Source of the DNA: Gemmatimonadales bacterium
GTDB taxonomy: Bacteria; Gemmatimonadota; Gemmatimonadetes; Gemmatimonadales; GWC2-71-9
Length of the DNA stretch: 64,000 nt
NCBI GenBank assembly: GCA_035278885.1
Contig: DATEIR010000127.1
Location: 19,728-83,727 of the forward strand
Direction: 5' to 3'
Positions 1-64,000 of this stretch are shown here, in pieces (positions within the stretch are counted from its first letter, which is position 1; every line of letters begins with the position of its first letter). Position numbers and translations under genes: made by a program. Under the pieces are notes generated by a model, which saw nothing but the letters and a program-made list of their open reading frames with translations, did no database searches and was not told the DNA's origin.

Positions 1-1
1 G

Positions 2-946
2 TGGTATGCCGCCCACCGGGACCTTCCGGTGCCACCCAGCGGCCGCGTCGAGCTGTACTCCGACCCGCCCGACCTTCGGCGCCGGTTCGGTGCGGCGGTC
101 CACGAGGCCGACCTCGTGATCGTGGGCTCGTATGTGCCGGACGGCGTCGCGATCGGGGAATGGGTGACGCGCGTAGCGGGCGGCCTCAGCGCCTTCTACG
201 ACATCGACACGCCGGTCACCCTCGCCAAGCTGGCCAGCGGCGACTACGAGTATCTCTCGCCGGAGCTGATCCCGCGGTACGATCTCTATCTCTCCTTCAC
301 CGGCGGTCCGACCCTGGAACGGCTGGAACGGGTCTACGGCGCGGTGGAGGCCCGCGCCCTCTACTGCTCGGTGGACCCGACGCTGTATCACCCGGAGCCG
401 GTGTTTCCCCGCCACGACCTAGGGTACATGGGCACCTACAGCCCCGACCGGCAGGCGGGGCTCGAGACCCTGCTGCTCCGCACGGCGACCGAGGCTCCGG
501 ACCGCGCGTTCGTGGTGGCGGGCCCGCAGTACCCGAGCTCGATCCAGTGGCCTTCCAACGTGGCGCGGATCGAGCACCTCCCTCCCGACCAGCACCGCCG
601 CTTCTACGCGGGCCAGCGCTTCACGCTGAACCTGACCCGGGCGGCCATGGTGAGCGCGGGGTACTCGCCCAGCGTCCGATTGTTCGAAGCCGCCGCCTGC
701 GGCACACCGATCATCAGCGACTACTGGGCCGGCCTCGACACCGTGCTGACACCCGGTCGGGAGATCCTGGTCGCGACTTCCACCAAAGAGGTGCTGGAGT
801 TCCTCCGTGAGCTGGACGACTCTGAGCGCCAGGCGCTCGGACTGCGGGCGCAGCGCCGGGTGCTGGCGGAGCACACCGCCGCGCACCGGGCCGCGGAGCT
901 CGAAGGCCACGCGCTCAGACTGCTGGCCCGGGAGCCCGCGGCGTGA
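2..946 (+). CDS. CgeB-like (GT1-type) glycosyltransferase, 5' end cut by window edge
   Basis: The frame is open from base 2 (WYAAHRDLPVPPSGRVELYSD) and aligns colinearly with residues ~45 onward of the paralog at 5562-6638 (PYYAAQRDLPELPAGRLILYPD; YDIDTPVTL; LFEAAACGTPI). The N-terminal ~45 aa therefore lie upstream of the window. Confidence 0.75.
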   Translation, partial: WYAAHRDLPVPPSGRVELYSDPPDLRRRFGAAVHEADLVIVGSYVPDGVAIGEWVTRVAGGLSAFYDIDTPVTLAKLASGDYEYLSPELIPRYDLYLSFTGGPTLERLERVYGAVEARALYCSVDPTLYHPEPVFPRHDLGYMGTYSPDRQAGLETLLLRTATEAPDRAFVVAGPQYPSSIQWPSNVARIEHLPPDQHRRFYAGQRFTLNLTRAAMVSAGYSPSVRLFEAAACGTPIISDYWAGLDTVLTPGREILVATSTKEVLEFLRELDDSERQALGLRAQRRVLAEHTAAHRAAELEGHALRLLAREPAA

Positions 947-1701
947 GCTCTCCGGCCGAGCTGGGGCCCTGGTTCCACAACCTGCACCTGCCGGACGGAA
1001 GCCAGACCGCGCCGGACCACTTCCTGGGTGACTTCCCCCGCTACAAATGGGAGGCGCTGGCGCCGTACCTGCCGGCCGATCTCGGCGGATGGACCGCGCT
1101 CGACATCGGCTGCAATGCCGGGTACTACAGCTTCGAGCTCGCCCGGCGCGGGGCGCACGTCACCGGGATCGACGTGGACGAGCACTACCTGCGGCAGGCC
1201 CGCTGGGCCGCGGTGGAATTCGGATTGAGCGACGCCGTCGAGTTCCGTCGGCTCCCGGTGTACCAGCTGCCCGAGCTGGGGCGCCGGTTCGATCTGGTGC
1301 TCTTCATGGGCGTGTTCTATCACCTGCGCTATCCCCTGCTCGGGCTCGATCTGGTTGCGCGCGCGACGCGGCGTCTGGCCGTGTTCCAGACCCTCACCGT
1401 TCCGGGCCAGGAGATCGCCGACACCGCCGACCGCCCGATCGAGGCGCGCGACGGGTTCCTGGAGCCGGGCTGGCCCAAGATGGCCTTCGTCGAGCAGCGC
1501 TTCGCGGGCGACCCGACCAACTGGTGGGTACCCAATCATGCCGCCGTGCTGGCCTTGCTGCGATCGAGCGGGCTCACGGTGCTGAGCGCGCCCGGACACG
1601 AGCTCTACCTCTGCGAGCCCGCGCCGCCCGACGCCCCGACCCGCGCGCCCTACGATTACAGCCCGGAGCTGCTCGCCGCCACGGGACGCGCGAGCGGATA
1701 G
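943..1701 (+). CDS. class I SAM-dependent methyltransferase (DUF1698/CmoB-like fold)
   Basis: SAM motif I LDIGCNAGYYSFELARRGA, followed by FDLVLFMGVFYHLRYPL. The start overlaps the upstream stop by 4 nt. Confidence 0.8.
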   Translation: MSSPAELGPWFHNLHLPDGSQTAPDHFLGDFPRYKWEALAPYLPADLGGWTALDIGCNAGYYSFELARRGAHVTGIDVDEHYLRQARWAAVEFGLSDAVEFRRLPVYQLPELGRRFDLVLFMGVFYHLRYPLLGLDLVARATRRLAVFQTLTVPGQEIADTADRPIEARDGFLEPGWPKMAFVEQRFAGDPTNWWVPNHAAVLALLRSSGLTVLSAPGHELYLCEPAPPDAPTRAPYDYSPELLAATGRASG

Positions 1702-1708
1702 GCGACGC

Positions 1709-3442
1709 ATGATCGTCTACCGGGAGACCCGGCGAAGCGTCGAGCCGGACTCGCTGCTGGCCGATCTCGAGCGCGGCGTCGCCCGCCTCGGCGCTCGCCC
1801 CCCGCACGATGCCATCGTCGGGACCGTCGTAGATCTCGGCATCGCCGAATCGGCGATTCTCGACGCGGTCCATCCCGTGGCCGACGACGATTGCGAGCCG
1901 GATCGTCGCTTCGGCGGGGCTGCGCTCTGCGCGGGACACCTCCTGCTCGACAGCTCGCGGGGGCGGTGGGAGCGCCTGGGCATGTGGACCACGGAGCTGC
2001 TCACCCGCATCCGCGCGACGCGGGACATCCCGCTGCCCGCTCGCTGTGCCGTCACCGTACCGGAAGGGTTCGCGCACTACGCGGTGTGGCCGGAGGCATA
2101 CGCGGCCTCGGCCTTGCGCCTGCATCGCGAGCTCCGGCCGGCTCGTGCATGGGTGATCGGCCTCCGGAGCATCGGAGCGCCACTCTCGGCCGCGGTGGCT
2201 GCCGCGCTCCGGGCCGAGGGATGCGTCGTGCTGAGGCAGACCCTGCGCCCGCGCGGCCATCCGTTCGACCGGCGCCCGGTGCTCGGTGCTCGTCTCATGA
2301 GCCGGCTCCGCGAGGATGCGAGGGACGCATTTTACCTCATCGTGGACGAGGGCCCGGGGTTGAGCGGCTCGTCGTTCGCCGGTGTGGCCGCGGCGCTCTG
2401 CGGGCTCGGCGTTCCCGAAGAGCGTGTCGTGATGCTTCCCAGCTGGCTCACCGAAGGCCGCGACCTCAAGTCGGGCCTTGCTCGGCGTCACTGGTCGAGG
2501 CACCGGCAGTTCGCTCCCGCGCACCAGAGCCCATGGCCTGCCCCCGCGCCACCGGCCCATCTCGACGGCGACGAACGCCTGATGGACCTTTCGGCCGGGC
2601 GGTGGCGGGCAAGACTCCTGGGGGCCGGAACTCCCTGGCCCGCCGTCCACCCGCAGCACGAACGCCGAAAAGCGGCGACCCGGACCCGGTGGTTCGCCTT
2701 CGCCGGGCTGGGGAGGTTCGGGGCACGCACGATCGAGCTGCAGGCGGCGCTGGCGGACGCAGGCCTCGCGCCCCGCCCACTCGCACTCGACCAGGGCATG
2801 CTGGTTCGCGAGCTGGTGGAAGGGACCCCGCTTCCGGCGACCGACCCCGACGGTCCGACGCTGGAGAAGATCGCCGGCTATCTGTGCCATCGTGCGCGGC
2901 ACTATCAAGCAGCCTGTGACGATCGAGCCGCACTGGCCGAGATGGCGCTGAGCAATGCGGGAGAGGCCGGGGGTGGCGAGCTCGCGCACGCCGCGGGCGA
3001 GCGTTTGCGCTCGAGCGGGTTTCCCGGGGATGCACCCGCGGTCGCGCTGGATGGACGAATGCAGCCGCACGAGTGGCTTCGGACCCGCGCCGGCCTGCTC
3101 AAGCTGGATGCCACCGATCATCACGCCGATCACTTCTTCCCAGGCTCCGGTGACATCGCCTGGGACCTGGCCGGAGCCGCCGTCGAGTTCGCCCTCTCGC
3201 GCGACGCCCGGGAGGCGTTCACCCGGTTCTACGTGGCGTGCTCCCGGGACCAGGGACTCGACCGACGCCTGCCGGGCTACATCGTCGCGTACCTGGCGTT
3301 CCGGCTCGGATACGCGAGTCTGGCGGCGGAGACCCTTGCCGGGACGGATGACGGAGCCCGCTTCACCCGGCTCAGCCGACGATATCTCCGGATGCTGCGG
3401 AGGGAGCTTGGAGTGCGGGCCCCTGCGACCACCGGTGTCTGA
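1709..3442 (+). CDS. hypothetical fusion protein: PRTase-like N-terminal half and protein-kinase-like (APH/ChoK-type) C-terminal half
   Basis: YLIVDEGPGLSGSSF resembles the PRPP-binding loop of type I phosphoribosyltransferases. The C-terminal ALDGRMQPHEW...LKLDATDH...GDIAWDLAG resembles the catalytic and activation segments of aminoglycoside/choline-kinase-like phosphotransferases. Composition is coding-like. Confidence 0.6.
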   Translation: MIVYRETRRSVEPDSLLADLERGVARLGARPPHDAIVGTVVDLGIAESAILDAVHPVADDDCEPDRRFGGAALCAGHLLLDSSRGRWERLGMWTTELLTRIRATRDIPLPARCAVTVPEGFAHYAVWPEAYAASALRLHRELRPARAWVIGLRSIGAPLSAAVAAALRAEGCVVLRQTLRPRGHPFDRRPVLGARLMSRLREDARDAFYLIVDEGPGLSGSSFAGVAAALCGLGVPEERVVMLPSWLTEGRDLKSGLARRHWSRHRQFAPAHQSPWPAPAPPAHLDGDERLMDLSAGRWRARLLGAGTPWPAVHPQHERRKAATRTRWFAFAGLGRFGARTIELQAALADAGLAPRPLALDQGMLVRELVEGTPLPATDPDGPTLEKIAGYLCHRARHYQAACDDRAALAEMALSNAGEAGGGELAHAAGERLRSSGFPGDAPAVALDGRMQPHEWLRTRAGLLKLDATDHHADHFFPGSGDIAWDLAGAAVEFALSRDAREAFTRFYVACSRDQGLDRRLPGYIVAYLAFRLGYASLAAETLAGTDDGARFTRLSRRYLRMLRRELGVRAPATTGV

Positions 3443-3932
3443 GCCGCTCGCCGGTTGGGACCTGGTCATCTTCGACGCGGACGACACCCTGCGGTTCACC
3501 ACCATACCCGGACAGCCGAGCCCTCGCGGTTCCGACGAATGGGCCCTGCTGCCCGGTGTGGCCGAGACGCTCAGCTTGGTTCCGTGGATGAGACCCGGCG
3601 GCCCGCGTCTCGGGCTCGCGAGCAACCAGGACCAGATCGGCTACGGATACCTGAGCGAGCGCACCGCCCGCCGTCTGCTGAAAGACCTGGCGCTCGCGGC
3701 CACGGGCACGGTTCCGCCGCCGCCCGCGATACAGCTCTGCCCCCACCGCCTGGAGGTCGCGTGCGACTGTCGCAAGCCGGCGCCCGGGATGCTGCGGCGC
3801 ATCATTGCCTACTACGGCGTTCAGCCCGGCGGGACGCTCTTCGTCGGGAACAGCGAGACCGATCGCGCGGCGGCGGAGTCGGCGGGGGTGCGCTACCGCG
3901 ACGCCGCTCGCGCCTTCAGGCGTAGCGCCTGA
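3435..3932 (+). CDS. HAD-superfamily subfamily IIIA phosphatase (GmhB/histidinol-phosphatase-like)
   Basis: All four HAD motifs are present: DLVIFDADDTL (DxDxT), GLASNQ, CDCRKPAPGM and VGNSETD. The in-frame GTG at 3435 overlaps the upstream stop. The listed ORF 2955-3932 is the same frame with a spurious 5' extension. Confidence 0.8.
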   Translation: MSEPLAGWDLVIFDADDTLRFTTIPGQPSPRGSDEWALLPGVAETLSLVPWMRPGGPRLGLASNQDQIGYGYLSERTARRLLKDLALAATGTVPPPPAIQLCPHRLEVACDCRKPAPGMLRRIIAYYGVQPGGTLFVGNSETDRAAAESAGVRYRDAARAFRRSA

Positions 3933-4800
3933 CCATGGCCGCGCAGAACTCGGCGAACTCCTCGACCCGGCGAGGCGGACTGGTATGGTGAGGGCGGAGG
4001 CCGGCGGACTCCGGAGTGAAGCAAAACGTGAGCGTGAGCTCGAACTCGTCCAGCGCCCGCATCTGGCGATCGAACCACGCCAACGCGCCGGGCCGGAGAC
4101 TGTCGGCCCAGCTCAGGCCGGTTCGCAGCCGCCGCACCCCGAGTCGGCGAAGCCAGCGCACGGCGTCGTCGAGGCGGGGGTCCTCGAAATGCAGCCACTG
4201 GCAGACGCCCAGCTCCGGGGCGTACTTCGCGAACGATGCCAGCGCCGGCTTGGGCGTGCCGTCTTCCCGGATCAACCCCAGATAGAAGTGGCGGTAGTAG
4301 GACGAGCCCTCCGCCTCCCGATGACGGGTGGTCGCCGGCCAGGCGCGGGGCAGATCGAAGAGGCTGTACCAGTGGATCCGCGCGGCCCGGCCGACCAGCA
4401 GCTCCGCGGTGCGGCGAAGCCCGAAGTCCTGCACCTCGTCCGCGCCGAAAGTCGAGACGCCGACCTCGGTCACCCAGACCGGGAGGTCGGTCACCCGCGC
4501 GATCTCCTCGAGCTTGTCCGGCCATTCGCGCAGCTGCCAGTGGTTCCAGTCGAGCGGAAAGCCGTGTACCGCCACCACGTCTACCCAGTCGAGCACGCCA
4601 TGCGATCGCATGGTGCGGACGAAGGACGGATCGATCGGCGAGATCCCGCCGAGCACCCGGGTGAGCCCGGGGCGCTCGCGGGTGATGGCCTCCGACGCGG
4701 CGCGCACCATCCGGGCGAAGATGCTCCAGTCGGGATCCAGCTCGAAATCCCAGTGAGAAAGATTATTGGGCTCGTTCCAGAGCTTGACCGCCTCGATCAC
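3916..4800 (-). CDS. clan GH-A (TIM-barrel) glycoside hydrolase, apparently circularly permuted
   Basis: KLWNEPNN (acid/base NEP motif) sits at residues 6-13 and LPVWVTEVG (nucleophile motif) mid-protein. The segment that normally opens such barrels (GVCQWLHF... LGVRRLRTGLSWAD ... LTLTFCFTP ... FAEFCAAMVRRYA) is at the C-terminus. The GTG start at 4800 overlaps the upstream TGA, and an in-frame stop at 4813-4815 blocks any longer N-terminus. Confidence 0.7.
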   Translation of the reverse strand: MIEAVKLWNEPNNLSHWDFELDPDWSIFARMVRAASEAITRERPGLTRVLGGISPIDPSFVRTMRSHGVLDWVDVVAVHGFPLDWNHWQLREWPDKLEEIARVTDLPVWVTEVGVSTFGADEVQDFGLRRTAELLVGRAARIHWYSLFDLPRAWPATTRHREAEGSSYYRHFYLGLIREDGTPKPALASFAKYAPELGVCQWLHFEDPRLDDAVRWLRRLGVRRLRTGLSWADSLRPGALAWFDRQMRALDEFELTLTFCFTPESAGLRPHHTSPPRRVEEFAEFCAAMVRRYA

Positions 4801-5558
4801 GCGACCGCTCCCTCACCCGGCCCGGCCTCCATCTCGGCCGGGCCGCGAAGCAGCTCCATGGCCTGGCGGTAGCCGTGCAGCGTGCCTACGTCCATGTAGG
4901 TCGCCCCGGCCCGCACGGCCAGGGCAGACCCGCCTTGCGCCAGATACGTGTTCACCAGCGTGCCGATGTATTCGTCGCGGCGGTCGCGCTCCAGCCAGAG
5001 CCGGTGCAGGGCTCGGAGTGTGCTCCCCATCAGACGGAACGCGCCCCAGATCCATTCCGTGCCCGGATCGGGCTGCTTGACCCGAATCTCCCGCACCCGC
5101 CCATCGGGGTCGGCGAGCACGGCATCGAAGAGCGCCGGGTGGTCCACCGGGAAGAGGAGAAACGACAGCGGCACATCGGGCAGCTCGCGGAGCGCCTCGG
5201 CGGGAAACCAGATGGTATCCGGCAGTCCGACCAGCACCGACTCGTGCTCCGGGATGAACGGCACCCCCCGGAAGATCGCGTCGCACAGGCCCCCTGGCGT
5301 GGGCTGGACGGTATAGCAGAGGTCGGCGCCCACCCGTCGTGTTCCGTAGTACTCCAGAATGTCGGACTTGCCGGGCGCGATCACGAAGCAGATCCGGTCG
5401 GCGCCGCCGAGCACCATCCGCTCCACCAGATACTCGCTCACCGCCCGTGGCCGCTCGGCACCGCCTTCCACTCGGCTGCCCACCGGGAGGAGCTCCTTGG
5501 AGAAGGCCAGCGGCTGGATCCGGGAGCCCGCGCCGGCCGCGGGTACGATGCCCCACAT
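4797..5558 (-). CDS. sugar-1-phosphate nucleotidyltransferase (RmlA/GlmU-N-like)
   Basis: N-terminal GIVPAAGAGSRIQPLAFSKELLPV matches the G-x-G-t-R-l nucleotidyltransferase signature. It is translationally coupled to the downstream hydrolase. Confidence 0.75.
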   Translation of the reverse strand: MWGIVPAAGAGSRIQPLAFSKELLPVGSRVEGGAERPRAVSEYLVERMVLGGADRICFVIAPGKSDILEYYGTRRVGADLCYTVQPTPGGLCDAIFRGVPFIPEHESVLVGLPDTIWFPAEALRELPDVPLSFLLFPVDHPALFDAVLADPDGRVREIRVKQPDPGTEWIWGAFRLMGSTLRALHRLWLERDRRDEYIGTLVNTYLAQGGSALAVRAGATYMDVGTLHGYRQAMELLRGPAEMEAGPGEGAVA

Positions 5559-5561
5559 CGG

Positions 5562-6638
5562 TCAGGCGCCCACGCTCAAGGCGCCCTCGAGCATCTCCAC
5601 CAGTTGGGCGCCCCGTCGCGCCGACGTGTGCTCGGCCAGCACCCGCTCGCGGGCGGCGCAGCCGATCCGCTCCAATTCCGCGTCGCTCAGCTCCATCGCC
5701 TCGAGCACATCTTCCGTGCTCGAGACCGTAAGGAGCTCCTCGCCCGGGGTGAAGAACTCGCTCAGCCCTTCCCACGAGTCCGTCACGACCGGCGTGGCGC
5801 ACGCGGCAGCCTCGAACAGGCGGCCCGACGGGCAGTAGCCGAAGTCCGCCATCGGCTCCCGGGTCACATTGAGGGTCAGGCGGGAGGACGAGTAGAAGGC
5901 GGGATGCTCCGCCGGCGGGAGGTGGCGCACGAAGTGGATGTTCTCGGTCCAGGGAAAGTCCTGCGGGTACTGCGCGCCGCCCATCACGAAACGGGCATCG
6001 GGCCGCCGGCACGCGGGCGCGATGAAGCAGGCCAGCACACCCCGCTGACGGTCGGCGGAGTAGGTGCCGAGGTAGGAGAGGTCGGCCCGGAACCGGTCCA
6101 CCGGCGGCATGCGGTGATGCACCTGCGGATCGACGCTGCCGTACAGCGGGAGCACCCTTCGCGCCCCCAGCCGCTCCCGCAGCGCGGTGAGCGCGGAGCC
6201 GCCGGTGTAGCTCAAGACCAGATCGTAGTCCGCCAGGCCACGCACGCCGAGGTAGGGCACCGAGTCTCCGCCGGCGAGCCGAGTCAGCGTGACCGGGGTA
6301 TCGAGGTCGTAGAACACGCGGGCGACGCCCGTGCTTCCGAGCACCAGCTCACCGGCCGCGACCCCGTCGGGACAGTAGGAGGTGACGATGGCGACGTCGG
6401 CGTCCCCCAGCTCCCGGCCGGCGAAATCCGTCACTGCCTCCCAGTCCGGATACAGTATCAGCCGCCCCGCCGGCAGCTCGGGCAGATCGCGCTGCGCCGC
6501 GTAATAGGGAAGGTCGCGCTCGAAGAAGACCACGCGGTGACCCAGCGCGGACAGCGCATCCACCAGGCCGCGCCAGAGGGTCGCGTGGCCGTTGCCCCAC
6601 GAGGAACTGATGGACAATCCAAAGACGACCAGCTTCAT
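5562..6638 (-). CDS. CgeB-like (GT1-type) glycosyltransferase, full length
   Basis: 358 aa and a paralog of the ORF at 2-946 (shared YDLDTPVTL, LSY(F)TGG, LFEAAACATPV, AEHT blocks). It is first in the minus-strand operon. Confidence 0.75.
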   Translation of the reverse strand: MKLVVFGLSISSSWGNGHATLWRGLVDALSALGHRVVFFERDLPYYAAQRDLPELPAGRLILYPDWEAVTDFAGRELGDADVAIVTSYCPDGVAAGELVLGSTGVARVFYDLDTPVTLTRLAGGDSVPYLGVRGLADYDLVLSYTGGSALTALRERLGARRVLPLYGSVDPQVHHRMPPVDRFRADLSYLGTYSADRQRGVLACFIAPACRRPDARFVMGGAQYPQDFPWTENIHFVRHLPPAEHPAFYSSSRLTLNVTREPMADFGYCPSGRLFEAAACATPVVTDSWEGLSEFFTPGEELLTVSSTEDVLEAMELSDAELERIGCAARERVLAEHTSARRGAQLVEMLEGALSVGA

Positions 6639-6732
6639 CCCGGCTCCCGAGTTCGACGTTCAAGGTGCCTGGGCCCTGGATGGCCGTGGATGAGTCAGGT
6701 CACACCCCCGCTGTGCGCTCTGGCCTGAGTCC

Positions 6733-7353
6733 ATGGCGACCGTCTTGTTGATCCGGCACGCCCACTGGGAGGGGGTCGGCCACGTGCTCGCGGGCCGCGT
6801 CGAGGGTATCCGACTGAGCCCCCGGGGCACGGTCGAGGCACGGCGTCTGGCCGATGCTCTGGCGACGATCGACCTCGCGGCGGTGTATACCAGCCCCTTG
6901 GAGCGGGCTCGAGACACGGCGATCCCACTCGCGGAGGCGCACGGTCTGGAGGTGCGGGAGGAGACGAGGCTCCTCGAGCTGGACTTCGGTCGCTGGACCG
7001 GGCAATCGATCGCGGCGCTGGAGACCGATCCGTCCTGGCGCAGATTCAACCTGGAGCGCGGCACAACCCGGATTCCCGAGGGCGAGACGATGGGGGAGGC
7101 GGTTGCTCGCGCCCGGGAGGCCCTGCGCGACATCGCGGGAGCGTGGGGGGACGCGCTGGTCGCGGCCGTCAGCCATGGCGACATCATCCGTGGTCTCGTC
7201 GCCGACGCGCTGGGCCTTCCGCTCGAGCGGCTGCTGCAGCTCGAGGTCGATCCGGCATCGGTGAGCATCCTGGTGAACGGGCCGCCCGCCGGGCTTTCGC
7301 TGCTCAACTGGCGGGCGGACCGACTCGGCGCACTGCCGCTGAAGCCGATCTGA
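6733..7353 (+). CDS. histidine phosphatase family protein (phosphoglycerate-mutase-like)
   Basis: LIRHAH (RHG-type motif), YTSPLERARDTA and AVSHGDIIRG motifs. Confidence 0.8.
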   Translation: MATVLLIRHAHWEGVGHVLAGRVEGIRLSPRGTVEARRLADALATIDLAAVYTSPLERARDTAIPLAEAHGLEVREETRLLELDFGRWTGQSIAALETDPSWRRFNLERGTTRIPEGETMGEAVARAREALRDIAGAWGDALVAAVSHGDIIRGLVADALGLPLERLLQLEVDPASVSILVNGPPAGLSLLNWRADRLGALPLKPI

Positions 7354-7472
7354 TCGTGCAGCCTGCGGCGGCGGAGGTCGGGCCTTAACGCCGGCGATGA
7401 CTCGCTCCTCCGGCGACCGCCGGCACGGGACCTAACGGGAACGGATGAGCGTCGTGCGCTAAGCGGTTGTAC

Positions 7473-7486
7473 TGCAATTCATTGCA
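7473..7486. promoter_or_regulatory. perfect 6+2+6 palindrome TGCAATtcATTGCA in an AT-rich patch upstream of the ABC exporter (candidate operator)
   Basis: Read directly from the sequence. It lies ~98 nt upstream of the ATG at 7584, and TTGTAC hexamers occur at 7467-7472 and 7535-7540. Confidence 0.3.
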
Positions 7487-7583
7487 CGTCAGCCAGGAGC
7501 GAGCCGAACGACCAGCTCCTCTGCGCTCCTCGGATTGTACACGCATCTGGTTGGAGGCATTGAACTTGCTGCCCTGAAGCTCG

Positions 7584-9365
7584 ATGCCCGTCACCTCCGG
7601 CCCCTTTCATCTCGCCGTCCGCTCCTTCGAATTCGTCCGCCCGCACCACCGCCGCCTCGGCGCAGTGGTCGTGCTCGCCCTGGGGCTGGCCGGTGCCAGC
7701 GCCGCGGACCCGCTCATCCTCAAGTACCTGTTCGACCAGATCGGACGCCCTGGCGGGCTCCGCGATTTCGCTCTCGCGCTGACCGGACTGGTCGTGCTGG
7801 AGCTGGCCCGCGCCGCGGTTCAGGGGTGGATGGGCGTCTGGAGCTGGGACGTTCGGCTCGGCGCGGAGTACGCCATTCGCGAGCGCGTGGTCACCCGTCT
7901 CAACGCACTGCCGCTGACGTTCCACCAGCAGCACGGCGTGGGCGGGACCATGACCAAGGTCAACCAGGCGATCGCAAGCTGGGTAGCGGCGTTCGGCGAC
8001 ACGGCGTTCAACCTGCTGCCCACCCTGCTCTACCTGGTGCTGTCGGTGGCCGCGATGCTCGAGCTCGAGTGGCGGCTGGCCCTGCTGGTGGTCGCGTTCG
8101 CGCCGTTGCCCGCGCTCATCGGCGCGCGCGCCGCGCCGGAACAGATTCAGCGCGAACGGCGCCTGGTGGAGCGGTGGAGCTCCATCTATTCCCGTTTCAA
8201 CGAGGTCCTCGCCGGCATTCTGACGGTCAAGGGCTTCAACATGGAGGACGCCGAGCGTCGGCGCTTCCTGACCGGCGTGAGGGAGGGGAACGAGGTCGTG
8301 CGGCAGGGCGTACGCACCGACAGCGTGAGCGGCGCGCTCCGCGGACTCATGGTGACCCTGGCCCGGATCACCGCGCTCGCGGTCGGCGGGTACCTCGCCT
8401 CGCGCGGCGAGATCACCGTCGGAACCCTGGTCGCCTTCCTCGGCTACATCGGCGGGCTCTTCGGCCCGGTCCAGGGGCTCACCAACACCTATCAGTCGGT
8501 CCGCAAGGCGACGGTGGCGCTCGAGGTGCTCTACGGTATCCTCGACGCCCCGGATGACGTGGCCGACGCTCCGGGCGCGGCCGACATCGCGCCGGTTCGC
8601 GGCGAGGTGCGCTTCAGCGGCGTCACCTTCGGCTACCAGCCTGGCATGGCGATCCTGCGCGGGATCGACCTGCAGGTGCGTCCCGGCGAGACGCTGGCGC
8701 TGATCGGGCCAAGCGGAAGCGGGAAGACCACGCTGGCCACGCTGCTGCAGCGGCTGTACCCCGTGACCGAGGGCACCATCGCGGTGGATGGGATGGACAT
8801 CCGGACGCTGACCCAGCAGTCGCTCCGGCGCCAGATCGGCGTGGTGTTCCAGGATCCGCATCTCTTCAACGACTCGGTCCGCGCCAACATCGCCTATGGC
8901 CGGCCCGAGGCGACCCCGGCGGAGGTGGAGGCCGCGGCTCGGGCGGCTCACGCCCACGACTTCATCATGGCCCTGCCCGACGGCTACGATACCGTCGTGC
9001 GCGAGCGGGGGAGCCGGCTCTCCGGGGGTGAGCGGCAGCGGATCGCCATCGCGCGGGCGCTGCTCAAGGACCCGCCGATCCTGATTCTGGATGAGGCCAC
9101 CTCGGCGCTCGACGCGGAGTCGGAGCGGCTCATCCAGCTGGCACTCGGCCGGCTGCTCCGTGGCCGGACCGCGCTCGTGATCGCGCACCGCCTGAGCACG
9201 GTGCGGGACGCGGATCGGATCGTGGTGCTCCAGGAGGGGCGAATCGCCGAAATCGGCAGCCACGCCGAGCTGGTGGCGGCGGGCGGGTACTACGCACGGT
9301 TGGTGGACAGCCAGCGGGAGGGATTTCTCGGCGAGACCGCCGGCTCCGAAGGGCGGGCGGCCTGA
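7584..9365 (+). CDS. ABC exporter, fused permease/ATPase (MsbA-like type I exporter)
   Basis: Six-TM N-terminal half, Walker A GPSGSGKTT, signature LSGGERQRIAIARA and Walker B ILILDEATSALD. Confidence 0.9.
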   Translation: MPVTSGPFHLAVRSFEFVRPHHRRLGAVVVLALGLAGASAADPLILKYLFDQIGRPGGLRDFALALTGLVVLELARAAVQGWMGVWSWDVRLGAEYAIRERVVTRLNALPLTFHQQHGVGGTMTKVNQAIASWVAAFGDTAFNLLPTLLYLVLSVAAMLELEWRLALLVVAFAPLPALIGARAAPEQIQRERRLVERWSSIYSRFNEVLAGILTVKGFNMEDAERRRFLTGVREGNEVVRQGVRTDSVSGALRGLMVTLARITALAVGGYLASRGEITVGTLVAFLGYIGGLFGPVQGLTNTYQSVRKATVALEVLYGILDAPDDVADAPGAADIAPVRGEVRFSGVTFGYQPGMAILRGIDLQVRPGETLALIGPSGSGKTTLATLLQRLYPVTEGTIAVDGMDIRTLTQQSLRRQIGVVFQDPHLFNDSVRANIAYGRPEATPAEVEAAARAAHAHDFIMALPDGYDTVVRERGSRLSGGERQRIAIARALLKDPPILILDEATSALDAESERLIQLALGRLLRGRTALVIAHRLSTVRDADRIVVLQEGRIAEIGSHAELVAAGGYYARLVDSQREGFLGETAGSEGRAA

Positions 9366-9369
9366 GCGG

Positions 9370-9897
9370 CTAGGTGCCTTCGAACGACGAGAAGGGCGGG
9401 ACGTTGGTCATCCAGAAGCCGGCCAGCCCGCCCTGCTGGTCGACTTCGACGTAGAAGTTGTCGGCCCCGCGCACCACTTCGACCTGCCGCCGCGGTCCGA
9501 TCCGCAGATGGAAGACACTCTCCGCCGAGTTGGTCTCGACCGAGAGCGTGGTATCCACCTCTACCGAGCTCACCGCGCGCGACCCCCCGCCGGGCAGCAC
9601 CACCCGCCCCTCTGTGAGCTGGGCCGGCACCTGCAGCTCCGACCGGGTGGCCACTTCCGGCCAGACGACCACGTCCAGTCCGCAGATCACGCCGTTGTTG
9701 ACCTCGAGCACGGCCACCGAGCCCTCGGCGTCGGTGAGCTCGACGGTGCCGGTCAGTCCCCCGCTCTTCCGATTGCCCTTGAACGCGCCGGAGAGGATGT
9801 CGGTCTCCGGGTCCCAGCGCCAGCCGATCGTCGGGAGCACGCCGGTGAGCGGCTCGACCCTGGCTTCCATATGCACCGGGGTGGCCTTAGGCGGCAC
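9370..9897 (-). CDS. hypothetical protein
   Basis: Coding-like composition with no motif I recognise. The GTG at 9897 overlaps the aminotransferase stop, and an alternative ATG lies at 9870. Confidence 0.5.
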   Translation of the reverse strand: MPPKATPVHMEARVEPLTGVLPTIGWRWDPETDILSGAFKGNRKSGGLTGTVELTDAEGSVAVLEVNNGVICGLDVVVWPEVATRSELQVPAQLTEGRVVLPGGGSRAVSSVEVDTTLSVETNSAESVFHLRIGPRRQVEVVRGADNFYVEVDQQGGLAGFWMTNVPPFSSFEGT

Positions 9898-11098
9898 GCG
9901 CGGGCTCGAGTTGATGGATGAACCGGAGGATACGATCGAGCGCCCGCTCCAGCTCCGCGTCCGACACGGCGTAGCTGAGGCGGACCCAGCGGTCGTCGCC
10001 GAACGCCGCGCCAGGGACCAGCGCCACCCCTTCCTGCTTCATCAGCTGCTCGCAGAAGGACGTTCCGGTGACCGGATCGTCTTCCCGGATGCCATCGACC
10101 CGGAAGAAGAAGTAGAACGCGCCGTGCGGCTCGACGAACTCTACCCCCGGTGCCGCGGTCCGGAACCGCTCGACCAGGTAGTCCCGGCGCCGGCGGAAGG
10201 CCGCCACCATCCTGGTCACCTCGGCCTCGACCCGCTCGTCGGTGAACGCCGTGGCGGCGGCCCACTGCGCCGGCTGGTTGGCCCCGGTGGTGGTGTGCGA
10301 CTGGAGCGCCGCCATGGCCTTCGTCAGGTGCGGCGGCGCGAGCGCGGCGCCGATGCGCCAGCCGGTCATCGCGTAGGCCTTGCTCGCGCCGTAGATGATC
10401 ACCGTCCGCTCGAGCAGCTCGTCCGGCAAATCCAGCAGCGAGGGCGCCGGGCCGGGGCCGTAGTTGATCCGACGATAGATCTCGTCCGAGATGATCCACA
10501 CCTCGTGCTTCTTGGCCCATTCGGCGATCGCCTTCAGCTCCGCCAGCGTGTAGACCGCTCCGGTCGGGTTGCAGGGCGAGCAGAGGATGAGCCCGCGGGT
10601 GGACGTCGTGTGATGCCGGTCGAGGTCCTTGACGCTCACCTTGAGGCCCCACTCGACATCGCCCGGCACCAGGACCGGGTCGGCCCGGCAGAGGTGGACG
10701 ATCTGAGGGTAGGACACCCAGGCCGGCGCCGGAATCAGCACCCGGTCCTTGGGGCCGAAGAGGGTGAAGCAGGCGTTGAAGATGGACTGCTTCGAGCCGG
10801 AGCTCACCACCAGCTGATCGGGATCCACCGGCCGGCCGCCCGACATCCGGCTCATCGCCTGGGCCATGCCCTTGCGAAGCTCCGCGATGCCGACGTTGGG
10901 CGGGTAACGGGTGAGGCCCTTCTGGACGGCCTGAATGCCGGCCTGGGCCGCGGGCGCCGGCGTGTCGAAGTCGGGCTCGCCCACGCCGAGGTCGAGGACG
11001 TCCTCTCCCGCCGCCTTGCGCCGCTTCGCCTCATTGCTGATGGCGACGGTTTCGGAGGCCTTGAGGTTCTGTACGTTGATGGAGAGTGCGTCGGGCAT
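9887..11098 (-). CDS. pyridoxal-phosphate aminotransferase class I (aspartate aminotransferase-like)
   Basis: ASKAYAMTGWRIG PLP-lysine motif and PCNPTG motif; 403 aa. Confidence 0.9.
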   Translation of the reverse strand: MPDALSINVQNLKASETVAISNEAKRRKAAGEDVLDLGVGEPDFDTPAPAAQAGIQAVQKGLTRYPPNVGIAELRKGMAQAMSRMSGGRPVDPDQLVVSSGSKQSIFNACFTLFGPKDRVLIPAPAWVSYPQIVHLCRADPVLVPGDVEWGLKVSVKDLDRHHTTSTRGLILCSPCNPTGAVYTLAELKAIAEWAKKHEVWIISDEIYRRINYGPGPAPSLLDLPDELLERTVIIYGASKAYAMTGWRIGAALAPPHLTKAMAALQSHTTTGANQPAQWAAATAFTDERVEAEVTRMVAAFRRRRDYLVERFRTAAPGVEFVEPHGAFYFFFRVDGIREDDPVTGTSFCEQLMKQEGVALVPGAAFGDDRWVRLSYAVSDAELERALDRILRFIHQLEPARAA

Positions 11099-11149
11099 GA
11101 GCGGTCCGGAGCTGAAGGCGTCGAGGATTCGGAGGGAAAGGTTTCGCGA

Positions 11150-11197
11150 CGGAGGAGGGATGTCAACCAGTCTCCACGCTGCTTGTACCCTCCTCCG
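11150..11197. repeat. 10-bp perfect inverted repeat (CGGAGGAGGG / CCCTCCTCCG) with a 28-nt loop in a divergent intergenic region
   Basis: Read directly from the sequence: arms at 11150-11159 and 11188-11197. Confidence 0.6.
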
Positions 11198-11244
11198 CCC
11201 GCCGCTACCTTGCCGCCAGTCTTTTCATTGCCTGGAGCCGGTCC

Positions 11245-12693
11245 GTGCCCTTGCCCGAGTCGCTGCATCTCTCATCCAGCGTAGCCGCCGCCGTCGAACG
11301 GCTGGGATGGGACGCGGACCAGGCCCTGCTCCGCGAGGCCGCGGCGACCGCGGCCCGGGGGCACAATCTCGTCATGGTGGTGCCGCCCGCCCCGGCCTAC
11401 GGCGTACCGGCCCTGGCGGGCCTTCTGAGCCGGCTCGGCGGCGGCGCCAGGGCGCTCCTGCTTGCCCCGCCGGCCCAGCTGGCCGAATGGGCGGCCACGG
11501 CGCACGAGGTCGGCCGAGGCAGCGGCCTCCGGGTGGAAGCGGCACAAGGCGCCGCCCGGGCTGGCCGCCGGCTCCGGGCCGGCGAGGTGAACCTCCTGAT
11601 CGCCGCCCCGGCCACCGCGCTCGAGCTCCATCGCCGATCCACCCTCGAGGCCGACCGACTCGCGGCGGTGCTGCTGGCCTGGCCCGAGAGCTGGGAAGAG
11701 GGCGAGGCGCTCACCCTGCTCATGGCCGATGTGGGCAAGGATGCCCAGCGGATTCTCCTGGTGGAGTCGCTGGAGCGGGCGGGAGAGTTGATCGAGCGCT
11801 ACGCCCGTCGGGCGCTGACCGTGGGCGCACCGCCGGCGGAGACGCCCGCCCCGGCCCCGGCAGGTCCGGTGCGCGTTGCGGGGGTGCCCTGGGAGCGACG
11901 GGCCGCCGCGCTGGCCGACCTGGTCGAGCTGCTCGATCCCGCCTCGCTGGCGGTCTGGACCGCGGACCGGACTCGCTGGGGCGAGATCGAGCGAGCGGTC
12001 GGGGCAGCCGCACCCGGGGTGACCATCACGTCCGGTGACGCGCCGAAGTCCGCCCTGGTGGTGGCCTTCGACCCGCCGACGCCCGAGCGCCTGGCGCAGC
12101 TCCTCGCCGCCGGCGACGTGGTCCTGCTCATGCCGCCCGGCACCGAGCGATACCTCCAGCGGGTGGCCTCGCCTCGGCGGCCGCTTCGTCTGCCGGGCCT
12201 GGTGGACAGCGTGACCACCGAGGCAGGGACACGTCGCGCGGCGGTAGCACGGGCCATCGAGGCCGGCCGCCCCGAAGCGGCGATCGCGGTGCTGGCTCCG
12301 TTGTTCGAGCGCTACGATGCCGGGGCCGTCGCCGCGGCCCTCTACGACCTGTGGACCGCCGCCCCCTCGGCCGCTCCGGCCTCGGCACCGGTGCCGGACG
12401 TTCCGGCCACCTCCAAGATCTTCGTGGGCATCGGCAAGAAGGATGGTGCCACGGTCAACGACCTGGTGGCGGTGCTGACGAAAGAGGTGCGGGTCGAGCG
12501 GACCCGGATCGGGCGGGTGGAGCTCAAGGATGCGTACGCGCTGGTGGAGATTCCCGCGCAGGAGGCGGAGCGGATCGCGGGAGCCCTCAACGGGACTACG
12601 ATCCGGCGCAAGCGGGTCACGGCGCGGGTGGATCGTGGGCCGGCGCGACCGACCCGGCCGACCCGGCCGACCCGGCCGACCCGGCGGGGCTAG
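11245..12693 (+). CDS. degenerate DEAD-box-helicase-like protein with a C-terminal DbpA-type RNA-binding domain
   Basis: The C-terminus (KIFVGIGKKDGATVNDLVAVL...VELKDAYALVEIP) looks like a DbpA/RRM-type domain. The upstream region has helicase-like spacing but no GSGKT Walker A and no DEAD box. The tail is RPTRPTRPTRPTRRG. Confidence 0.55.
   Translation: MPLPESLHLSSSVAAAVERLGWDADQALLREAAATAARGHNLVMVVPPAPAYGVPALAGLLSRLGGGARALLLAPPAQLAEWAATAHEVGRGSGLRVEAAQGAARAGRRLRAGEVNLLIAAPATALELHRRSTLEADRLAAVLLAWPESWEEGEALTLLMADVGKDAQRILLVESLERAGELIERYARRALTVGAPPAETPAPAPAGPVRVAGVPWERRAAALADLVELLDPASLAVWTADRTRWGEIERAVGAAAPGVTITSGDAPKSALVVAFDPPTPERLAQLLAAGDVVLLMPPGTERYLQRVASPRRPLRLPGLVDSVTTEAGTRRAAVARAIEAGRPEAAIAVLAPLFERYDAGAVAAALYDLWTAAPSAAPASAPVPDVPATSKIFVGIGKKDGATVNDLVAVLTKEVRVERTRIGRVELKDAYALVEIPAQEAERIAGALNGTTIRRKRVTARVDRGPARPTRPTRPTRPTRRG
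12651..12686. repeat. 9-bp tandem repeat GACCCGGCC x4 (last copy imperfect), coding for the (PTR)n tail
   Basis: Read directly from the sequence. Confidence 0.85.
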
Positions 12694-12699
12694 GTCGAG

Positions 12700-12990
12700 C
12701 TAGCGCTTCCGATTGACCAGGTCGCGGAGTCCGCGTGCCGCCCGGAACGCCGGCACCGTGGCAGCCGTGATGCTGAGCGCCTTCCCGGTCCGCGGGTTCC
12801 GCCCTTCGCGCGCGGCCCGCGGGCGGGTTTCGAAGGTGCCGAAGCCGGACACCGTCACCCGTCCCCCCCGACGCAGCTCGGTGGCGATCAGACCACCATC
12901 CGAAAAGAACAGCTCGGTGATCTCGTTGGCGCGGGCCTTGGTGACCCCTAGTCGCTTGGCGACGGCATCGACGAGATCCTGCTTGGTCAC
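12700..12990 (-). CDS. HU/IHF-family nucleoid-associated DNA-binding protein
   Basis: GFGTFETRPRAAREGRNPRTG...VPAFRAA signature. The GTG at 12990 is preceded by AAGGAG 5 nt upstream. The listed ORF to 13113 is a spurious extension. Confidence 0.9.
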   Translation of the reverse strand: MTKQDLVDAVAKRLGVTKARANEITELFFSDGGLIATELRRGGRVTVSGFGTFETRPRAAREGRNPRTGKALSITAATVPAFRAARGLRDLVNRKR

Positions 12991-13115
12991 CGTGACTCCT
13001 TGAGGCGGCTGGGGGCCCGAATATCGCCGAGCGTCCGAGAGCGCCGCAAGGTGACTGGAGTTTCCCGCGCGAGGCTCTACATTGACGCACCCCCCTCGCG
13101 CACTCCGGAGCACCC

Positions 13116-13721
13116 ATGAACTACGGCACCCACCCCGGCTGGATCGAGGTGATCAGCGGGGTGATGTTCAGCGGCAAGAGCGAAGAGCTCATCCGCCGGG
13201 TGCGCCGGGCCATCATCGCTCGCCGACGGGTGCAGGTGTTCAAGTCCCATCTCGATGCCCGGTACGCGGGCCTCTACAGCGTCTCCAGCCACGACGGTAC
13301 CGAGCTCGACGCCAGTCCCGTGGACTCGGCGGCCGAGATTTTCCGGCTGGTGCGACCGGACGTGCACCTGGTGGCGATCGACGAGGCGCAGTTCCTCGAT
13401 CCCGAGATCGTTCCTGTCACCGCGGCACTCGCGGCCCGGGGCCAGCGCGTGGTGCTCGCGGGCACCGACACCGACTTCCGGGGCGAGCCGTTCGGCTCCA
13501 TGGGCGATCTCATGGCGATCGCCGAAGTGGTGGACAAGCTGCAGGCGATCTGCGTGGTGTGCGGCGACCCCGCCTGCCGCAACCAGCGGCTCATCGACGG
13601 CAAGCCGGCGCGCTACCACTCGCCCACGATCATGGTGGGCGGCCGGGAGAGCTACGAGGCCCGATGCCGCCACTGCCACAGCGTGCCCCGGAAGGACGAG
13701 GATCAGACCCGTCTGCTGTGA
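13116..13721 (+). CDS. tdk: thymidine kinase
   Basis: P-loop [14 protein letters not shown], and a C-terminal zinc-ribbon pattern CVVCG...CRHC. Confidence 0.9.
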
Positions 13722-13796
13722 GCCGCGCATGCCCGGGTTCCGGATGATCACTCGCGGTGAGGCCGGGCCGGCTCCCGGCCGGCGGGGCTGAGCGCC

Positions 13797-14393
13797 GTGC
13801 TGCACGTGGGCCTCACGGGCAACATCGCCGCGGGCAAGTCGACCGTGGCCGAGCTCTTCCGCGGCTGGGGCGCGACGGTCATCGACGCCGACGAGATCGT
13901 GCGCCAGCTGCAGGCGCCGGGCAGCGACGTGCTGGCCGCCATCGCGGCGCGGTTCGGCCCCGCCGTGCTCCGTCCCGACGGCGCGCTCGACCGGCCGGTG
14001 CTTCGCGCGCGGGTGCTGGCCGATCCGGCCGAGCTGACCGCGCTCAACGCCGTGATGCACCCGGCAGTGGCCGCGCGCCGGCGCGAGCTGGTGACGGCCG
14101 CGCGCCGGCGCGGCGACCGGATCGTGGTGAGCGACATCCCTCTGCTCTTCGAGGCCGACGATCCCGCCGCCTTCGACGCCATCGTGCTGGTGGACGCGCC
14201 CGAGCCGGTGCGCCGAGCCCGGCTGGCCGAGCGGAGGCTGCCGGCCGACGAGGCCGAGCGGCTCATGGCCGCGCAGCAACCCTCGGCGGAAAAGCGCGCG
14301 CGAAGCGACTACGTCATCGACAACACGGGCGACCTCACCGCCCTCGAGCGCGCCGCCCGCGCGGTCTGGGAGGCGCTCGTCGCGCGCGCTTGA
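13797..14393 (+). CDS. coaE: dephospho-CoA kinase
   Basis: VGLTGNIAAGKST P-loop directly at the N-terminus, ~200 aa, DADEIV motif. Confidence 0.85.
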   Translation: MLHVGLTGNIAAGKSTVAELFRGWGATVIDADEIVRQLQAPGSDVLAAIAARFGPAVLRPDGALDRPVLRARVLADPAELTALNAVMHPAVAARRRELVTAARRRGDRIVVSDIPLLFEADDPAAFDAIVLVDAPEPVRRARLAERRLPADEAERLMAAQQPSAEKRARSDYVIDNTGDLTALERAARAVWEALVARA

Positions 14394-14448
14394 CCTCGGC
14401 GGCAGCCCCGCCTATCCTCCCACCCGCCACCACGCGACCGGAGTCACC

Positions 14449-14838
14449 GTGTCGAACGTTCCGGACGATCTGCTGTATACCCCCGAGCACGAATACGTCG
14501 CCCGCACCGGCGATCCCGCGGTCGTCCGGATCGGGATCACCGACTACGCCCAGGGCGAGCTGGGCGACGTGGTCTTCGTCAATCTGCCCAAGCGGGGCGA
14601 TGCGCTGGCGAGCCACCAGGCCTTCGGCACCATCGAGGCGGTCAAGGCCGTCAGCGAGCTGTACAGCCCCGCCGCCGGCACCGTCGCGGAGATCAACCCG
14701 GCGCTGGATGCCGATCCGGCGGTGGTCAACCGGGACCCGTACGGCGAGGGGTGGATGATCGCCCTCCGCCTCTCGGACCCGGCCGCCCTGGACGGGCTGC
14801 TCTCGCCCGCGGCCTATCGCTCCCATATCGGGGAGTAG
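14449..14838 (+). CDS. gcvH: glycine cleavage system H protein
   Basis: Lipoyl-lysine motif EAVKAVSELYSP; 129 aa. Confidence 0.9.
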   Translation: MSNVPDDLLYTPEHEYVARTGDPAVVRIGITDYAQGELGDVVFVNLPKRGDALASHQAFGTIEAVKAVSELYSPAAGTVAEINPALDADPAVVNRDPYGEGWMIALRLSDPAALDGLLSPAAYRSHIGE

Positions 14839-14901
14839 CTCGAGTCCCGGAGTCGTCGTGCAGCGGTGTGTCGAGCAGGCCAAGCTTCCGCAGATCATCA
14901 G

Positions 14902-14932
14902 ATGCCCCGAGGGCGTGTCCTCGGGGCATTTT
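14902..14932 (+). terminator. 11-bp perfect stem / 6-nt loop hairpin followed by a short T-run between gcvH and gcvP (attenuator or partial terminator)
   Basis: ATGCCCCGAGG gcgtgt CCTCGGGGCAT TTT, read directly from the sequence. Confidence 0.45.
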
Positions 14933-14970
14933 CACGTGCGCCCTCTTCCGCAGCCAAGGTGTCGGGTCCC

Positions 14971-17877
14971 ATGACCACCGTCCGCCAATCGCCGACCACG
15001 TCGGCCGATCTCGACGTTCTCTACCCGTCCCACTTCGCCTATCGCCACATCGGGCCTCGCCGGGAGGACGTGGCGGAGATGGTCGAGACGCTGGGGTATT
15101 CCTCGCTCGAGGGCTTCATCGATGCCGTGGTGCCGCCCGAGATCCGGCTGCGGCGCCCACTGGCCCTGCCGCCTGGCCGGAGCGAGCGCGAGGTGCTGCA
15201 GGCGCTGCGCGGCCTCGCCGGCATGAACCGGGTGTTCCGCTCCTACATCGGCATGGGCTATGCCGGCTGTTTCACCCCACAGGTGGTCCAGCGCAACGTG
15301 CTGGAGAACCCGGGGTGGTACACCGCGTACACGCCCTATCAGGCCGAGATCGCGCAGGGACGCCTGGAGGCGCTGCTCAACTTCCAGACCGTGGTGTCGG
15401 ACCTCACCGGCCTGGAGATCGCCAACGCCTCGCTGCTGGACGAGGCCACCGCCGCCGCGGAGGCGATGCACCTGACCCTGGCGATTCACCCGTCGGTGGC
15501 CGACCCGGTCTTCCTGGTGGACGAGTATTGCCACCCGCAGACCATCGCGGTGGTGCAGACCCGGGCCGAGGCACGCGGCGTCCGGGTCGTCGTGGCGGAG
15601 CCGGAGACGTTCAGCTTCGAGCCCGGCGTGATCGGCGCGCTGGTGCAGTATCCCGCCACCGACGGCGACATCCGGGACTTCCGCTCGCTCTGCGAGCGGG
15701 CCCACGCCGCCGGCGCCCTGGTGACCGCGGCCACCGACCTGCTCGCGCTTACCGTGCTGACGCCGCCGGGCGAGTGGGGCGCCGACATCGCGGTCGGCAA
15801 CAGCCAGCGCTTCGGCGTACCGATGGGCTACGGCGGGCCGCACGCCGCCTTCTTCGCCACCCGCGACCAGCACAAGCGCTTCATGCCGGGCCGGATCATC
15901 GGGGTGAGCCGGGATCGGGACGGGCGTCCGGCCCTCCGCATGGCGCTGCAGACCCGGGAGCAGCACATCCGGCGCGACAAGGCGACCAGCAACGTCTGCA
16001 CCGCCCAGGTGCTGCTCGCGGTGATGGCGAGCATGTACGCGGTCTATCACGGCCCCGGCGGGCTCCGGCGCATCGCCGAGCGGGTGCACACCCGCGCGGT
16101 GCTGCTGGCCAACGCGCTCCGGCGGCTGCGCTACCGGATCGTGCACGAGCATTTCTTCGACACGCTGTGCATCGAGGTGCCGGAGTGGGCTCTGCCCCGC
16201 CTGCTCGACGCCGCGCGGGCCCGCCAGATCAACCTCCGCCCCCTGCCGCCGACCCGGCTCTGTATCGCGCTGGATGAGACGGTCACCCTGGGCGACCTGG
16301 CCGACGTCATCGCGGTCTTCTCGCTCAACGAGGCGCTGCCCTTCATGCTGGAGGACATCGGGCAGAAGAGCGAGCGCTCCATCCCCGAGCCGCTGCAGCG
16401 GAAGAGCGGCTACCTGACGCACCCGGTCTTCCATCTGCACCACTCGGAGACCGAGATGCTGCGCTACATCAAGCGGCTCGAGGCCCGGGACCTGTCGCTC
16501 ACCGAGGCGATGATCCCGCTCGGCTCCTGTACCATGAAGCTCAACGCCACCACCGAGATGATGCCGGTCAGCTGGCGCGAGCTCAATCGGCTCCATCCCT
16601 TCGCGCCGCGCGACCAGGCCGCGGGATACCAGCTGCTCTTCAGCCAGCTGGAGTACCAGCTGGCCGAGATCACCGGCTTCAGCGCGGTGTCGCTCCAGCC
16701 CAACGCCGGGTCCCAGGGCGAGTACGCCGGCCTGCTGGTGATCCGGGCCTACCACCGGTCTCGCGGCGACCACCACCGGACCACCTGCCTTATTCCCCAG
16801 TCGGCCCACGGCACCAACCCGGCCAGCGCGGTGATGGCCGGCATGAAGGTGGTGGCGGTCCGGAGCGACGAGCGGGGCAACATCGACGTAGAGGACCTGC
16901 GGGCCAAGGCCGCGCAGCACCGCGACACCCTCGCGGCGCTGATGGTGACTTACCCCAGCACCCATGGCGTGTTCGAGGGGTCGATCCGGGAGATCTGCGC
17001 CATCGTGCACGAGCACGGCGGACAGGTCTACATGGATGGCGCCAACATGAACGCGCAGGTGGGGCTCTGCCGTCCGGGCGACATCGGCGCCGACGTGTGC
17101 CACCTCAACCTGCACAAGACCTTCTGCATTCCCCACGGCGGCGGCGGTCCGGGGATGGGACCGATCGGCGTCGTCAAGCACCTCGCGCCGTTCCTGCCGG
17201 GGCACCCGCTGATCAACCTGGAGCATGCCCAGGCCTGCGGTACCGTATCGGCGGCCGCGTGGGGCAGCGCGGCCATCCTGCCTATCAGCTGGGCCTACAT
17301 CGCGCTCATGGGCTACGACGGACTCACCGAGGCGACCAAGATCGCGATCCTGAACGCGAACTACATCGCCCGTCGCCTCGCCGGACACTACGAGGTGCTC
17401 TACAGCGGGCCGGGCGGGTTGGTGGCGCACGAATGTATCATCGACACCCGGCCCTTCAAGGCCACCGCGGGCGTCGACGTGGAGGACATCGCCAAGCGGA
17501 TCATCGACTACGGGTTCCATCCGCCGACGGTCTCGTTCCCGGTTCCCGGCACGCTCATGATCGAGCCGACCGAGAGCGAGTCGAAGGAGGAGCTGGACCG
17601 CTTCTGCGACGCGATGATCGCTATCCGGCAGGAGATCCGGGAGATCGAGGAAGGCCGGGCCGACCGGGAGAACAACCTCCTCACCAACGCGCCCCACACG
17701 CTGCAGCAGGTGATCGCGGACGGGTGGGACCGGCCCTACCCGCGGGAGCGGGCGGCCTACCCCAGCCGGGCGGTGCGGGAGCACAAGGTGTGGCCCACGG
17801 TCGGACGGATCGACAGCGCCTTCGGCGACCGGAACCTGGTCTGCGTCTGTCCGCCGATGGAGGCGTATGCCGAGTAG
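14971..17877 (+). CDS. gcvP: glycine dehydrogenase (decarboxylating), single-chain P protein
   Basis: [19 protein letters not shown]-lysine motif, ~968 aa. The ATG at 14971 gives the typical N-terminus; the listed ORF start at 14866 is an extension. Confidence 0.92.
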
Positions 17878-18640
17878 CTGGCACCTCTGGCTCGACCTCG
17901 AGGGCCGGCCCGGGTTCCGCAACATGGCCGTCGACCAGGCGCTGCTGGTCCGCGCGGCGGAACGGGGCGAGCGGTGGCTCAGGTTGTACCGCTGGTCACC
18001 CTCCTGCCTCAGCTTCGGCCGGCACGAGCCGGCCGCTCGGCGCTACGACCGGGCACGGGCCGAGGCGCTCAGGCTCGACACCGTTCGACGCCCGACCGGC
18101 GGCCGCGCCGTCTGGCACGCAGACGAGCTCACCTACGCGGTGACGCTGCCGGCCGACGGACTGGGCGGTGTGCGCGAGGTCTGCGCCGAGATCCACGCCA
18201 TGCTGCACGACGCCCTGTGCCGCGTGGGTGTCCGGACCGAAGCCGCCGGGTCGGCGCCCGCACTCGGGCCGGGCGCCGGCCCATGCTTCGCCGCGCCCGC
18301 CGGAGGCGAGCTGATGCTCGGCGGCCGCAAGGTGGTAGGGAGTGCTCAGCTGCGGGAGCGGGGCGCGCTGCTGCAGCACGGGACGATCCTGCTGAGCGGG
18401 GATCAGCGCACCGTGGCCGAGGTGATGCGTGGCGCGGTGCCCGCCGACAAGGCCGGGGGGCTGATGCTCGCGCTGGGTCACCGCCCTGATCCCGCCATGG
18501 TGGCGGAGGCGGTCGCCGCGGCGGCGGCGGCGCGCTGGCCCGGACGTTGGACCACCGCCGTGGGAGACGACGGCCCAGCCGGCGAGGCGTCCGTGTTCGA
18601 GCCGCGCTTCCGCTCGCCCGCCTGGACCTGGGGACACTGA
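17867..18640 (+). CDS. lipoate-protein ligase / octanoyltransferase family (BPL_LplA_LipB) protein
   Basis: [11 protein letters not shown] and GRKVVGSAQ (catalytic-lysine motif). It overlaps the gcvP stop by 11 nt. Confidence 0.75.
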
Positions 18641-18723
18641 GACCGACCTCTCGCCTCCCCCCGTCTCCTGCAGGTCGCTACATTCCGTTCCATCCCCACC
18701 GCATCGTCAGCCCCGGAGCCTCG

Positions 18724-20367
18724 GTGACTCGTTCGGCGCCACCGTACCCGACACTCCTGCTGCTCGCGCTCTTGGCGACCGCACCGGCGGCGGCGCAGCG
18801 CGCGCCGACCAGCATCGTGATCGTCACCGGTGGCGAGCCCACCATGCCGATCCCGACGCTCATGGAGGGGCCGCAGTCCAACGTGGCCAACTTCGAGGTG
18901 GCCGATCATCTCTTTCTCCGGCTGGCCAACCTGGGGCCGGGTTTGATCACGGCCGGAGATCGCGGCTTCGTTCCCATGCTGGCCCGAAGCTGGAGCCGGC
19001 GCGACTCGGTGACGCTGGTCTTCGAGCTCGACCCGCGCGCGCGCTGGCACGATGGAGCCCCGGTCACGTCCCGCGATGTAGTGTTCGCGTTCGCCCGGGC
19101 GCGCGATGCGGCGATCGCCCCCAAGCTCGCCACCTTGACCCAGAACATCACGGCCGTGGAGGCCGACGGCGACCATCGGGTCATCGTCCGCTTCCGCCGT
19201 CCCTACGCCGAGCAGCTCTACGATGCCACCTGGCACGTGGCGCCGCTCCCGTCGCATCTTCTGGCCCGGCTTTCACCGGAGGCGCTCGCCCGCTCGGCCT
19301 TCGTCGAGCACCCCATCGGCGACGGGCCCTACCGATGGGTGCGCCGGGTGCCGGGAGAGTTCATCGAGCTGGCCGCCGACACGACGTTCTTCCTCGGCCG
19401 CCCCGGCATCGACCGCGTGATCATCCGCTCCGCGGCCGACGCCGACGCCCGGCTCAACCTGCTCCTCTCGGGGCAGGCCGATGCCATGGACAACGTGCCG
19501 CCCCCGACCTCCAACCTGCAGCGCGTCGGCGCCGATCCGGACATCCGTCTGGTGCCGGTTCCCTCCTCGACGCTCGGGTTCCTCCTCTTCAATCAGCGCG
19601 CCCGCCGCGACAGCACCCGGCCGCATCCCATCCTGGCCGACGCCGACGTGCGCCGGGCGCTGGTGCTGGCGCTCGATCGCCAGGTCCTGGTGCGCGCGGT
19701 GATGGGCGAGTACGGCGAAGTGCCGTTCGGGCCGGCGTCGCCGCTGCTGTGGATCCGGCACGGCGCGGGGACGCCTCTGAGACAGGACCGGGAGGCCGCC
19801 AGGCGGCTGCTGGCCGCGCGCGGCTGGGCCGACCACGATCGCGACGGCGTCCTCGATCGGAACGGCGTGCCGCTCGCGCTTGCGCTCAACTACCCGGGGA
19901 CGAGCGCGGTCCGGCGAACCATGGCGCAGCTGATTCAGGAGCAGTATCGCCAGGTCGGCGTCCGGGTGGACCTGGCTCAGTTCGAGTTTCCCGTATACCT
20001 GGAGCGGCGTGACGCCGGAGATTTCGACATCGACTTCTCCTCCAGCGTGCAGGATCCTTCGCCATCGGGGCTCACCCAGAGCTGGACCTGCGCCGGCGGC
20101 ACCAACCGCGCGCACTACTGCGACCCCGCCGTGGACTCCCTGATCACCCGGGCGATCGACAGCCAGGGGGACACCGGGCCCCTCTGGAAACGCGTCCTCC
20201 AGAGGATCGAGCAGGACGCGCCCGCGGCGTTCATCTTCGCCCCCACCTACGTCTACGCGGTGAACCGACGTTACCGGGACGTGACGATCCGGCCCGAATC
20301 CTCATGGATCGGGCTCTGGCGCTGGTCGGTCGGACCCGCTTCAGGCCGCCAGACGGCCGGGTACTGA
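18724..20367 (+). CDS. ABC transporter substrate-binding protein, peptide/nickel family 5 (DppA/OppA-like)
   Basis: Signal peptide LLLLALLATAPAAAQ and ~547 aa. The GTG at 18724 has GGAG upstream, and a Dpp-type permease/ATPase operon follows. Confidence 0.8.
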   Translation: MTRSAPPYPTLLLLALLATAPAAAQRAPTSIVIVTGGEPTMPIPTLMEGPQSNVANFEVADHLFLRLANLGPGLITAGDRGFVPMLARSWSRRDSVTLVFELDPRARWHDGAPVTSRDVVFAFARARDAAIAPKLATLTQNITAVEADGDHRVIVRFRRPYAEQLYDATWHVAPLPSHLLARLSPEALARSAFVEHPIGDGPYRWVRRVPGEFIELAADTTFFLGRPGIDRVIIRSAADADARLNLLLSGQADAMDNVPPPTSNLQRVGADPDIRLVPVPSSTLGFLLFNQRARRDSTRPHPILADADVRRALVLALDRQVLVRAVMGEYGEVPFGPASPLLWIRHGAGTPLRQDREAARRLLAARGWADHDRDGVLDRNGVPLALALNYPGTSAVRRTMAQLIQEQYRQVGVRVDLAQFEFPVYLERRDAGDFDIDFSSSVQDPSPSGLTQSWTCAGGTNRAHYCDPAVDSLITRAIDSQGDTGPLWKRVLQRIEQDAPAAFIFAPTYVYAVNRRYRDVTIRPESSWIGLWRWSVGPASGRQTAGY

Positions 20368-20368
20368 C

Positions 20369-21340
20369 GTGGGGCTCTGGCTGGCGCGCCGAGCCACGCA
20401 GGCCTGCATCACCTTCGTGCTCGCCCTCACCCTGCTCTTCGTGCTGATGCGCCTCGCCCCCGGCGATCCGGTGCAGCGGCTCGAGGGCGAGCGCCCCATG
20501 AGTCCCCAGGAGATCGCCCGCCTTCGCCAGCGCTTCGGCGTGGACCAGCCGATCGGACGGCAGTATCGCCTTTTCCTGGGGGGCGTCGCCCGGGGCGACC
20601 TGGGCACCTCCATCGAATACAACCGGCCGGTCACGGCGCTGCTCCGCGAGCGTCTCCCGGCCACGATCCTGCTGGGCGGCGCCGTCATCCTGGTGAACTT
20701 CACGCTCGGCGTCTGGCTGGGCGTGCGCCAGGCGCGGCGTCGTGGCAGCGGCGAAGACCGGCTGCTCACCGGGTTGTCGCTCGCCGGGCACGCGATGCCC
20801 TCGTTCTGGCTGGCCCTGATCCTCGCCTGGCTGGTCGGCGTCCGCCTGCGGTGGCTGCCCTCGGCCGGGCTGTCCGACCCGCTCCTCGGTGCGGAGGCCC
20901 CGCTCTCGGTCCGCGCGGCGGACGTGCTCGCGCACCTGGTGCTCCCGGCCCTGACGCTGATCCTGGTGACGCTGGCCGGGACGATGCGATTCCAGCGGGG
21001 GGCCATGCTGGAGGTGCTCCGCCTTCCTTATATAGCGACGGCCCGCGCCAAGGGTGTCCCGGAAGGACGGGTCACCTGGCGGCACGCCTGGCGCAACGCC
21101 CTGTTCCCGATGGTGACCCTGCTGGGTCTGTGGCTGCCGCTCCTGGTCACCGGATCGGTGTTCGTGGAGGCGGTCTTCGCCTGGCCCGGGCTGGGTTCCC
21201 TCGCGGCGAGCGCCGCGGGCAACCGCGACTATCCCCTCCTCATGGGCGTGTCCATTCTGGCCGGCGGTCTCCTGGTCGGATCCAGCCTGCTCGTCGATCT
21301 CACCTACGCGGCGCTCGACCCCCGGGTGCGCCTGTCGTGA
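20369..21340 (+). CDS. ABC peptide transporter permease (DppB/OppB-like)
   Basis: Multi-TM protein with the YIATARAKGVPEGRV EAA-loop motif. Confidence 0.85.
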   Translation: MGLWLARRATQACITFVLALTLLFVLMRLAPGDPVQRLEGERPMSPQEIARLRQRFGVDQPIGRQYRLFLGGVARGDLGTSIEYNRPVTALLRERLPATILLGGAVILVNFTLGVWLGVRQARRRGSGEDRLLTGLSLAGHAMPSFWLALILAWLVGVRLRWLPSAGLSDPLLGAEAPLSVRAADVLAHLVLPALTLILVTLAGTMRFQRGAMLEVLRLPYIATARAKGVPEGRVTWRHAWRNALFPMVTLLGLWLPLLVTGSVFVEAVFAWPGLGSLAASAAGNRDYPLLMGVSILAGGLLVGSSLLVDLTYAALDPRVRLS

Positions 21341-22179
21341 GCCCGCTCGGGGCGGCGCTCCGGGCGGCCGCGCGCGACCCGCGGGCTCGCGTCGGACTCG
21401 GGTTCCTCGCCCTGCTCGTCCTCCTCGCCATCGTCGCGCCGCTGCTGCTGCCCGATCCTGCCGCGCAGCCCGATCCGCTGGGCTCGAGCAACCTGGCCCC
21501 GAGCCTGCTCCATCCCTTCGGCACCGACCCGCTCAGTCGTGATCTGCTCTCGCGCGTGGTGACGGGCGCGCGGGTGTCGCTCGCGGTGGCGCTCCTGGCC
21601 GTGGCGCTCTCGGTCACGCTCGGCGCACTGGTCGGCATCGCCGCCGGCTACTTCGGCGGCGCGGTCGACACGGCGCTCATGCGCCTAGTCGACGGCGCGC
21701 TGGCGGTCCCGAGGCTCTTTCTGCTGCTCCTCGTGCTGGCGGTCTGGGAGCGGGTGCCGATCGCCATGCTGGTGGTGTTCATCGGCGGGACGGGATGGTT
21801 CGGCACCAGCCGACTGGTCCGCGCCGAAGTGCTGCGGATCCGGGAGGAGAACTTCATTCGCGCCGCGGAAGCGCTGGGAGCGCCGCGACGGCGAGTTATC
21901 TTCCGGCACCTGCTTCCCAACGCGCTCGGTCCGCTGCTGGTCGCCGCCACGCTGGGCGTGGGCGACGTGATTCTGGTCGAGGCCGGACTCTCATTTCTCG
22001 GCCTCGGCGTGCAGCCACCCACCCCGTCCTGGGGCGGCATGATCCTCGACTCCAAATCCGTGCTGGTGACGGCGCCGTGGAACGCGATCTTCCCCGGTCT
22101 CGCCATCCTGGGCACCGTGCTCTCGGCCAATCTCGTGGGTGACGCCCTGCGGGACGCCGTGGACCCCGGAAGCGCATGA
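21337..22179 (+). CDS. ABC peptide transporter permease (DppC/OppC-like)
   Basis: FIRAAEALGAPRRRVIFRHLLPN motif and GTGA overlap with the upstream gene. The listed ORF from 20851 is a spurious extension. Confidence 0.85.
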   Translation: MSPLGAALRAAARDPRARVGLGFLALLVLLAIVAPLLLPDPAAQPDPLGSSNLAPSLLHPFGTDPLSRDLLSRVVTGARVSLAVALLAVALSVTLGALVGIAAGYFGGAVDTALMRLVDGALAVPRLFLLLLVLAVWERVPIAMLVVFIGGTGWFGTSRLVRAEVLRIREENFIRAAEALGAPRRRVIFRHLLPNALGPLLVAATLGVGDVILVEAGLSFLGLGVQPPTPSWGGMILDSKSVLVTAPWNAIFPGLAILGTVLSANLVGDALRDAVDPGSA

Positions 22180-23153
22180 CGCGCGTCCTCGAGGTGCGGG
22201 ACCTCAGAATCTCGTTCCCCGCGCGTGCCGGCGGGCGAGTGTATCCGGTGGACGGCGTCAGCTTCGGGCTGGAGCGGGGCGAGACGCTCGCGCTGGTCGG
22301 AGAATCGGGCTCGGGCAAGAGTCTCACCAGCCTCGCGCTGCTCAAGTTGGTGCCGGCGCCGGGCCGCATCGAAAGCGGCAGCTCGATCCGGCTGGGCGAC
22401 ACCGAAGTCCTGGGCCTCGAGGGCGAGGCGCTGCGGCGGATCCGGGGCAAGCGGATCGGCATGATCTTCCAGGATCCGATGACCAGTTTGAACCCCGTGT
22501 TCACCGTCGGCGACCAGATCAGCGAAGGCGTGCGCGCGCACCTGCCGGTCTCCAAGCGTGAGGCGAGGGACCGGGCGCTGCACCTGCTGCAGGAGGTCGG
22601 CATTCCCGATCCGGTGGCGCGCATGGACGCCTACCCCCACCAGTTGAGCGGAGGCATGCGCCAGCGGGTGATGATCGCCATCGCGCTCTCGGCCGAGCCG
22701 GAGATCCTCGTGGCCGACGAGCCGACCACGGCCCTGGACGTGACGGTGCAGGCGCAGATCCTCGAGGTGCTCGATCGGCTGCGCGCGAGCCATGGAATGG
22801 CGGTGCTGCTCATCACCCACGACCTCGGGATCGTCGCGGGTCGCGCGGATCGGGTGGCGGTGATGTACGCGGGTCAGATCGTGGAGGAAGCGCCGACCGC
22901 CTCGCTCTTCGCCCGGCCGTCGCATCCCTATACCCAGGGACTCTTCGCCTCCGTGCCTCGGCTCCGTGGCCCCGTGGCGCGGCTCACGCCCATTCGCGGC
23001 AGCGTGCCGCCGCCCTCGGCCTGGCCCAGCGGCTGCCGGTTCCGGCCGCGCTGCCCCAAGGCCTTCGACCGGAGCGAGACCATGCCACCGCTCCTGCCGC
23101 TCGAGCCCGATCACCGGATGCGATGCTGGCTGGCGGAGACCGAGCGGCCATGA
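22176..23153 (+). CDS. ABC peptide transporter ATP-binding protein (DppD/OppD-like)
   Basis: [32 protein letters not shown], and the C-terminal oligopeptide-type extension CRFRPRC. Confidence 0.9.
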
Positions 23154-24172
23154 CCCTGCTCCATGTGCGCGATCTGGTGAAGCACTACCAGTCCGGCGGC
23201 CTTTTCCGTCGGTCGGGTCCGCCGGTCCGCGCCGTGGACGGCGTGTCGTTCGACCTCGCGCCGGGCGAGACCCTGGCGCTGGTGGGCGAGTCCGGGTGCG
23301 GCAAGTCGTCGGTCGGGCGGACCATCCTGCGGCTGCAGGAGCCGACGTCCGGCAGCGCGGTGTTCGAGGGGAAGGAGTTGTTCGCCCTGGAGCGCGCCGA
23401 GCTGCGGCGCACCCGCCGGCGCATGCAGATCATCTTCCAGGATCCCTACAGCTCGCTCAATCCGCGGATGACCGTCGGGAGCGCGGTCGCCGAGGGCATC
23501 GAGATCCACCATCTGGCGCGCGGCGCCGAGGTCGGCCGGCGGGTGGCGGCGTTGCTGGAGGAGGTCGGCCTCGACCCGGCCTACGCGGGGCGCTACCCGC
23601 ACGAGTTCTCCGGGGGCCAGCGCCAGCGCATCGGGATCGCCCGCGCGCTCGCGGTAGAGCCCGCATTCATCGTCTGCGACGAGCCGGTCTCCGCCCTGGA
23701 CGTCTCGGTGCAGGCGCAGGTGCTCAACCTGCTGGCCGATCTGCAGCGCGATCGGGGGCTGTCTTATCTCTTCATCGCCCACGACCTGGCGGTGGTTCGC
23801 CAGCTGGCGCACCGGATCGCCGTCATGTACCTCGGGCGCATCGTCGAGGAAGGCGCCGCCGACGCCGTGCTGCGCCGCCCTCGCCATCCCTACACCGTCG
23901 CGCTGCTCTCCGCGGTGCCCGAGCCCGACCCGGGCCGGCGGCGTACCCGCATCGTCCTCACGGGCGACGTGCCCAGCCCCAGCGCGCCCCCGCCCGGCTG
24001 CCCCTTCCACCCCCGCTGCTGGCATCCCCGCCGCGACGAGCGCTGCAGCCGAGAGCGGCCGCTGCTTCGCGCCGTGGGCGGCACCAGCGCCGCCTGCCAC
24101 TACGCCGAGGATACACCGCTTCCCGACGGGGTCGGCGAGGGTGAAGCGACGAGCACCGCCTCCGTCCCGTGA
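23150..24172 (+). CDS. ABC peptide transporter ATP-binding protein (DppF/OppF-like)
   Basis: [43 protein letters not shown] overlap with the upstream gene. Confidence 0.9.
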
Positions 24173-24239
24173 GACGGGTCACCGCTGCCCATCTAGGAGT
24201 GGGCCATCTTGCCCATGGACCTCAGCAGCGGAGGACAGG

Positions 24240-24461
24240 ATGAAGGACGGAAAGGATCTCGCCACGGAAGGGGCGGCGGACGAGCTCGAAGGCACCGCTG
24301 ACGTGATCAAGGGACGGGTACGGAACGCGGTCGGCGGAGCGACCGGCAAGACGAGCGAGCAGCTCAAGGGCAAAGCGGAGGAGCTTGGCGGCAAGGCCAA
24401 GCAGGCCGTCGGCAGGATGAAGCAGAAGAGCGATCCGGAGCCGGGCGTCGACGGCGAGTAG
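24240..24461 (+). CDS. CsbD-family general stress protein
   Basis: 73 aa, with KGRVRNAVGG...KGKAEELGGKAKQAVG repeats typical of CsbD. GGAGGA lies 5 nt upstream of the ATG at 24240. Confidence 0.75.
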   Translation: MKDGKDLATEGAADELEGTADVIKGRVRNAVGGATGKTSEQLKGKAEELGGKAKQAVGRMKQKSDPEPGVDGE

Positions 24462-24490
24462 CCTCTCGGTCATCGACTCGTAACAATTGA

Positions 24491-24536
24491 ATGACCTGCG
24501 GCACAGCGAGGAGCGCTTGTGCCGCAGGTCATTTAA
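24491..24536 (+). terminator. rho-independent-type terminator hairpin (15-bp perfect stem) after the CsbD gene
   Basis: ATGACCTGCGGCACA (24491-24505) pairs with TGTGCCGCAGGTCAT (24518-24532) and is followed by TTAAT. It sits in an AT-rich island. Confidence 0.6.
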
Positions 24537-24645
24537 TGGTCTGTAGCAGACACAATAGAAGCGGCGGCGTTCTCCGTCTAGGCCCGGGCTGCCCGCCAGA
24601 ACATATTCTCGGGCCCACTACGCTCCCTTTCGCCATCGAGGCCAC

Positions 24646-25032
24646 GTGACCAGGCAACTGATCTCCAGCGGCACCACCTGGGAGCCGATCGTCGGCTACT
24701 CGCGCGCCGTCCGCGTCGGCAGTCAGATCTTCGTCTCGGGTACCACCGCGACCGGCTCGGACGGCCGTCTGGTCGGCGGCGACGATGCCTACGCCCAGAC
24801 CCGCCAGACGCTGCGCAACATCGAGCAGGCGCTCACCCAAGCCGGCGCGTCCCTGGCCGACGTGGTGCGGACCCGGATGTTCGTCACCGATATCGGCCGC
24901 TGGGAAGAGATCGGGCGGGCGCACGGCGAGGTGTTCGGCGCGATTCGTCCCGCCACCTCGATGGTCGAGGTGCGACGGCTGATCGCCCCGGAGATGCTGG
25001 TCGAGATCGAAGCGGACGCGGTCATCGACTGA
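24646..25032 (+). CDS. RidA/YjgF-family (Rid) protein
   Basis: 128 aa; [15 protein letters not shown] ... RTRMFVTD ... VEIEADAV pattern of the YjgF/Rid fold. Confidence 0.8.
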
Positions 25033-25043
25033 CCGCGCCGGTG

Positions 25044-26150
25044 TCAGGCGCTGGCGCGGATGGACAGGTCCTTGGGGCCCTTGCGCCCGTGCATGTCGGG
25101 GAACGCATCCCGTACCTCGTTGATCTCCTTCTCCGAGCGGAGGAACGCCTCCACGCAGGCGGGATCGAAGTGGGACCCGGCGTGCTGCTGCAGGTACGCC
25201 ACCGCGAGCCCGAGGGGCCACTCGGTCTTGTAGGGCCGCTCCGAGGTGAGCGCGTCGAAGCTGTCGGCCACCGCCACGATCCGCCCCGCGAGCGGAATCG
25301 CCGTTCCTGCCCGTCCATCCGGATACCCCGACCCGTCCAGCCGCTCGTGGTGGGTCAGCGCCACCTCGGCGGCGAGCTGCAGCACCGTCGACGCGCTGCC
25401 GGCCAGGATGCGGTGCCCGATGACCGTGTGCTGTTTCATGATCCCGAACTCGATATCGTCCAGCGCGCTCGGCTTGAGCAGGATGTAATCCGGCACGCCG
25501 ATCTTGCCCACGTCGTGCATCGGCGCGGCCCGGAAGACCGCGTCCTGCTCGCCGTCGCTGAGGCCGAGGTTCCGGGCCATGATGCGGGCGTACCAGGCCA
25601 CGCGCACGATGTGGGCGCCGGTCTCCCAGTCGCGGTACTCCGTGGCGCGCGCCAGCCGGACGATCGCCTCGTGCTCCCGGGTCGTGATCTCCGCCGTCGC
25701 CTTGCGGACCTCCTCCTCCAGCGATGCCGCGTACCGGGCCAGGCTCTGGGTGCTCCGGCGAAGCGCCAGCATGTTGCGAATCCGCGCCCCGACCTCGACC
25801 GGATCGAGCGGCTTGGAGAGATAGTCGTTGGCGCCGAGCAGCACCGCTTCCCGCCGCACGTCCCGATCCTGCACCGTGGTGATCATCAGCAGCGGCACGT
25901 CCGAGTAGCGCGGGTCGGCCCGGAGCGCGCGGATCAGGTCGGTCCCGGTGAGGCCCGGCATCTGCTGGTCGGTGATCACCAGATCCGCCGGGTGGAGCTT
26001 GCACCAGGCCATGGCCTCCTGCGGATCCCGGAAGGTGATCACATCGGTGCCTTCCATCCCGGTCACGAGGGCGGAAAGCAGGCTCAGCGCGACCGGATCG
26101 TCGTCCACCAGCAGGACGGTCGAGGTGGGGGGGAGGGGGGAGACGGCCAT
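25044..26150 (-). CDS. response regulator with HD-GYP domain (c-di-GMP phosphodiesterase, RpfG-like)
   Basis: REC domain (LLVDDD, ITDQQMPG, SKP), then HDVGKIGVP, HHERLDGSGYP and the GYP motif. The ATG at 26150 was verified. The listed 1494-aa ORF is this frame running on over the kinase gene. Confidence 0.9.
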   Translation of the reverse strand: MAVSPLPPTSTVLLVDDDPVALSLLSALVTGMEGTDVITFRDPQEAMAWCKLHPADLVITDQQMPGLTGTDLIRALRADPRYSDVPLLMITTVQDRDVRREAVLLGANDYLSKPLDPVEVGARIRNMLALRRSTQSLARYAASLEEEVRKATAEITTREHEAIVRLARATEYRDWETGAHIVRVAWYARIMARNLGLSDGEQDAVFRAAPMHDVGKIGVPDYILLKPSALDDIEFGIMKQHTVIGHRILAGSASTVLQLAAEVALTHHERLDGSGYPDGRAGTAIPLAGRIVAVADSFDALTSERPYKTEWPLGLAVAYLQQHAGSHFDPACVEAFLRSEKEINEVRDAFPDMHGRKGPKDLSIRASA

Positions 26151-26164
26151 CGGGTCCTCGGTTC

Positions 26165-29100
26165 TCAGACGGTAGCGGTGAATGTCCTGACCTGCTGATA
26201 CGATTGCTCCAGATGCCGGTACAACTCCTCGATCGCGTCCCACTCGCCCGAGCGGGACCGGTCTTCCAGCCGGCCGACCACGTCGGCCATGCCCGCCGCG
26301 CCGATGCTTCCGCAGGAGCCGCGCAGGGTGTGTGCCACCCGCGCCACGGCGCCCGCATCCCGCCGCTCGATCGCGCCGCCCACGTCGGCCACCAGCGGCG
26401 CGGTGGCCTGGTGGAACAGCTCCAGATAGCTCCGGATCGTCGCGGGCTCGTGGCCCACGATGGATTTCAGGTGCGACAGATCGAGCGCGTCGCCGGTCGC
26501 CGGCAGCGCATCCTCCGGCCCGGGTTCGGCCGCGGTGGCTCCGAGCCAGTGGTCGAGCACTTCCTGCAGCCGACGGCGGTCGATGGGTTTGGTGACGTAG
26601 TCGTCCATCCCCGCGGCAAGGCAGCGGTCCCGCTCGCCCTGCATCGCGCTCGCGGTCATGGCGACGATGGGAATCCGCGGCCCGCCGTTCTGCTGCCGCC
26701 GGATCTCGCTCGCGGCCGCGTAGCCGTCCAGCTCCGGCATCTGGCAATCCATCAGCACGAGGTCGTAGCCGCCGTGGGAGACCGCGCTCACCGCCTCGCG
26801 TCCGTCGGCCACCACCTCCACCCGATAGCCGAACTTCTCCAGCACCGCCACGGCGAGCTTCTGGTTCACTTCGTTGTCCTCGGCCAGGAGGATCCGGGCC
26901 CGGCGCGCCGAGCGGGACTCCGCCAGGGTATGCCGGGTGATGAGCGGATGGGCCCCGCCCTCCTCCGGCACGCCGAGCAGGGTGACCAGACAGTCGTGCA
27001 GGGGTGACTGCCGCACCGGCTTGCTCAGAAACGCGTCGAATCCGGCGGTGCTCGCCTCCGTGGCCTCGCCTCGGACTCCACTGCCCGAGAGCAGCACCAG
27101 CCGAGTGCCCGCGATGCCGGGCTCGCTCCGGATGCGGCGGGCGAGGCCCAGGGCGTCCACCCTCGGACTCTGCCGGTCCACCAGTGCCACGGCACGGGGG
27201 CGGCCCTCGGAGGCCCAGTGCCGCAGAATCGCGAGTCCCTCGTCGGCGCTGCCGGTACTCGCCACCGCGACATGCCAGCGCTCGAGCGTGGCCTGCAACG
27301 CGGCACGGGCGGAGGCATGGCCCTCCAGCAGGAGCACGGGCAAACCGGCCAACGCCGCCGGAGGCAGCGGCGCGTCCGCCACCGCCGCCGTGCTCCGAAC
27401 GAAGCGGACGGTGAACCAGAACGTGCTGCCGAGCCCCGGGCGACTCTCGACCCCGATCTGCCCGCCCATGAGCCCGACCAGCTGGCGGCAGATCGCGAGG
27501 CCCAGTCCCGTGCCGCCGAACCGCCGCGTGGTCGAGCTGTCGGCCTGGCTGAAGGCCTGGAACAGCACCCGCTGCGTCTCCGGCGCGATGCCGATGCCGC
27601 TGTCGACCACTTCGAACCGCACCATCACGTGGGTCGCGTCCTCGCTCGCCAGCTGGGCCCGCAGCACCACCTCGCCCTGCTGGGTGAACTTGATCGCGTT
27701 GCCCGCGAGGTTGAGCAGCACCTGCCGCAGGCGGCCCGGATCTCCCCGTACCGTCGAGGGTACCCCGGGCCGCACCAGGGTGGCCCACTCGAGGCCCTTG
27801 CTGCTGGCACGCTCGCCGAGCAGCCCGGTCACGTCGTCGAGCGTGGTGCGCAGGTCGAAGTCGATCGCCTCCAGCTCCAGCCGCCCCGCTTCCACCTTCG
27901 AGAAATCGAGGATGTCGTTCAGGATCTGCAGCAGCGCCCCTGCCGAGCGGCGGGCCGTCTCCGCCCGGTCCCGCTGCTCCGCGTTGAGCTCGGTGTCGAG
28001 CAACAGCTCCAGCATACCGATGATGCCGGTCATCGGAGTACGGATCTCGTGGCTCATGTTCGCCAGGAACTCGCTCTTGAGCCGGGCCGAGCGGACGGCC
28101 GCATCTCGCGCCCGGGCCAGCTCGGCGGAGGCGAGCCGCTGGTCGGTCACGTCGGAGCAGATCCCGGCGTACCCGGACAGGGAACCGTCGCCGCTGCGGC
28201 GTGGGGCCGCGGTCTCGTGCACCCAGCGGTACTCGCCGTCGGCCCGCCGCAGGCGATAGTCCACCGTGTACGGCCGACCCACCGAGGTCGCGCCCTGGCG
28301 GACCTCGCGGAAGCGGAACTGATCTTCCGGGTGGATGTGCGTCTCGCGGCCGGCCGCCATCTCCTCTTCCAGCGCGGCGCCACGGAAGGCGAGGAAGCCG
28401 CCGTTGAGATACTCGATGCGTCGGTCCGGGTCTTCCATCCACATCATCACGGGCGCCGCGTCGGCCAGGGTGCGGAACCGCGACTCGCTCTCCCGGATCG
28501 CCGCATCCGCCCGCTCGCGGGTCTCGACCTCGGCCCGCGCGAGGCGGACCACGACCAGGGAGATCACGATGACCGCGGTGACGATCCCCATCAGCGCGAT
28601 GACCGCGAGTCGAAGCTGCGCCAGGGTCTTTTGCCAGTCGGCGGCGTCGTAGTCCACGCCGAGGACCGCCTCGACTCGGCCCGTGGCGTCGCGGAGCGGC
28701 AGGTACGCGGTGACCCAGGTGCCCACCCCGTCGCTCCTGGGCGCTTCGTCGAACGACGCGCGCCCGGCGAAGGCCCCGCGCAGCTCGGTGCTGATATCGC
28801 CGTCGTACTCCCGGCCCAGCGGCACGTTGCGTCGCGCACCGGGGGCACGCTCGGCTCCGCCCCGGTCCGACTCGGCGTCCACCAGGTGGACGATGCGGCC
28901 GTTCGGAAGCAGTCGCAGCGTGTACATCCCGTGAATCGAGGGATTCGCGGCGACCCAGGATCGCTGGAGGCCGAGCAGCGCGCGATAGAGCGAATCGGTG
29001 GCGGTCGCGTCGAACCGGAGTCCGGCGTGCCCGCCGCGCTCGAGCGCCGCGGCGTAGGTCGGCGCCGCGCCCTCGAGCATGCCGCGCAGGCGGGTCCGTC

Positions 29101-29365
29101 CCGCCTCCGCCGCCCACTCCGCCAGGACGGCGCCCGCAATGAGGCAGACCACCAGCAGCCGCCACGCCGCCCACGGCACCGCGATCCCTCGAGCTCGCCG
29201 CAGATACAGCTGTGCCCCGAGCAGGCCACCCACCGCGAGGGTGGCCAGCAGGCACCAGTCGAGGCGGTAGCCGAGCCAGAGGTCCAGCACTCGATTGTCC
29301 TCCGAGGGGATGACGCCTGAAACGGCATAGGGATGTGCAACCGGGGTGCCATGAAAACCCGGCAT
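26165..29365 (-). CDS. hybrid sensor histidine kinase: periplasmic sensor, PAS, HisKA/HATPase_c, two receiver domains, C-terminal Hpt
   Basis: SEFLANMSHEIRTPMTG H-box, GGTGLGLAICRQLV G2 box, two REC blocks (LLLEGH..., ILLAEDNEVNQ...DCQMPELDG...KP), and Hpt AHTLRGSCGSIGA. Two TM segments flank a ~230-aa extracytoplasmic region. The exact start is uncertain. Confidence 0.88.
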   Translation of the reverse strand: MPGFHGTPVAHPYAVSGVIPSEDNRVLDLWLGYRLDWCLLATLAVGGLLGAQLYLRRARGIAVPWAAWRLLVVCLIAGAVLAEWAAEAGRTRLRGMLEGAAPTYAAALERGGHAGLRFDATATDSLYRALLGLQRSWVAANPSIHGMYTLRLLPNGRIVHLVDAESDRGGAERAPGARRNVPLGREYDGDISTELRGAFAGRASFDEAPRSDGVGTWVTAYLPLRDATGRVEAVLGVDYDAADWQKTLAQLRLAVIALMGIVTAVIVISLVVVRLARAEVETRERADAAIRESESRFRTLADAAPVMMWMEDPDRRIEYLNGGFLAFRGAALEEEMAAGRETHIHPEDQFRFREVRQGATSVGRPYTVDYRLRRADGEYRWVHETAAPRRSGDGSLSGYAGICSDVTDQRLASAELARARDAAVRSARLKSEFLANMSHEIRTPMTGIIGMLELLLDTELNAEQRDRAETARRSAGALLQILNDILDFSKVEAGRLELEAIDFDLRTTLDDVTGLLGERASSKGLEWATLVRPGVPSTVRGDPGRLRQVLLNLAGNAIKFTQQGEVVLRAQLASEDATHVMVRFEVVDSGIGIAPETQRVLFQAFSQADSSTTRRFGGTGLGLAICRQLVGLMGGQIGVESRPGLGSTFWFTVRFVRSTAAVADAPLPPAALAGLPVLLLEGHASARAALQATLERWHVAVASTGSADEGLAILRHWASEGRPRAVALVDRQSPRVDALGLARRIRSEPGIAGTRLVLLSGSGVRGEATEASTAGFDAFLSKPVRQSPLHDCLVTLLGVPEEGGAHPLITRHTLAESRSARRARILLAEDNEVNQKLAVAVLEKFGYRVEVVADGREAVSAVSHGGYDLVLMDCQMPELDGYAAASEIRRQQNGGPRIPIVAMTASAMQGERDRCLAAGMDDYVTKPIDRRRLQEVLDHWLGATAAEPGPEDALPATGDALDLSHLKSIVGHEPATIRSYLELFHQATAPLVADVGGAIERRDAGAVARVAHTLRGSCGSIGAAGMADVVGRLEDRSRSGEWDAIEELYRHLEQSYQQVRTFTATV

Positions 29366-29674
29366 TCAAACCCTTATGCCGCCGGGCTTTGGCCTCGGGG
29401 ATGCGCAAAATGCCTAGCACTACCCGCTCACATCGCCAGCCTCCCCGCGTTTCCCCGGACGCGCCGGTCCCATTGGGCTTGCTCGCCGGGCAGGGGGCGA
29501 TGCAGCTTTGTCGCCCATGCCGGGCCACCCCGTCGTCCAGGTCGCTGCGTTCACCCGCCCCCGTTCGGGTCGACGCCGTTCGACATTCCGGCGAAGTCGG
29601 CGACGAGTCCGCCGACCGCGTGCTTTACGGCCTGATGGCTCCACGGTGAGGGTGTTTAGGGGGCAGTTGCTCTG

Positions 29675-30004
29675 ATGGAGCCGCTCGACGCCTTCGGCAC
29701 GCTCGACCTGCGGGTGGGACGAATCCTCCGCGCCGAGCCCAACGAGCGAGCCCGGAAACCGGCTTACAAGCTCTGGATCGATTTCGGTCCGCTGGGAGCG
29801 AAGACGTCGAGCGCGCAGCTCCGCGCGCTGTACCGCCCCGAGGAGCTGGTAGGACGGCTGGTGGTGGCGGCGGTAAACCTGGGCACCCGCAACATCGCCG
29901 GGTTCCAGTCGGAGGTGCTGGTGCTCGGCCTGCCGAGCGAGGCGGGCGAGGTGGTGCTGTTGGCCGTCGAGCGCGACGTGCCGCTCGGCGGCCGGGTATA
30001 CTGA
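29675..30004 (+). CDS. tRNA-binding (EMAP/CsaA-type) domain protein
   Basis: 109 aa; LDLRVGRI...A..KLWIDFG...VAAVNLGTRNIAGF pattern of the CsaA/YgjH family. Confidence 0.8.
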   Translation: MEPLDAFGTLDLRVGRILRAEPNERARKPAYKLWIDFGPLGAKTSSAQLRALYRPEELVGRLVVAAVNLGTRNIAGFQSEVLVLGLPSEAGEVVLLAVERDVPLGGRVY

Positions 30005-30009
30005 GCGGA

Positions 30010-30411
30010 CTAGCGGGCGCTGTCGGGCGCGGGCCGGAGCACGAGGCCGGTGACCTGGCCGTCCGGAGCGAGGCTCCACTCCAGGAGCATCCGGTGCCGC
30101 GCATGGTCGAACGACGCGGTTCGGCTGTAGACCTGGAACGCCGAAGCCCGCTCGACCCGCTCGTCGACCGCGCCGTGCTCCCGGCCGAGGCGACTGACGG
30201 CATGGCCCGCGAAGGTGGCCAGGTCGCTCACGCTGCCGAAGGTCTGGCGCATCTCGGGCGAGAAGCGGTCCCACAGCTTGTCGAACTGGCTGCCGTAGAG
30301 CCAGGTGGTGTAGAGACGACCCTGCTCGATCGGTGCGCGGCTCGCCGCGTCATCCGGAGCGCAGGCCGCGACCGCCGCGGCCAGCGTGAGACCCACAGTC
30401 CATCGCCACAT
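30010..30411 (-). CDS. putative lipoprotein, unknown function
   Basis: Signal peptide ending in a lipobox-like AAVAAC. Confidence 0.55.
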   Translation of the reverse strand: MWRWTVGLTLAAAVAACAPDDAASRAPIEQGRLYTTWLYGSQFDKLWDRFSPEMRQTFGSVSDLATFAGHAVSRLGREHGAVDERVERASAFQVYSRTASFDHARHRMLLEWSLAPDGQVTGLVLRPAPDSAR

Positions 30412-30460
30412 CGTCGTTCCCTCGGTTGGCGGTCGCCGGGGTCCACCTCTCGGAGGCGTC

Positions 30461-31285
30461 GTGCGGGTCTACATCTCCGTCGACATGGAAGGCGTGGCCG
30501 GCGTTGCCCACGAGGATCAGACCGACCCCACGGATCCTCGTCACGCCGCGGAGTATAACCGATCGTGCCGGCTGATGACGGGCGAAGCGAACGCCGCGAT
30601 CGAGGGCGCCCTCGCCGCAGGCGCCACGCGCGTCCTGGTCAACGACAGCCACTGGCTGATGCGGAATCTCCTCGCCGACGAGCTGCACCCCGCGGCGGAG
30701 CTCCTGAGCGGCAGCTCGAAGCGGTGGTCCATGATGGAGGGCGTCGACCTGGGCTTCGACGCCGCGCTGTGCATCGGCTATCACGCCCGCGCCGGCACCC
30801 CGAGCGCGGTGATCGATCACACCTATACCGATCGGGTTCACGAGGCGCGGCTGAACGGACGCGCGGTGGGCGAGCTGGCCCTGAACGCCGCCCTGGCCGG
30901 GACCTGGGACGTCCCGGTCGTGCTGGTGAGCGGCGATCAGGCGCTGGCCGAAGAAGCGCGGGAGCTGCTGGGTGACGGGGTCGAGCGCGTGGTGGTGAAG
31001 CACGCGGTGAGCCGGTTCGCCGCCCGGAGTCTCCCGCCGGCCGAAGCCTGCCGGCGGATTCGCGCGGGCGCGACCGCGGCGCTCGCGCGGCGGCACCGGC
31101 CGCTCCGGCTCGAGTCGCCGGTGCAGCTCGAGGTCGAGCTGGCGCTCACCCAGATGGCCGACATGGCGGAGCTGGTGCCGGGCTCGGTGCGGACCGGCGG
31201 CCGAACGGTCGCGTTCCAGCACGACGATTATCGCGAGGTGTTCCGGGCCTGGCGGGCGATCTACAACCTCGCCGGCACCGAGTGA
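30461..31285 (+). CDS. M55-family D-aminopeptidase (DppA-like)
   Basis: VYISVDMEGVAGV N-terminal hallmark. The GTG at 30461 has GGAGG upstream; the listed start at 30386 is an extension. Confidence 0.8.
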   Translation: MRVYISVDMEGVAGVAHEDQTDPTDPRHAAEYNRSCRLMTGEANAAIEGALAAGATRVLVNDSHWLMRNLLADELHPAAELLSGSSKRWSMMEGVDLGFDAALCIGYHARAGTPSAVIDHTYTDRVHEARLNGRAVGELALNAALAGTWDVPVVLVSGDQALAEEARELLGDGVERVVVKHAVSRFAARSLPPAEACRRIRAGATAALARRHRPLRLESPVQLEVELALTQMADMAELVPGSVRTGGRTVAFQHDDYREVFRAWRAIYNLAGTE

Positions 31286-31292
31286 GGCGGGA

Positions 31293-31631
31293 TCAGTCGG
31301 AGCTCGAGCTGACCACCCGATTGATGACGAAGACGTTCCCGCTCTGACACGCACCGGGCTGATCCACGGTAGTGCCGAGCAGGGTGACCCGGGTTCCCTC
31401 CTGGCGGAGCGTATCGGGCAGCTCGGCCGCCCGAAGCTCGTAGACGTCACCCTCCGCAGTCTGCAGCTGCCAGCAGCCCGGGTCGGCGCTGTCGTAGTGA
31501 ATCACCCCGACCACACGCAGCTCACCCGTGCTCGAATCCGTGGAGATCGCGCAGAACGACACCGACGGCGACGCGGCCAGCATCAGGGAGAAGAAGGATT
31601 GCTGCAGGAGGTACCGGGGGTGCGCGGCCAT
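31293..31631 (-). CDS. small secreted or lipid-anchored hypothetical protein
   Basis: Hydrophobic N-terminus FFSLMLAASPSVSFC and three Cys. No motif I recognise. Confidence 0.5.
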   Translation of the reverse strand: MAAHPRYLLQQSFFSLMLAASPSVSFCAISTDSSTGELRVVGVIHYDSADPGCWQLQTAEGDVYELRAAELPDTLRQEGTRVTLLGTTVDQPGACQSGNVFVINRVVSSSSD

Positions 31632-31815
31632 GGGGCCTCCGGGGCTGCCGACGCTCCGCTAATATAGCGTTCCCGCCGCGGACGGGAGACCACGGTGGCC
31701 GCGCCTACCAGCGGCGATGCGCCGATCCGGTGCAGTGATTCGAGAGATCGGCGCACCTTAGAATTCACTTTAGATCAATATTGTAACAGCACGAGTCACA
31801 TCGTCTTGCTGCTGC

Positions 31816-33366
31816 TCACCTGACGGACACTTCACCCAACGACTCCCGGCCCCGCTCCATCGCCGCTTCGGTCGCCAGGCTCTCCCGGTCGCGGAAGATC
31901 GTGGCCACGGCGTACGTGCGATCCGCCCGCCGGAACCAGACCGCGCAGTCGTGCGCCGACGGATCGCCGTCCAGGTCGATCGTGTCCCAGCGCTCGGCAT
32001 GCCCGACGTAATTGATGGAGATGTCGTAGTGCTGGCTCCAGAAGAACGGCACCGCGTCGAAGCGGCGCTGGAGACCCAGCATGTTTTCCGCCGCGGCCTG
32101 GCCCTGGCGCTGCGCCACCACCCAATGCTCCACCCGGATGCGCTCGCCCGTCAGCGGGTCGGGCCACCGCGCGATGTCGCCCGCGGCGTAGATGCCCGGG
32201 GCGCTGGTCTCCAGCCGCTCGTTCACACTCACCCCGCGGTCCATCGCGAGCCCCGCGCTCTCAGCCAGCTCCACGTTGGGGCGCACTCCGATGCCCACGA
32301 CGACCAGATCGGCCGACAGCCGCTCGCCCCTGTCCAGGGTGACGCCGCCCGCGGAGATCTCGGTCGGCTTGCGCTCCAGGTGAAAGCGGACTCCGTGCTC
32401 TTCGTGCAGGCCGCGGATGAAATCGCCGAGCGCCGCGCCCATGACGCGCTCGAGGGGACGGCTGTCGGGCGCGACCACGTCGACCTCCAGCTTGCGGGCC
32501 CGGAGCGACGCGGCGACCTCGAGTCCGATGAAGCTCGCACCCACCACGACCGCCCGGCCCCCCTCACGCGCCGCGGCGATGATCGCGCGGCTGTCGCGGA
32601 GAGAGCGGAGATAGTGAACCGGCATTCCCCCGCGATCCACCTCCGGGCCGAGGCGTACCGGCGTCGCGCCGGTGGCCAGCAGCAGGGCACCGTAGTCCCT
32701 GGTGGACCCATCGTCCAGCTCCACCCGGCGGTCGCCGGGCCGGAGCGCCGCCACCCGCCTGCCCCGCAACCGGTCGATACCCTGGTCGCGATCCCACTCC
32801 GGCGAGCGAAGCGGGAGCCATTCCTCCGGCGCGCTGCCGGCGAGGTAGTCCTTCGAGCAGTTGGGTCGGTCGTAGGGAGCGTCGGTGTCCGGATCGACGA
32901 TGGTGATGGGCCCTTCATATCCCTCGCGCCGGAGCGTCGCCGCGGCGCTGTCGCCCGCGGCCCCGCCGCCGACGATCACGACCGACGCGGGGGCGTCCTT
33001 GCGGGCCGTAGGTCGAGCGGGCTTCCGGTCCACCTTGCCGGCGACTCGCACCGTGTCGCCCGAGACCTCGACCCGATAGCAGGCCACGGGGTGCAGCGCC
33101 GGCGGACGGAGCGCCTCTCCGGTGCGCAGGCTGAAACACGCATGGTGCCACGGGCAGCGCACGGTGTCGCCGATTATGAGGCCCTCACCCAGCGGCCCGT
33201 TGTAGTGACTGCAGGTGGCCCCGATGGCGAGCCACTCGTCCTCCTGCCGCACCAGCAGGACCGCGTCGCCATCCACTTGGCCGACGACGCTGCCTCCCGG
33301 CTTCACGCTGCTGACCGGAATGCCGCGGGCCAGGTCCGGACCGCTCGGCTTGGCCTGTTCTCCCAT
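31816..33366 (-). CDS. Rieske [2Fe-2S] domain fused to an FAD/NAD(P)-dependent pyridine-nucleotide-disulfide oxidoreductase (ferredoxin-reductase-like)
   Basis: CSHYNGPL...CPWHHACF Rieske ligands, VVIVGGGAAGDSAA FAD GxGxxG and VVVGASFIGLEVA NAD fold. Confidence 0.88.
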   Translation of the reverse strand: MGEQAKPSGPDLARGIPVSSVKPGGSVVGQVDGDAVLLVRQEDEWLAIGATCSHYNGPLGEGLIIGDTVRCPWHHACFSLRTGEALRPPALHPVACYRVEVSGDTVRVAGKVDRKPARPTARKDAPASVVIVGGGAAGDSAAATLRREGYEGPITIVDPDTDAPYDRPNCSKDYLAGSAPEEWLPLRSPEWDRDQGIDRLRGRRVAALRPGDRRVELDDGSTRDYGALLLATGATPVRLGPEVDRGGMPVHYLRSLRDSRAIIAAAREGGRAVVVGASFIGLEVAASLRARKLEVDVVAPDSRPLERVMGAALGDFIRGLHEEHGVRFHLERKPTEISAGGVTLDRGERLSADLVVVGIGVRPNVELAESAGLAMDRGVSVNERLETSAPGIYAAGDIARWPDPLTGERIRVEHWVVAQRQGQAAAENMLGLQRRFDAVPFFWSQHYDISINYVGHAERWDTIDLDGDPSAHDCAVWFRRADRTYAVATIFRDRESLATEAAMERGRESLGEVSVR

Positions 33367-33501
33367 CGCGCCTCCACGTAAAGGTCGGATGCCTCGGGAA
33401 TCATACCGCGCTGAGGAACAAATGACACGAACCCTCCCGGTCCGGCCCCCGCGTGGTGCGAGGACCGGCCAGGAGGGTTCGTCGGCTGACGGGCGAGGAG
33501 C

Positions 33502-33774
33502 CTAGCGGTCTTCCCGCATGGGCCGCCGGTGCGGCTCCGGCTCCCCGCCTCGGAACTCGAAGTGTCCGTCGTGCAGGACCCGGTGGCGCCGTCCGATCGC
33601 CACCCCGCGCAAGAGCTCGTCCGCCAGCACCCGGTCGGCGAGCATCGCGGCCGATTCCCAGACCCCGGGGGCGATCCCCGGGTAGAGTCGGGCGTGCTCC
33701 GCCAGCAGTCGTGCTTCGCGACGCGCGGTGAGGGTCAGGGGGCCAAGGACGTCCAGCTCGACGACCGTCATCAT
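33502..33774 (-). CDS. hypothetical protein
   Basis: High GC3 begins at the ATG ATG ACG codons (33774). The maximal ORF reaches a GTG at 33795. No motif I recognise. Confidence 0.4.
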   Translation of the reverse strand: MMTVVELDVLGPLTLTARREARLLAEHARLYPGIAPGVWESAAMLADRVLADELLRGVAIGRRHRVLHDGHFEFRGGEPEPHRRPMREDR

Positions 33775-33894
33775 TGGGGATTGTGGCATGATCACCTCTC
33801 GGCCGACGCCACCGGCTCCACCTTGGTGCGGCCGGCGGCGGTCGTCAATAGCCTGTTCGAGCCAGGTCGTGAGAAGGTGATGCCCCGGTAACGG

Positions 33895-34146
33895 TCACCC
33901 CTCGGCGGCGAGGCGACGCATCACGCCGGCCAGTAGATCTCGAGGGATGTCGATCCGGCGCAGGCGCTGCCGGATCAGCCCGAGGAGAACCACCTCGAAT
34001 TGGAACTGGCTGGCACATCCCAGGCACTGGTGGAGGTGTACCTCGACCTGCCGTCGCTCCGGGGGAGTAAGGCTCCGATCGACGTACTCGTCCAGCCGCC
34101 GGAGCATCTCGGCACAGGGCGAGCCATCGACGAGGCGCAGCGACAT
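33895..34146 (-). CDS. zinc-binding anti-sigma factor (ZAS), RsrA-like, cytoplasmic
   Basis: 83 aa from the ATG at 34146. It has C11 plus H37-x3-C41-x2-C44 (VHLHQCLGC) and is colinear with RsrA-type proteins (CxEML..L.EYVD ... P.DL.A.VM.RL). No TM segment. Confidence 0.7.
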   Translation of the reverse strand: MSLRLVDGSPCAEMLRRLDEYVDRSLTPPERRQVEVHLHQCLGCASQFQFEVVLLGLIRQRLRRIDIPRDLLAGVMRRLAAEG

Positions 34147-34198
34147 GCAGGCCAAACGGCGCCCAGCCGGCGAAAGTTCCCCCTCGCTCCGAGCCGAC

Positions 34199-35701
34199 CT
34201 AGCCCCCGGCCCCCAAGCCGCATCCAGGGCCCGGCACGGCGCCCCAACCCTCCAGCCCGATCCGGCGTGCCCGGCTGAAGGCGATGTTCCACCGGGGAGC
34301 GGATGCGAACGCCCTGCTCCAGCGCTCCCGCACCGCGGTCCCCAGCGCGCAGCGCTCGGCGTCGGGGAGGCCGGGCAGCGTCCGCCCGATGGCGGGAAGC
34401 GCGTCGGCGCTGAGTCGGGCGATGTAGGCCGCGTCGACCTCACGCCCCTCCGCGATCCGGGCCAGGTTGGTGCGCGCGATCAGCGCGTCGGGATTGAGCA
34501 GGTTGAGCGCGACCAGCATCAGGCCCGCCGCGGCGACCGCGCCGGGCGCGAACCGCTGGCGTCGTCCGCGAAGCACCGTCGCCGCGAACCAGCCGAACAC
34601 CAGCACCAGCCACCCCATGAACGCCGTGGTATAGTACCGCAGCTCGGTCAGGCCGTACTCGACCGTATAGAGGCGCATGCGGTAGAGTGCCGAGGCGAGC
34701 ATCACGTCCAGCAGGAGCAGCATCAACAGGGCCAGGCCGCGAAAGCGCCGCAGACCCGCGCGGTCATCGGCGGCGAGCAGCCAGTCGGCCGCGAGCAGCA
34801 GGGGCAGGCTCAGCGCGGCCACCGCCACGAGCTGGAAGAACCCGCTCCGCGCGTACTCCGCGTAGCTGAGGCCACTCACCGCCCGCACGAACGCGGCGCC
34901 GCCGAAGAGCACCCGGAACTGCACCAGGACGAAGCTCGCGAACAGCAGGTCCACTACCACGAGTACCGTTCCCACTTCACCGAGGCCGAAGCGCCCGCGT
35001 CCCGGCGTCGGCAGCGGAATAGTCGGCAGCGCACCTTTCGCCCAGACGATGACGCCGATGACACCGGCCGCGACCCAGCCCCAGCGCATCATCGCGAGCC
35101 AGTGCTCGGCGACGGTATCGAGCCGGAGTGCGAGCTGGTCCGACAGGATCCGGTTGAAGACCGGGTCCGCGTTCATCAGGAGACCGCCGAACACGGCGGT
35201 AATGGGGAGCGCCGCGAGCAGGCCGAGCGCGGGCCCGCGCAGCCGCCGCAGGGGCGTGTCGTCGGGCAAGGTCCGCCAGTCGATCTCGCTGAAGACCAGC
35301 GCGGGCGCGCCGCCCACAATGCCGCTGCCAAGGCGCACGACGCCGGCGGCATAGTCCATGACGCCGGCCTTCCAGAGGCCCAGCGCCCGCACCTGCGGCA
35401 GGGCCAGCACGCCGACGGCGCCGATGGCGAGCAGATTGAGAGCGAAGAGCACCTCGGAATCGCGCCAGATCAGGGACAGCACCAGCACACCCGCCGCAAG
35501 GCCGAACCCGGGATGGGGTGGGTCCAGGTCCGGCTCCCGTGCCAGGACATAGCTGACCGCGAGCACCAGCGCCCCGACGCCGAGCGCGAGGTCGAGCCGC
35601 CCGGGCACGGTGCGTTCCAGGACGTCGCCGGCGACGCCGATCGCGACGGCCGCGGCCGCGACCGTGAGCCCTTGACGGGTACGGGGAATCGTGCCGCTCA
35701 C
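34199..35701 (-). CDS. polytopic membrane protein (DUF4173/DUF4153-like)
   Basis: About 500 aa and highly hydrophobic with many TM segments. The GTG at 35701 overlaps the uppS TGA (GTGA). The listed extension to 35977 runs over uppS. Confidence 0.65.
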
Positions 35702-36426
35702 CCGGCCACTCCCGTGCTGAGCCCGCCGAACCGGCGATCGCGCCCGGCGAACTCCCGCATCGCGTCGGCCAGGTCGGACTCCGCGAAATCGGGCCAGAGC
35801 CGCTCCAGAAAGAGCAGCTCGGCGTAGGCCGCTTCCCACAGGAGGAAGTCGCTCAGCCGGCGCTCGCCGCCGGTGCGGATCAGCAGATCCAGCTCGGGCA
35901 CCGGCGAGCCGTGATCCACGATCGCCACCAGGCGGCCGAAGGCGTCGCGCCCGATCGGGGTGGCCGGCTGCACGCATTGCGCGGCGCGCAGAATGGCGTC
36001 GCGCCCGCTGTAGTCCAGCGCGATCCGGAGCAGGAGGCGGCGGCCCCCCGCCGTCGCGCGCTCGGCCCGCTCGATGCGACCCACCAGGCCCCCGTCGAGC
36101 CGGTCCCGGCGGCCGATCACCTCCAGCCGGACCCCATTGCGGACGCAGCGCGGGGTCTCGGCCCGGAGATACTCGCGGAACAGCCGCATGAGCGCGCGGA
36201 CCTCGAGCGTGGGGCGATTCCAGTTGTCGGCAGAGAAGGCGTAGAGAGTGAGTGCCCCGATGCCGAGACCCGGCGCCGCCTCTACCACCCGGCGGACCGT
36301 CTGTGCGCCGGCGCGGTGCCCCTCGGGTCGGGGGCGTCCGTGGCGGGTGGCCCAGCGGCCGTTGCCGTCCATGATGATGCCGACGTGGAGTCCTGGAACC
36401 GGATGCGGCGAAGCGCTTTGCGTCAT
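35698..36426 (-). CDS. uppS: di-trans,poly-cis-undecaprenyl-diphosphate synthase
   Basis: [13 protein letters not shown] and [13 protein letters not shown] motifs, and [15 protein letters not shown]. The ATG at 36426 has GAGG upstream. Confidence 0.9.
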
Positions 36427-36454
36427 AAAGTATGACCTCAAAAAAAAGGCGGCC

Positions 36455-36841
36455 TCAGCGATCCCGGGTGCTCCGGATGATCGCCTCCATGTGGGCCAGG
36501 TAGCGCTCCAGCGCCCGCCGGCCGGCGGGGCTCAGGCGATACTCCGTCCGGGGCATCCGCCCCTCGAACGACTTGGTGCAGAGGATGTAGGCGGCCTCCT
36601 CGAGCTTGCGGGCATGCACGCTCAGGTTGCCGTCGGTGGTCTCCAGCAGGCGCTTGAGCTCGTTGAAGGTGAGCGACTCGTTGACCGCGAGCGCGCTCAC
36701 GATGGCGAGCCGCATCCGCTCGTGAATGAGGCGGTCGAGCTCCAGCGTCCCATGCGCCGCGGAGCCGCCCTTGACCCCGGCCAGCCGGCCGGGCCCCCGC
36801 GGCTCTTCCCCGCCCCGGGGTGCGAGATTGGACTTAGCCAC
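36455..36841 (-). CDS. winged-helix transcriptional regulator (HTH_34-like)
   Basis: [17 protein letters not shown]...[30 protein letters not shown]...[17 protein letters not shown]. Confidence 0.75.
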
Positions 36842-37448
36842 CGTACCTCCGGGCGATGACCCAGCCGAAACCGATGTGAAGCCCGCCGAAGCCGATCGCC
36901 ATGAGCAGGTTGCCCCAAGCCGCCGGACCCAGCAGCGCGACGGCCCCGAGCGCCATGAAGCAGAGGCCCATGAGCGGCACCACCCGCACCGAAAAGGCGC
37001 CGCCCGTCACCACGCCGGTTCCGTAGAGCAGCAGCCAAGTGCCGGGGAGCGCCTGATACAGGCCGGCCCGCATCAGGGCGACGGTGAGCAGGGCTCCGAC
37101 CGCTATCGGGGGCACGTAGCTCAGCACGAAGCGGCGCCCTGGATAGCTGAAGACGGTGGTGCCCGCGCGGCGGGCCTTCCGGACCATGCTCCATCCGCCG
37201 ATCGTGAGGGCCACGGCGGACGCGCCCAACCAGGTGGCCAGCCATTCCGCCGGCGTGAGCCGGGTCTCGGCGGCCGCGGCGGCAGCCAGCGCCACCGCAC
37301 CCATGGCCACGCCGCCCCACCCCGGGACGGCGGTGAAGGCCGTGGCCCGCTCCATGGTCTGGCGGATGAAGGAGAGGTTGTCCATCGCGCGCGCATGCAG
37401 CGCGGGCGCGTCGTCCGAGGAGGGCGGGACCAGCCGGGGCGAGGCCAT
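36834..37448 (-). CDS. membrane protein of unknown function, co-operonic with the HTH_34 regulator
   Basis: Five to six predicted TM stretches and an 8-nt overlap with the regulator gene. The ATG at 37448 is chosen because the listed TTG start (37484) is itself the -35 hexamer of the promoter below. Confidence 0.6.
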
Positions 37449-37455
37449 GGATGCC

Positions 37456-37484
37456 AGTATAAGGAACGTGCCTGTCTCTAGCAA
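37456..37484 (-). promoter_or_regulatory. sigma70-type promoter TTGCTA-N17-TATACT placed 7 nt before the ATG (leaderless mRNA predicted)
   Basis: The minus strand reads TTGCTAgagacaggcacgttccTTATACTggcatccATG, checked directly. There is no room for a Shine-Dalgarno sequence. Confidence 0.5.
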
Positions 37485-37553
37485 GTACTTTGTGGTGCAA
37501 AGCCCAGCACTTCACCTCGCCCCACTACCCCGCCCCGACCCCCCGGTCGGCTT

Positions 37554-38000
37554 TCAACGCAGCTCCGACGTGCACTGCGGGCATCGGGTCGCGCCGATGG
37601 GAATGGCCATCCGGCAGAAGGGACAGTCCTTCGTGCTCGGCGCCGCGGCCGCCTCGGCCGGCTTGAGCCGGTTGGCCGCCCGCACCAGCAGAAACACCGC
37701 GAACGCGACGATGATGAAGCTCACCACGCTGTTGATGAACACCCCGTAGTTGATCGTCACCGCGCCCGCGGCCTTGGCCTCGGCGAGACTGTGATAGGGG
37801 CCCGGCGCCTTGGCGCCCTCCTTGAGGGTCACCATCAAGCTGGAGAAATCGACGTTGCCCAACGCCAGGCCGATCGGCGGCATGATGACATCGTCCACCA
37901 GCGACTTCACTATCGTGCCGAATGCCCCGCCCATGATGAAGCCCACGGCGAGGTCGAGCACGTTGCCGCGCATGATGAACGCCTTGAATTCCTTGAGCAC
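37554..38000 (-). CDS. mscL: large-conductance mechanosensitive channel
   Basis: [27 protein letters not shown] canonical MscL N-terminus. The GTG start has GGAGG 5 nt upstream. Confidence 0.92.
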
Positions 38001-38071
38001 GACGCCTCCGGAAGAGGGGAAACGGCAGGCCCGCCCCCACCATATACCATGCGCGCGGGGTCAGCGAAAGG

Positions 38072-39433
38072 TCAGGCGCCGCGGGCCGTGGCTTCGCTCT
38101 GGGGCCCGAGCGGCAGGCGGAGCACCGCGCGAGCGCCGCGGCCGCCCGGCCTCGGCACCAGCGCCAGCGCGCCCCCGTGGGCCTCGGCGATCTGGCGGCA
38201 CAGCACCAGGCCGATGCCCGAGCCGTTCGCCTTGGTGGTGAAGAAGGGGACGAACAGGTTGCCCGAGTCCGGCAGGCCATGCCCCTCGTCGTCCACCGTC
38301 ACCTCGAGCACGCCCGCCACGGTCCGCCAGCCGAGCCGGACGCCGCCGCCGGTCTCCAGCGCGGCGTCCGCCGCGTTGCGCACCAGGTTGATGAGCAGCT
38401 GGTCCAGCTGGTCGCCGTCGGCCGTGACGGTGACCGGCGCCCCTTCGGCGACGCTCACCGCCAGGCGGGTTTCCAGCGCGGCCGCTCGCCGCACCCAGGT
38501 GCCGACATCGACCGGCCCCGGCCTGGGCCGCGGCAGCCGTGCCAGCCGCGCGTAGGACCCCATGAATCGGCCGAGCGCTTCGGCCCGGCCTTCGATCACC
38601 TGCAGACCGGAGCCGAGGTCCTGCTCCCAGTCCACGGGGCGGGTGGGCCGCGCCGCGAGCGCGCGCAGGCTCCCCGCGATCGACTTGATCGGCGCGAGGG
38701 AGTTGTTGATCTCGTGCCCCAGCACCCGCACGATGCGCTGCCAGGCGGAGCGCTCCTCCGCGCGCAGCACGCGGCTCAGGTCGGAGAGGACGAGGAGCTG
38801 GTGCGGCAGGCCGTCCTGACGGAAAATGCCGCTTCGGACCTCCCAGCGGCCCGCGCCACCGGGGAAGGTGGCGTCCAGGGTGCGGGGCGATTCTCCGTCC
38901 AGGACGTGGGCCAGGCCGACGGCATCCGCCGGCCGGCCGAGCAGCCGCTCGGCAGGCTGGCCCAGCAGGCGCTCGCCGCCCCGGTTCACCAGGCGAAGCC
39001 GCCGGCTGCCGTCGAAGGCGAAGACGGCGACGTCGATCTCCTCGATCACCCGCCGGAGGAGCGCGGTGGCCTCGAGCTCGCGGAGCCGCTGGCCCCGGAG
39101 CGTCTCGCTCAGCGCGTTCACCTCGAGCAGCGCCAGGCCGAGGGCGTCGTCCGAGCCGGCGCCGCGGGCACGGATCGAGTAGTCGCCCTCGCGCAGCGCG
39201 GCGAGCAGGTTGGAGATGGTCTGGAGCGGGCGGATGACCCGTTCCCGGAGCAGCGCGGCGCCGACGAGCCACGCGCCGACCGCCACCAGGGAAAAGGTGA
39301 GGCGCACCCGCAGCGGATGATCGCCGGTCCAGAGCAGCCAGCAGGCGACCAGGACGGCTGGCAGACCGGCCAGCAGCGCGCCGGTGAACACCCGCGATTC
39401 GTGGCTCCGGGGGCGGCCCCGGTCAGAGCCCAT
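38072..39433 (-). CDS. sensor histidine kinase (two TM, HAMP, NtrB-type HisKA/HATPase)
   Basis: VLGHEINNSLAPI H-box, NLVRNAADA N-box and GSGIGLVLCRQIAEAHGG G2 box. It overlaps the upstream regulator gene by 11 nt. Confidence 0.88.
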   Translation of the reverse strand: MGSDRGRPRSHESRVFTGALLAGLPAVLVACWLLWTGDHPLRVRLTFSLVAVGAWLVGAALLRERVIRPLQTISNLLAALREGDYSIRARGAGSDDALGLALLEVNALSETLRGQRLRELEATALLRRVIEEIDVAVFAFDGSRRLRLVNRGGERLLGQPAERLLGRPADAVGLAHVLDGESPRTLDATFPGGAGRWEVRSGIFRQDGLPHQLLVLSDLSRVLRAEERSAWQRIVRVLGHEINNSLAPIKSIAGSLRALAARPTRPVDWEQDLGSGLQVIEGRAEALGRFMGSYARLARLPRPRPGPVDVGTWVRRAAALETRLAVSVAEGAPVTVTADGDQLDQLLINLVRNAADAALETGGGVRLGWRTVAGVLEVTVDDEGHGLPDSGNLFVPFFTTKANGSGIGLVLCRQIAEAHGGALALVPRPGGRGARAVLRLPLGPQSEATARGA

Positions 39434-40796
39434 GATGCTGGAGCCGGCGGTAGAGGGCGCTCCGGCTCAAGCCGAGCGCCTTGGCGGCCTGGCTCACGTT
39501 GCCGCCGTGACGCTCGAGTGCCTTGCGGATGAGCACCCGCTCCACCTCCTCCAGCGGCAGATCCTCGAGCCGCGCCGCCGCGCCCGTGGATCCCCGAAGG
39601 CCCAAGTCGGCCGCGCGCAGCCTCGGGCCCGTCGCCATCAGGACCGCCCGCTCCAGGGTGTGGTCGAGCTCACGGACGTTGCCCGGCCACGGGTGGGCCT
39701 CGAGCGCCGAGATCGCCTCGGGCTCGAGCTCCGCGATCGGCTTCCGGTAGCGCGCGGCATAGCGGCGGAGGAAATGCACCGCCAGCGGCCCCAGGTCCTC
39801 GCGCCGGTCGCGCAGCGGGGGCAGACGGATCTCGATGGTATTGAGGCGGAAGAGCAGGTCCTCGCGGAACCGCCCGGCCTCCACCTCGCCGCGCAGGTCG
39901 GCGTTGGTGGCGGAGAGCAGCCGGACATCGACCTTGCGCGCCCTCGACGCGCCCACCCGCTCCACCTCGCCCGTCTCCAGCACCCGGAGGAGCTTGGCCT
40001 GCTGCCGCGGCTGCAGCGTGCCGATCTCGTCCAGCAGCAGCGTTCCGCCCTCGGCCAGCTCGAAGCGGCCGATGCGGTCGGTGCGGGCGTCGGTGAAGGC
40101 GCCCTTTACGTGCCCGAACATCTCGCTTTCGAAGAGGCCTTCGGAGAGCCCGCCGAGGTTGACCGCGACCATCGGCCTGCCCGCCCGGGAGGAGGCGGCG
40201 TGGAGCCAGCGGGCCACCACTTCCTTGCCGGTGCCGTGCTCGCCGGTGATCAGCACGTTGGCGTCCGAGGGCGCCACCCGCTCCATGAGCTGCAGCACCG
40301 GCCGCATCGCGGGCGAGCGGGCGATCAGGTCAGGCGCACCGTCGGCGCGAAGCAGCCGATTTTCACCCTCGAGCCGGCGGCTCTGCCGGAGCGCGCGCCC
40401 CAGCTCGACCTGGGTCCGCAGCGTCGCGAGCAACCGGGCGTTGTCCCACGGCTTCTCGATGAAGTCGCGGGCGCCTCGCCGCATCGCCTCGACCGCCTTC
40501 TCCACGCTTCCCCATGCGGTCATCACCACCGCCGGCAGCGTCGGATCGAGGCCCTGCAGCTCGGAGACTAGCTCCAGCCCCTCGCGGCCGGTGGTGGTGT
40601 CGCGGGCATAGTTGAGGTCGAGCAGCACGGCGTCGAAGTCGTGCGCCTGAACCGCCGCGAGGACGGCCGCCGGCGACGCGGCGGTGTCGATGGCGTAGCC
40701 CTCCCCCTTGAGCAGGAGGCGGAGCGCCTCGCGGACGTCGGGCTGGTCGTCCGCGACGAGCACGTGGGGCGAGCCGGAAGACGAAGGGGTCGGCAA
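39423..40796 (-). CDS. sigma54-dependent response regulator (NtrC family: REC, AAA+, Fis-type HTH)
   Basis: VLVADDQ...DLNY REC domain, GEHGTGKEVVA Walker A, the GAFTDA sigma54-contact motif (GAFTGA variant), and a C-terminal NVSQAAKALGLSRSALYRRL HTH. Confidence 0.9.
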   Translation of the reverse strand: MPTPSSSGSPHVLVADDQPDVREALRLLLKGEGYAIDTAASPAAVLAAVQAHDFDAVLLDLNYARDTTTGREGLELVSELQGLDPTLPAVVMTAWGSVEKAVEAMRRGARDFIEKPWDNARLLATLRTQVELGRALRQSRRLEGENRLLRADGAPDLIARSPAMRPVLQLMERVAPSDANVLITGEHGTGKEVVARWLHAASSRAGRPMVAVNLGGLSEGLFESEMFGHVKGAFTDARTDRIGRFELAEGGTLLLDEIGTLQPRQQAKLLRVLETGEVERVGASRARKVDVRLLSATNADLRGEVEAGRFREDLLFRLNTIEIRLPPLRDRREDLGPLAVHFLRRYAARYRKPIAELEPEAISALEAHPWPGNVRELDHTLERAVLMATGPRLRAADLGLRGSTGAAARLEDLPLEEVERVLIRKALERHGGNVSQAAKALGLSRSALYRRLQHHGL

Positions 40797-40826
40797 CGGG
40801 ATCCTGGCCGGGAGTCGGGCGGTAAT

Positions 40827-41240
40827 CTAACGCCGCAGCTCGCGGCGACGGACCAGCTTGAGCGCCGACCAGACGTCGTCCACCGCGCACACCTTCACGT
40901 CCACGACGCCGTACGGGAGCGCGATGTCGCGAATCCGATCCTCGGTCAGATCGGTGGGGACGCCGGAGGCCCGCTTGGGCCAGCTGATCCAGAGCATGCC
41001 GTCGTCGGCCAGGGCGCCGACGAGGCGGGGGAAGGCGCGCACCAGCTCGGCCTGGCTGGTGGCGAAGCGATGGATGAACCGCTCCGTCCGGCCGAGACGG
41101 GACCGCAGGGTCGCACCGTCGGGCAGTGGGGCGAGCAGCTCCGCGTAGTGCGCCGGCGCGCCCAGGGCCACGACCCGCTCGCCCGGCCGGATGCCGAGCT
41201 TGGCGGCCAGCGCGCGACCCGAGTAGCCGGCGCCGGTCAC
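40827..41240 (-). CDS. DUF3052-like protein
   Basis: LAAKLGIRPGERV...GMLWISWPKRASGVPTDLTED...VVDVKVCAVDDVWSALKLVRR. The GTG at 41240 is 4 nt after the upstream stop. Confidence 0.6.
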   Translation of the reverse strand: MTGAGYSGRALAAKLGIRPGERVVALGAPAHYAELLAPLPDGATLRSRLGRTERFIHRFATSQAELVRAFPRLVGALADDGMLWISWPKRASGVPTDLTEDRIRDIALPYGVVDVKVCAVDDVWSALKLVRRRELRR

Positions 41241-41244
41241 CCGG

Positions 41245-41940
41245 TCAGCCTCGCCGGCCCGCCGCCTCCGCCGGGCTCGGCTCCGAGATCCAGCCATCGT
41301 GCAGGTGGATGGTCCGGTGGCCGTAGGAGGCGTTGCGCTCCGAGTGGGTCACCTGCACGATCGTGGTGCCCTGGCGGTTGAGGCGGGTGAACAGCTCCAT
41401 GATCTCCTCGCCCTGGGCGCTGTGCAGGTTGCCGGTCGGCTCGTCGGCCAGCAGGAGCTTGGGGCCGGCGATCACCGCCCGCGCTACGCCCACCAGCTGC
41501 TGCTGGCCGCCGGAGAGCTGGCTGGGAAAGAGGTCCTTCTTCCCCACCATCTGGAAACGATCCAGCGTCTCGGCCACGATGGAGGCCCGCTCCTTGGGCT
41601 TCACGTCGCGGTAGGAGAGCGGAATCTCCAGGTTTTCGTACACCGTGAGATCGTCGATCAGGTGGTACTTCTGAAAGACGAACCCGATGTGCCGCTTGTT
41701 GAGCTCTACCCGCTTCTTGGGCGGCATGGCGTGGACCGGCTCGCCCAGCAGCCAGTACTCCCCGCTCCAGCTGTGGTCGAGCAGGCCCAGGATCGCGAGC
41801 AGGGTGCTCTTCCCCGCCCCCGACGGCCCCATGATGGTGAGGAACTCGCCCTCGCGGATCTCCAGATTGATCCGGCGGAGCACGTAGGTCCGGGTGGGGC
41901 CGGCCTGATAGAAGCGTTCGACGTCGACGAGTCGGATCAC
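41245..41940 (-). CDS. ABC ATPase, MacB/LolD type (A1)
   Basis: GPSGAGKST Walker A, LSGGQQQLVGVARA signature and [11 protein letters not shown] Walker B. It begins 19 nt after the stop of permease P1. Confidence 0.9.
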   Translation of the reverse strand: MIRLVDVERFYQAGPTRTYVLRRINLEIREGEFLTIMGPSGAGKSTLLAILGLLDHSWSGEYWLLGEPVHAMPPKKRVELNKRHIGFVFQKYHLIDDLTVYENLEIPLSYRDVKPKERASIVAETLDRFQMVGKKDLFPSQLSGGQQQLVGVARAVIAGPKLLLADEPTGNLHSAQGEEIMELFTRLNRQGTTIVQVTHSERNASYGHRTIHLHDGWISEPSPAEAAGRRG

Positions 41941-41959
41941 GAGTCACTCCGAATGGTGG

Positions 41960-44419
41960 TCATTCGCTGCGGAGCGCGAGCGCGGGGTCCACCCGGGTCG
42001 CGCGCCGAGCGGGGAGATAACAGGCCAACAGCGCGACCGAGGCGAGCAGCACCCCGATGCCGAGGAACGTGAGCGGGTCGGCGGGCCGGACCTGGTAGAG
42101 CAATCCGGCGATGAGCCGGCCCAGCACGAGCGAGACGACCAGTCCCAGCGCGAGACTGAGGCCCACCAGCCGCATGCCGCCGAGCACCACGCTGCGCCGG
42201 GTGCGGCGGGGGTCCTCGCCCAGCGCGAGCCGGATGCCGAACTCCCGGGTCCGCTGGGTGACCGAGTAGGAGATGACGCCGAAGATGCCGACGGCCGCGA
42301 GCAGCAGCGCGAGCGCGCCGAGGACGCCCATCAGCACCAGGCTGAAGCGGGCCTGGGCCCGACCCTCCTCGAGGTAGGTCGTGAGCGGCGTGAGGTGGCT
42401 GATGGCGAGATCCTTGTCCATCTCGCCGACCTCGCGCCGCACCTGGCCGGCGAGCCCGATCGGGTCCACCGAGCTCTTCACGGCGAACGAGATGGTGTTG
42501 AGGCCGGCCTGACCGGTCGCGAAGTAAATCTGCGGCAGCGTCGCCCGGGTGAGGTCGTGGATCCGCACGTGCTCCACCACCCCGATCACTTCGGCGAAGG
42601 CATTCGGCGTGCCGGTAGGCTGAATCTGGAGCTGCTTGCCCACCGCGCTCTGGCCCGGCCAGGCGAGCCGCGCGAGGGTCTCGTCGATCATGATCACCGG
42701 CGGCGTACCGATCGAGTCCCGGCTGGTGAAGGTGCGGCCGGCCAGGAGCCGGGTGCCCGTGGCCTGGAACCAGGTCGGCGACACCACCCGGAAGTCGGCG
42801 GTCACGCTCTCGAAGTTGCGGGCGGTCTCCTCGTTGTAGGCGAAGGGCTGGAGCGGGCCGCTCCCGGTGAGCGGGAGCTGCGACGTCTCGCCCACCTGGC
42901 GGACGCCGGGGAGCGCGCGGAGCCGGTCTTCCAGGCGGCGGTAGAACCCCCGCCGGTCGGCGCCCTTGGGGTAGCGGCTCGCCGGCATGGAGAGCTCGAA
43001 GGTGAGCACATCGCTCGCGTCGAACCCCGGCCGCACCTGCTGCAGCGCGACGAAGCTCCGGATCAGCAGGCCGGCGCCTACCAGCAGCACTACCGACAGC
43101 GCGACCTCCGCCACGATCAGCAAGTTGCGCAGACGGCGTCGCGCGGGTCCGCCGACGCCGCCCTTGCCGGTGCCCTGGAGCTGAGTCTGCGGGTCGGCCG
43201 AGGAGACACGTACCGCCGGGACGAGGCCGAAGAGCAGGGTCGTCAGCAGCGAGACCGCCACCGTGAATCCGATCACCGCCCCATCGACGTGCACCTCGGC
43301 GAGGCGGGGAAGGCTTGCCGGATGGAGCAGCCGGAGCACCAGCAGCGCGCTCCAGGCCACGACGAGGCCCAGCAGGCCGCCCGCGGCGGCGATGAGCCCG
43401 CTCTCCACCAGGAGCTGGCGGATGAGGCTCCACCGGCCCGCGCCCAGCGCGGTGCGGAGGGCGAACTCGCCGGAGCGCGCGGTGCCGCGGGCCAGGAGCA
43501 GGTGAGCCACGTTGGCGCAGGCGATGAGCAGCACCAGCGCCACCGCGCCCATCAGCGTGAGCAGCGCGGGACGGGCGTGCTTGACGATGTCCTCCTGCAG
43601 CGGCACCGCGCGGATTCTGGTGTTGGCGGCCTGGTGCTCCGGAAACTCCTGGCGGAACTGCCTGGCGATGTCGGCCATGTCCGCCTGCGCCTGGGCCCAG
43701 GTCACCCCGGGCTTGAGCCGGCCGAACACGGAGAAGAACGTGAGGTTGCGCGGGAGCTGCTGGCTGTAGTCGAACTGCAGCGGCACCCAGAGATCGGCGT
43801 CCACGAACTCGAACGCCTCCGCCGGCAGCAGCAGGTGGAAGTCGCGCGGCAGCACCCCGACCACCTCGTAGCCTTCGCCGTCCACCTGGATAGTGCGCCC
43901 CACGACCGCGGGGTCGGCGCCGTAGCGCCGGCGCCAGAGACCATCCGTCAGCATCACCACGTGCGGCCCGTTGGTGGCCTCCTCTTCCTCGGTGAAACCG
44001 CGGCCCAGCTCCGGCTTCACGCCGAACAGCGGGAAGAAGTTCGCGGTGACCGGCGTGAGGCGGACCCGCTCGGGCTCGCCCTCTCCGGTCAGGTTGCCGC
44101 GGAGCTTCACCGTCTCGGCGCCGGCCCCCGCGGCGAACCCCGCGAACGCGCGGGTGCGCCGCTGGTAGTCGCGGAAGTCCGCCGGAGAGACCGCCGGCAG
44201 CGACTGGGCTCCCTGCCCCAGGTCCACCCAGATGCTGGCCAGCCGCTCCGAGTCCTGATAGGGCAGCGGGCGGAGCAGCACGGCGTTGACCACGGTGAAG
44301 ATCGCGGCGGTGGCGCCGATGCCGAGCGCGAGCGTCGCCACCGCGATGACGGTGAACGCCGGGGTGCGCCGGAGCGCCCGCACCGCGTAGCGGAGGTCGT
44401 GGCCGATTCGGGTCATCAT
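41960..44419 (-). CDS. ADOP-type duplicated MacB/FtsX permease, paralog P1 (819 aa)
   Basis: N-terminus DLRYAVRALRRTPAFT..LALGIGA..IF, two FtsX blocks (IACANVAHLLLARG..., GVISYSVTQRTREFGIRLALG) and two large periplasmic regions. The ATG at 44419 overlaps the P2 stop (ATGA). The listed 1004-aa ORF is an extension. Confidence 0.88.
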   Translation of the reverse strand: MMTRIGHDLRYAVRALRRTPAFTVIAVATLALGIGATAAIFTVVNAVLLRPLPYQDSERLASIWVDLGQGAQSLPAVSPADFRDYQRRTRAFAGFAAGAGAETVKLRGNLTGEGEPERVRLTPVTANFFPLFGVKPELGRGFTEEEEATNGPHVVMLTDGLWRRRYGADPAVVGRTIQVDGEGYEVVGVLPRDFHLLLPAEAFEFVDADLWVPLQFDYSQQLPRNLTFFSVFGRLKPGVTWAQAQADMADIARQFRQEFPEHQAANTRIRAVPLQEDIVKHARPALLTLMGAVALVLLIACANVAHLLLARGTARSGEFALRTALGAGRWSLIRQLLVESGLIAAAGGLLGLVVAWSALLVLRLLHPASLPRLAEVHVDGAVIGFTVAVSLLTTLLFGLVPAVRVSSADPQTQLQGTGKGGVGGPARRRLRNLLIVAEVALSVVLLVGAGLLIRSFVALQQVRPGFDASDVLTFELSMPASRYPKGADRRGFYRRLEDRLRALPGVRQVGETSQLPLTGSGPLQPFAYNEETARNFESVTADFRVVSPTWFQATGTRLLAGRTFTSRDSIGTPPVIMIDETLARLAWPGQSAVGKQLQIQPTGTPNAFAEVIGVVEHVRIHDLTRATLPQIYFATGQAGLNTISFAVKSSVDPIGLAGQVRREVGEMDKDLAISHLTPLTTYLEEGRAQARFSLVLMGVLGALALLLAAVGIFGVISYSVTQRTREFGIRLALGEDPRRTRRSVVLGGMRLVGLSLALGLVVSLVLGRLIAGLLYQVRPADPLTFLGIGVLLASVALLACYLPARRATRVDPALALRSE

Positions 44420-46851
44420 TCGCTCCGGAGCGCGTCCACCGGGTTGACCCGGGTCGCGCGGACGGCGGGAACCAGACAGGCGAGCACGGAAGCGGCGGCC
44501 AGCAGGGCGGCGACGGCGACCAGCACCCGGGGGTCGGTGGGCTGCACGCCATAGAGCAGGCCGACCAGCAGCCGGCCGAGCACCAGCGCGCCCACCAGCC
44601 CGCACCCGATCCCGAGGCCGGCCAGCACCATCCCCTGGCCCAGGACCAGCGCGCGGACGGTGGCGGGGCGCGCGCCGAGCGCGAGCCGGATGCCCAGCTC
44701 GCGGGTCCGCTGGCTCACGGCGTAGGCCATCACGCCGTAGACTCCCACGGCGGCGAGCAGCAGGGCCAGGCCGCCGAAGGCGAGCAGCAGCAGCATGCCG
44801 AACCGCTGCCTGGCGACCGCGCCCGCGATCAGCTCGCTGGCGGGCGACGGCCCCGTGACCGGCTGCTCCGGGTCCACCGAGCGGATCGCCGCCTTGATCG
44901 CGGCGCCCACCGTCTCCAAGTCGCTGTCGCTCCGGACCACGACCGACACCGGCAGCGGCGTGAACACGGTCCACAGGTCGGCCGTGATCTGGGAGAACGG
45001 CACGTAGATCTCGGGCCCGATGTCCGCGGTGAGCCCGCTGGTCTTGACGTTGGCGACGACGCCGACGACCTCCATCCAGTCGGGGTCGTCCTGGCCGTCG
45101 CCGAAGGTGAGTCGGCGCCCGATCGGGTCCTGGTCCGGCCAGGCCATGCGCGCCAATGCCTCGTTCACCACCGCGACGTGCGGCGCACCGGCGCGATCCT
45201 CCGGTGAGAGCAGGCGCCCCCGCCGGGCCGGGATCGAGAGGGCGGCGAAATAGTCGCCCGTCACCATGCGGAAGTTGGCGTATCGCTCCCGGCCCGGCGC
45301 GGCGGGCCCCGCGCCGGCCACGGTGAAGTCGCCGTTCACCTGTCCGTTGCCGAGCGGCAGATAGAAGGTGGCGCCGGCGGCGCGGGTACCACGCACCCGG
45401 CTCACCGCCTCCACGACGCGGGTGAGATACTGATCGTGCCGCGACCGGTCGGGATACTTGCCCGGCGGGATGGTGAGCTCGAACGTGTAGGCGTTTCTGG
45501 GGTCGAAGCCGGGGTCGATCAGCGCGAGGCGCCGTACCGTCACCACCAGCAGCGCGGCACCGGCCAGGAGCACGAGCGCGAGCGAGACCTGCGCCACCAC
45601 CAGGCCGGCGCGGAACCGTCCACCCGAGCGGCCGCCGCTGACTCCGCGGCCTTCACCCCGGAATGCGTCGGCCGGGTCGCTGTGCGACAGGGTGAGCGCG
45701 GGGAAGAGCGCGAAGCCGATTCCCACCACCACCGAGACCACGATCGCGAACGCCAGCGTCGCGTGGTCGATGCCGATCTCGTCCAGCCGGGGGATCCCTC
45801 GTGGCCGGAGCGCCAGGAGCAGATCCACGCCCCAGCTCGCGAGCAGCAGCCCGATCAAGCCGCCGGCGAGCGAGAGCAGCACGCCCTCGACCAGCACCTG
45901 ACGGGCCAGCCGCCAGCGCCCGGCGCCCAGCGCGGAGCGCACGGCCAGCTCGCGCTGGCGCACGGCGGCCCGGGCGAGAAACAGGTTCGCCACGTTGGCG
46001 CAGGCGATGAGCAGGACGAACAGCGCCGCCCCGCCGAGCAGCAGGAGCACCGGCCGTGCGGCCCGCACGGTGTCGGCCGTGAGCGGCTGGATCTCCACGC
46101 CGCGCCCGCCGTTGTCGACCGGGTTTTCCCGTTCGAGCTCGCGCGCCACGGCCGCGAGATCGGCCCGCGCCGCCTCGAGCGACACCCCCGGCGCCAGGCG
46201 GCCCACCACATCGTAACTGTGGCTGCTGCGCTGCGCCGAGCGGGCGAGTCCGTACTCCATGGGCAGCCAGGCTACCGCATTGCCAGGGTAGGTGAATCCC
46301 GGCGGCGCGATGCCGATCACGGTGTACGGCTGGCCGCTCAAGGTGATCGTCCGACCGATGACGCCGGGGTCGGCCGCGTAGCGGGAGCGCCAGAGTCCGT
46401 CGGAGAGCACCGCGACGGTGCCCATGCCCCGATCTTCGCCGTCGGCAAACCCGCGGCCGAGCGCCGGCGGCACCCCCAGGGTCCGGAAGAAGTCGGCGCT
46501 CACCATGGCGGTGAAGACCTGTTCCGGCGGTCCGTCGCCCACCAGCGCCCGGCTGCTCGCCCGCAGCGCCAGCATGCCGCTGAACGAGTGGCTCCGACTC
46601 CGCCAGTCGTTCACATTGGGGCCGGCCACCGATCCGGTCATGCCCTGGCCGAAGGTCTCGCGGATGGCGACCAGGCGATTCGCGTCGGCGAACGGCAGCG
46701 GCCGGAGGAGCACCGCGTTGAGCACGGTGAAGATCGCGGTGTTCGCCCCGATGCCGAGAGCCAGGGTGAGCAGCACGATGAACGTGAAGCCGGGCGCCTT
46801 GGACAGCGAGCGAAGGACGTAGCGCAGGTCGTGCATCAGATCGGCGTTCAT
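44416..46851 (-). CDS. ADOP-type duplicated MacB/FtsX permease, paralog P2 (811 aa)
   Basis: Same architecture. The ATG at 46851 overlaps the P3 stop (ATGA). C-terminus DALRSE. Confidence 0.88.
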   Translation of the reverse strand: MNADLMHDLRYVLRSLSKAPGFTFIVLLTLALGIGANTAIFTVLNAVLLRPLPFADANRLVAIRETFGQGMTGSVAGPNVNDWRSRSHSFSGMLALRASSRALVGDGPPEQVFTAMVSADFFRTLGVPPALGRGFADGEDRGMGTVAVLSDGLWRSRYAADPGVIGRTITLSGQPYTVIGIAPPGFTYPGNAVAWLPMEYGLARSAQRSSHSYDVVGRLAPGVSLEAARADLAAVARELERENPVDNGGRGVEIQPLTADTVRAARPVLLLLGGAALFVLLIACANVANLFLARAAVRQRELAVRSALGAGRWRLARQVLVEGVLLSLAGGLIGLLLASWGVDLLLALRPRGIPRLDEIGIDHATLAFAIVVSVVVGIGFALFPALTLSHSDPADAFRGEGRGVSGGRSGGRFRAGLVVAQVSLALVLLAGAALLVVTVRRLALIDPGFDPRNAYTFELTIPPGKYPDRSRHDQYLTRVVEAVSRVRGTRAAGATFYLPLGNGQVNGDFTVAGAGPAAPGRERYANFRMVTGDYFAALSIPARRGRLLSPEDRAGAPHVAVVNEALARMAWPDQDPIGRRLTFGDGQDDPDWMEVVGVVANVKTSGLTADIGPEIYVPFSQITADLWTVFTPLPVSVVVRSDSDLETVGAAIKAAIRSVDPEQPVTGPSPASELIAGAVARQRFGMLLLLAFGGLALLLAAVGVYGVMAYAVSQRTRELGIRLALGARPATVRALVLGQGMVLAGLGIGCGLVGALVLGRLLVGLLYGVQPTDPRVLVAVAALLAAASVLACLVPAVRATRVNPVDALRSE

Positions 46852-49235
46852 TCGCTCCTCAGTGCCTGCATGGGGTCGATGCGGGTGGCGCGCCAGGCCG
46901 GCACCACGCTGGCCAGGAGCGCGACCGCGGCCAGCAGCAGCACGACCGCGGACAGGATGGCGGGATCGGTCGCGGTCACCTGATAGAGCAGCCCGCGCAG
47001 CAGGCGCCCCGCGGCCAGCGCGCCGACCAGGCCGAGTCCGATCCCGGCCAGCGCCAGCACGGCGCCCTGGCGGAGCACCTGATGCAGGATCCGCCGCGGC
47101 GTCGCGCCGAGTGCCGCGCGGATGCCGAGCTCCCGGGTGCGCTCGGTCACGGCGAAGCTGAGCACGCCGTAGACCCCGATGCTCGCCAGCAGCAGCGCGA
47201 GGAGGGCGAAGACGGCGAGCAGCGCGGAGGTGAAGCGCGGCCGCGCCAGCGAATCCGCCAGCGACACCGCCAGCGGCTCCACGCCGGAGAGCGCCACCGC
47301 GGCATCGACGCTCTGCATCGCCGAGCGCACCGGGCCCGCGAGGGCGGCGGGATCGCGGCCGGTCGCCACCAGCAGCGTCGCGGCGCCGATGGGCGACTGG
47401 GCCAGCGCCGGATAGAGCGCCGGCGGCGCCGCCTCGGCGACCCCATGGAAACGCTCGTCGCCCACGATCCCCACCACCGTCCGCTCGCGTCCCCAGAAGG
47501 TGATCCGGGCTCCCAGCGCGTCGCCGCGGGGGAAGAACCGCCGCACCGCGGCCTGGTTCAGCAGGATCGCGTCGGGCGCGTCGGCCGCGTCCCGCGCGTC
47601 CAGCAGGCGCCCCTGCACCAGGGGAACACCGACGACGCCGAAGTACTCCGGGCTCACCGTCCGGATCGCGATCTCGGGCTGCTCGGCATATTCGTTCTCT
47701 CGCCCGACGATGACGAAGCTGTTGGTGAACCCGTGCGCGAGCGGGTGATTCCCGTCGAGCGCGGCGGCGCGCACGCCGGGAATGCCGCGCAGTCGCTCCA
47801 GCAGCCGGGCGTAGAACGCCGACACCTCGGGCCACACCGGGTATTGGTCGAACCGCTGCGGATAGCGTGAGGCCGGCAGCGTGAACCCGGCCGTGAGGAC
47901 CTGCTCGGTGCGGAAGCCGGGATCGGTGGCCCGGAGCCGGGCGAAGCTGCGGAGCAGAAGTCCGGCGCCCGCGACCAGGACGACCGCGAGGGCGAGCTGG
48001 GCCACCACCAGCGCCTGCCGCAGACGCCGGCGCGCCGGGCCCGCCGACATTCCGCGGCCGCCGCCGTGTAGCGCGATGGCCGGGTCGATGCCGCGACTCT
48101 GCAGCAGCGGCAGCGCGCCGAAGGCGAGGCCGGTGGCGAGCGCCACGGCCAGCGTGGCCGCCAGCACACCGCCGTCGATCCGCACCTGATCGAGGCGGGG
48201 AATGTCCGCCGGCGCGAGTCCGAGCAGCAGGTCGACGCCCCAGGTGGCGACCAGCAACCCGAGCGCGGCGCCCGCCAGCGCAACCAGCAGCCCTTCCACC
48301 AGGAATTCCCGCGCCAGCCGGATCCCGGATGCGCCGAGCGCGCGGCGCACCGCCAGGTCACCCGCGCGAGTCCAGGCCCGGGCGAGCAGCAGGTTCGCCA
48401 CGTTGACGCAGGCCACGAGGAGCAGCAGTCCCACGGCGCCCAGCACCAGCCACAGCGCGGGACGCACCGCGCCGACCGTGACATCCATGGCGCGCTCGAC
48501 GACCATGCCCCGGCCGCGGTTGTCGGCGGGGAAGTCCGCTTCGAGCCTGGCGGCCAATGCGGCCGCGTCCGCGCCGGCACTGCCCAGCGAGGCATCCGGG
48601 GCGAGCCGGCCGAGCACGCGGACGTTGTGCAGGCTGCGGGGCTGCGAGGTGGGACCGAGCTGGAGCGGGAGCCAGACCTGACTTCCCTCCCCCGGCAGCT
48701 CGGCGGCGGCCGACGCGACTCCCACCACGACGTAGGGCTCGCCGTCGAGCTGGACCGTGCGTCCGACCACGCCCGGATCGGCGGCGAAGCGCCGGCGCCA
48801 GAGCGCCTCGCCCAGCAGCGCCACCCGCGGGCCGCCCGGCTGATCTTCCGCCGCGGCGAACACCCGTCCGCGAAGCGGCTCGACGCCCAGCAGCCCGAAG
48901 TATCCCGCGCTCACCGCGGTCACTACGATCTGCTCGGGCTCCCCTTCGTCCCCCGAGAGCGAGTACGGCCGGCTGGCGAACCCCGCCAGGGCGGAGAAGG
49001 CGCGGGTGCGGGCGCGAAGGTCGTAGTAGTCGGGGATCGAGAACGGCTCCCGCGTGGTGCCGCTGATCCGGTCGAACTCGGACACCAGCACCACCCGGTC
49101 GGGCGCCGCGAAGGGCAGCGGCCGCAGGAGCACGCCGTGGACGACGCTGTAGAGCGCGGTGTTGGCGCCGATCGCGAGCGCCAGCGTCAGGACCACCGCG
49201 ACGAGCACGCCGCTGCGCCAGGGGGCTCGAATCAT
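46848..49235 (-). CDS. ADOP-type duplicated MacB/FtsX permease, paralog P3 (795 aa, short N-terminus)
   Basis: Same architecture, but it begins MIRAPWRSGVLVAVVLTLALAIGAN and lacks the DLR(Y/F)ALR motif. The ATG at 49235 overlaps the P4 stop (ATGA). Confidence 0.85.
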   Translation of the reverse strand: MIRAPWRSGVLVAVVLTLALAIGANTALYSVVHGVLLRPLPFAAPDRVVLVSEFDRISGTTREPFSIPDYYDLRARTRAFSALAGFASRPYSLSGDEGEPEQIVVTAVSAGYFGLLGVEPLRGRVFAAAEDQPGGPRVALLGEALWRRRFAADPGVVGRTVQLDGEPYVVVGVASAAAELPGEGSQVWLPLQLGPTSQPRSLHNVRVLGRLAPDASLGSAGADAAALAARLEADFPADNRGRGMVVERAMDVTVGAVRPALWLVLGAVGLLLLVACVNVANLLLARAWTRAGDLAVRRALGASGIRLAREFLVEGLLVALAGAALGLLVATWGVDLLLGLAPADIPRLDQVRIDGGVLAATLAVALATGLAFGALPLLQSRGIDPAIALHGGGRGMSAGPARRRLRQALVVAQLALAVVLVAGAGLLLRSFARLRATDPGFRTEQVLTAGFTLPASRYPQRFDQYPVWPEVSAFYARLLERLRGIPGVRAAALDGNHPLAHGFTNSFVIVGRENEYAEQPEIAIRTVSPEYFGVVGVPLVQGRLLDARDAADAPDAILLNQAAVRRFFPRGDALGARITFWGRERTVVGIVGDERFHGVAEAAPPALYPALAQSPIGAATLLVATGRDPAALAGPVRSAMQSVDAAVALSGVEPLAVSLADSLARPRFTSALLAVFALLALLLASIGVYGVLSFAVTERTRELGIRAALGATPRRILHQVLRQGAVLALAGIGLGLVGALAAGRLLRGLLYQVTATDPAILSAVVLLLAAVALLASVVPAWRATRIDPMQALRSE

Positions 49236-51694
49236 TCGGACCTCAGTGCCTCCACCGGATCGGTGCGGGTGGCCCGGAGCGCCGGCACCAGCGCGGCGAA
49301 GGCGGCGACGCCGAGCAGGGCGAGCGCCGTGCCGGCATAGGTCAGGGGGTCGGTGGGCGCGACCTGAAACAGGAGACCGGTGAGGACTCGGCTCGCGGCC
49401 AGCGCGCCGGCCACCCCGAGCGCCACGCCGGCGGCCGCGAGCCACACACCCTGCCGCATCACCAGACCGAGGATCTCGCGCGGGAGCGCGCCGAGGGCGA
49501 TCCGGATCCCGATCTCGCGGGTCCGCTGCACCACGAGATGGGCCATGACGCCGTACACGCCGACCGCGCCGAGCGTGAGCGCCAGGGCGGCGAACGCCGC
49601 GACCAGGATCATCGTGAGCCGCCGTTCCGCGGCCCAGTTTCCCAGCGCCTCGTCCATGGTCTGCATGTCCACCAGCGGCACCGCCGGATCGAGTCCCGCC
49701 AGCGTGCTGCGGAACGCGCCCGCGAGCGCGGCGGGGTCGCCGGTGGCGCGGAGGACCATCCGCATGGTCCGCTGCGGGGTGCCGGTGCCCGCGGGGAACT
49801 GCGCGTGCGGGAGGTACATCTCCGGGCGCGGCTGGGCGGTGAGCCCGCGGTGGCGCACGTCGCCCACGATGCCGACGACGGTGCGCCAGACCGAGTCCAC
49901 GCCTCCGCCGCCGAGCAGGATGCGCTGCCCGATCGGATCCTGCCCCGGCCAGGCCAGCCGTGCCAGGGTCCGGTTCACCACGACGACCTGACTCGCGTCG
50001 CTCCGATCCTGCTCCTCGATCGGCCGTCCCTGCAGGACCGGAATGCGGAGCGTCTCGAAGTATCCCGGCGTCAGCGACTGCCAGTCGGCGGCGATCCGGT
50101 CTGCCGGCGTCGGCGGGTTCGCGTGCCGTCCCTCGACGATGAACGACCAGTCGCCGATCTCCAGCCGGCCGGTCATCGGCAGCGCGCGCGCCGCGGCTGC
50201 CGACCGAACCCCCGGCAGGGCCTCGAGCCGGCGCACCAGCTCCTCGTAGAAGGCTCGGATCTTGGCCGGCGTGTCGTACCGGACGGCCGAGAGCTCGACT
50301 TCGGCCGTGAGCAGGCGCGAGGGATCGAATCCGGGGTCCACGCCGCGGATGCGCACGAAGCTCCGGATCAGAAGCCCGGCCGAGGTCACCAGCATGAGGG
50401 CGAGCGCGATCTGGCCGATCACCAATCCGCGGCGGAACCGCTGCCGGCCCGCCGAGCTTCCGGTCCGGCCACCTTCGGCCAGGGCGGCCGTCAGGTCGGG
50501 ACGCGCGGCCTGGAGGGCGGGCACCAGTCCGAACAGGATGCCGGTCACCATACTCACCGCCAGGGTGAACCCGAGCACCCAGCCGTCGGTGCGGACGGCG
50601 TCGAGTCGCGGCAGCGTGGGCGGAGCCGCGGCCACGAGGCCGCGGACGCCCCAATCGGCGAGCAGTGCGCCGATCACCCCACCCGCCAATGCCAGCATCA
50701 CGCTCTCGGTCAGGAGCTGGCGCACCAGACTGCCGGTGCCCGCGCCGAGGGCCGTGCGCACGGCGATCTCGCGCTGCCGAGCCTCCGCCCTCGCGAGCAG
50801 CAGGCCGGCCACGTTGGCGCAGGCGATGAGCAGCAGCAGGCCGACGGCGCCGAGCAGGACCAGGATCGCGGGTCGGATCTCGCCCACCAGGTCATCGGCG
50901 GCGATGACGGCGAAGCCGCCGAAGGCCGGCTTGTATTCGCCGGGATAGGTCTCCAGCATCCGGCGGGCAAGCGCGCCCACCTCGAGACTCGCGGCGGCGA
51001 TGTCCACGCCCGGCCGCAGGCGGCCGAGGACGGTGACCCAGTGCCAGCCCCGCTCGGAACGGTCGATCGCGGGGTCGAGCTGCACCGGGGCCCAGATCTC
51101 GGCGCCGGGGCCGGCATAGTGGGTCGGCAGCTGGAACCCGCGGGGCATCACCCCGATGATCGTGGCCGGTTGATCGTCCAGGGTGACGCTGCGCCCGATG
51201 ACCGAGGGGTCGGCCCCGAAACGACTCCGCCAGAGGCCGTCGCCGAGCAGGACCACCACCGGCGCGCCGGGCCGATCGTCGTCGGGCGTGAACGCCCGCC
51301 CCTGAGCCGGGGCGACGCCAAGGAGCGGGAGGGCGTCGGCGCTCATGAACCCGGCCCGCAGGCGGTCGGGCTCGCCGCTTCCGGTCAGGGTCAGCGACCC
51401 GTCGGTATACGCGGCGAGCCGGCTGAACGAGCGGTTCTGCTCCCGCAGGTCCCAGTACTCCGGCTGGCTCAGCTCGCCGTGGGGATTCCCCGGCCAACGG
51501 ACCCAGATGGTGGCGATCTCGCCGGGTCGCTGGTACGGGAGCGGCCGCAGCAGCACGCCGTTCACCACGCTGAAGATCGCGCTGTTGGCCCCGATGCCGA
51601 GCGCGAGCGTGAGCACGACGACGGCGGTGAACCCCGGCCGCCGGAGGAGACCGCGGAGGGCGAAGCGGAGGTCGTGCCGCAGACGGTCCATCAT
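49232..51694 (-). CDS. ADOP-type duplicated MacB/FtsX permease, paralog P4 (820 aa)
   Basis: MMDRLRHDLRFALRGLLRRPGFT... with two FtsX blocks. ATGA overlap with the P5 stop. Confidence 0.9.
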   Translation of the reverse strand: MMDRLRHDLRFALRGLLRRPGFTAVVVLTLALGIGANSAIFSVVNGVLLRPLPYQRPGEIATIWVRWPGNPHGELSQPEYWDLREQNRSFSRLAAYTDGSLTLTGSGEPDRLRAGFMSADALPLLGVAPAQGRAFTPDDDRPGAPVVVLLGDGLWRSRFGADPSVIGRSVTLDDQPATIIGVMPRGFQLPTHYAGPGAEIWAPVQLDPAIDRSERGWHWVTVLGRLRPGVDIAAASLEVGALARRMLETYPGEYKPAFGGFAVIAADDLVGEIRPAILVLLGAVGLLLLIACANVAGLLLARAEARQREIAVRTALGAGTGSLVRQLLTESVMLALAGGVIGALLADWGVRGLVAAAPPTLPRLDAVRTDGWVLGFTLAVSMVTGILFGLVPALQAARPDLTAALAEGGRTGSSAGRQRFRRGLVIGQIALALMLVTSAGLLIRSFVRIRGVDPGFDPSRLLTAEVELSAVRYDTPAKIRAFYEELVRRLEALPGVRSAAAARALPMTGRLEIGDWSFIVEGRHANPPTPADRIAADWQSLTPGYFETLRIPVLQGRPIEEQDRSDASQVVVVNRTLARLAWPGQDPIGQRILLGGGGVDSVWRTVVGIVGDVRHRGLTAQPRPEMYLPHAQFPAGTGTPQRTMRMVLRATGDPAALAGAFRSTLAGLDPAVPLVDMQTMDEALGNWAAERRLTMILVAAFAALALTLGAVGVYGVMAHLVVQRTREIGIRIALGALPREILGLVMRQGVWLAAAGVALGVAGALAASRVLTGLLFQVAPTDPLTYAGTALALLGVAAFAALVPALRATRTDPVEALRSE

Positions 51695-54156
51695 TCGCTC
51701 CGGAGCGAAATCATGGGATCCACCCGGGTCGCCCGTCGGGCCGGGACCCAGGTGGCCGCGAAGGCGACCGCACCCAGCAACGCGGCGACGGCCGCGTAGG
51801 TGAACGGATCGCGAGCCGAGATGCCGTAGAGCTGTCCCGCGAGGACGCGGCTCAACGCCCAGGCGCCGAGCAAGCCGATCGCCAGGCCCAGGAGCACGAG
51901 TCGCATGCCCTGGCGCAGCACCAGGCGGAGCACGTCGGGCGTGGCCGCGCCGAGCGCCATGCGGATGCCGATCTCGTGCCGGCGCTGGCTGGTGCTGTAG
52001 GCCATCACGCCGTAGATGCCGAGGCTCGAGAGCAGAAGGGCGATGGCCGCGAAGAGGGTCAGCAGCAGCAGCGAAAACCGCCGCTCGGCCTCGGCGTTGG
52101 CCAGGAGGCGCTCCATGGATGTCACCCCGAACACCGGCTGGGTGGGATCCACCGAGCGGATCGCCCCCACGATCCTGCCGGCCAGCGCGTCCGGGTCACC
52201 CGCGGTGCGCGCGATGACCGACATCTGTTGTCCCGCGAGCAGCCGGTAGGACACGTAGAACTCCGGCAGCGGCGGCTGGTCGGGCGCACCCTGGCGGACG
52301 TCGTTCACCACCCCGACGATCGTGACCCACGGTCCGCCGTTGCCCAGCTGCAGCTGAATCCGCTGGCCCACCGGACTTTGGCCTTTCCATTCGCGCTCGG
52401 CCAGGGTGCGGTTCACCATGGCGTAGGTGGACGAAAGCGAGTCCACCCCGTCGGGCATCGGTTCGCCCTGGAGCACCGGGATCGCCATCGTGCGGAAGTA
52501 GTCGGGGCTCACCAGCCGTATCTCCGCCGCCGGCAGCAGCTGCGCATCGGCCACCGGGCGTCCCTCGATCTTGAAGCGGGCGTCGTTCCGCCCGCTGTAG
52601 GGCAGCCGGGAGACCAGCGCCGCGCCGGTCACGCCGGGCACCTGGCGGACCGCCGCGAGCGCGCGATCGTAGAACCCGACCCGCTGCTGCTGGGTGAAGT
52701 AGCGGCCGGTGGCGTTGTCGTTCGGCACCGGCAGCCATACCTGCATCGTGAGCAGCCGCCGGGGGTCGAACCCGGGGTCCACCGCCACCAGCTGCTGGAA
52801 GCTCCGGAGCAGGAGCCCGGCTCCGGCGAGGAGCACCAGCGCGACCGCGACCTCGGCCACGACCAGCACCGCGCGCATCCGGGTGCGAGCTCCGCCGGCG
52901 CTGCCCTTGGCCGAATCCTTGAGCACGTCCTGCAGGTCGGGCCGCGACGCCTGCAAGGCCGGGAAGAGCCCGAAGGCGATCCCGGTGACCAGAATGAGCA
53001 CCGCGGTGAAGCCGAGCACGGCGCCGTCGATGCCGATCTCCCGGGCCCGCGGGAGGTAGAGCGCGGCCAGCCGGCCGAGCGCGCTGGTCCCCCAGACGGC
53101 CAGGAGGAGGCCCAGCGCGCCGCCCAGCGCGGCGAGGACGAGGCTCTCGGTCAGGAGCTGGCGCATCAGGCGGAGCCGGTCTCCGCCCAGGGCCGTACGG
53201 ATGGCGATCTCTCTGCCCCGTCCCGTGGCCCGCGCGAGCATGAGGTTCGCGACGTTGGCGCAGCCGATGAGGAGGACGAACGCCACCGCGCCGAGCAGCA
53301 CCAGCAGCGCCGGTCGCACGTTGCCCACCACCCGTTCGGCGAGCGGCAGCGCCGCCGCCCGCCAGCCGAGCGCGGCGGGATAGACCTCGGGGTAGCGGGC
53401 CTCCAGCCGATGCGAGAGCGCGTCGAGCTGCGATTGCGCCTCGGCCACCGTGGCGCTCGGCTTGAGACGACCGATCACCTCGAACACCCGGGCCCGGCGG
53501 TCGCCGAAGAACTGGGGATCGGAGTTGGCCAGCTCGATGGGGGCCCACACCTCCATCGGTGAGGCCCCGCTCTCCAGCGGGTGACGGAAGCCGCGCGGCA
53601 TCACACCGATGATCGTCATCGGGTCGTCGTCCAGCCGCACCGTCTTGCCGATCACCGACCGGTCGCCGCCGAAGCGGCGCTGGAAGAGATCCCAGGAGAT
53701 GATCGCCACGTAGCCGATCCGTCCCTGGTCGTCGTCCGGGGTGAAGTCCCGTCCCACGGCCGGGGCGGTGCCGAGCACCTGGAAGTAGTTGCTGCTCACC
53801 ACGGCGGCCTGAATCCGCTCGGGGTCGCCCCGCTCGGTGAGATTGATGCTGATCGGGTAGGCGGCGGCGACATCGGCCAGGGCCGGCACTTCGTGCCGGA
53901 AATCCTGATATTCGGGGGCCGAATTCCGCACGTCGTCGAGTCCGCGCACCTCGACCACGCCGCGCAGCGCCACCAGCTGGGCCGGATCGCGGTAGGCCAG
54001 CGGCCGGAGCAGCACCGCGTTCACCACGCTGAAGATCGCGGTGTTGGCCCCGATGCCGAGGGCCAGGGTAGCGACGGTGATGGCGGTGAAGCCGGGGCTC
54101 CGCCAGAGACCGCGAGCCGCGAAGCGCAGGTCCCGCCCGATCGCATCCAGCATCAC
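51691..54156 (-). CDS. ADOP-type duplicated MacB/FtsX permease, paralog P5 (821 aa)
   Basis: MMLDAIGRDLRFAARGLWRSPGFT... with two FtsX blocks. Its start overlaps the A2 stop by 4 nt. Confidence 0.9.
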   Translation of the reverse strand: MMLDAIGRDLRFAARGLWRSPGFTAITVATLALGIGANTAIFSVVNAVLLRPLAYRDPAQLVALRGVVEVRGLDDVRNSAPEYQDFRHEVPALADVAAAYPISINLTERGDPERIQAAVVSSNYFQVLGTAPAVGRDFTPDDDQGRIGYVAIISWDLFQRRFGGDRSVIGKTVRLDDDPMTIIGVMPRGFRHPLESGASPMEVWAPIELANSDPQFFGDRRARVFEVIGRLKPSATVAEAQSQLDALSHRLEARYPEVYPAALGWRAAALPLAERVVGNVRPALLVLLGAVAFVLLIGCANVANLMLARATGRGREIAIRTALGGDRLRLMRQLLTESLVLAALGGALGLLLAVWGTSALGRLAALYLPRAREIGIDGAVLGFTAVLILVTGIAFGLFPALQASRPDLQDVLKDSAKGSAGGARTRMRAVLVVAEVAVALVLLAGAGLLLRSFQQLVAVDPGFDPRRLLTMQVWLPVPNDNATGRYFTQQQRVGFYDRALAAVRQVPGVTGAALVSRLPYSGRNDARFKIEGRPVADAQLLPAAEIRLVSPDYFRTMAIPVLQGEPMPDGVDSLSSTYAMVNRTLAEREWKGQSPVGQRIQLQLGNGGPWVTIVGVVNDVRQGAPDQPPLPEFYVSYRLLAGQQMSVIARTAGDPDALAGRIVGAIRSVDPTQPVFGVTSMERLLANAEAERRFSLLLLTLFAAIALLLSSLGIYGVMAYSTSQRRHEIGIRMALGAATPDVLRLVLRQGMRLVLLGLAIGLLGAWALSRVLAGQLYGISARDPFTYAAVAALLGAVAFAATWVPARRATRVDPMISLRSE

Positions 54157-54863
54157 GCCACCTCCAGGTTGAGACTCCCCCGCTCCGCCAAGCGCCCGTC
54201 GAACAGGTGCACCGTCCGGCGGACCTGGGCGAGATAGCGGGAGTCGTGGGTCACCATCACGATCGTGGCGCCGCCGGCGTGGAGCTCGCCGAGGAGATCC
54301 ATCACCTGCGCGCCGTTCTGGCTGTCGAGATTGCCGGTCGGCTCGTCGGCGAGGAGAACCAGCGGCGTGCCGGCCACCGCGCGGGCCACCGCCACGCGCT
54401 GCTGATGGCCGCCGGAGAGCTGGGCCGGGAAATGATGGATCCGGTGCAGCAGCCCCACCCGCTCCAGCGCCTGGTGCACGGCGGCCCGCCGCTCGTCATG
54501 CGGCACGCCCCGGTACTTGAGCGGCAGCTCAACGTTCTGGAACACGTTGAGGTCGCCGATGAGGTTGAAGGCCTGGAAGATGAAGCCCACGGCCCGGCTC
54601 CGGACCCGGGCCCGCTGCGCCGAGGAGAGGGTCGCCACCGGCTCGCCGGCGAGGACGTAGCTCCCTTCGCTGGGTGAATCGAGCAGGCCGAGTAGCGAGA
54701 GCAACGTGGTCTTGCCGCAGCCGGACGGTCCGGCGATCGCGACGTACTCCCCGGCCCGGATGTCGAGATCGATCCGTGAGAGGGCGTGGGTCTCCACGTC
54801 TTCCGTGTGGAAGATCTTGGAGATCCCCCGCAGCCGGATCAGCGGGTCGAAGGCGAGGGCCAT
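54153..54863 (-). CDS. ABC ATPase, MacB/LolD type (A2)
   Basis: [34 protein letters not shown]. The ATG at 54863 was verified and lies 2 nt after the P6 stop. It is a close paralog of A3. The listed 703-aa ORF is an extension. Confidence 0.9.
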   Translation of the reverse strand: MALAFDPLIRLRGISKIFHTEDVETHALSRIDLDIRAGEYVAIAGPSGCGKTTLLSLLGLLDSPSEGSYVLAGEPVATLSSAQRARVRSRAVGFIFQAFNLIGDLNVFQNVELPLKYRGVPHDERRAAVHQALERVGLLHRIHHFPAQLSGGHQQRVAVARAVAGTPLVLLADEPTGNLDSQNGAQVMDLLGELHAGGATIVMVTHDSRYLAQVRRTVHLFDGRLAERGSLNLEVA

Positions 54864-54865
54864 GG

Positions 54866-57271
54866 TCACTCCGCCCGAAGCGCCTTCACCGGATCCGACC
54901 GCGCCGCCCGCCGGGCGGGGAGGTAGCTCGCCGCCGCCGCCACCGCCGTCAGGAACGCCGCCACGACGGCATAGGCGGCCAGATCCGTTCCCGAGACCCC
55001 GTAGAGCAGCGAGCGAAGCACGCGGCTTCCGATCGCCGCGGCGCCGAGCCCGACGACGAGCCCGATCAGCACCGGGGTCAGGCCCTGCCGCATGACCATC
55101 CCGAGCACGGCCTCGGCGCTGGCGCCGAGCGCGACCCTGATCCCCAATTCGCGGGTGCGCTGCACCACGCTGTACGCGATCACGCCGTAGATGCCGAGGG
55201 CGGCCAGCAGCAGGGCCGTGGCGGCGAAGGCGCCGAGCAGGAGCGCGTTGACCCGGGGCCGCGCCAGCGTCCCCGCGACCCGCTGCTCCATCGTGGTGAC
55301 CTGGGAGAATGCGAGGCTGGGATCCACGCCCTCGAGCGCCTGTTTGAGCGGGCCCGCCAGTGCCAGCGGATTCCGAGCGGTCCGGAGCGAGACCACGATG
55401 GCGCGGCTCGCGTCCTGGGCGAAGGGCACGTAGATCTGCGGGTAGGCCGGGCTCACCGCGCCGTCCTGGCGGACGTCGCCCACCACCCCGACCACGGTCA
55501 TCCAGGCCGCGGCCGAATCGGTGGGATCGTCGAAGGTGATGCGCGAGCCGAGCGGGTCGCGGCCGGGCCAGTAGCGTTGGGCCAGCCCCTGGCTCACGAT
55601 GGCGACCGGTGCGCGGTCGGCGCGGTCGCCGGCATCGAACAGTCGGCCGCGGATCAGCGGAAGGGCGAAGGTGTGGAAGTACTCGGGGCTGGCCTGGTAG
55701 ATGACCGCGTCCTGCACCACCTCGGGTGGGGGTTGCTCGACGCCGCCCATGGCGAAGGCCCAGTAGGGCAGACCACCGTCGACCGGCGCGCCGGTCCCGA
55801 GCGCGGCGGAGCTCACGCCCGGAAGCGCCCGCGCGCGATCCAGCAACGCGTCGGCAAACGCCACTTGGCGGGCCGGATCGTCGTAGCGCGAGCGCGGCAG
55901 GGTGACCCGGGCGGTCAGAATCCCCTCCACGGCCACGCCCGGGTCCACCCGGGTCAGGCCCACGAAGCTGCGGAGCAGCAACGCGGCCCCCACCAGCAGC
56001 ACCGAGGCCAACGCCACCTCCGCGAGCACCAGGCCGGCGCGGGTGCGCGTGGCCGAGCGGGTGCCGGAGAGCGCGCGTCCCCCTTCGGCCAGACCGCCGC
56101 GGAGATCGACGCCGAGCGCCCGGATGGCCGGCACCACTCCGAACAGCAGGCCGGTGGTGACGGAGAGCGTCAGCGCGAAGGCCAGCGCGCGCGCATCGAG
56201 ACCGACCTCCTCCACTCGCGGCAAGGTCCCCGGCTCGAGCGCGCGCAGCGCGCCTACGCCCCACGCCGCGAGGCCGAGCCCGAGGAGTCCCCCCGCCAGG
56301 GCCAGGAGTACGCTCTCGGTGAGGAGCTGCCGGACCAGCCGTTTCTTCGATGCGCCGAGCGCGGCGCGGATCGTGAGCTCGCGCTCGCGTGCCGCGACCC
56401 GGACCAGCATCAGGTTGGCCACGTTGGCGCAGGCGATGAGCAGGACCAGCCCGACGGCGCCGAGGAACACCAGCAGCGCCGGCCGGATCTCGCCCACGAT
56501 GCGCTCCTGCAGTCCGATCAGCTCCACCCCCCAGCCGGCATTGGTCTCCGGATATTCGGCCTCGAGCCGCCGGGCGATCGTCGTCAGCTCCACGCGCGCC
56601 GTTTCGGGTGTGGCGCCCGGCGCCAGCCGGCCGATCACCTGGAGAAAGTCGCTCCGGCGGCCCAGCGTCGTGTCGGTCTGGAGCGGAGTCCAGACGTCCA
56701 CCTCCGCCGGCAGCGCGAGCCCGCGGGCACCGGCGCCGACGATGGTGTACGGCACGCCGCCGAGCGTGATCCGTCGGCCCACGACATCGGGGCGGCCGCC
56801 ATACGCCCGCTCCCAGTACCCCTGGCTCAGGACCACCACCCGCGCCGCGCCGCGCGCCTCGTCGTCGCGGAAGTCACGGCCCGCCGGCACCGGAGCACCC
56901 AGCACGCGGAAATAGTCGGGCGTCACCAGGGCGCCGCTCACCACCTGGGGCTCGTCGCTCCCGGTCACCGTGAACGTGGCGCTGGTCCAGGCCGCCATGC
57001 CCGAGAACGAGCGGGCCTTGCGCCAGTCGAGAAAGTCCGGGAGCGACGCCGTCTCGCGGCCGATCGAGGCGTGGTGACCCCAGACGGTGAGGATGCGGTC
57101 GGGGTCGGGATACGGCAGGGGCCGAAGCAGCACGCCGTTGACGGCGCTGAAGATCGCGATGTTGGCGCCGATGCCCAGTCCGAGCGTGAGGATCGCGGTG
57201 AGCGCGAACACCCGGTGTCGATAGAGCGAGCGAAGCGCGTAGCGGAGGTCCTGTCGGACGCCGTGCATCAT
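54866..57271 (-). CDS. ADOP-type duplicated MacB/FtsX permease, paralog P6 (801 aa)
   Basis: MMHGVRQDLRYALRSLYRHRVFAL..LGLGIGANIAIF with two FtsX blocks. C-terminus KALRAE. Confidence 0.9.
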   Translation of the reverse strand: MMHGVRQDLRYALRSLYRHRVFALTAILTLGLGIGANIAIFSAVNGVLLRPLPYPDPDRILTVWGHHASIGRETASLPDFLDWRKARSFSGMAAWTSATFTVTGSDEPQVVSGALVTPDYFRVLGAPVPAGRDFRDDEARGAARVVVLSQGYWERAYGGRPDVVGRRITLGGVPYTIVGAGARGLALPAEVDVWTPLQTDTTLGRRSDFLQVIGRLAPGATPETARVELTTIARRLEAEYPETNAGWGVELIGLQERIVGEIRPALLVFLGAVGLVLLIACANVANLMLVRVAARERELTIRAALGASKKRLVRQLLTESVLLALAGGLLGLGLAAWGVGALRALEPGTLPRVEEVGLDARALAFALTLSVTTGLLFGVVPAIRALGVDLRGGLAEGGRALSGTRSATRTRAGLVLAEVALASVLLVGAALLLRSFVGLTRVDPGVAVEGILTARVTLPRSRYDDPARQVAFADALLDRARALPGVSSAALGTGAPVDGGLPYWAFAMGGVEQPPPEVVQDAVIYQASPEYFHTFALPLIRGRLFDAGDRADRAPVAIVSQGLAQRYWPGRDPLGSRITFDDPTDSAAAWMTVVGVVGDVRQDGAVSPAYPQIYVPFAQDASRAIVVSLRTARNPLALAGPLKQALEGVDPSLAFSQVTTMEQRVAGTLARPRVNALLLGAFAATALLLAALGIYGVIAYSVVQRTRELGIRVALGASAEAVLGMVMRQGLTPVLIGLVVGLGAAAIGSRVLRSLLYGVSGTDLAAYAVVAAFLTAVAAAASYLPARRAARSDPVKALRAE

Positions 57272-57281
57272 GGGCGCACGC

Positions 57282-59705
57282 TCATTCCGCCCGCAGCGCG
57301 ATCGCGGGGTCGAGCCGGGCGGCGCGAAGCGCCGGCAGCGCCGCGGCGGCGATGGCGCAGGCGCCGAGCACCGCGGCGCCGGCGAGGAAGGTCGGCGGGT
57401 CGGTCGGGCTCACCTGGTACAACAGCGTGCCGAGCAGACGGCTCGCCACCAGCGCGCCGCCCAGTCCGATGAGCAGGCCCAGCGCCGCCAGCCGGGCGCC
57501 GTGCCGCACGATGAGCCGGACCACGTCCCCCCGGTCGGCGCCCAGCGCGACCCGCACGCCGATCTCCTGGGTCCGCTGACTCACGCCGTAGGAGATCACC
57601 CCGAAGACGCCGATCGCCGCGAGCAGGAGGGCCATCGCTCCGAACGCCGTGAGCAGCGCGGTGCTGAAGCGAGCCTGGGCCAGCGAGCGGGTGATCCGGT
57701 CGTCCATCGTCCCGACCTGGTACAGGGGGACCGCGGGATCGACCGCCCGCACCGCCTCGCGCAGCCCGGGCACCAGCGCCATCGGCCCGCCGGTGCCGCG
57801 CGCGGCGACGGTCATCGACCGCTGGATCCAGTTCCAGGCCGGCTCAGGGGCCTGCCCCAGCGGGAGATAGAACTCGGGCTCGGCAGGCTGACTCATGTCC
57901 TGCGCTCGCACGTCGGCGACCACGCCGACGACGGTCTTCCAGCCGGGCAGCCCATCCGGGCCGCCGTCGCAGCAGGCGATCCGTTTGCCGATCGGGTCCT
58001 GCCCGGGAAAAGCCTCCCGGGCCAGCCGCTCGTTGATGATCATGACCAGCGGCGTTCCCTTGCGGTCCTGATCGGTGAAGCCCCGGCCACGGCGCAGCGG
58101 AATCCGCATGGCGCCGAGGTACCCGGGGGACACGATCCGGAGATACGAGTTGATGGACGAGGCGACGTCGAGCGGCCGGCCTTCCGGGACGAGCCCGTTG
58201 GTGTTGCCGCCTTCCAGCGGCGCCACCGAGGCCACGCCCGAGGCGGTCACCCCTCGCACCGCGGAGATTTGGTCGGCCAGCCGCTCGAAGGCGGTGCGCG
58301 CCTGGTCCGGCGTCTCGTACCCCGTGGTGGGGAGAGACACTCGCGCGGCGACCACGCCGGTCGGGTCGTAGCCGGGCTGAACCCGGTTGAGCGCCGCCGC
58401 GCTGCGGATCAGGAGCCCGGCTCCGGTGAGGAGCATGAGCGCCAGCGCGATCTCGGTCACCACCAGCGCGCTCCGCAGCCGGTCGCGGTGCACGCCCCCA
58501 GAGCGACCTTCCTTGAGCGCGGCGTGCGGCGGCCGCGAGGCGAGCCGGAGCGCGGGCGCCAGTCCGAACAGGAGCCCGGCGCCGAGCGTGACGGCGAGCA
58601 CGAAGCCGAGCATCGGCCCGTCGACCCGTGCCTGCGCCAGGCGGGGCACATCTGCCGGCCCGAACGCGGTGAGTCCCTGAATCGCCCAGTGGGCCACCAG
58701 GACACCCAGGGCGCCGCCGAGACCGGCGAGCAGCAGGTTCTCGGTGAGCGCCTGCCGCAGCAGGTGCCCTCGGCCGGCGCCGACCGCGGCGCGGATCGCC
58801 ATCTCGCGCCCGCGCGCGGTGCCCTGCGCCAGCAGCAGGTTGCCGATGTTGGCGCAGGCGATGAGCAGGACGAAGCCGACCGCACCCAGCAGGACGAACA
58901 GGCGGGGCCGGTAGTCCTGCACCAGCTCCTCCATCAGCGAGAAGGCGCCGAGTCCGCGCTCCTGGTTCTCCCGCGGGAATTCCTGCTCGAGGCCCCGTGC
59001 GATGTCGGCCAGCTCGGTCCGGGCCTCGGCCGGCGTGACCCCGGGCCGAAGCCGTCCGAGCACGGTGAGGAAATGCTCGTCGTGCTGGGCCAGCTGCTCC
59101 GGCGTGAAGGCGGTCGGGATCCAGAGCTGCTCGCCCAGCAGAGTGAAGTCGAGCGAGGCGGGCATGACGCCGATCACGGTGGCGGGCCGCCCGTCGAGCC
59201 GCACCTCTCGCCCGATGACGGACCGGTCAGCGCCGAACCGTCGGCGCCAGAGGCCGTCGCTCAGCACCACGACCTGGTCCCGACCGGGCGTGTCCTCGTC
59301 GGACGCGAAGGTCCGGCCCAGTGCGGGAGAGACTCCGAGGAGCTGGAAGTAATCCGGCCCCACCCGGGCGGCCGGCACGTTCTCCGGCTGGTCGAGCCCG
59401 GCGAGGTTGAGCTGCTCGGGATAGGTGGGGACCAGATGCTCGAAGAGCCGGTCGCGCCGGCGGAGGTCCGCCCAGTTGCCCACCGACATGGAGCCCTGTT
59501 GTGCGCGCCACAGCTCGCGGACCACCAGCACGCCGTCGGGGCGAGCCCAGGGCAGCGGTCGGAACAGCACGGCGTAGACCGCGCCGAACACGGCCGCGGT
59601 GCCGCCGATGCAGAGCGCCAGCGTGAGAACGATCGAGGCCGTGAGACTCGGCCGGCGGCGCAGGGAGCGCAGGGCGATTCGTAGGGACCGGAGCAGTCCG
59701 TCCAT
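57282..59705 (-). CDS. ADOP-type duplicated MacB/FtsX permease, paralog P7 (807 aa)
   Basis: MDGLLRSLRIALRSLRRRPSLT... with two FtsX blocks. C-terminus IALRAE. Confidence 0.9.
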   Translation of the reverse strand: MDGLLRSLRIALRSLRRRPSLTASIVLTLALCIGGTAAVFGAVYAVLFRPLPWARPDGVLVVRELWRAQQGSMSVGNWADLRRRDRLFEHLVPTYPEQLNLAGLDQPENVPAARVGPDYFQLLGVSPALGRTFASDEDTPGRDQVVVLSDGLWRRRFGADRSVIGREVRLDGRPATVIGVMPASLDFTLLGEQLWIPTAFTPEQLAQHDEHFLTVLGRLRPGVTPAEARTELADIARGLEQEFPRENQERGLGAFSLMEELVQDYRPRLFVLLGAVGFVLLIACANIGNLLLAQGTARGREMAIRAAVGAGRGHLLRQALTENLLLAGLGGALGVLVAHWAIQGLTAFGPADVPRLAQARVDGPMLGFVLAVTLGAGLLFGLAPALRLASRPPHAALKEGRSGGVHRDRLRSALVVTEIALALMLLTGAGLLIRSAAALNRVQPGYDPTGVVAARVSLPTTGYETPDQARTAFERLADQISAVRGVTASGVASVAPLEGGNTNGLVPEGRPLDVASSINSYLRIVSPGYLGAMRIPLRRGRGFTDQDRKGTPLVMIINERLAREAFPGQDPIGKRIACCDGGPDGLPGWKTVVGVVADVRAQDMSQPAEPEFYLPLGQAPEPAWNWIQRSMTVAARGTGGPMALVPGLREAVRAVDPAVPLYQVGTMDDRITRSLAQARFSTALLTAFGAMALLLAAIGVFGVISYGVSQRTQEIGVRVALGADRGDVVRLIVRHGARLAALGLLIGLGGALVASRLLGTLLYQVSPTDPPTFLAGAAVLGACAIAAAALPALRAARLDPAIALRAE

Positions 59706-59720
59706 GCAAGACCTCGACGA

Positions 59721-62138
59721 TCAGTCCGCCCGCAGCGCGACCATGGGGTCCACCCTGGTCGCCCGGCGGGCGGGAAGCCAGCTGGCTGCCAGTCCGACCA
59801 CGGCCAGCAACGCGACGATCAGCGCGAACACGGCGGGATCGGTGTCGCTCACGCCGAAGAGCAGCGCGTCGAGCACCCGGGTGAACGCGACGGCTCCCAG
59901 AAGGCCCGCCGCGACGCCCGCGCCGATCACGGCGAGGGCCCGCCGCAGCTCCGCCCGCAGCACCCGGCGCCGGCTGGCGCCGAGGGCGAGGCGGATGCCG
60001 AGCTCCCGGGTGCGCTGCACCACGGAATACGCCATCACCCCGTAGAGACCCACCGCGGTGAGCGCCAGGGCCGTGGCGGCGAACCCCGCCAGGAGCGTCA
60101 TGGTGAACCGGCGGCGGGCGAGCGTGTCACCCAGGTAGGCCTGCATCGGGCGCACGTCGGCCACCGGAAGCTGCGGATCCATCGCATGGATCTGGGCCAC
60201 GAGCGGGGCCGCGAGTGCCTCCGGGTCGCCGTTGGTCCGCACCACCAGCGTCATCGCACTCCACGGCCACTGTGATTCGGCCCAGTAGAGCGTGGGGTGC
60301 GGCAGCGAGTCGATGCCCGCGTGCCGTACGTCGCCCACCACGCCGACGATGGTGCCGCGCAGCGTGTCGCCCCAGGGCATGGCGATCCGCTGGCCCAGGG
60401 CAGGCTCCCCTGCCAGGTAGCGCTCGGCGAAGCTCCGGCTCACGATGACCGCCTTGGGTCCGTCGGCTCGATCCGAGGCGGCGAAGGTGCGGCCCTCGCG
60501 CAGCGGAATTCCCATGGCGTGGAAGTAGTCGGGTGTGACGGCCTGGATGTGGGCCCCGATACGCTGGTCCGGCGGCGGCACGGGACGGCCCTCGATCCAC
60601 AGATCGGTGGCCGAGCGAAGCCCCGAGAGCGGCAGCCAGCTCACCGTGCCGGCCGCGCTCACCCCCGACAACTCCCCGACGCGGGTGACCAGGGCATCGA
60701 AGAACGCGGCCTGCTGGGCCGGCGCGGCGTAGCGGGCCTCCGGCAGGGAGATCCTCGCGGTCAGCACCCGCTCGGCGTCGAAGCCGAGCTCGACCTGCTG
60801 CAGGCGCGCGAAGCTCTTGAGCAGCAGCCCGGCGCCGACCAGCAGCATCAGCGAGAGCGCCACCTGCGCCGCGACCAGCACGCCGCGGAGCCGGTTGCCC
60901 CCGGGTGTCCCGCTGCGGCCGCCCTCCTTGAGCGCGGCCTGCAGATCGGCCCGTCCGGCGTGGAGCGCGGGGATGAGGCCGAACCCGATGCCGGCCACCA
61001 GGGAGACCAGCAGGGTGAACCCGAGCGTGGCCCCGTCTACGGCCACGCTGCCGAGGCGGGGAATGCCGGCCTGTGCGCCGGCCGCCAGCGCCGCGGTGAG
61101 CCAGAGGGCCAGAAGCACGCCACCGGCGCCGCCCATGAGGCCGAGCACCACGCTCTCGGCGAGGAATTGGCGTGCCACCCTGCCCCGCCCCGCGCCGAGT
61201 GCGGCGCGGACCGCGATCTCGCGCCGCCGAGCCGACGCCTGGGCGAGCTGCAGATTGGCGACGTTGGCACAGGCGATGAGCAGCACCAGACCGACCACAC
61301 CGGCCAGCAGCAGCAGCGGCCGGCGCATGTGCCCGGTGACGTCCTCGGTGACCGGCACCAGATTCACGCCCCAGCCCGTGTTGTACTCGGGGAACTGCTC
61401 TTCCAGCCGCCTGGCGATGGCCGAGAGCGATGCCTGGGCCCGCTCCGGGCTCACCCCGTCCTTGAGCCGGCCGATCGCGACCAGATAGCGGCCCTGTACG
61501 CCGTGATAGTCCTTCGCCGGATCGAGGCCGAGCGGCGCCCAGACCTCCGGCGACTCCGGCCGGCCGACGATGCCCGCGCCGGGGGCCAGCACGCCGATGA
61601 TGGTGTGCGGCACCCCATCCAGCTCGAGTCGCTGGCCCACGGCGTCGCGCGCTCCGCCGAAACGGCGCTGCCAGAGGCCGTGGCTCAGCACCACCACCGG
61701 CGCGGCACCGGGCAGATCCTCCTCGGCGGAATAAGTGCGGCCGAGGATCGGGCGCATCCCCAGCATGGGGAAGAGGTCGGCCGATGCGTACTCCACCGGG
61801 ACCTGCAGCGGGTCACCGTGACCGGTGAGACCCACCCGGCTGTCGGCTACCGCGGCCAACTGCTGGAATACCCCGCTCTCGGCCTTCCAGGGGAAGAAGT
61901 TGTACGGCGCGACCACGTTCCGTTCCACCTGGTCGGCATGACGCGCTTCCCACAGCATCATCACGCGGTCGGCGTGCGGATACGGCAGCGGGCGGAGCAG
62001 GACCGCGTTGATCACGCTGAAGATCGCGGTGTTCGCCCCGATGCCGAGGGCGAGACAGGCTACCGCGGCGATGGTAAAGCCGGGGGCGCGGCGGAGCCGC
62101 CGAAGCGCGGACCGCAGGTCGTCGAGCAGGAACGCCAT
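59721..62138 (-). CDS. ADOP-type duplicated MacB/FtsX permease, paralog P8 (805 aa)
   Basis: [34 protein letters not shown] with two FtsX blocks. C-terminus VALRAD. Confidence 0.9.
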
Positions 62139-62145
62139 CGGTCGC

Positions 62146-62844
<699 letters not shown>

Positions 62845-62952
62845 GTCGGTGTCCGTGTCGGGTGTGAGAGTAACGGGAGACGAAAGGGCGCTGTCAGCTG
62901 CCGGCCATCAGTGGCTCGACGGGTCGAACAGTTCCGGCGTTGGTCACGTCCG

Positions 62953-62974
62953 GTGAATGGTGCGTGAATGGTGC
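62953..62974. repeat. 11-bp perfect tandem duplication GTGAATGGTGC x2 inside the inverted repeat
   Basis: Read directly from the sequence: 62953-62963 and 62964-62974. Confidence 0.8.
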
Positions 62975-62975
62975 C
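62961..62975 (-). promoter_or_regulatory. weak sigma54-like -24/-12 candidate (cGGCAC-N5-acGCA) created by the tandem repeat
   Basis: The minus strand reads GGCACCATTCACGCA. GG and GC have the canonical spacing, and 8 of 11 positions match the TGGCAC-N5-TTGCA consensus. An NtrC-type activator is encoded in the same block. Confidence 0.2.
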
Positions 62976-63012
62976 GCCTGGCCGCCGACAACCGGAGCTG
63001 ACAGCGCCTGGC

Positions 63013-64000
63013 TCATTCCACGCGGACCCGGTCCACGCCATCCCAGCGGGACATGTCCGAGATGATCACCTTCTCGCCCGGCTGCAGCCCGCCGAGCACT
63101 TCCACCGTGTTCACCGACGTCCGCCCCAGGCGCACGTTCACCCGGGTCGCCTCGCGGCCGTCGGCCGCCAGCTTGAAGAGGCCGACCGTGCTGTTGGCCT
63201 GTCCGTAGGCGGGCCGTCCCACGTGGAGCACGTTGTCCAGTCGCTCCACTTGAATGGTCCCATCCACCGAGAGGTCGGGGCGGGCGCCGCGGGGCATCTC
63301 CCCTTCCAGCCGCACGTCCACCGTCACGGTGCCGTTCTGGACCGCCGGGTCGATCCGCGCCACGGCGCCCTTCACGATGCCGTTCCGGGTGTCGATGGCG
63401 GCCGGCTGCCCCAGGGTCAGGTCCTTGGCCTGCGTCTCCGGAATGCGGAGCACGGCCTTGAGCCGCCCGGGCTCCACCAGCCGCGCGAGCACCGCCCCGC
63501 TCTGCGCCCACTGCCCCACCTCGAGCGGCAGCTCCTGCAGGATGCCGTGCGCTCCGGCCAGGACCTTCATGCTGCGGATCCGCTCCCGCTGGAAGTCGAC
63601 CACGGCGCGCAGACGCGCGACCTGCGCGTCCTGGAGCCGCAGCTGCGAGTCGGTGGCTTCAGTCATGACCGCCAGTCGCTTCTCCTCGACTTCGTAGCGG
63701 GTCTGCAGCTCCACCACGCGGTCCTGGGCCCGGCTCGCCTCCATGGAGGAGATCAGCTCCTTCTTGGCCAGATCGCTGCTGGCCTCCGCGGTGCGCTTGG
63801 CATCGAGATACGCCGACTTGGCGGCCGCGACGTTCCCTTCCTGGTTGAGGCGAGTCGTTTCCAGCGAGGTGCGCAGGTTGACCCGATCGCCCTGCGCCAC
63901 GGTGAGCTGCCGCTCGGACTCCAGTGCCTCGAGCTGCACGTCGGGATTGCTCAGCTCGAGCAGCTCGGTCTCGGGGTTCACCTCCTGGCCGGGTTCGGCC
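63013..64000 (-). CDS. HlyD/MacA-type periplasmic adaptor (membrane fusion protein), 5' end beyond the window
   Basis: Coiled-coil hairpin region (LEALESERQL..., RLRAVVDFQRERIRSMK), then beta-barrel and MP-proximal motifs (GQPAAIDTRNG...GAVARIDP, VLHVGRPAY, VNVRLGRTSVNTVEVLGGLQPGEKVI). The frame stays open upstream of the listed start to base 64000 (AEPGQE-VNPE). Confidence 0.85.
   Translation of the reverse strand, partial: AEPGQEVNPETELLELSNPDVQLEALESERQLTVAQGDRVNLRTSLETTRLNQEGNVAAAKSAYLDAKRTAEASSDLAKKELISSMEASRAQDRVVELQTRYEVEEKRLAVMTEATDSQLRLQDAQVARLRAVVDFQRERIRSMKVLAGAHGILQELPLEVGQWAQSGAVLARLVEPGRLKAVLRIPETQAKDLTLGQPAAIDTRNGIVKGAVARIDPAVQNGTVTVDVRLEGEMPRGARPDLSVDGTIQVERLDNVLHVGRPAYGQANSTVGLFKLAADGREATRVNVRLGRTSVNTVEVLGGLQPGEKVIISDMSRWDGVDRVRVE

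Follow-up and report, generated by a model that had tools for sequence, protein, structure and literature searches.

The gene cluster described here occupies C127:11018-29092, where 17 genes span ~18 kb, and extends across the left-hand end of the window, by which we mean the whole 64,000-nucleotide stretch of DNA that was analysed. Positions 1-6638 of the window hold its distal (right-hand) half. The start of the plus-strand operon lies ~8.7 kb before the window, and its upstream extension comprises nine more genes (upstream genes lettered A-H), including three SDR sugar-nucleotide enzymes (A, B and C), an IolM-like and an IolG-like dehydrogenase (D and E), a GT4 glycosyltransferase and two more CgeB-like transferases (G and H). 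The genes that follow are:

I, up to 946 (start 144 nt before the window, at C127:19585), plus strand: CgeB-like glycosyltransferase, 362 aa (PF13524, E 6e-41)
J, 943-1701, plus strand: TIGR04290-family SAM methyltransferase, 252 aa (326.9 bits, cut-off 300)
K, 1709-3442, plus strand: three-part protein, 577 aa (fold-level evidence from a predicted model)
L, 3435-3932, plus strand: HAD-IIIA phosphatase of the GmhB / histidinol-phosphatase type, 165 aa (TIGR01662, 49 bits, cut-off 44.6)
M, 3916-4800, minus strand: circularly permuted GH-A (PslG/GH39-like) glycoside hydrolase, 294 aa (PslG alignment, E 0.0017)
N, 4797-5558, minus strand: sugar-1-phosphate nucleotidyltransferase distant from RmlA, 253 aa (PF00483, 32.7 bits, cut-off 21.2)
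O, 5562-6638, minus strand: fourth CgeB-like glycosyltransferase, 358 aa (PF13524, E 1.2e-38)
P, 6733-7353, plus strand: histidine-phosphatase-superfamily phosphatase, 206 aa (PF00300, E 5.8e-43)
Q, 7584-9365, plus strand: MsbA/NdvA-type half ABC exporter, 593 aa (PF00664 and PF00005)

The original prediction had read I-O as a self-contained pathway in two convergent operons. All seven genes lie where it placed them, as judged from their open reading frames (I in full is 1358-2446 of locus L001) and from a third-position GC of 0.81-0.91 in every called frame (I-P); an alternative frame at 3455-3925 has a third-position GC of 0.57 and no match in a family profile search. Plus-strand junctions of 7 nt or less were found between I and J (GTGA overlap) and J and K (7-nt gap) but not between K and L, which overlap by 8 nt at the GTG start codon of L. 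The minus-strand couplings, a 3-nt gap between O and N and a GTGA overlap between N and M, agree with the coordinates, and the two operons converge with a 17-nt overlap of L and M. Self-containment did not survive, as these genes form half of a 17-gene cluster whose plus-strand operon continues upstream. The products are soluble-looking, as proposed: no 19-residue window with transmembrane-like hydrophobicity occurs in I, J, L, M, N, O or P, and K has two marginal windows, both within its Rossmann-like core.

Conservation of the cluster

We compared 80 loci around homologues of K from ~ten phyla. At least one other system family lies beside K in 68 of them, with gene order reshuffled in modules. 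I is present in 37/80 loci and M in 47, while J and M occur together in 41, all of O, N, J and M in 32, and at least two of G, H and I in 35. N adjoins O in every locus that has both. The histidine phosphatase P, noted earlier merely as adjoining the cluster, is a conserved system member, present in 39/80 loci and no further than 400 nt from K in 13 of these. A Fibrobacterota locus has 13 co-directional cluster genes, 11 of them Pfam-confirmed, mostly joined by short gaps or overlaps. In genomes where K stands apart from the rest, a TIGR04290 gene above cut-off was found in 5/5, vs 0/14 control genomes. Membership of the seven genes in one conserved functional unit is supported.

Among the conserved loci is, by homology, SMb20240-SMb20249 on pSymB of Sinorhizobium meliloti, which together with an Azospirillum brasilense plasmid locus represents the same TIGR04290 (also TIGR04295) type of neighbourhood, presumably the one nicknamed 'rhizo-twelve'. 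Both share with the present cluster a TIGR04290 methyltransferase above cut-off, at least three CgeB-like transferases, a GT4, SDR sugar-nucleotide enzymes, a permuted 'beta-xylosidase', the K protein and a histidine phosphatase; a Zn-dehydrogenase paired with a Gfo/Idh/MocA protein is a further shared feature of S. meliloti. Unlike them, the present cluster lacks a B12 radical-SAM gene, whose slot D and E occupy, and an inositol-phosphate synthase, whereas it has the O-N pair, the HAD-IIIA phosphatase L and the exporter Q.

Transferases, methyltransferase and hydrolase

All six domain types named in the original prediction were recovered, by profile searches for most, by PslG alignment for M and at fold level for K, and the gene families do cover activation, dephosphorylation, transfer, methylation and hydrolysis. 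I and O are indeed paralogues (49% identity over 347 aa); O is also paralogous to H and G, and within the genome all four are confined to this cluster. N scores 46.7 bits against the RmlA equivalog (cut-off 360), and every one of its 20 matches of solved structure is a glucose-1-P thymidylyltransferase (best E 2.6e-9). M is, by its sequence, a circularly permuted (beta/alpha)8 barrel like PslG, the Pseudomonas aeruginosa GH39 enzyme that is its sole solved sequence relative: residues 3-195 match PslG 132-330, with the NEP acid/base and TE nucleophile motifs aligned, and residues 197-293 match PslG 21-128. Both catalytic motifs are thus retained, although the strand order differs, the alignment reaches an E value of only 0.0017, and no signal peptide or anchor was found in the sequence of M. 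More than 8000 homologues exist, and the 120 listed span 289-315 aa, nearly all 294-295.

These families had suggested a cytoplasmic polymethylated polysaccharide of the MMP/MGLP kind, made by the seven genes alone. Soluble transferases, a methyltransferase, a hydrolase with intact catalytic motifs and tight coupling all fit that model, and the mycobacterial MMP cluster (MeT1, MeT3, ManT and MmpH) is likewise a small soluble transferase/methyltransferase/hydrolase set whose product is a cytoplasmic methylated glycan recycled by the hydrolase (PMC9883506). MmpH is an (alpha/alpha)6 barrel and ManT a GT4 (PMC9883506), in contrast to the permuted (beta/alpha)8 of M and the CgeB-like I and O, the wider cluster here having one GT4. 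The MMP cluster also has two methyltransferases against one here, and lacks a kinase, a phosphatase and a nucleotidyltransferase. There is no homology to the MMP enzyme set, and the resemblance is one of analogy: the two clusters share logic, not ancestry. The cluster also extends past the seven genes, K with its phosphatases and the inositol genes are left unexplained, and the presence of four to five distinct transferases suggests a hetero-oligosaccharide of defined structure rather than a homopolymer. We regard the polymethylated-polysaccharide model as improbable.

K and its phosphatase partners

K comprises a helical N-domain (1-110), a PRTase-like part (~119-274) and a choline-kinase/APH-fold kinase (~271-570). 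It has no Pfam, NCBIfam or PDB sequence match, and its description as PRTase-like plus kinase is a fold-level prediction from an AF2 model (pLDDT 90). The kinase half matches 3dxq (VIA Z 18.1) and LicA (Foldseek E 7.8e-7). Its catalytic loop appears atypical in the family consensus, with Gly for the usual Asn of the H-x-D-x4-N motif. For the PRTase-like part, VIA gave Z 11.7 within the whole model and 9.1 when folded alone, periplasmic binding proteins being interleaved among the matches of the isolated part; Foldseek with the N-terminal half returned nothing at E <= 0.001, and 0/38 family members matched Pfam Pribosyltran at E <= 1. The family has an invariant PRPP-loop-like motif, D-E-G-P-G-x-S-G-S-S. 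We place moderate confidence in the PRTase-like assignment.

A phosphatase gene is found no further than 400 nt from K in 37/80 loci, and three unrelated folds serve in this position: HAD-IIIA, histidine phosphatase and PHP. In the natural K-L fusion P0225 the C-terminal part is 61% identical to L, and protein clusters of 976-983 aa that match K structurally carry the Hydrolase_3 (HAD-IIB) family. Partnership of K with a phosphatase, at times by fusion, appears to be obligatory.

Two known systems resemble this pairing. The NDP-heptose route consists of an anomeric kinase, the GmhB phosphatase and a nucleotidyltransferase, and here too one cluster encodes a kinase, a small nucleotidyltransferase and a HAD-IIIA phosphatase of the GmhB type. 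However, the kinase of K has a choline-kinase/APH fold and not a GHMP or ribokinase fold, a GmhA-type isomerase is missing from this cluster, and L, which also has Pfam HAD matches, scores 68.8 bits against its best named match, GmhB (cut-off 178). Alphaproteobacterial versions of the cluster lack N and keep K, which weakens a K-L-N route. The second resemblance is to CriT/CrpP of Bcs3, the Haemophilus influenzae type b capsule polymerase, where PRPP-dependent ribofuranosyl transfer is followed by a HAD phosphatase, and a PRTase-like domain flanked by helical bundles has a fused or adjacent HAD phosphatase (PMC10299916). Bcs3 is absent among the best 50 matches in either fold search with K, which differs in its extra kinase domain and in a partner of HAD, histidine-phosphatase or PHP fold.

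An adjacent exporter

The original prediction was wrong in finding no exporter gene: Q starts 230 nt past P. It has transmembrane segments, scores under every NCBIfam equivalog cut-off and lies beside the system in 15/80 loci (52-72% identity) from Gemmatimonadota, Manganitrophaceae and Ignavibacteria, and is probably a system member in some lineages. An adjacent exporter conserved in three phyla weakens the argument for a cytoplasmic product.

It also raises the alternative of an exported envelope or extracellular glycan, assembled on the inner face by the soluble transferases, terminated by K and J and exported by Q, with M acting as PslG does in exopolysaccharide operons. The WbdD protein of the E. 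coli O9a antigen terminates chains in this way with a kinase and a methyltransferase, the methyltransferase domain of WbdD is matched by J (E 3.6e-8), J and K are separated by no more than 400 nt in 24/80 loci, and PslG is the sole solved sequence relative of M; in a Syntrophales locus, Wzz-like and Bac_transf genes follow ~1-5 kb after K. The closest solved relative of J, however, is CmoB (E 5e-14) and not WbdD, M would act without a signal peptide or anchor, and Q falls under every named exporter cut-off, with no match to it found in 64/80 loci, many of them cut by contig ends. The cluster also lacks a polyprenyl-phosphate priming transferase, Wzm/Wzt and Wzx/Wzy. We consider an envelope glycan unlikely, if the most credible of the alternatives.

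A probable link to cyclitols

In S. meliloti, Azospirillum and loci L016, L031 and L081 the cluster includes a gene for myo-inositol-1-phosphate synthase, and in Proteobacteria this enzyme is part of the system. A P-type gene comes directly after it, overlapping by 4 nt in S. meliloti and following an 8-nt gap in Azospirillum. The synthase is present in 9/10 K-bearing genomes, in 6 of them within ~7 kb of J or the cluster. In the present genome its gene is unlinked to the cluster, and in Gemmatimonadota, where 142/151 genomes have it (unpublished G060 included), it is housekeeping; being unlinked and near-universal, it says nothing specific about this genome. Among named families, D scores best against IolM (96 bits vs cut-off 450) and E against IolG (100 vs 355). 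Scores so far under the cut-offs count against a cyclitol reading. The original prediction overlooked the link, which shows in the cluster-borne synthase of other lineages and, in this genome, in the IolG/IolM-like dehydrogenases encoded upstream.

One inositol product would be an N-acyl- or aminoacyl-glucosaminyl-inositol of the mycothiol/bacillithiol type, made by a GT4 / PIG-L deacetylase / FemAB-like acyltransferase module and decorated by the remaining enzymes. PIG-L genes occur within the system in 20/80 loci, GT1 genes in 22 and Acetyltransf_6 genes in 23, the module resembles the logic of MshA/MshA2/MshB, and inositol-phosphate synthase and phosphatase belong to the system. This genome, however, has no cluster-type PIG-L or Acetyltransf_6 homologue (tblastn, E <= 1e-3); a genome search with PF13480 gave near-cut-off matches only (21-24.7 bits vs 22), on other contigs, and a cysteine ligase is absent. 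Being optional, the module cannot be what defines the product of this cluster, and we give such a conjugate the slimmest chance of the readings considered.

Discussion

Gene families, operon coupling, module conservation over ~ten phyla and RpoE2 induction of the S. meliloti counterpart are demonstrated. We favour, with about even confidence, a modular, soluble, cytoplasmic assembly line whose product is a short O-methylated oligosaccharide, probably built from or containing a cyclitol (inositol), for use under stress. N would supply NDP-hexose, and A, B and C would remodel NDP-sugars. Inositol phosphate would come from the synthase, with D and E remodelling the ring and P stripping the phosphate. 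The GT4 and G, H, I and O might each form one linkage, and J would cap or decorate the product by O-methylation. K and its partner, here L, would act as a two-step module that adds a phospho-group and then strips a phosphate, either by PRPP-dependent phosphoribosyl transfer and 5-dephosphorylation, as in CriT/CrpP, or by anomeric phosphorylation of a sugar phosphate and removal of the distal phosphate, feeding N as in the NDP-heptose route. M, with both catalytic glutamates kept, could trim or recycle the glycan.

In S. meliloti, SMb20240-20249 are induced by RpoE2, the sigma factor of the general stress response: rpoE2 overexpression raised SMb20241, 20243, 20245, 20247 and 20249 by 2.2-3.9 signal log ratio, and SMb20249 has a sigma-E2 promoter at its mapped start site (PMC3616915). 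Where Q is present it may export the product or a derivative, and with a conserved exporter the product may leave the cytoplasm. The cluster is an accessory cluster, and as the TIGR04290 gene neighbourhood it is an orphan sugar-building system found in many bacterial phyla.

Extent of the cluster

The original prediction described seven genes at 1-6638, arranged in two convergent operons, as a self-contained pathway for a methylated glycan. The plus-strand operon starts before the window, and 1-6638 is half of the cluster. The whole unit spans 11018-29092 of the contig, about 18 kb, and comprises 17 genes, designated A to Q. The first eight are as follows.

A, B, C; upstream of the window; plus strand; three SDR sugar-nucleotide enzymes
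D; upstream of the window; plus strand; Zn-dehydrogenase, best named family scyllo-inosose 3-dehydrogenase IolM
E; upstream of the window; plus strand; Gfo/Idh/MocA oxidoreductase, best named family inositol 2-dehydrogenase IolG
F; upstream of the window; plus strand; GT4 glycosyltransferase
G, H; upstream of the window; plus strand; two more CgeB-like transferases

The D and E proteins score far under the IolM and IolG cut-offs, and C is closest to dTDP-glucose 4,6-dehydratase, under the cut-off of that family. With the CgeB-like transferases I and O within the window, all four CgeB-like genes of the genome are inside the cluster. On the downstream side, the histidine phosphatase gene P is followed, 230 nt on, by Q, which encodes an MsbA-type ABC exporter. 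As 13116-24172 is occupied by housekeeping genes (thymidine kinase, dephospho-CoA kinase, glycine cleavage H and P proteins, lipoate-protein ligase and an oligopeptide ABC importer), we place the end of the cluster at about 9365. Directly after Q, on the minus strand, lies a 175-aa ORF (9370-9897) with a strongly coding-like third-position GC content (GC3) of 0.91 and no Pfam match. Further on, a plus-strand ORF of 482 aa (11245-12693) has a DbpA RNA-binding domain at its C-terminus as its sole match at E <= 1e-4; helicase core domains are not among its reported matches, and its N-terminal start or frame may be wrong.

Genes within the window

The source genome has a GC content of 70%, is assembled in 187 contigs and is 90.5% complete, and the closest homologues of the window proteins come from Gemmatimonadales MAGs. 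The seven genes first called, I to O, are real, with GC at the third position of 0.81-0.91 per frame. An ORF at 3455-3925 was discarded as a wrong frame (third-position GC 0.57, no family match) and replaced by the HAD gene L at 3435-3932. The junctions were also as first read: GTGA overlaps join I to J and N to M, with gaps of 7 nt between J and K and 3 nt between O and N. L starts at a GTG at 3435 and overlaps K by 8 nt. L, on the plus strand, and M, on the minus strand, converge with a 17-nt overlap (3916-3932) that leaves no space for a terminator between the two operons.

Transferases I and O belong to PF13524 (CgeB-like), share 49% identity and are not GT4 enzymes. J scores 326.9 bits with the TIGR04290 methyltransferase model, above its cut-off of 300, and carries the sole methyltransferase domain among the 17 cluster genes scanned. 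The nucleotidyltransferase N exceeds the gathering cut-off of Pfam PF00483 (32.7 against 21.2 bits) and misses the RmlA equivalog cut-off (46.7 against 360); its only solved relatives are RmlA enzymes. L is a HAD-IIIA protein (TIGR01662, 49 bits against 44.6) with an F-D-A-D-D-T sequence (DxDxT motif) near its N-terminus; it is of the GmhB/histidinol-phosphatase type and falls below the GmhB equivalog cut-off (68.8 bits against 178). In agreement with the original prediction, I, J, L, M, N, O and P lack any transmembrane-like segment.

Parts of I, J, K, M and O have short exact matches in soil metatranscriptomes (three runs, two studies). As the matching contigs derive from RNA libraries in which DNA may be present, they are at most a weak hint of transcription in soil, and uncovered stretches carry no meaning. 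About a dozen studies have metagenome runs (soil, rhizosphere and plant) with DNA near-identical to 1-6700 (57-96% of sampled words); the best matching runs may include the source sample.

Conservation and modular composition

We scanned an alignment of K, a 577-aa protein, over 185,579 species genomes and mapped the best 80 loci with the window proteins. K relatives are encoded in at least 571 species genomes, and the record titles of the best 80 loci cover about ten phyla. K is accompanied by one or more further families of the system in 68 of these 80 loci. J and the hydrolase M occur together in 41, two or more of G, H and I in 35, and O, N, J and M in 32, counts that include 12 loci where K stands alone as well as loci cut by contig ends. 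The locus of a Fibrobacterota genome holds 13 co-directional system genes, 11 of them confirmed with Pfam; most of their junctions are short gaps or overlaps. A compact Arenibaculum operon (L031) has seven genes: inositol-phosphate synthase, P, O, N, J, M and K. All five genomes with an isolated K (with or without L) carry a TIGR04290 gene above the cut-off elsewhere, compared with 0 of 14 control genomes.

Within these loci, the genes fall into recurring modules. The first consists of B and C, sometimes preceded by A, then either D and E or a B12 radical-SAM gene, and then F, G, H and I. The second is O-N-J-M, and a third, found in 20-23 loci, consists of genes for a PIG-L deacetylase, a GT1 and an Acetyltransf_6 protein. 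K with a phosphatase forms a further module, and an inositol-phosphate synthase or Q is sometimes added. Of the Gemmatimonadota genomes searched, 4 of 151 have TIGR04290, as do 2 of the 12 from this genus (genome G060 is counted in these figures), a patchy distribution that marks the system as an accessory trait. Lack of conservation as a unit, which would have refuted the original prediction, is not what the mapping shows. The cluster is real and conserved, an orphan predicted to assemble a glycan or glyco-cyclitol, and the genes described originally are half of it.

Comparison with mycobacterial clusters, and the hydrolase M

The original prediction had likened these genes to the clusters for polymethylated polysaccharides in mycobacteria. 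The logic of the two is alike; the enzymes are not homologous, as the hydrolase and transferase folds differ. In the MMP cluster, the hydrolase MmpH is an (alpha/alpha)6 barrel and the transferase ManT is a GT4 (PMC9883506), whereas M aligns to the (beta/alpha)8 protein PslG and I and O belong to PF13524. The MMP cluster also has two methyltransferases (1-O and 3-O), whereas the cluster here has J only. A mycothiol-like reading was rejected for this genome.

The alignment of M to PslG (GH39; E 0.0017) runs in two parts whose order is swapped: the first 195 residues, in which the NEP and TE catalytic motifs align, correspond to PslG 132-330, and the last 97 to PslG 21-128. M is thus circularly permuted. 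Homologues number more than 8000; nearly all of the 120 listed have a length of 294-295 aa, and a family of this size and uniformity indicates that the permuted form is the native one. From its sequence, M is predicted to be a clan GH-A, GH39-like enzyme, with a putative acid/base Glu in NEP, a putative nucleophile Glu in TE and a (beta/alpha)8 barrel.

Protein K: a kinase fold and a putative PRTase-like domain

K has no sequence match in Pfam, NCBIfam or the PDB, the last searched both by sequence and by profile with nothing meaningful returned. Among 38 members of the K family, none matched Pfam at E <= 0.001, and the weak matches at E <= 1 were scattered; the APH and Choline_kinase profiles matched no member at E <= 0.1 (one at E 0.29), and Pribosyltran matched none of the 38 at E <= 1. 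An AlphaFold model built with 38 homologues (pLDDT 90) was used for fold searches. Residues 271-570 have the bilobal choline-kinase/APH fold (VIA Z 18.1, rmsd 4.3 Å over 260 residues to 3dxq; Foldseek E 7.8e-7 to LicA), and the lists also contain glucosamine kinase and the sugar-1-kinases maltokinase and N-acetylhexosamine 1-kinase. Residues 119-274 resemble type I phosphoribosyltransferases (PRTases) and PRPP synthetase. VIA Z was 11.7 within the whole model and 9.1 when the N-terminal 290 residues were folded alone (pLDDT 92.6), the matches named being PRPP synthetase, UPRT, APRT and HGPRT, with periplasmic binding proteins interleaved among them. Foldseek matches to this half were weak, with PRTases at E about 0.02 and nothing at E <= 0.001. 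The label first given to K, a PRTase/kinase-like fusion, is borne out at the level of fold, with its PRTase-like part a putative assignment. A V-D-E-G-P-G-x-S-G-S-S loop is invariant in the family and looks like a putative PRPP or 5-phosphate loop. Longer fused forms of K (1011-2885 aa) gave none that scored, which is weak evidence.

Phosphatase partners of K

In 37 of the 80 loci, K has a phosphatase gene no more than 400 nt away: HAD-IIIA in 21, histidine phosphatase in 13 and PHP-domain in 3. Partners are also found fused to K. The protein P0225 is a natural K-L fusion in which residues 587-732 are 61% identical to L, and the ESM Atlas has clusters of 976-983 aa with a Hydrolase_3 family and a structural match to K at a TM of about 0.8. 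The exchange of partners among unrelated phosphatase folds, together with the fusions, argues that the product of K would be a phosphate ester that has to be dephosphorylated. The PHP-domain phosphoesterase, a third unrelated phosphatase fold at the partner position, follows K in some loci of the Deltaproteobacteria type (L041, at 11628-12281, L043, L047 and L078). In Rubellimicrobium rubrum (L071, 12195-19552), the K-L pair adjoins four genes with glycogen/trehalose-type domains, encoding a CBM48 and alpha-amylase protein, an NTP_transferase with hexapeptide repeats and two further alpha-amylase-domain proteins; this proximity may be fortuitous or may reflect a connection with alpha-glucan metabolism.

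Two precedents would fit K and its phosphatase by analogy. The kinase/GmhB/nucleotidyltransferase series is the route to NDP-heptose, and K, a GmhB-type phosphatase and N could act in a similar order. Alternatively, the pair may parallel CriT/CrpP of Bcs3, in which PRPP-dependent ribofuranosyl transfer is followed by the action of a HAD phosphatase (PMC10299916). The likeness to CriT/CrpP would lie in a PRTase-like protein coupled or fused to a phosphatase. Bcs3/CriT itself, like the Thermobacillus enzyme, is absent among the fold matches listed for the N-terminal half of K, which is still compatible with a relation. Taken furthest, K and its interchangeable phosphatase would be a new soluble two-step glycosylation module, in which a predicted PRPP-using O-phosphoribosyltransferase fused to a small-molecule kinase yields a product that is dephosphorylated at once, and the 17-gene system would make an unseen class of ribosylated, methylated glyco-cyclitol, used under general stress by many soil bacteria across about ten phyla; we regard this proposal as unlikely.

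Related loci in Sinorhizobium and Azospirillum, and possible links to cyclitols and stress

The cluster resembles annotated loci of Sinorhizobium meliloti and Azospirillum, as annotation and tblastn maps place CgeB-like transferases, a GT4, SDRs, a 'beta-xylosidase', K and a histidine phosphatase in all of them. It is without the TIGR04295 B12-binding radical-SAM gene, and the slot between C and F is filled by the Zn-dehydrogenase and the Gfo/Idh/MocA protein. The radical-SAM protein had no match in loci titled Gemmatimonadales or Gemmatimonadaceae and is present in 10 of the 80 loci, all elsewhere. The Azospirillum brasilense locus is annotated as a series of myo-inositol-1-phosphate synthase, histidine phosphatase, TIGR04290 methyltransferase, 'beta-xylosidase' and K, with an epimerase, the TIGR04295 gene, a GT4 and three transferases on the opposite side. 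In S. meliloti (GenBank CP050561.1), the synthase, P and M are divergent from K, which is followed by the Gfo/Idh/MocA and Zn-dehydrogenase pair, SDRs, a GT4, transferases and J. Genes for a polysaccharide pyruvyl transferase and a protein like the 'coenzyme F420 hydrogenase' beta subunit directly adjoin the S. meliloti cluster (L092, 9728-12203); neither is found in the other loci mapped.

Myo-inositol-1-phosphate synthase is encoded in 9 of 10 K-bearing genomes tested, within about 7 kb of J or the cluster in 6. In the genome studied here it is on another contig, amid unrelated genes. Of 151 Gemmatimonadota genomes, 142 have the synthase, which is consistent with, and not evidence for, a housekeeping copy serving the cluster. 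Because the gene is so common, comparing its distribution with that of the cluster in this phylum is uninformative.

In S. meliloti 1021, the homologue of K occupies 253395-255086 of pSymB, between SMb20247 and SMb20249. The homologous cluster there comprises SMb20240-SMb20249 and adjoining homologues of M, P and J. Upon rpoE2 overexpression, the signal log ratios for SMb20241, 20243, 20245, 20247 and 20249 were 2.2-3.9 (Table S18 of Schlueter et al. 2013, PMC3616915), and that study gives a sigma-E2 promoter upstream of the mapped SMb20249 start site (Tables S11 and S19). SMb2023x-2025x tags are absent from the main text of PMC3616915 and PMC6180224 and appear only in the supplements of the former. 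Full-text literature searches returned no mention of six SMb locus tags and no paper naming TIGR04290, TIGR04295 or 'rhizo-twelve', and the literature searched held no product, enzyme activity or phenotype of the system.

The system spans at least 571 species genomes. Among them are model rhizobia, in which it is part of the general stress regulon. It contains two unusual proteins, the Pfam-less K family, which at the level of fold joins a PRTase-like domain to a kinase, and the circularly permuted clan GH-A hydrolase M. Its study could draw on the tractable genetics of S. meliloti and Azospirillum, and once the product is known, a stress-protective glycan or glycoside of wide occurrence may come to light, along with new carbohydrate enzymology.
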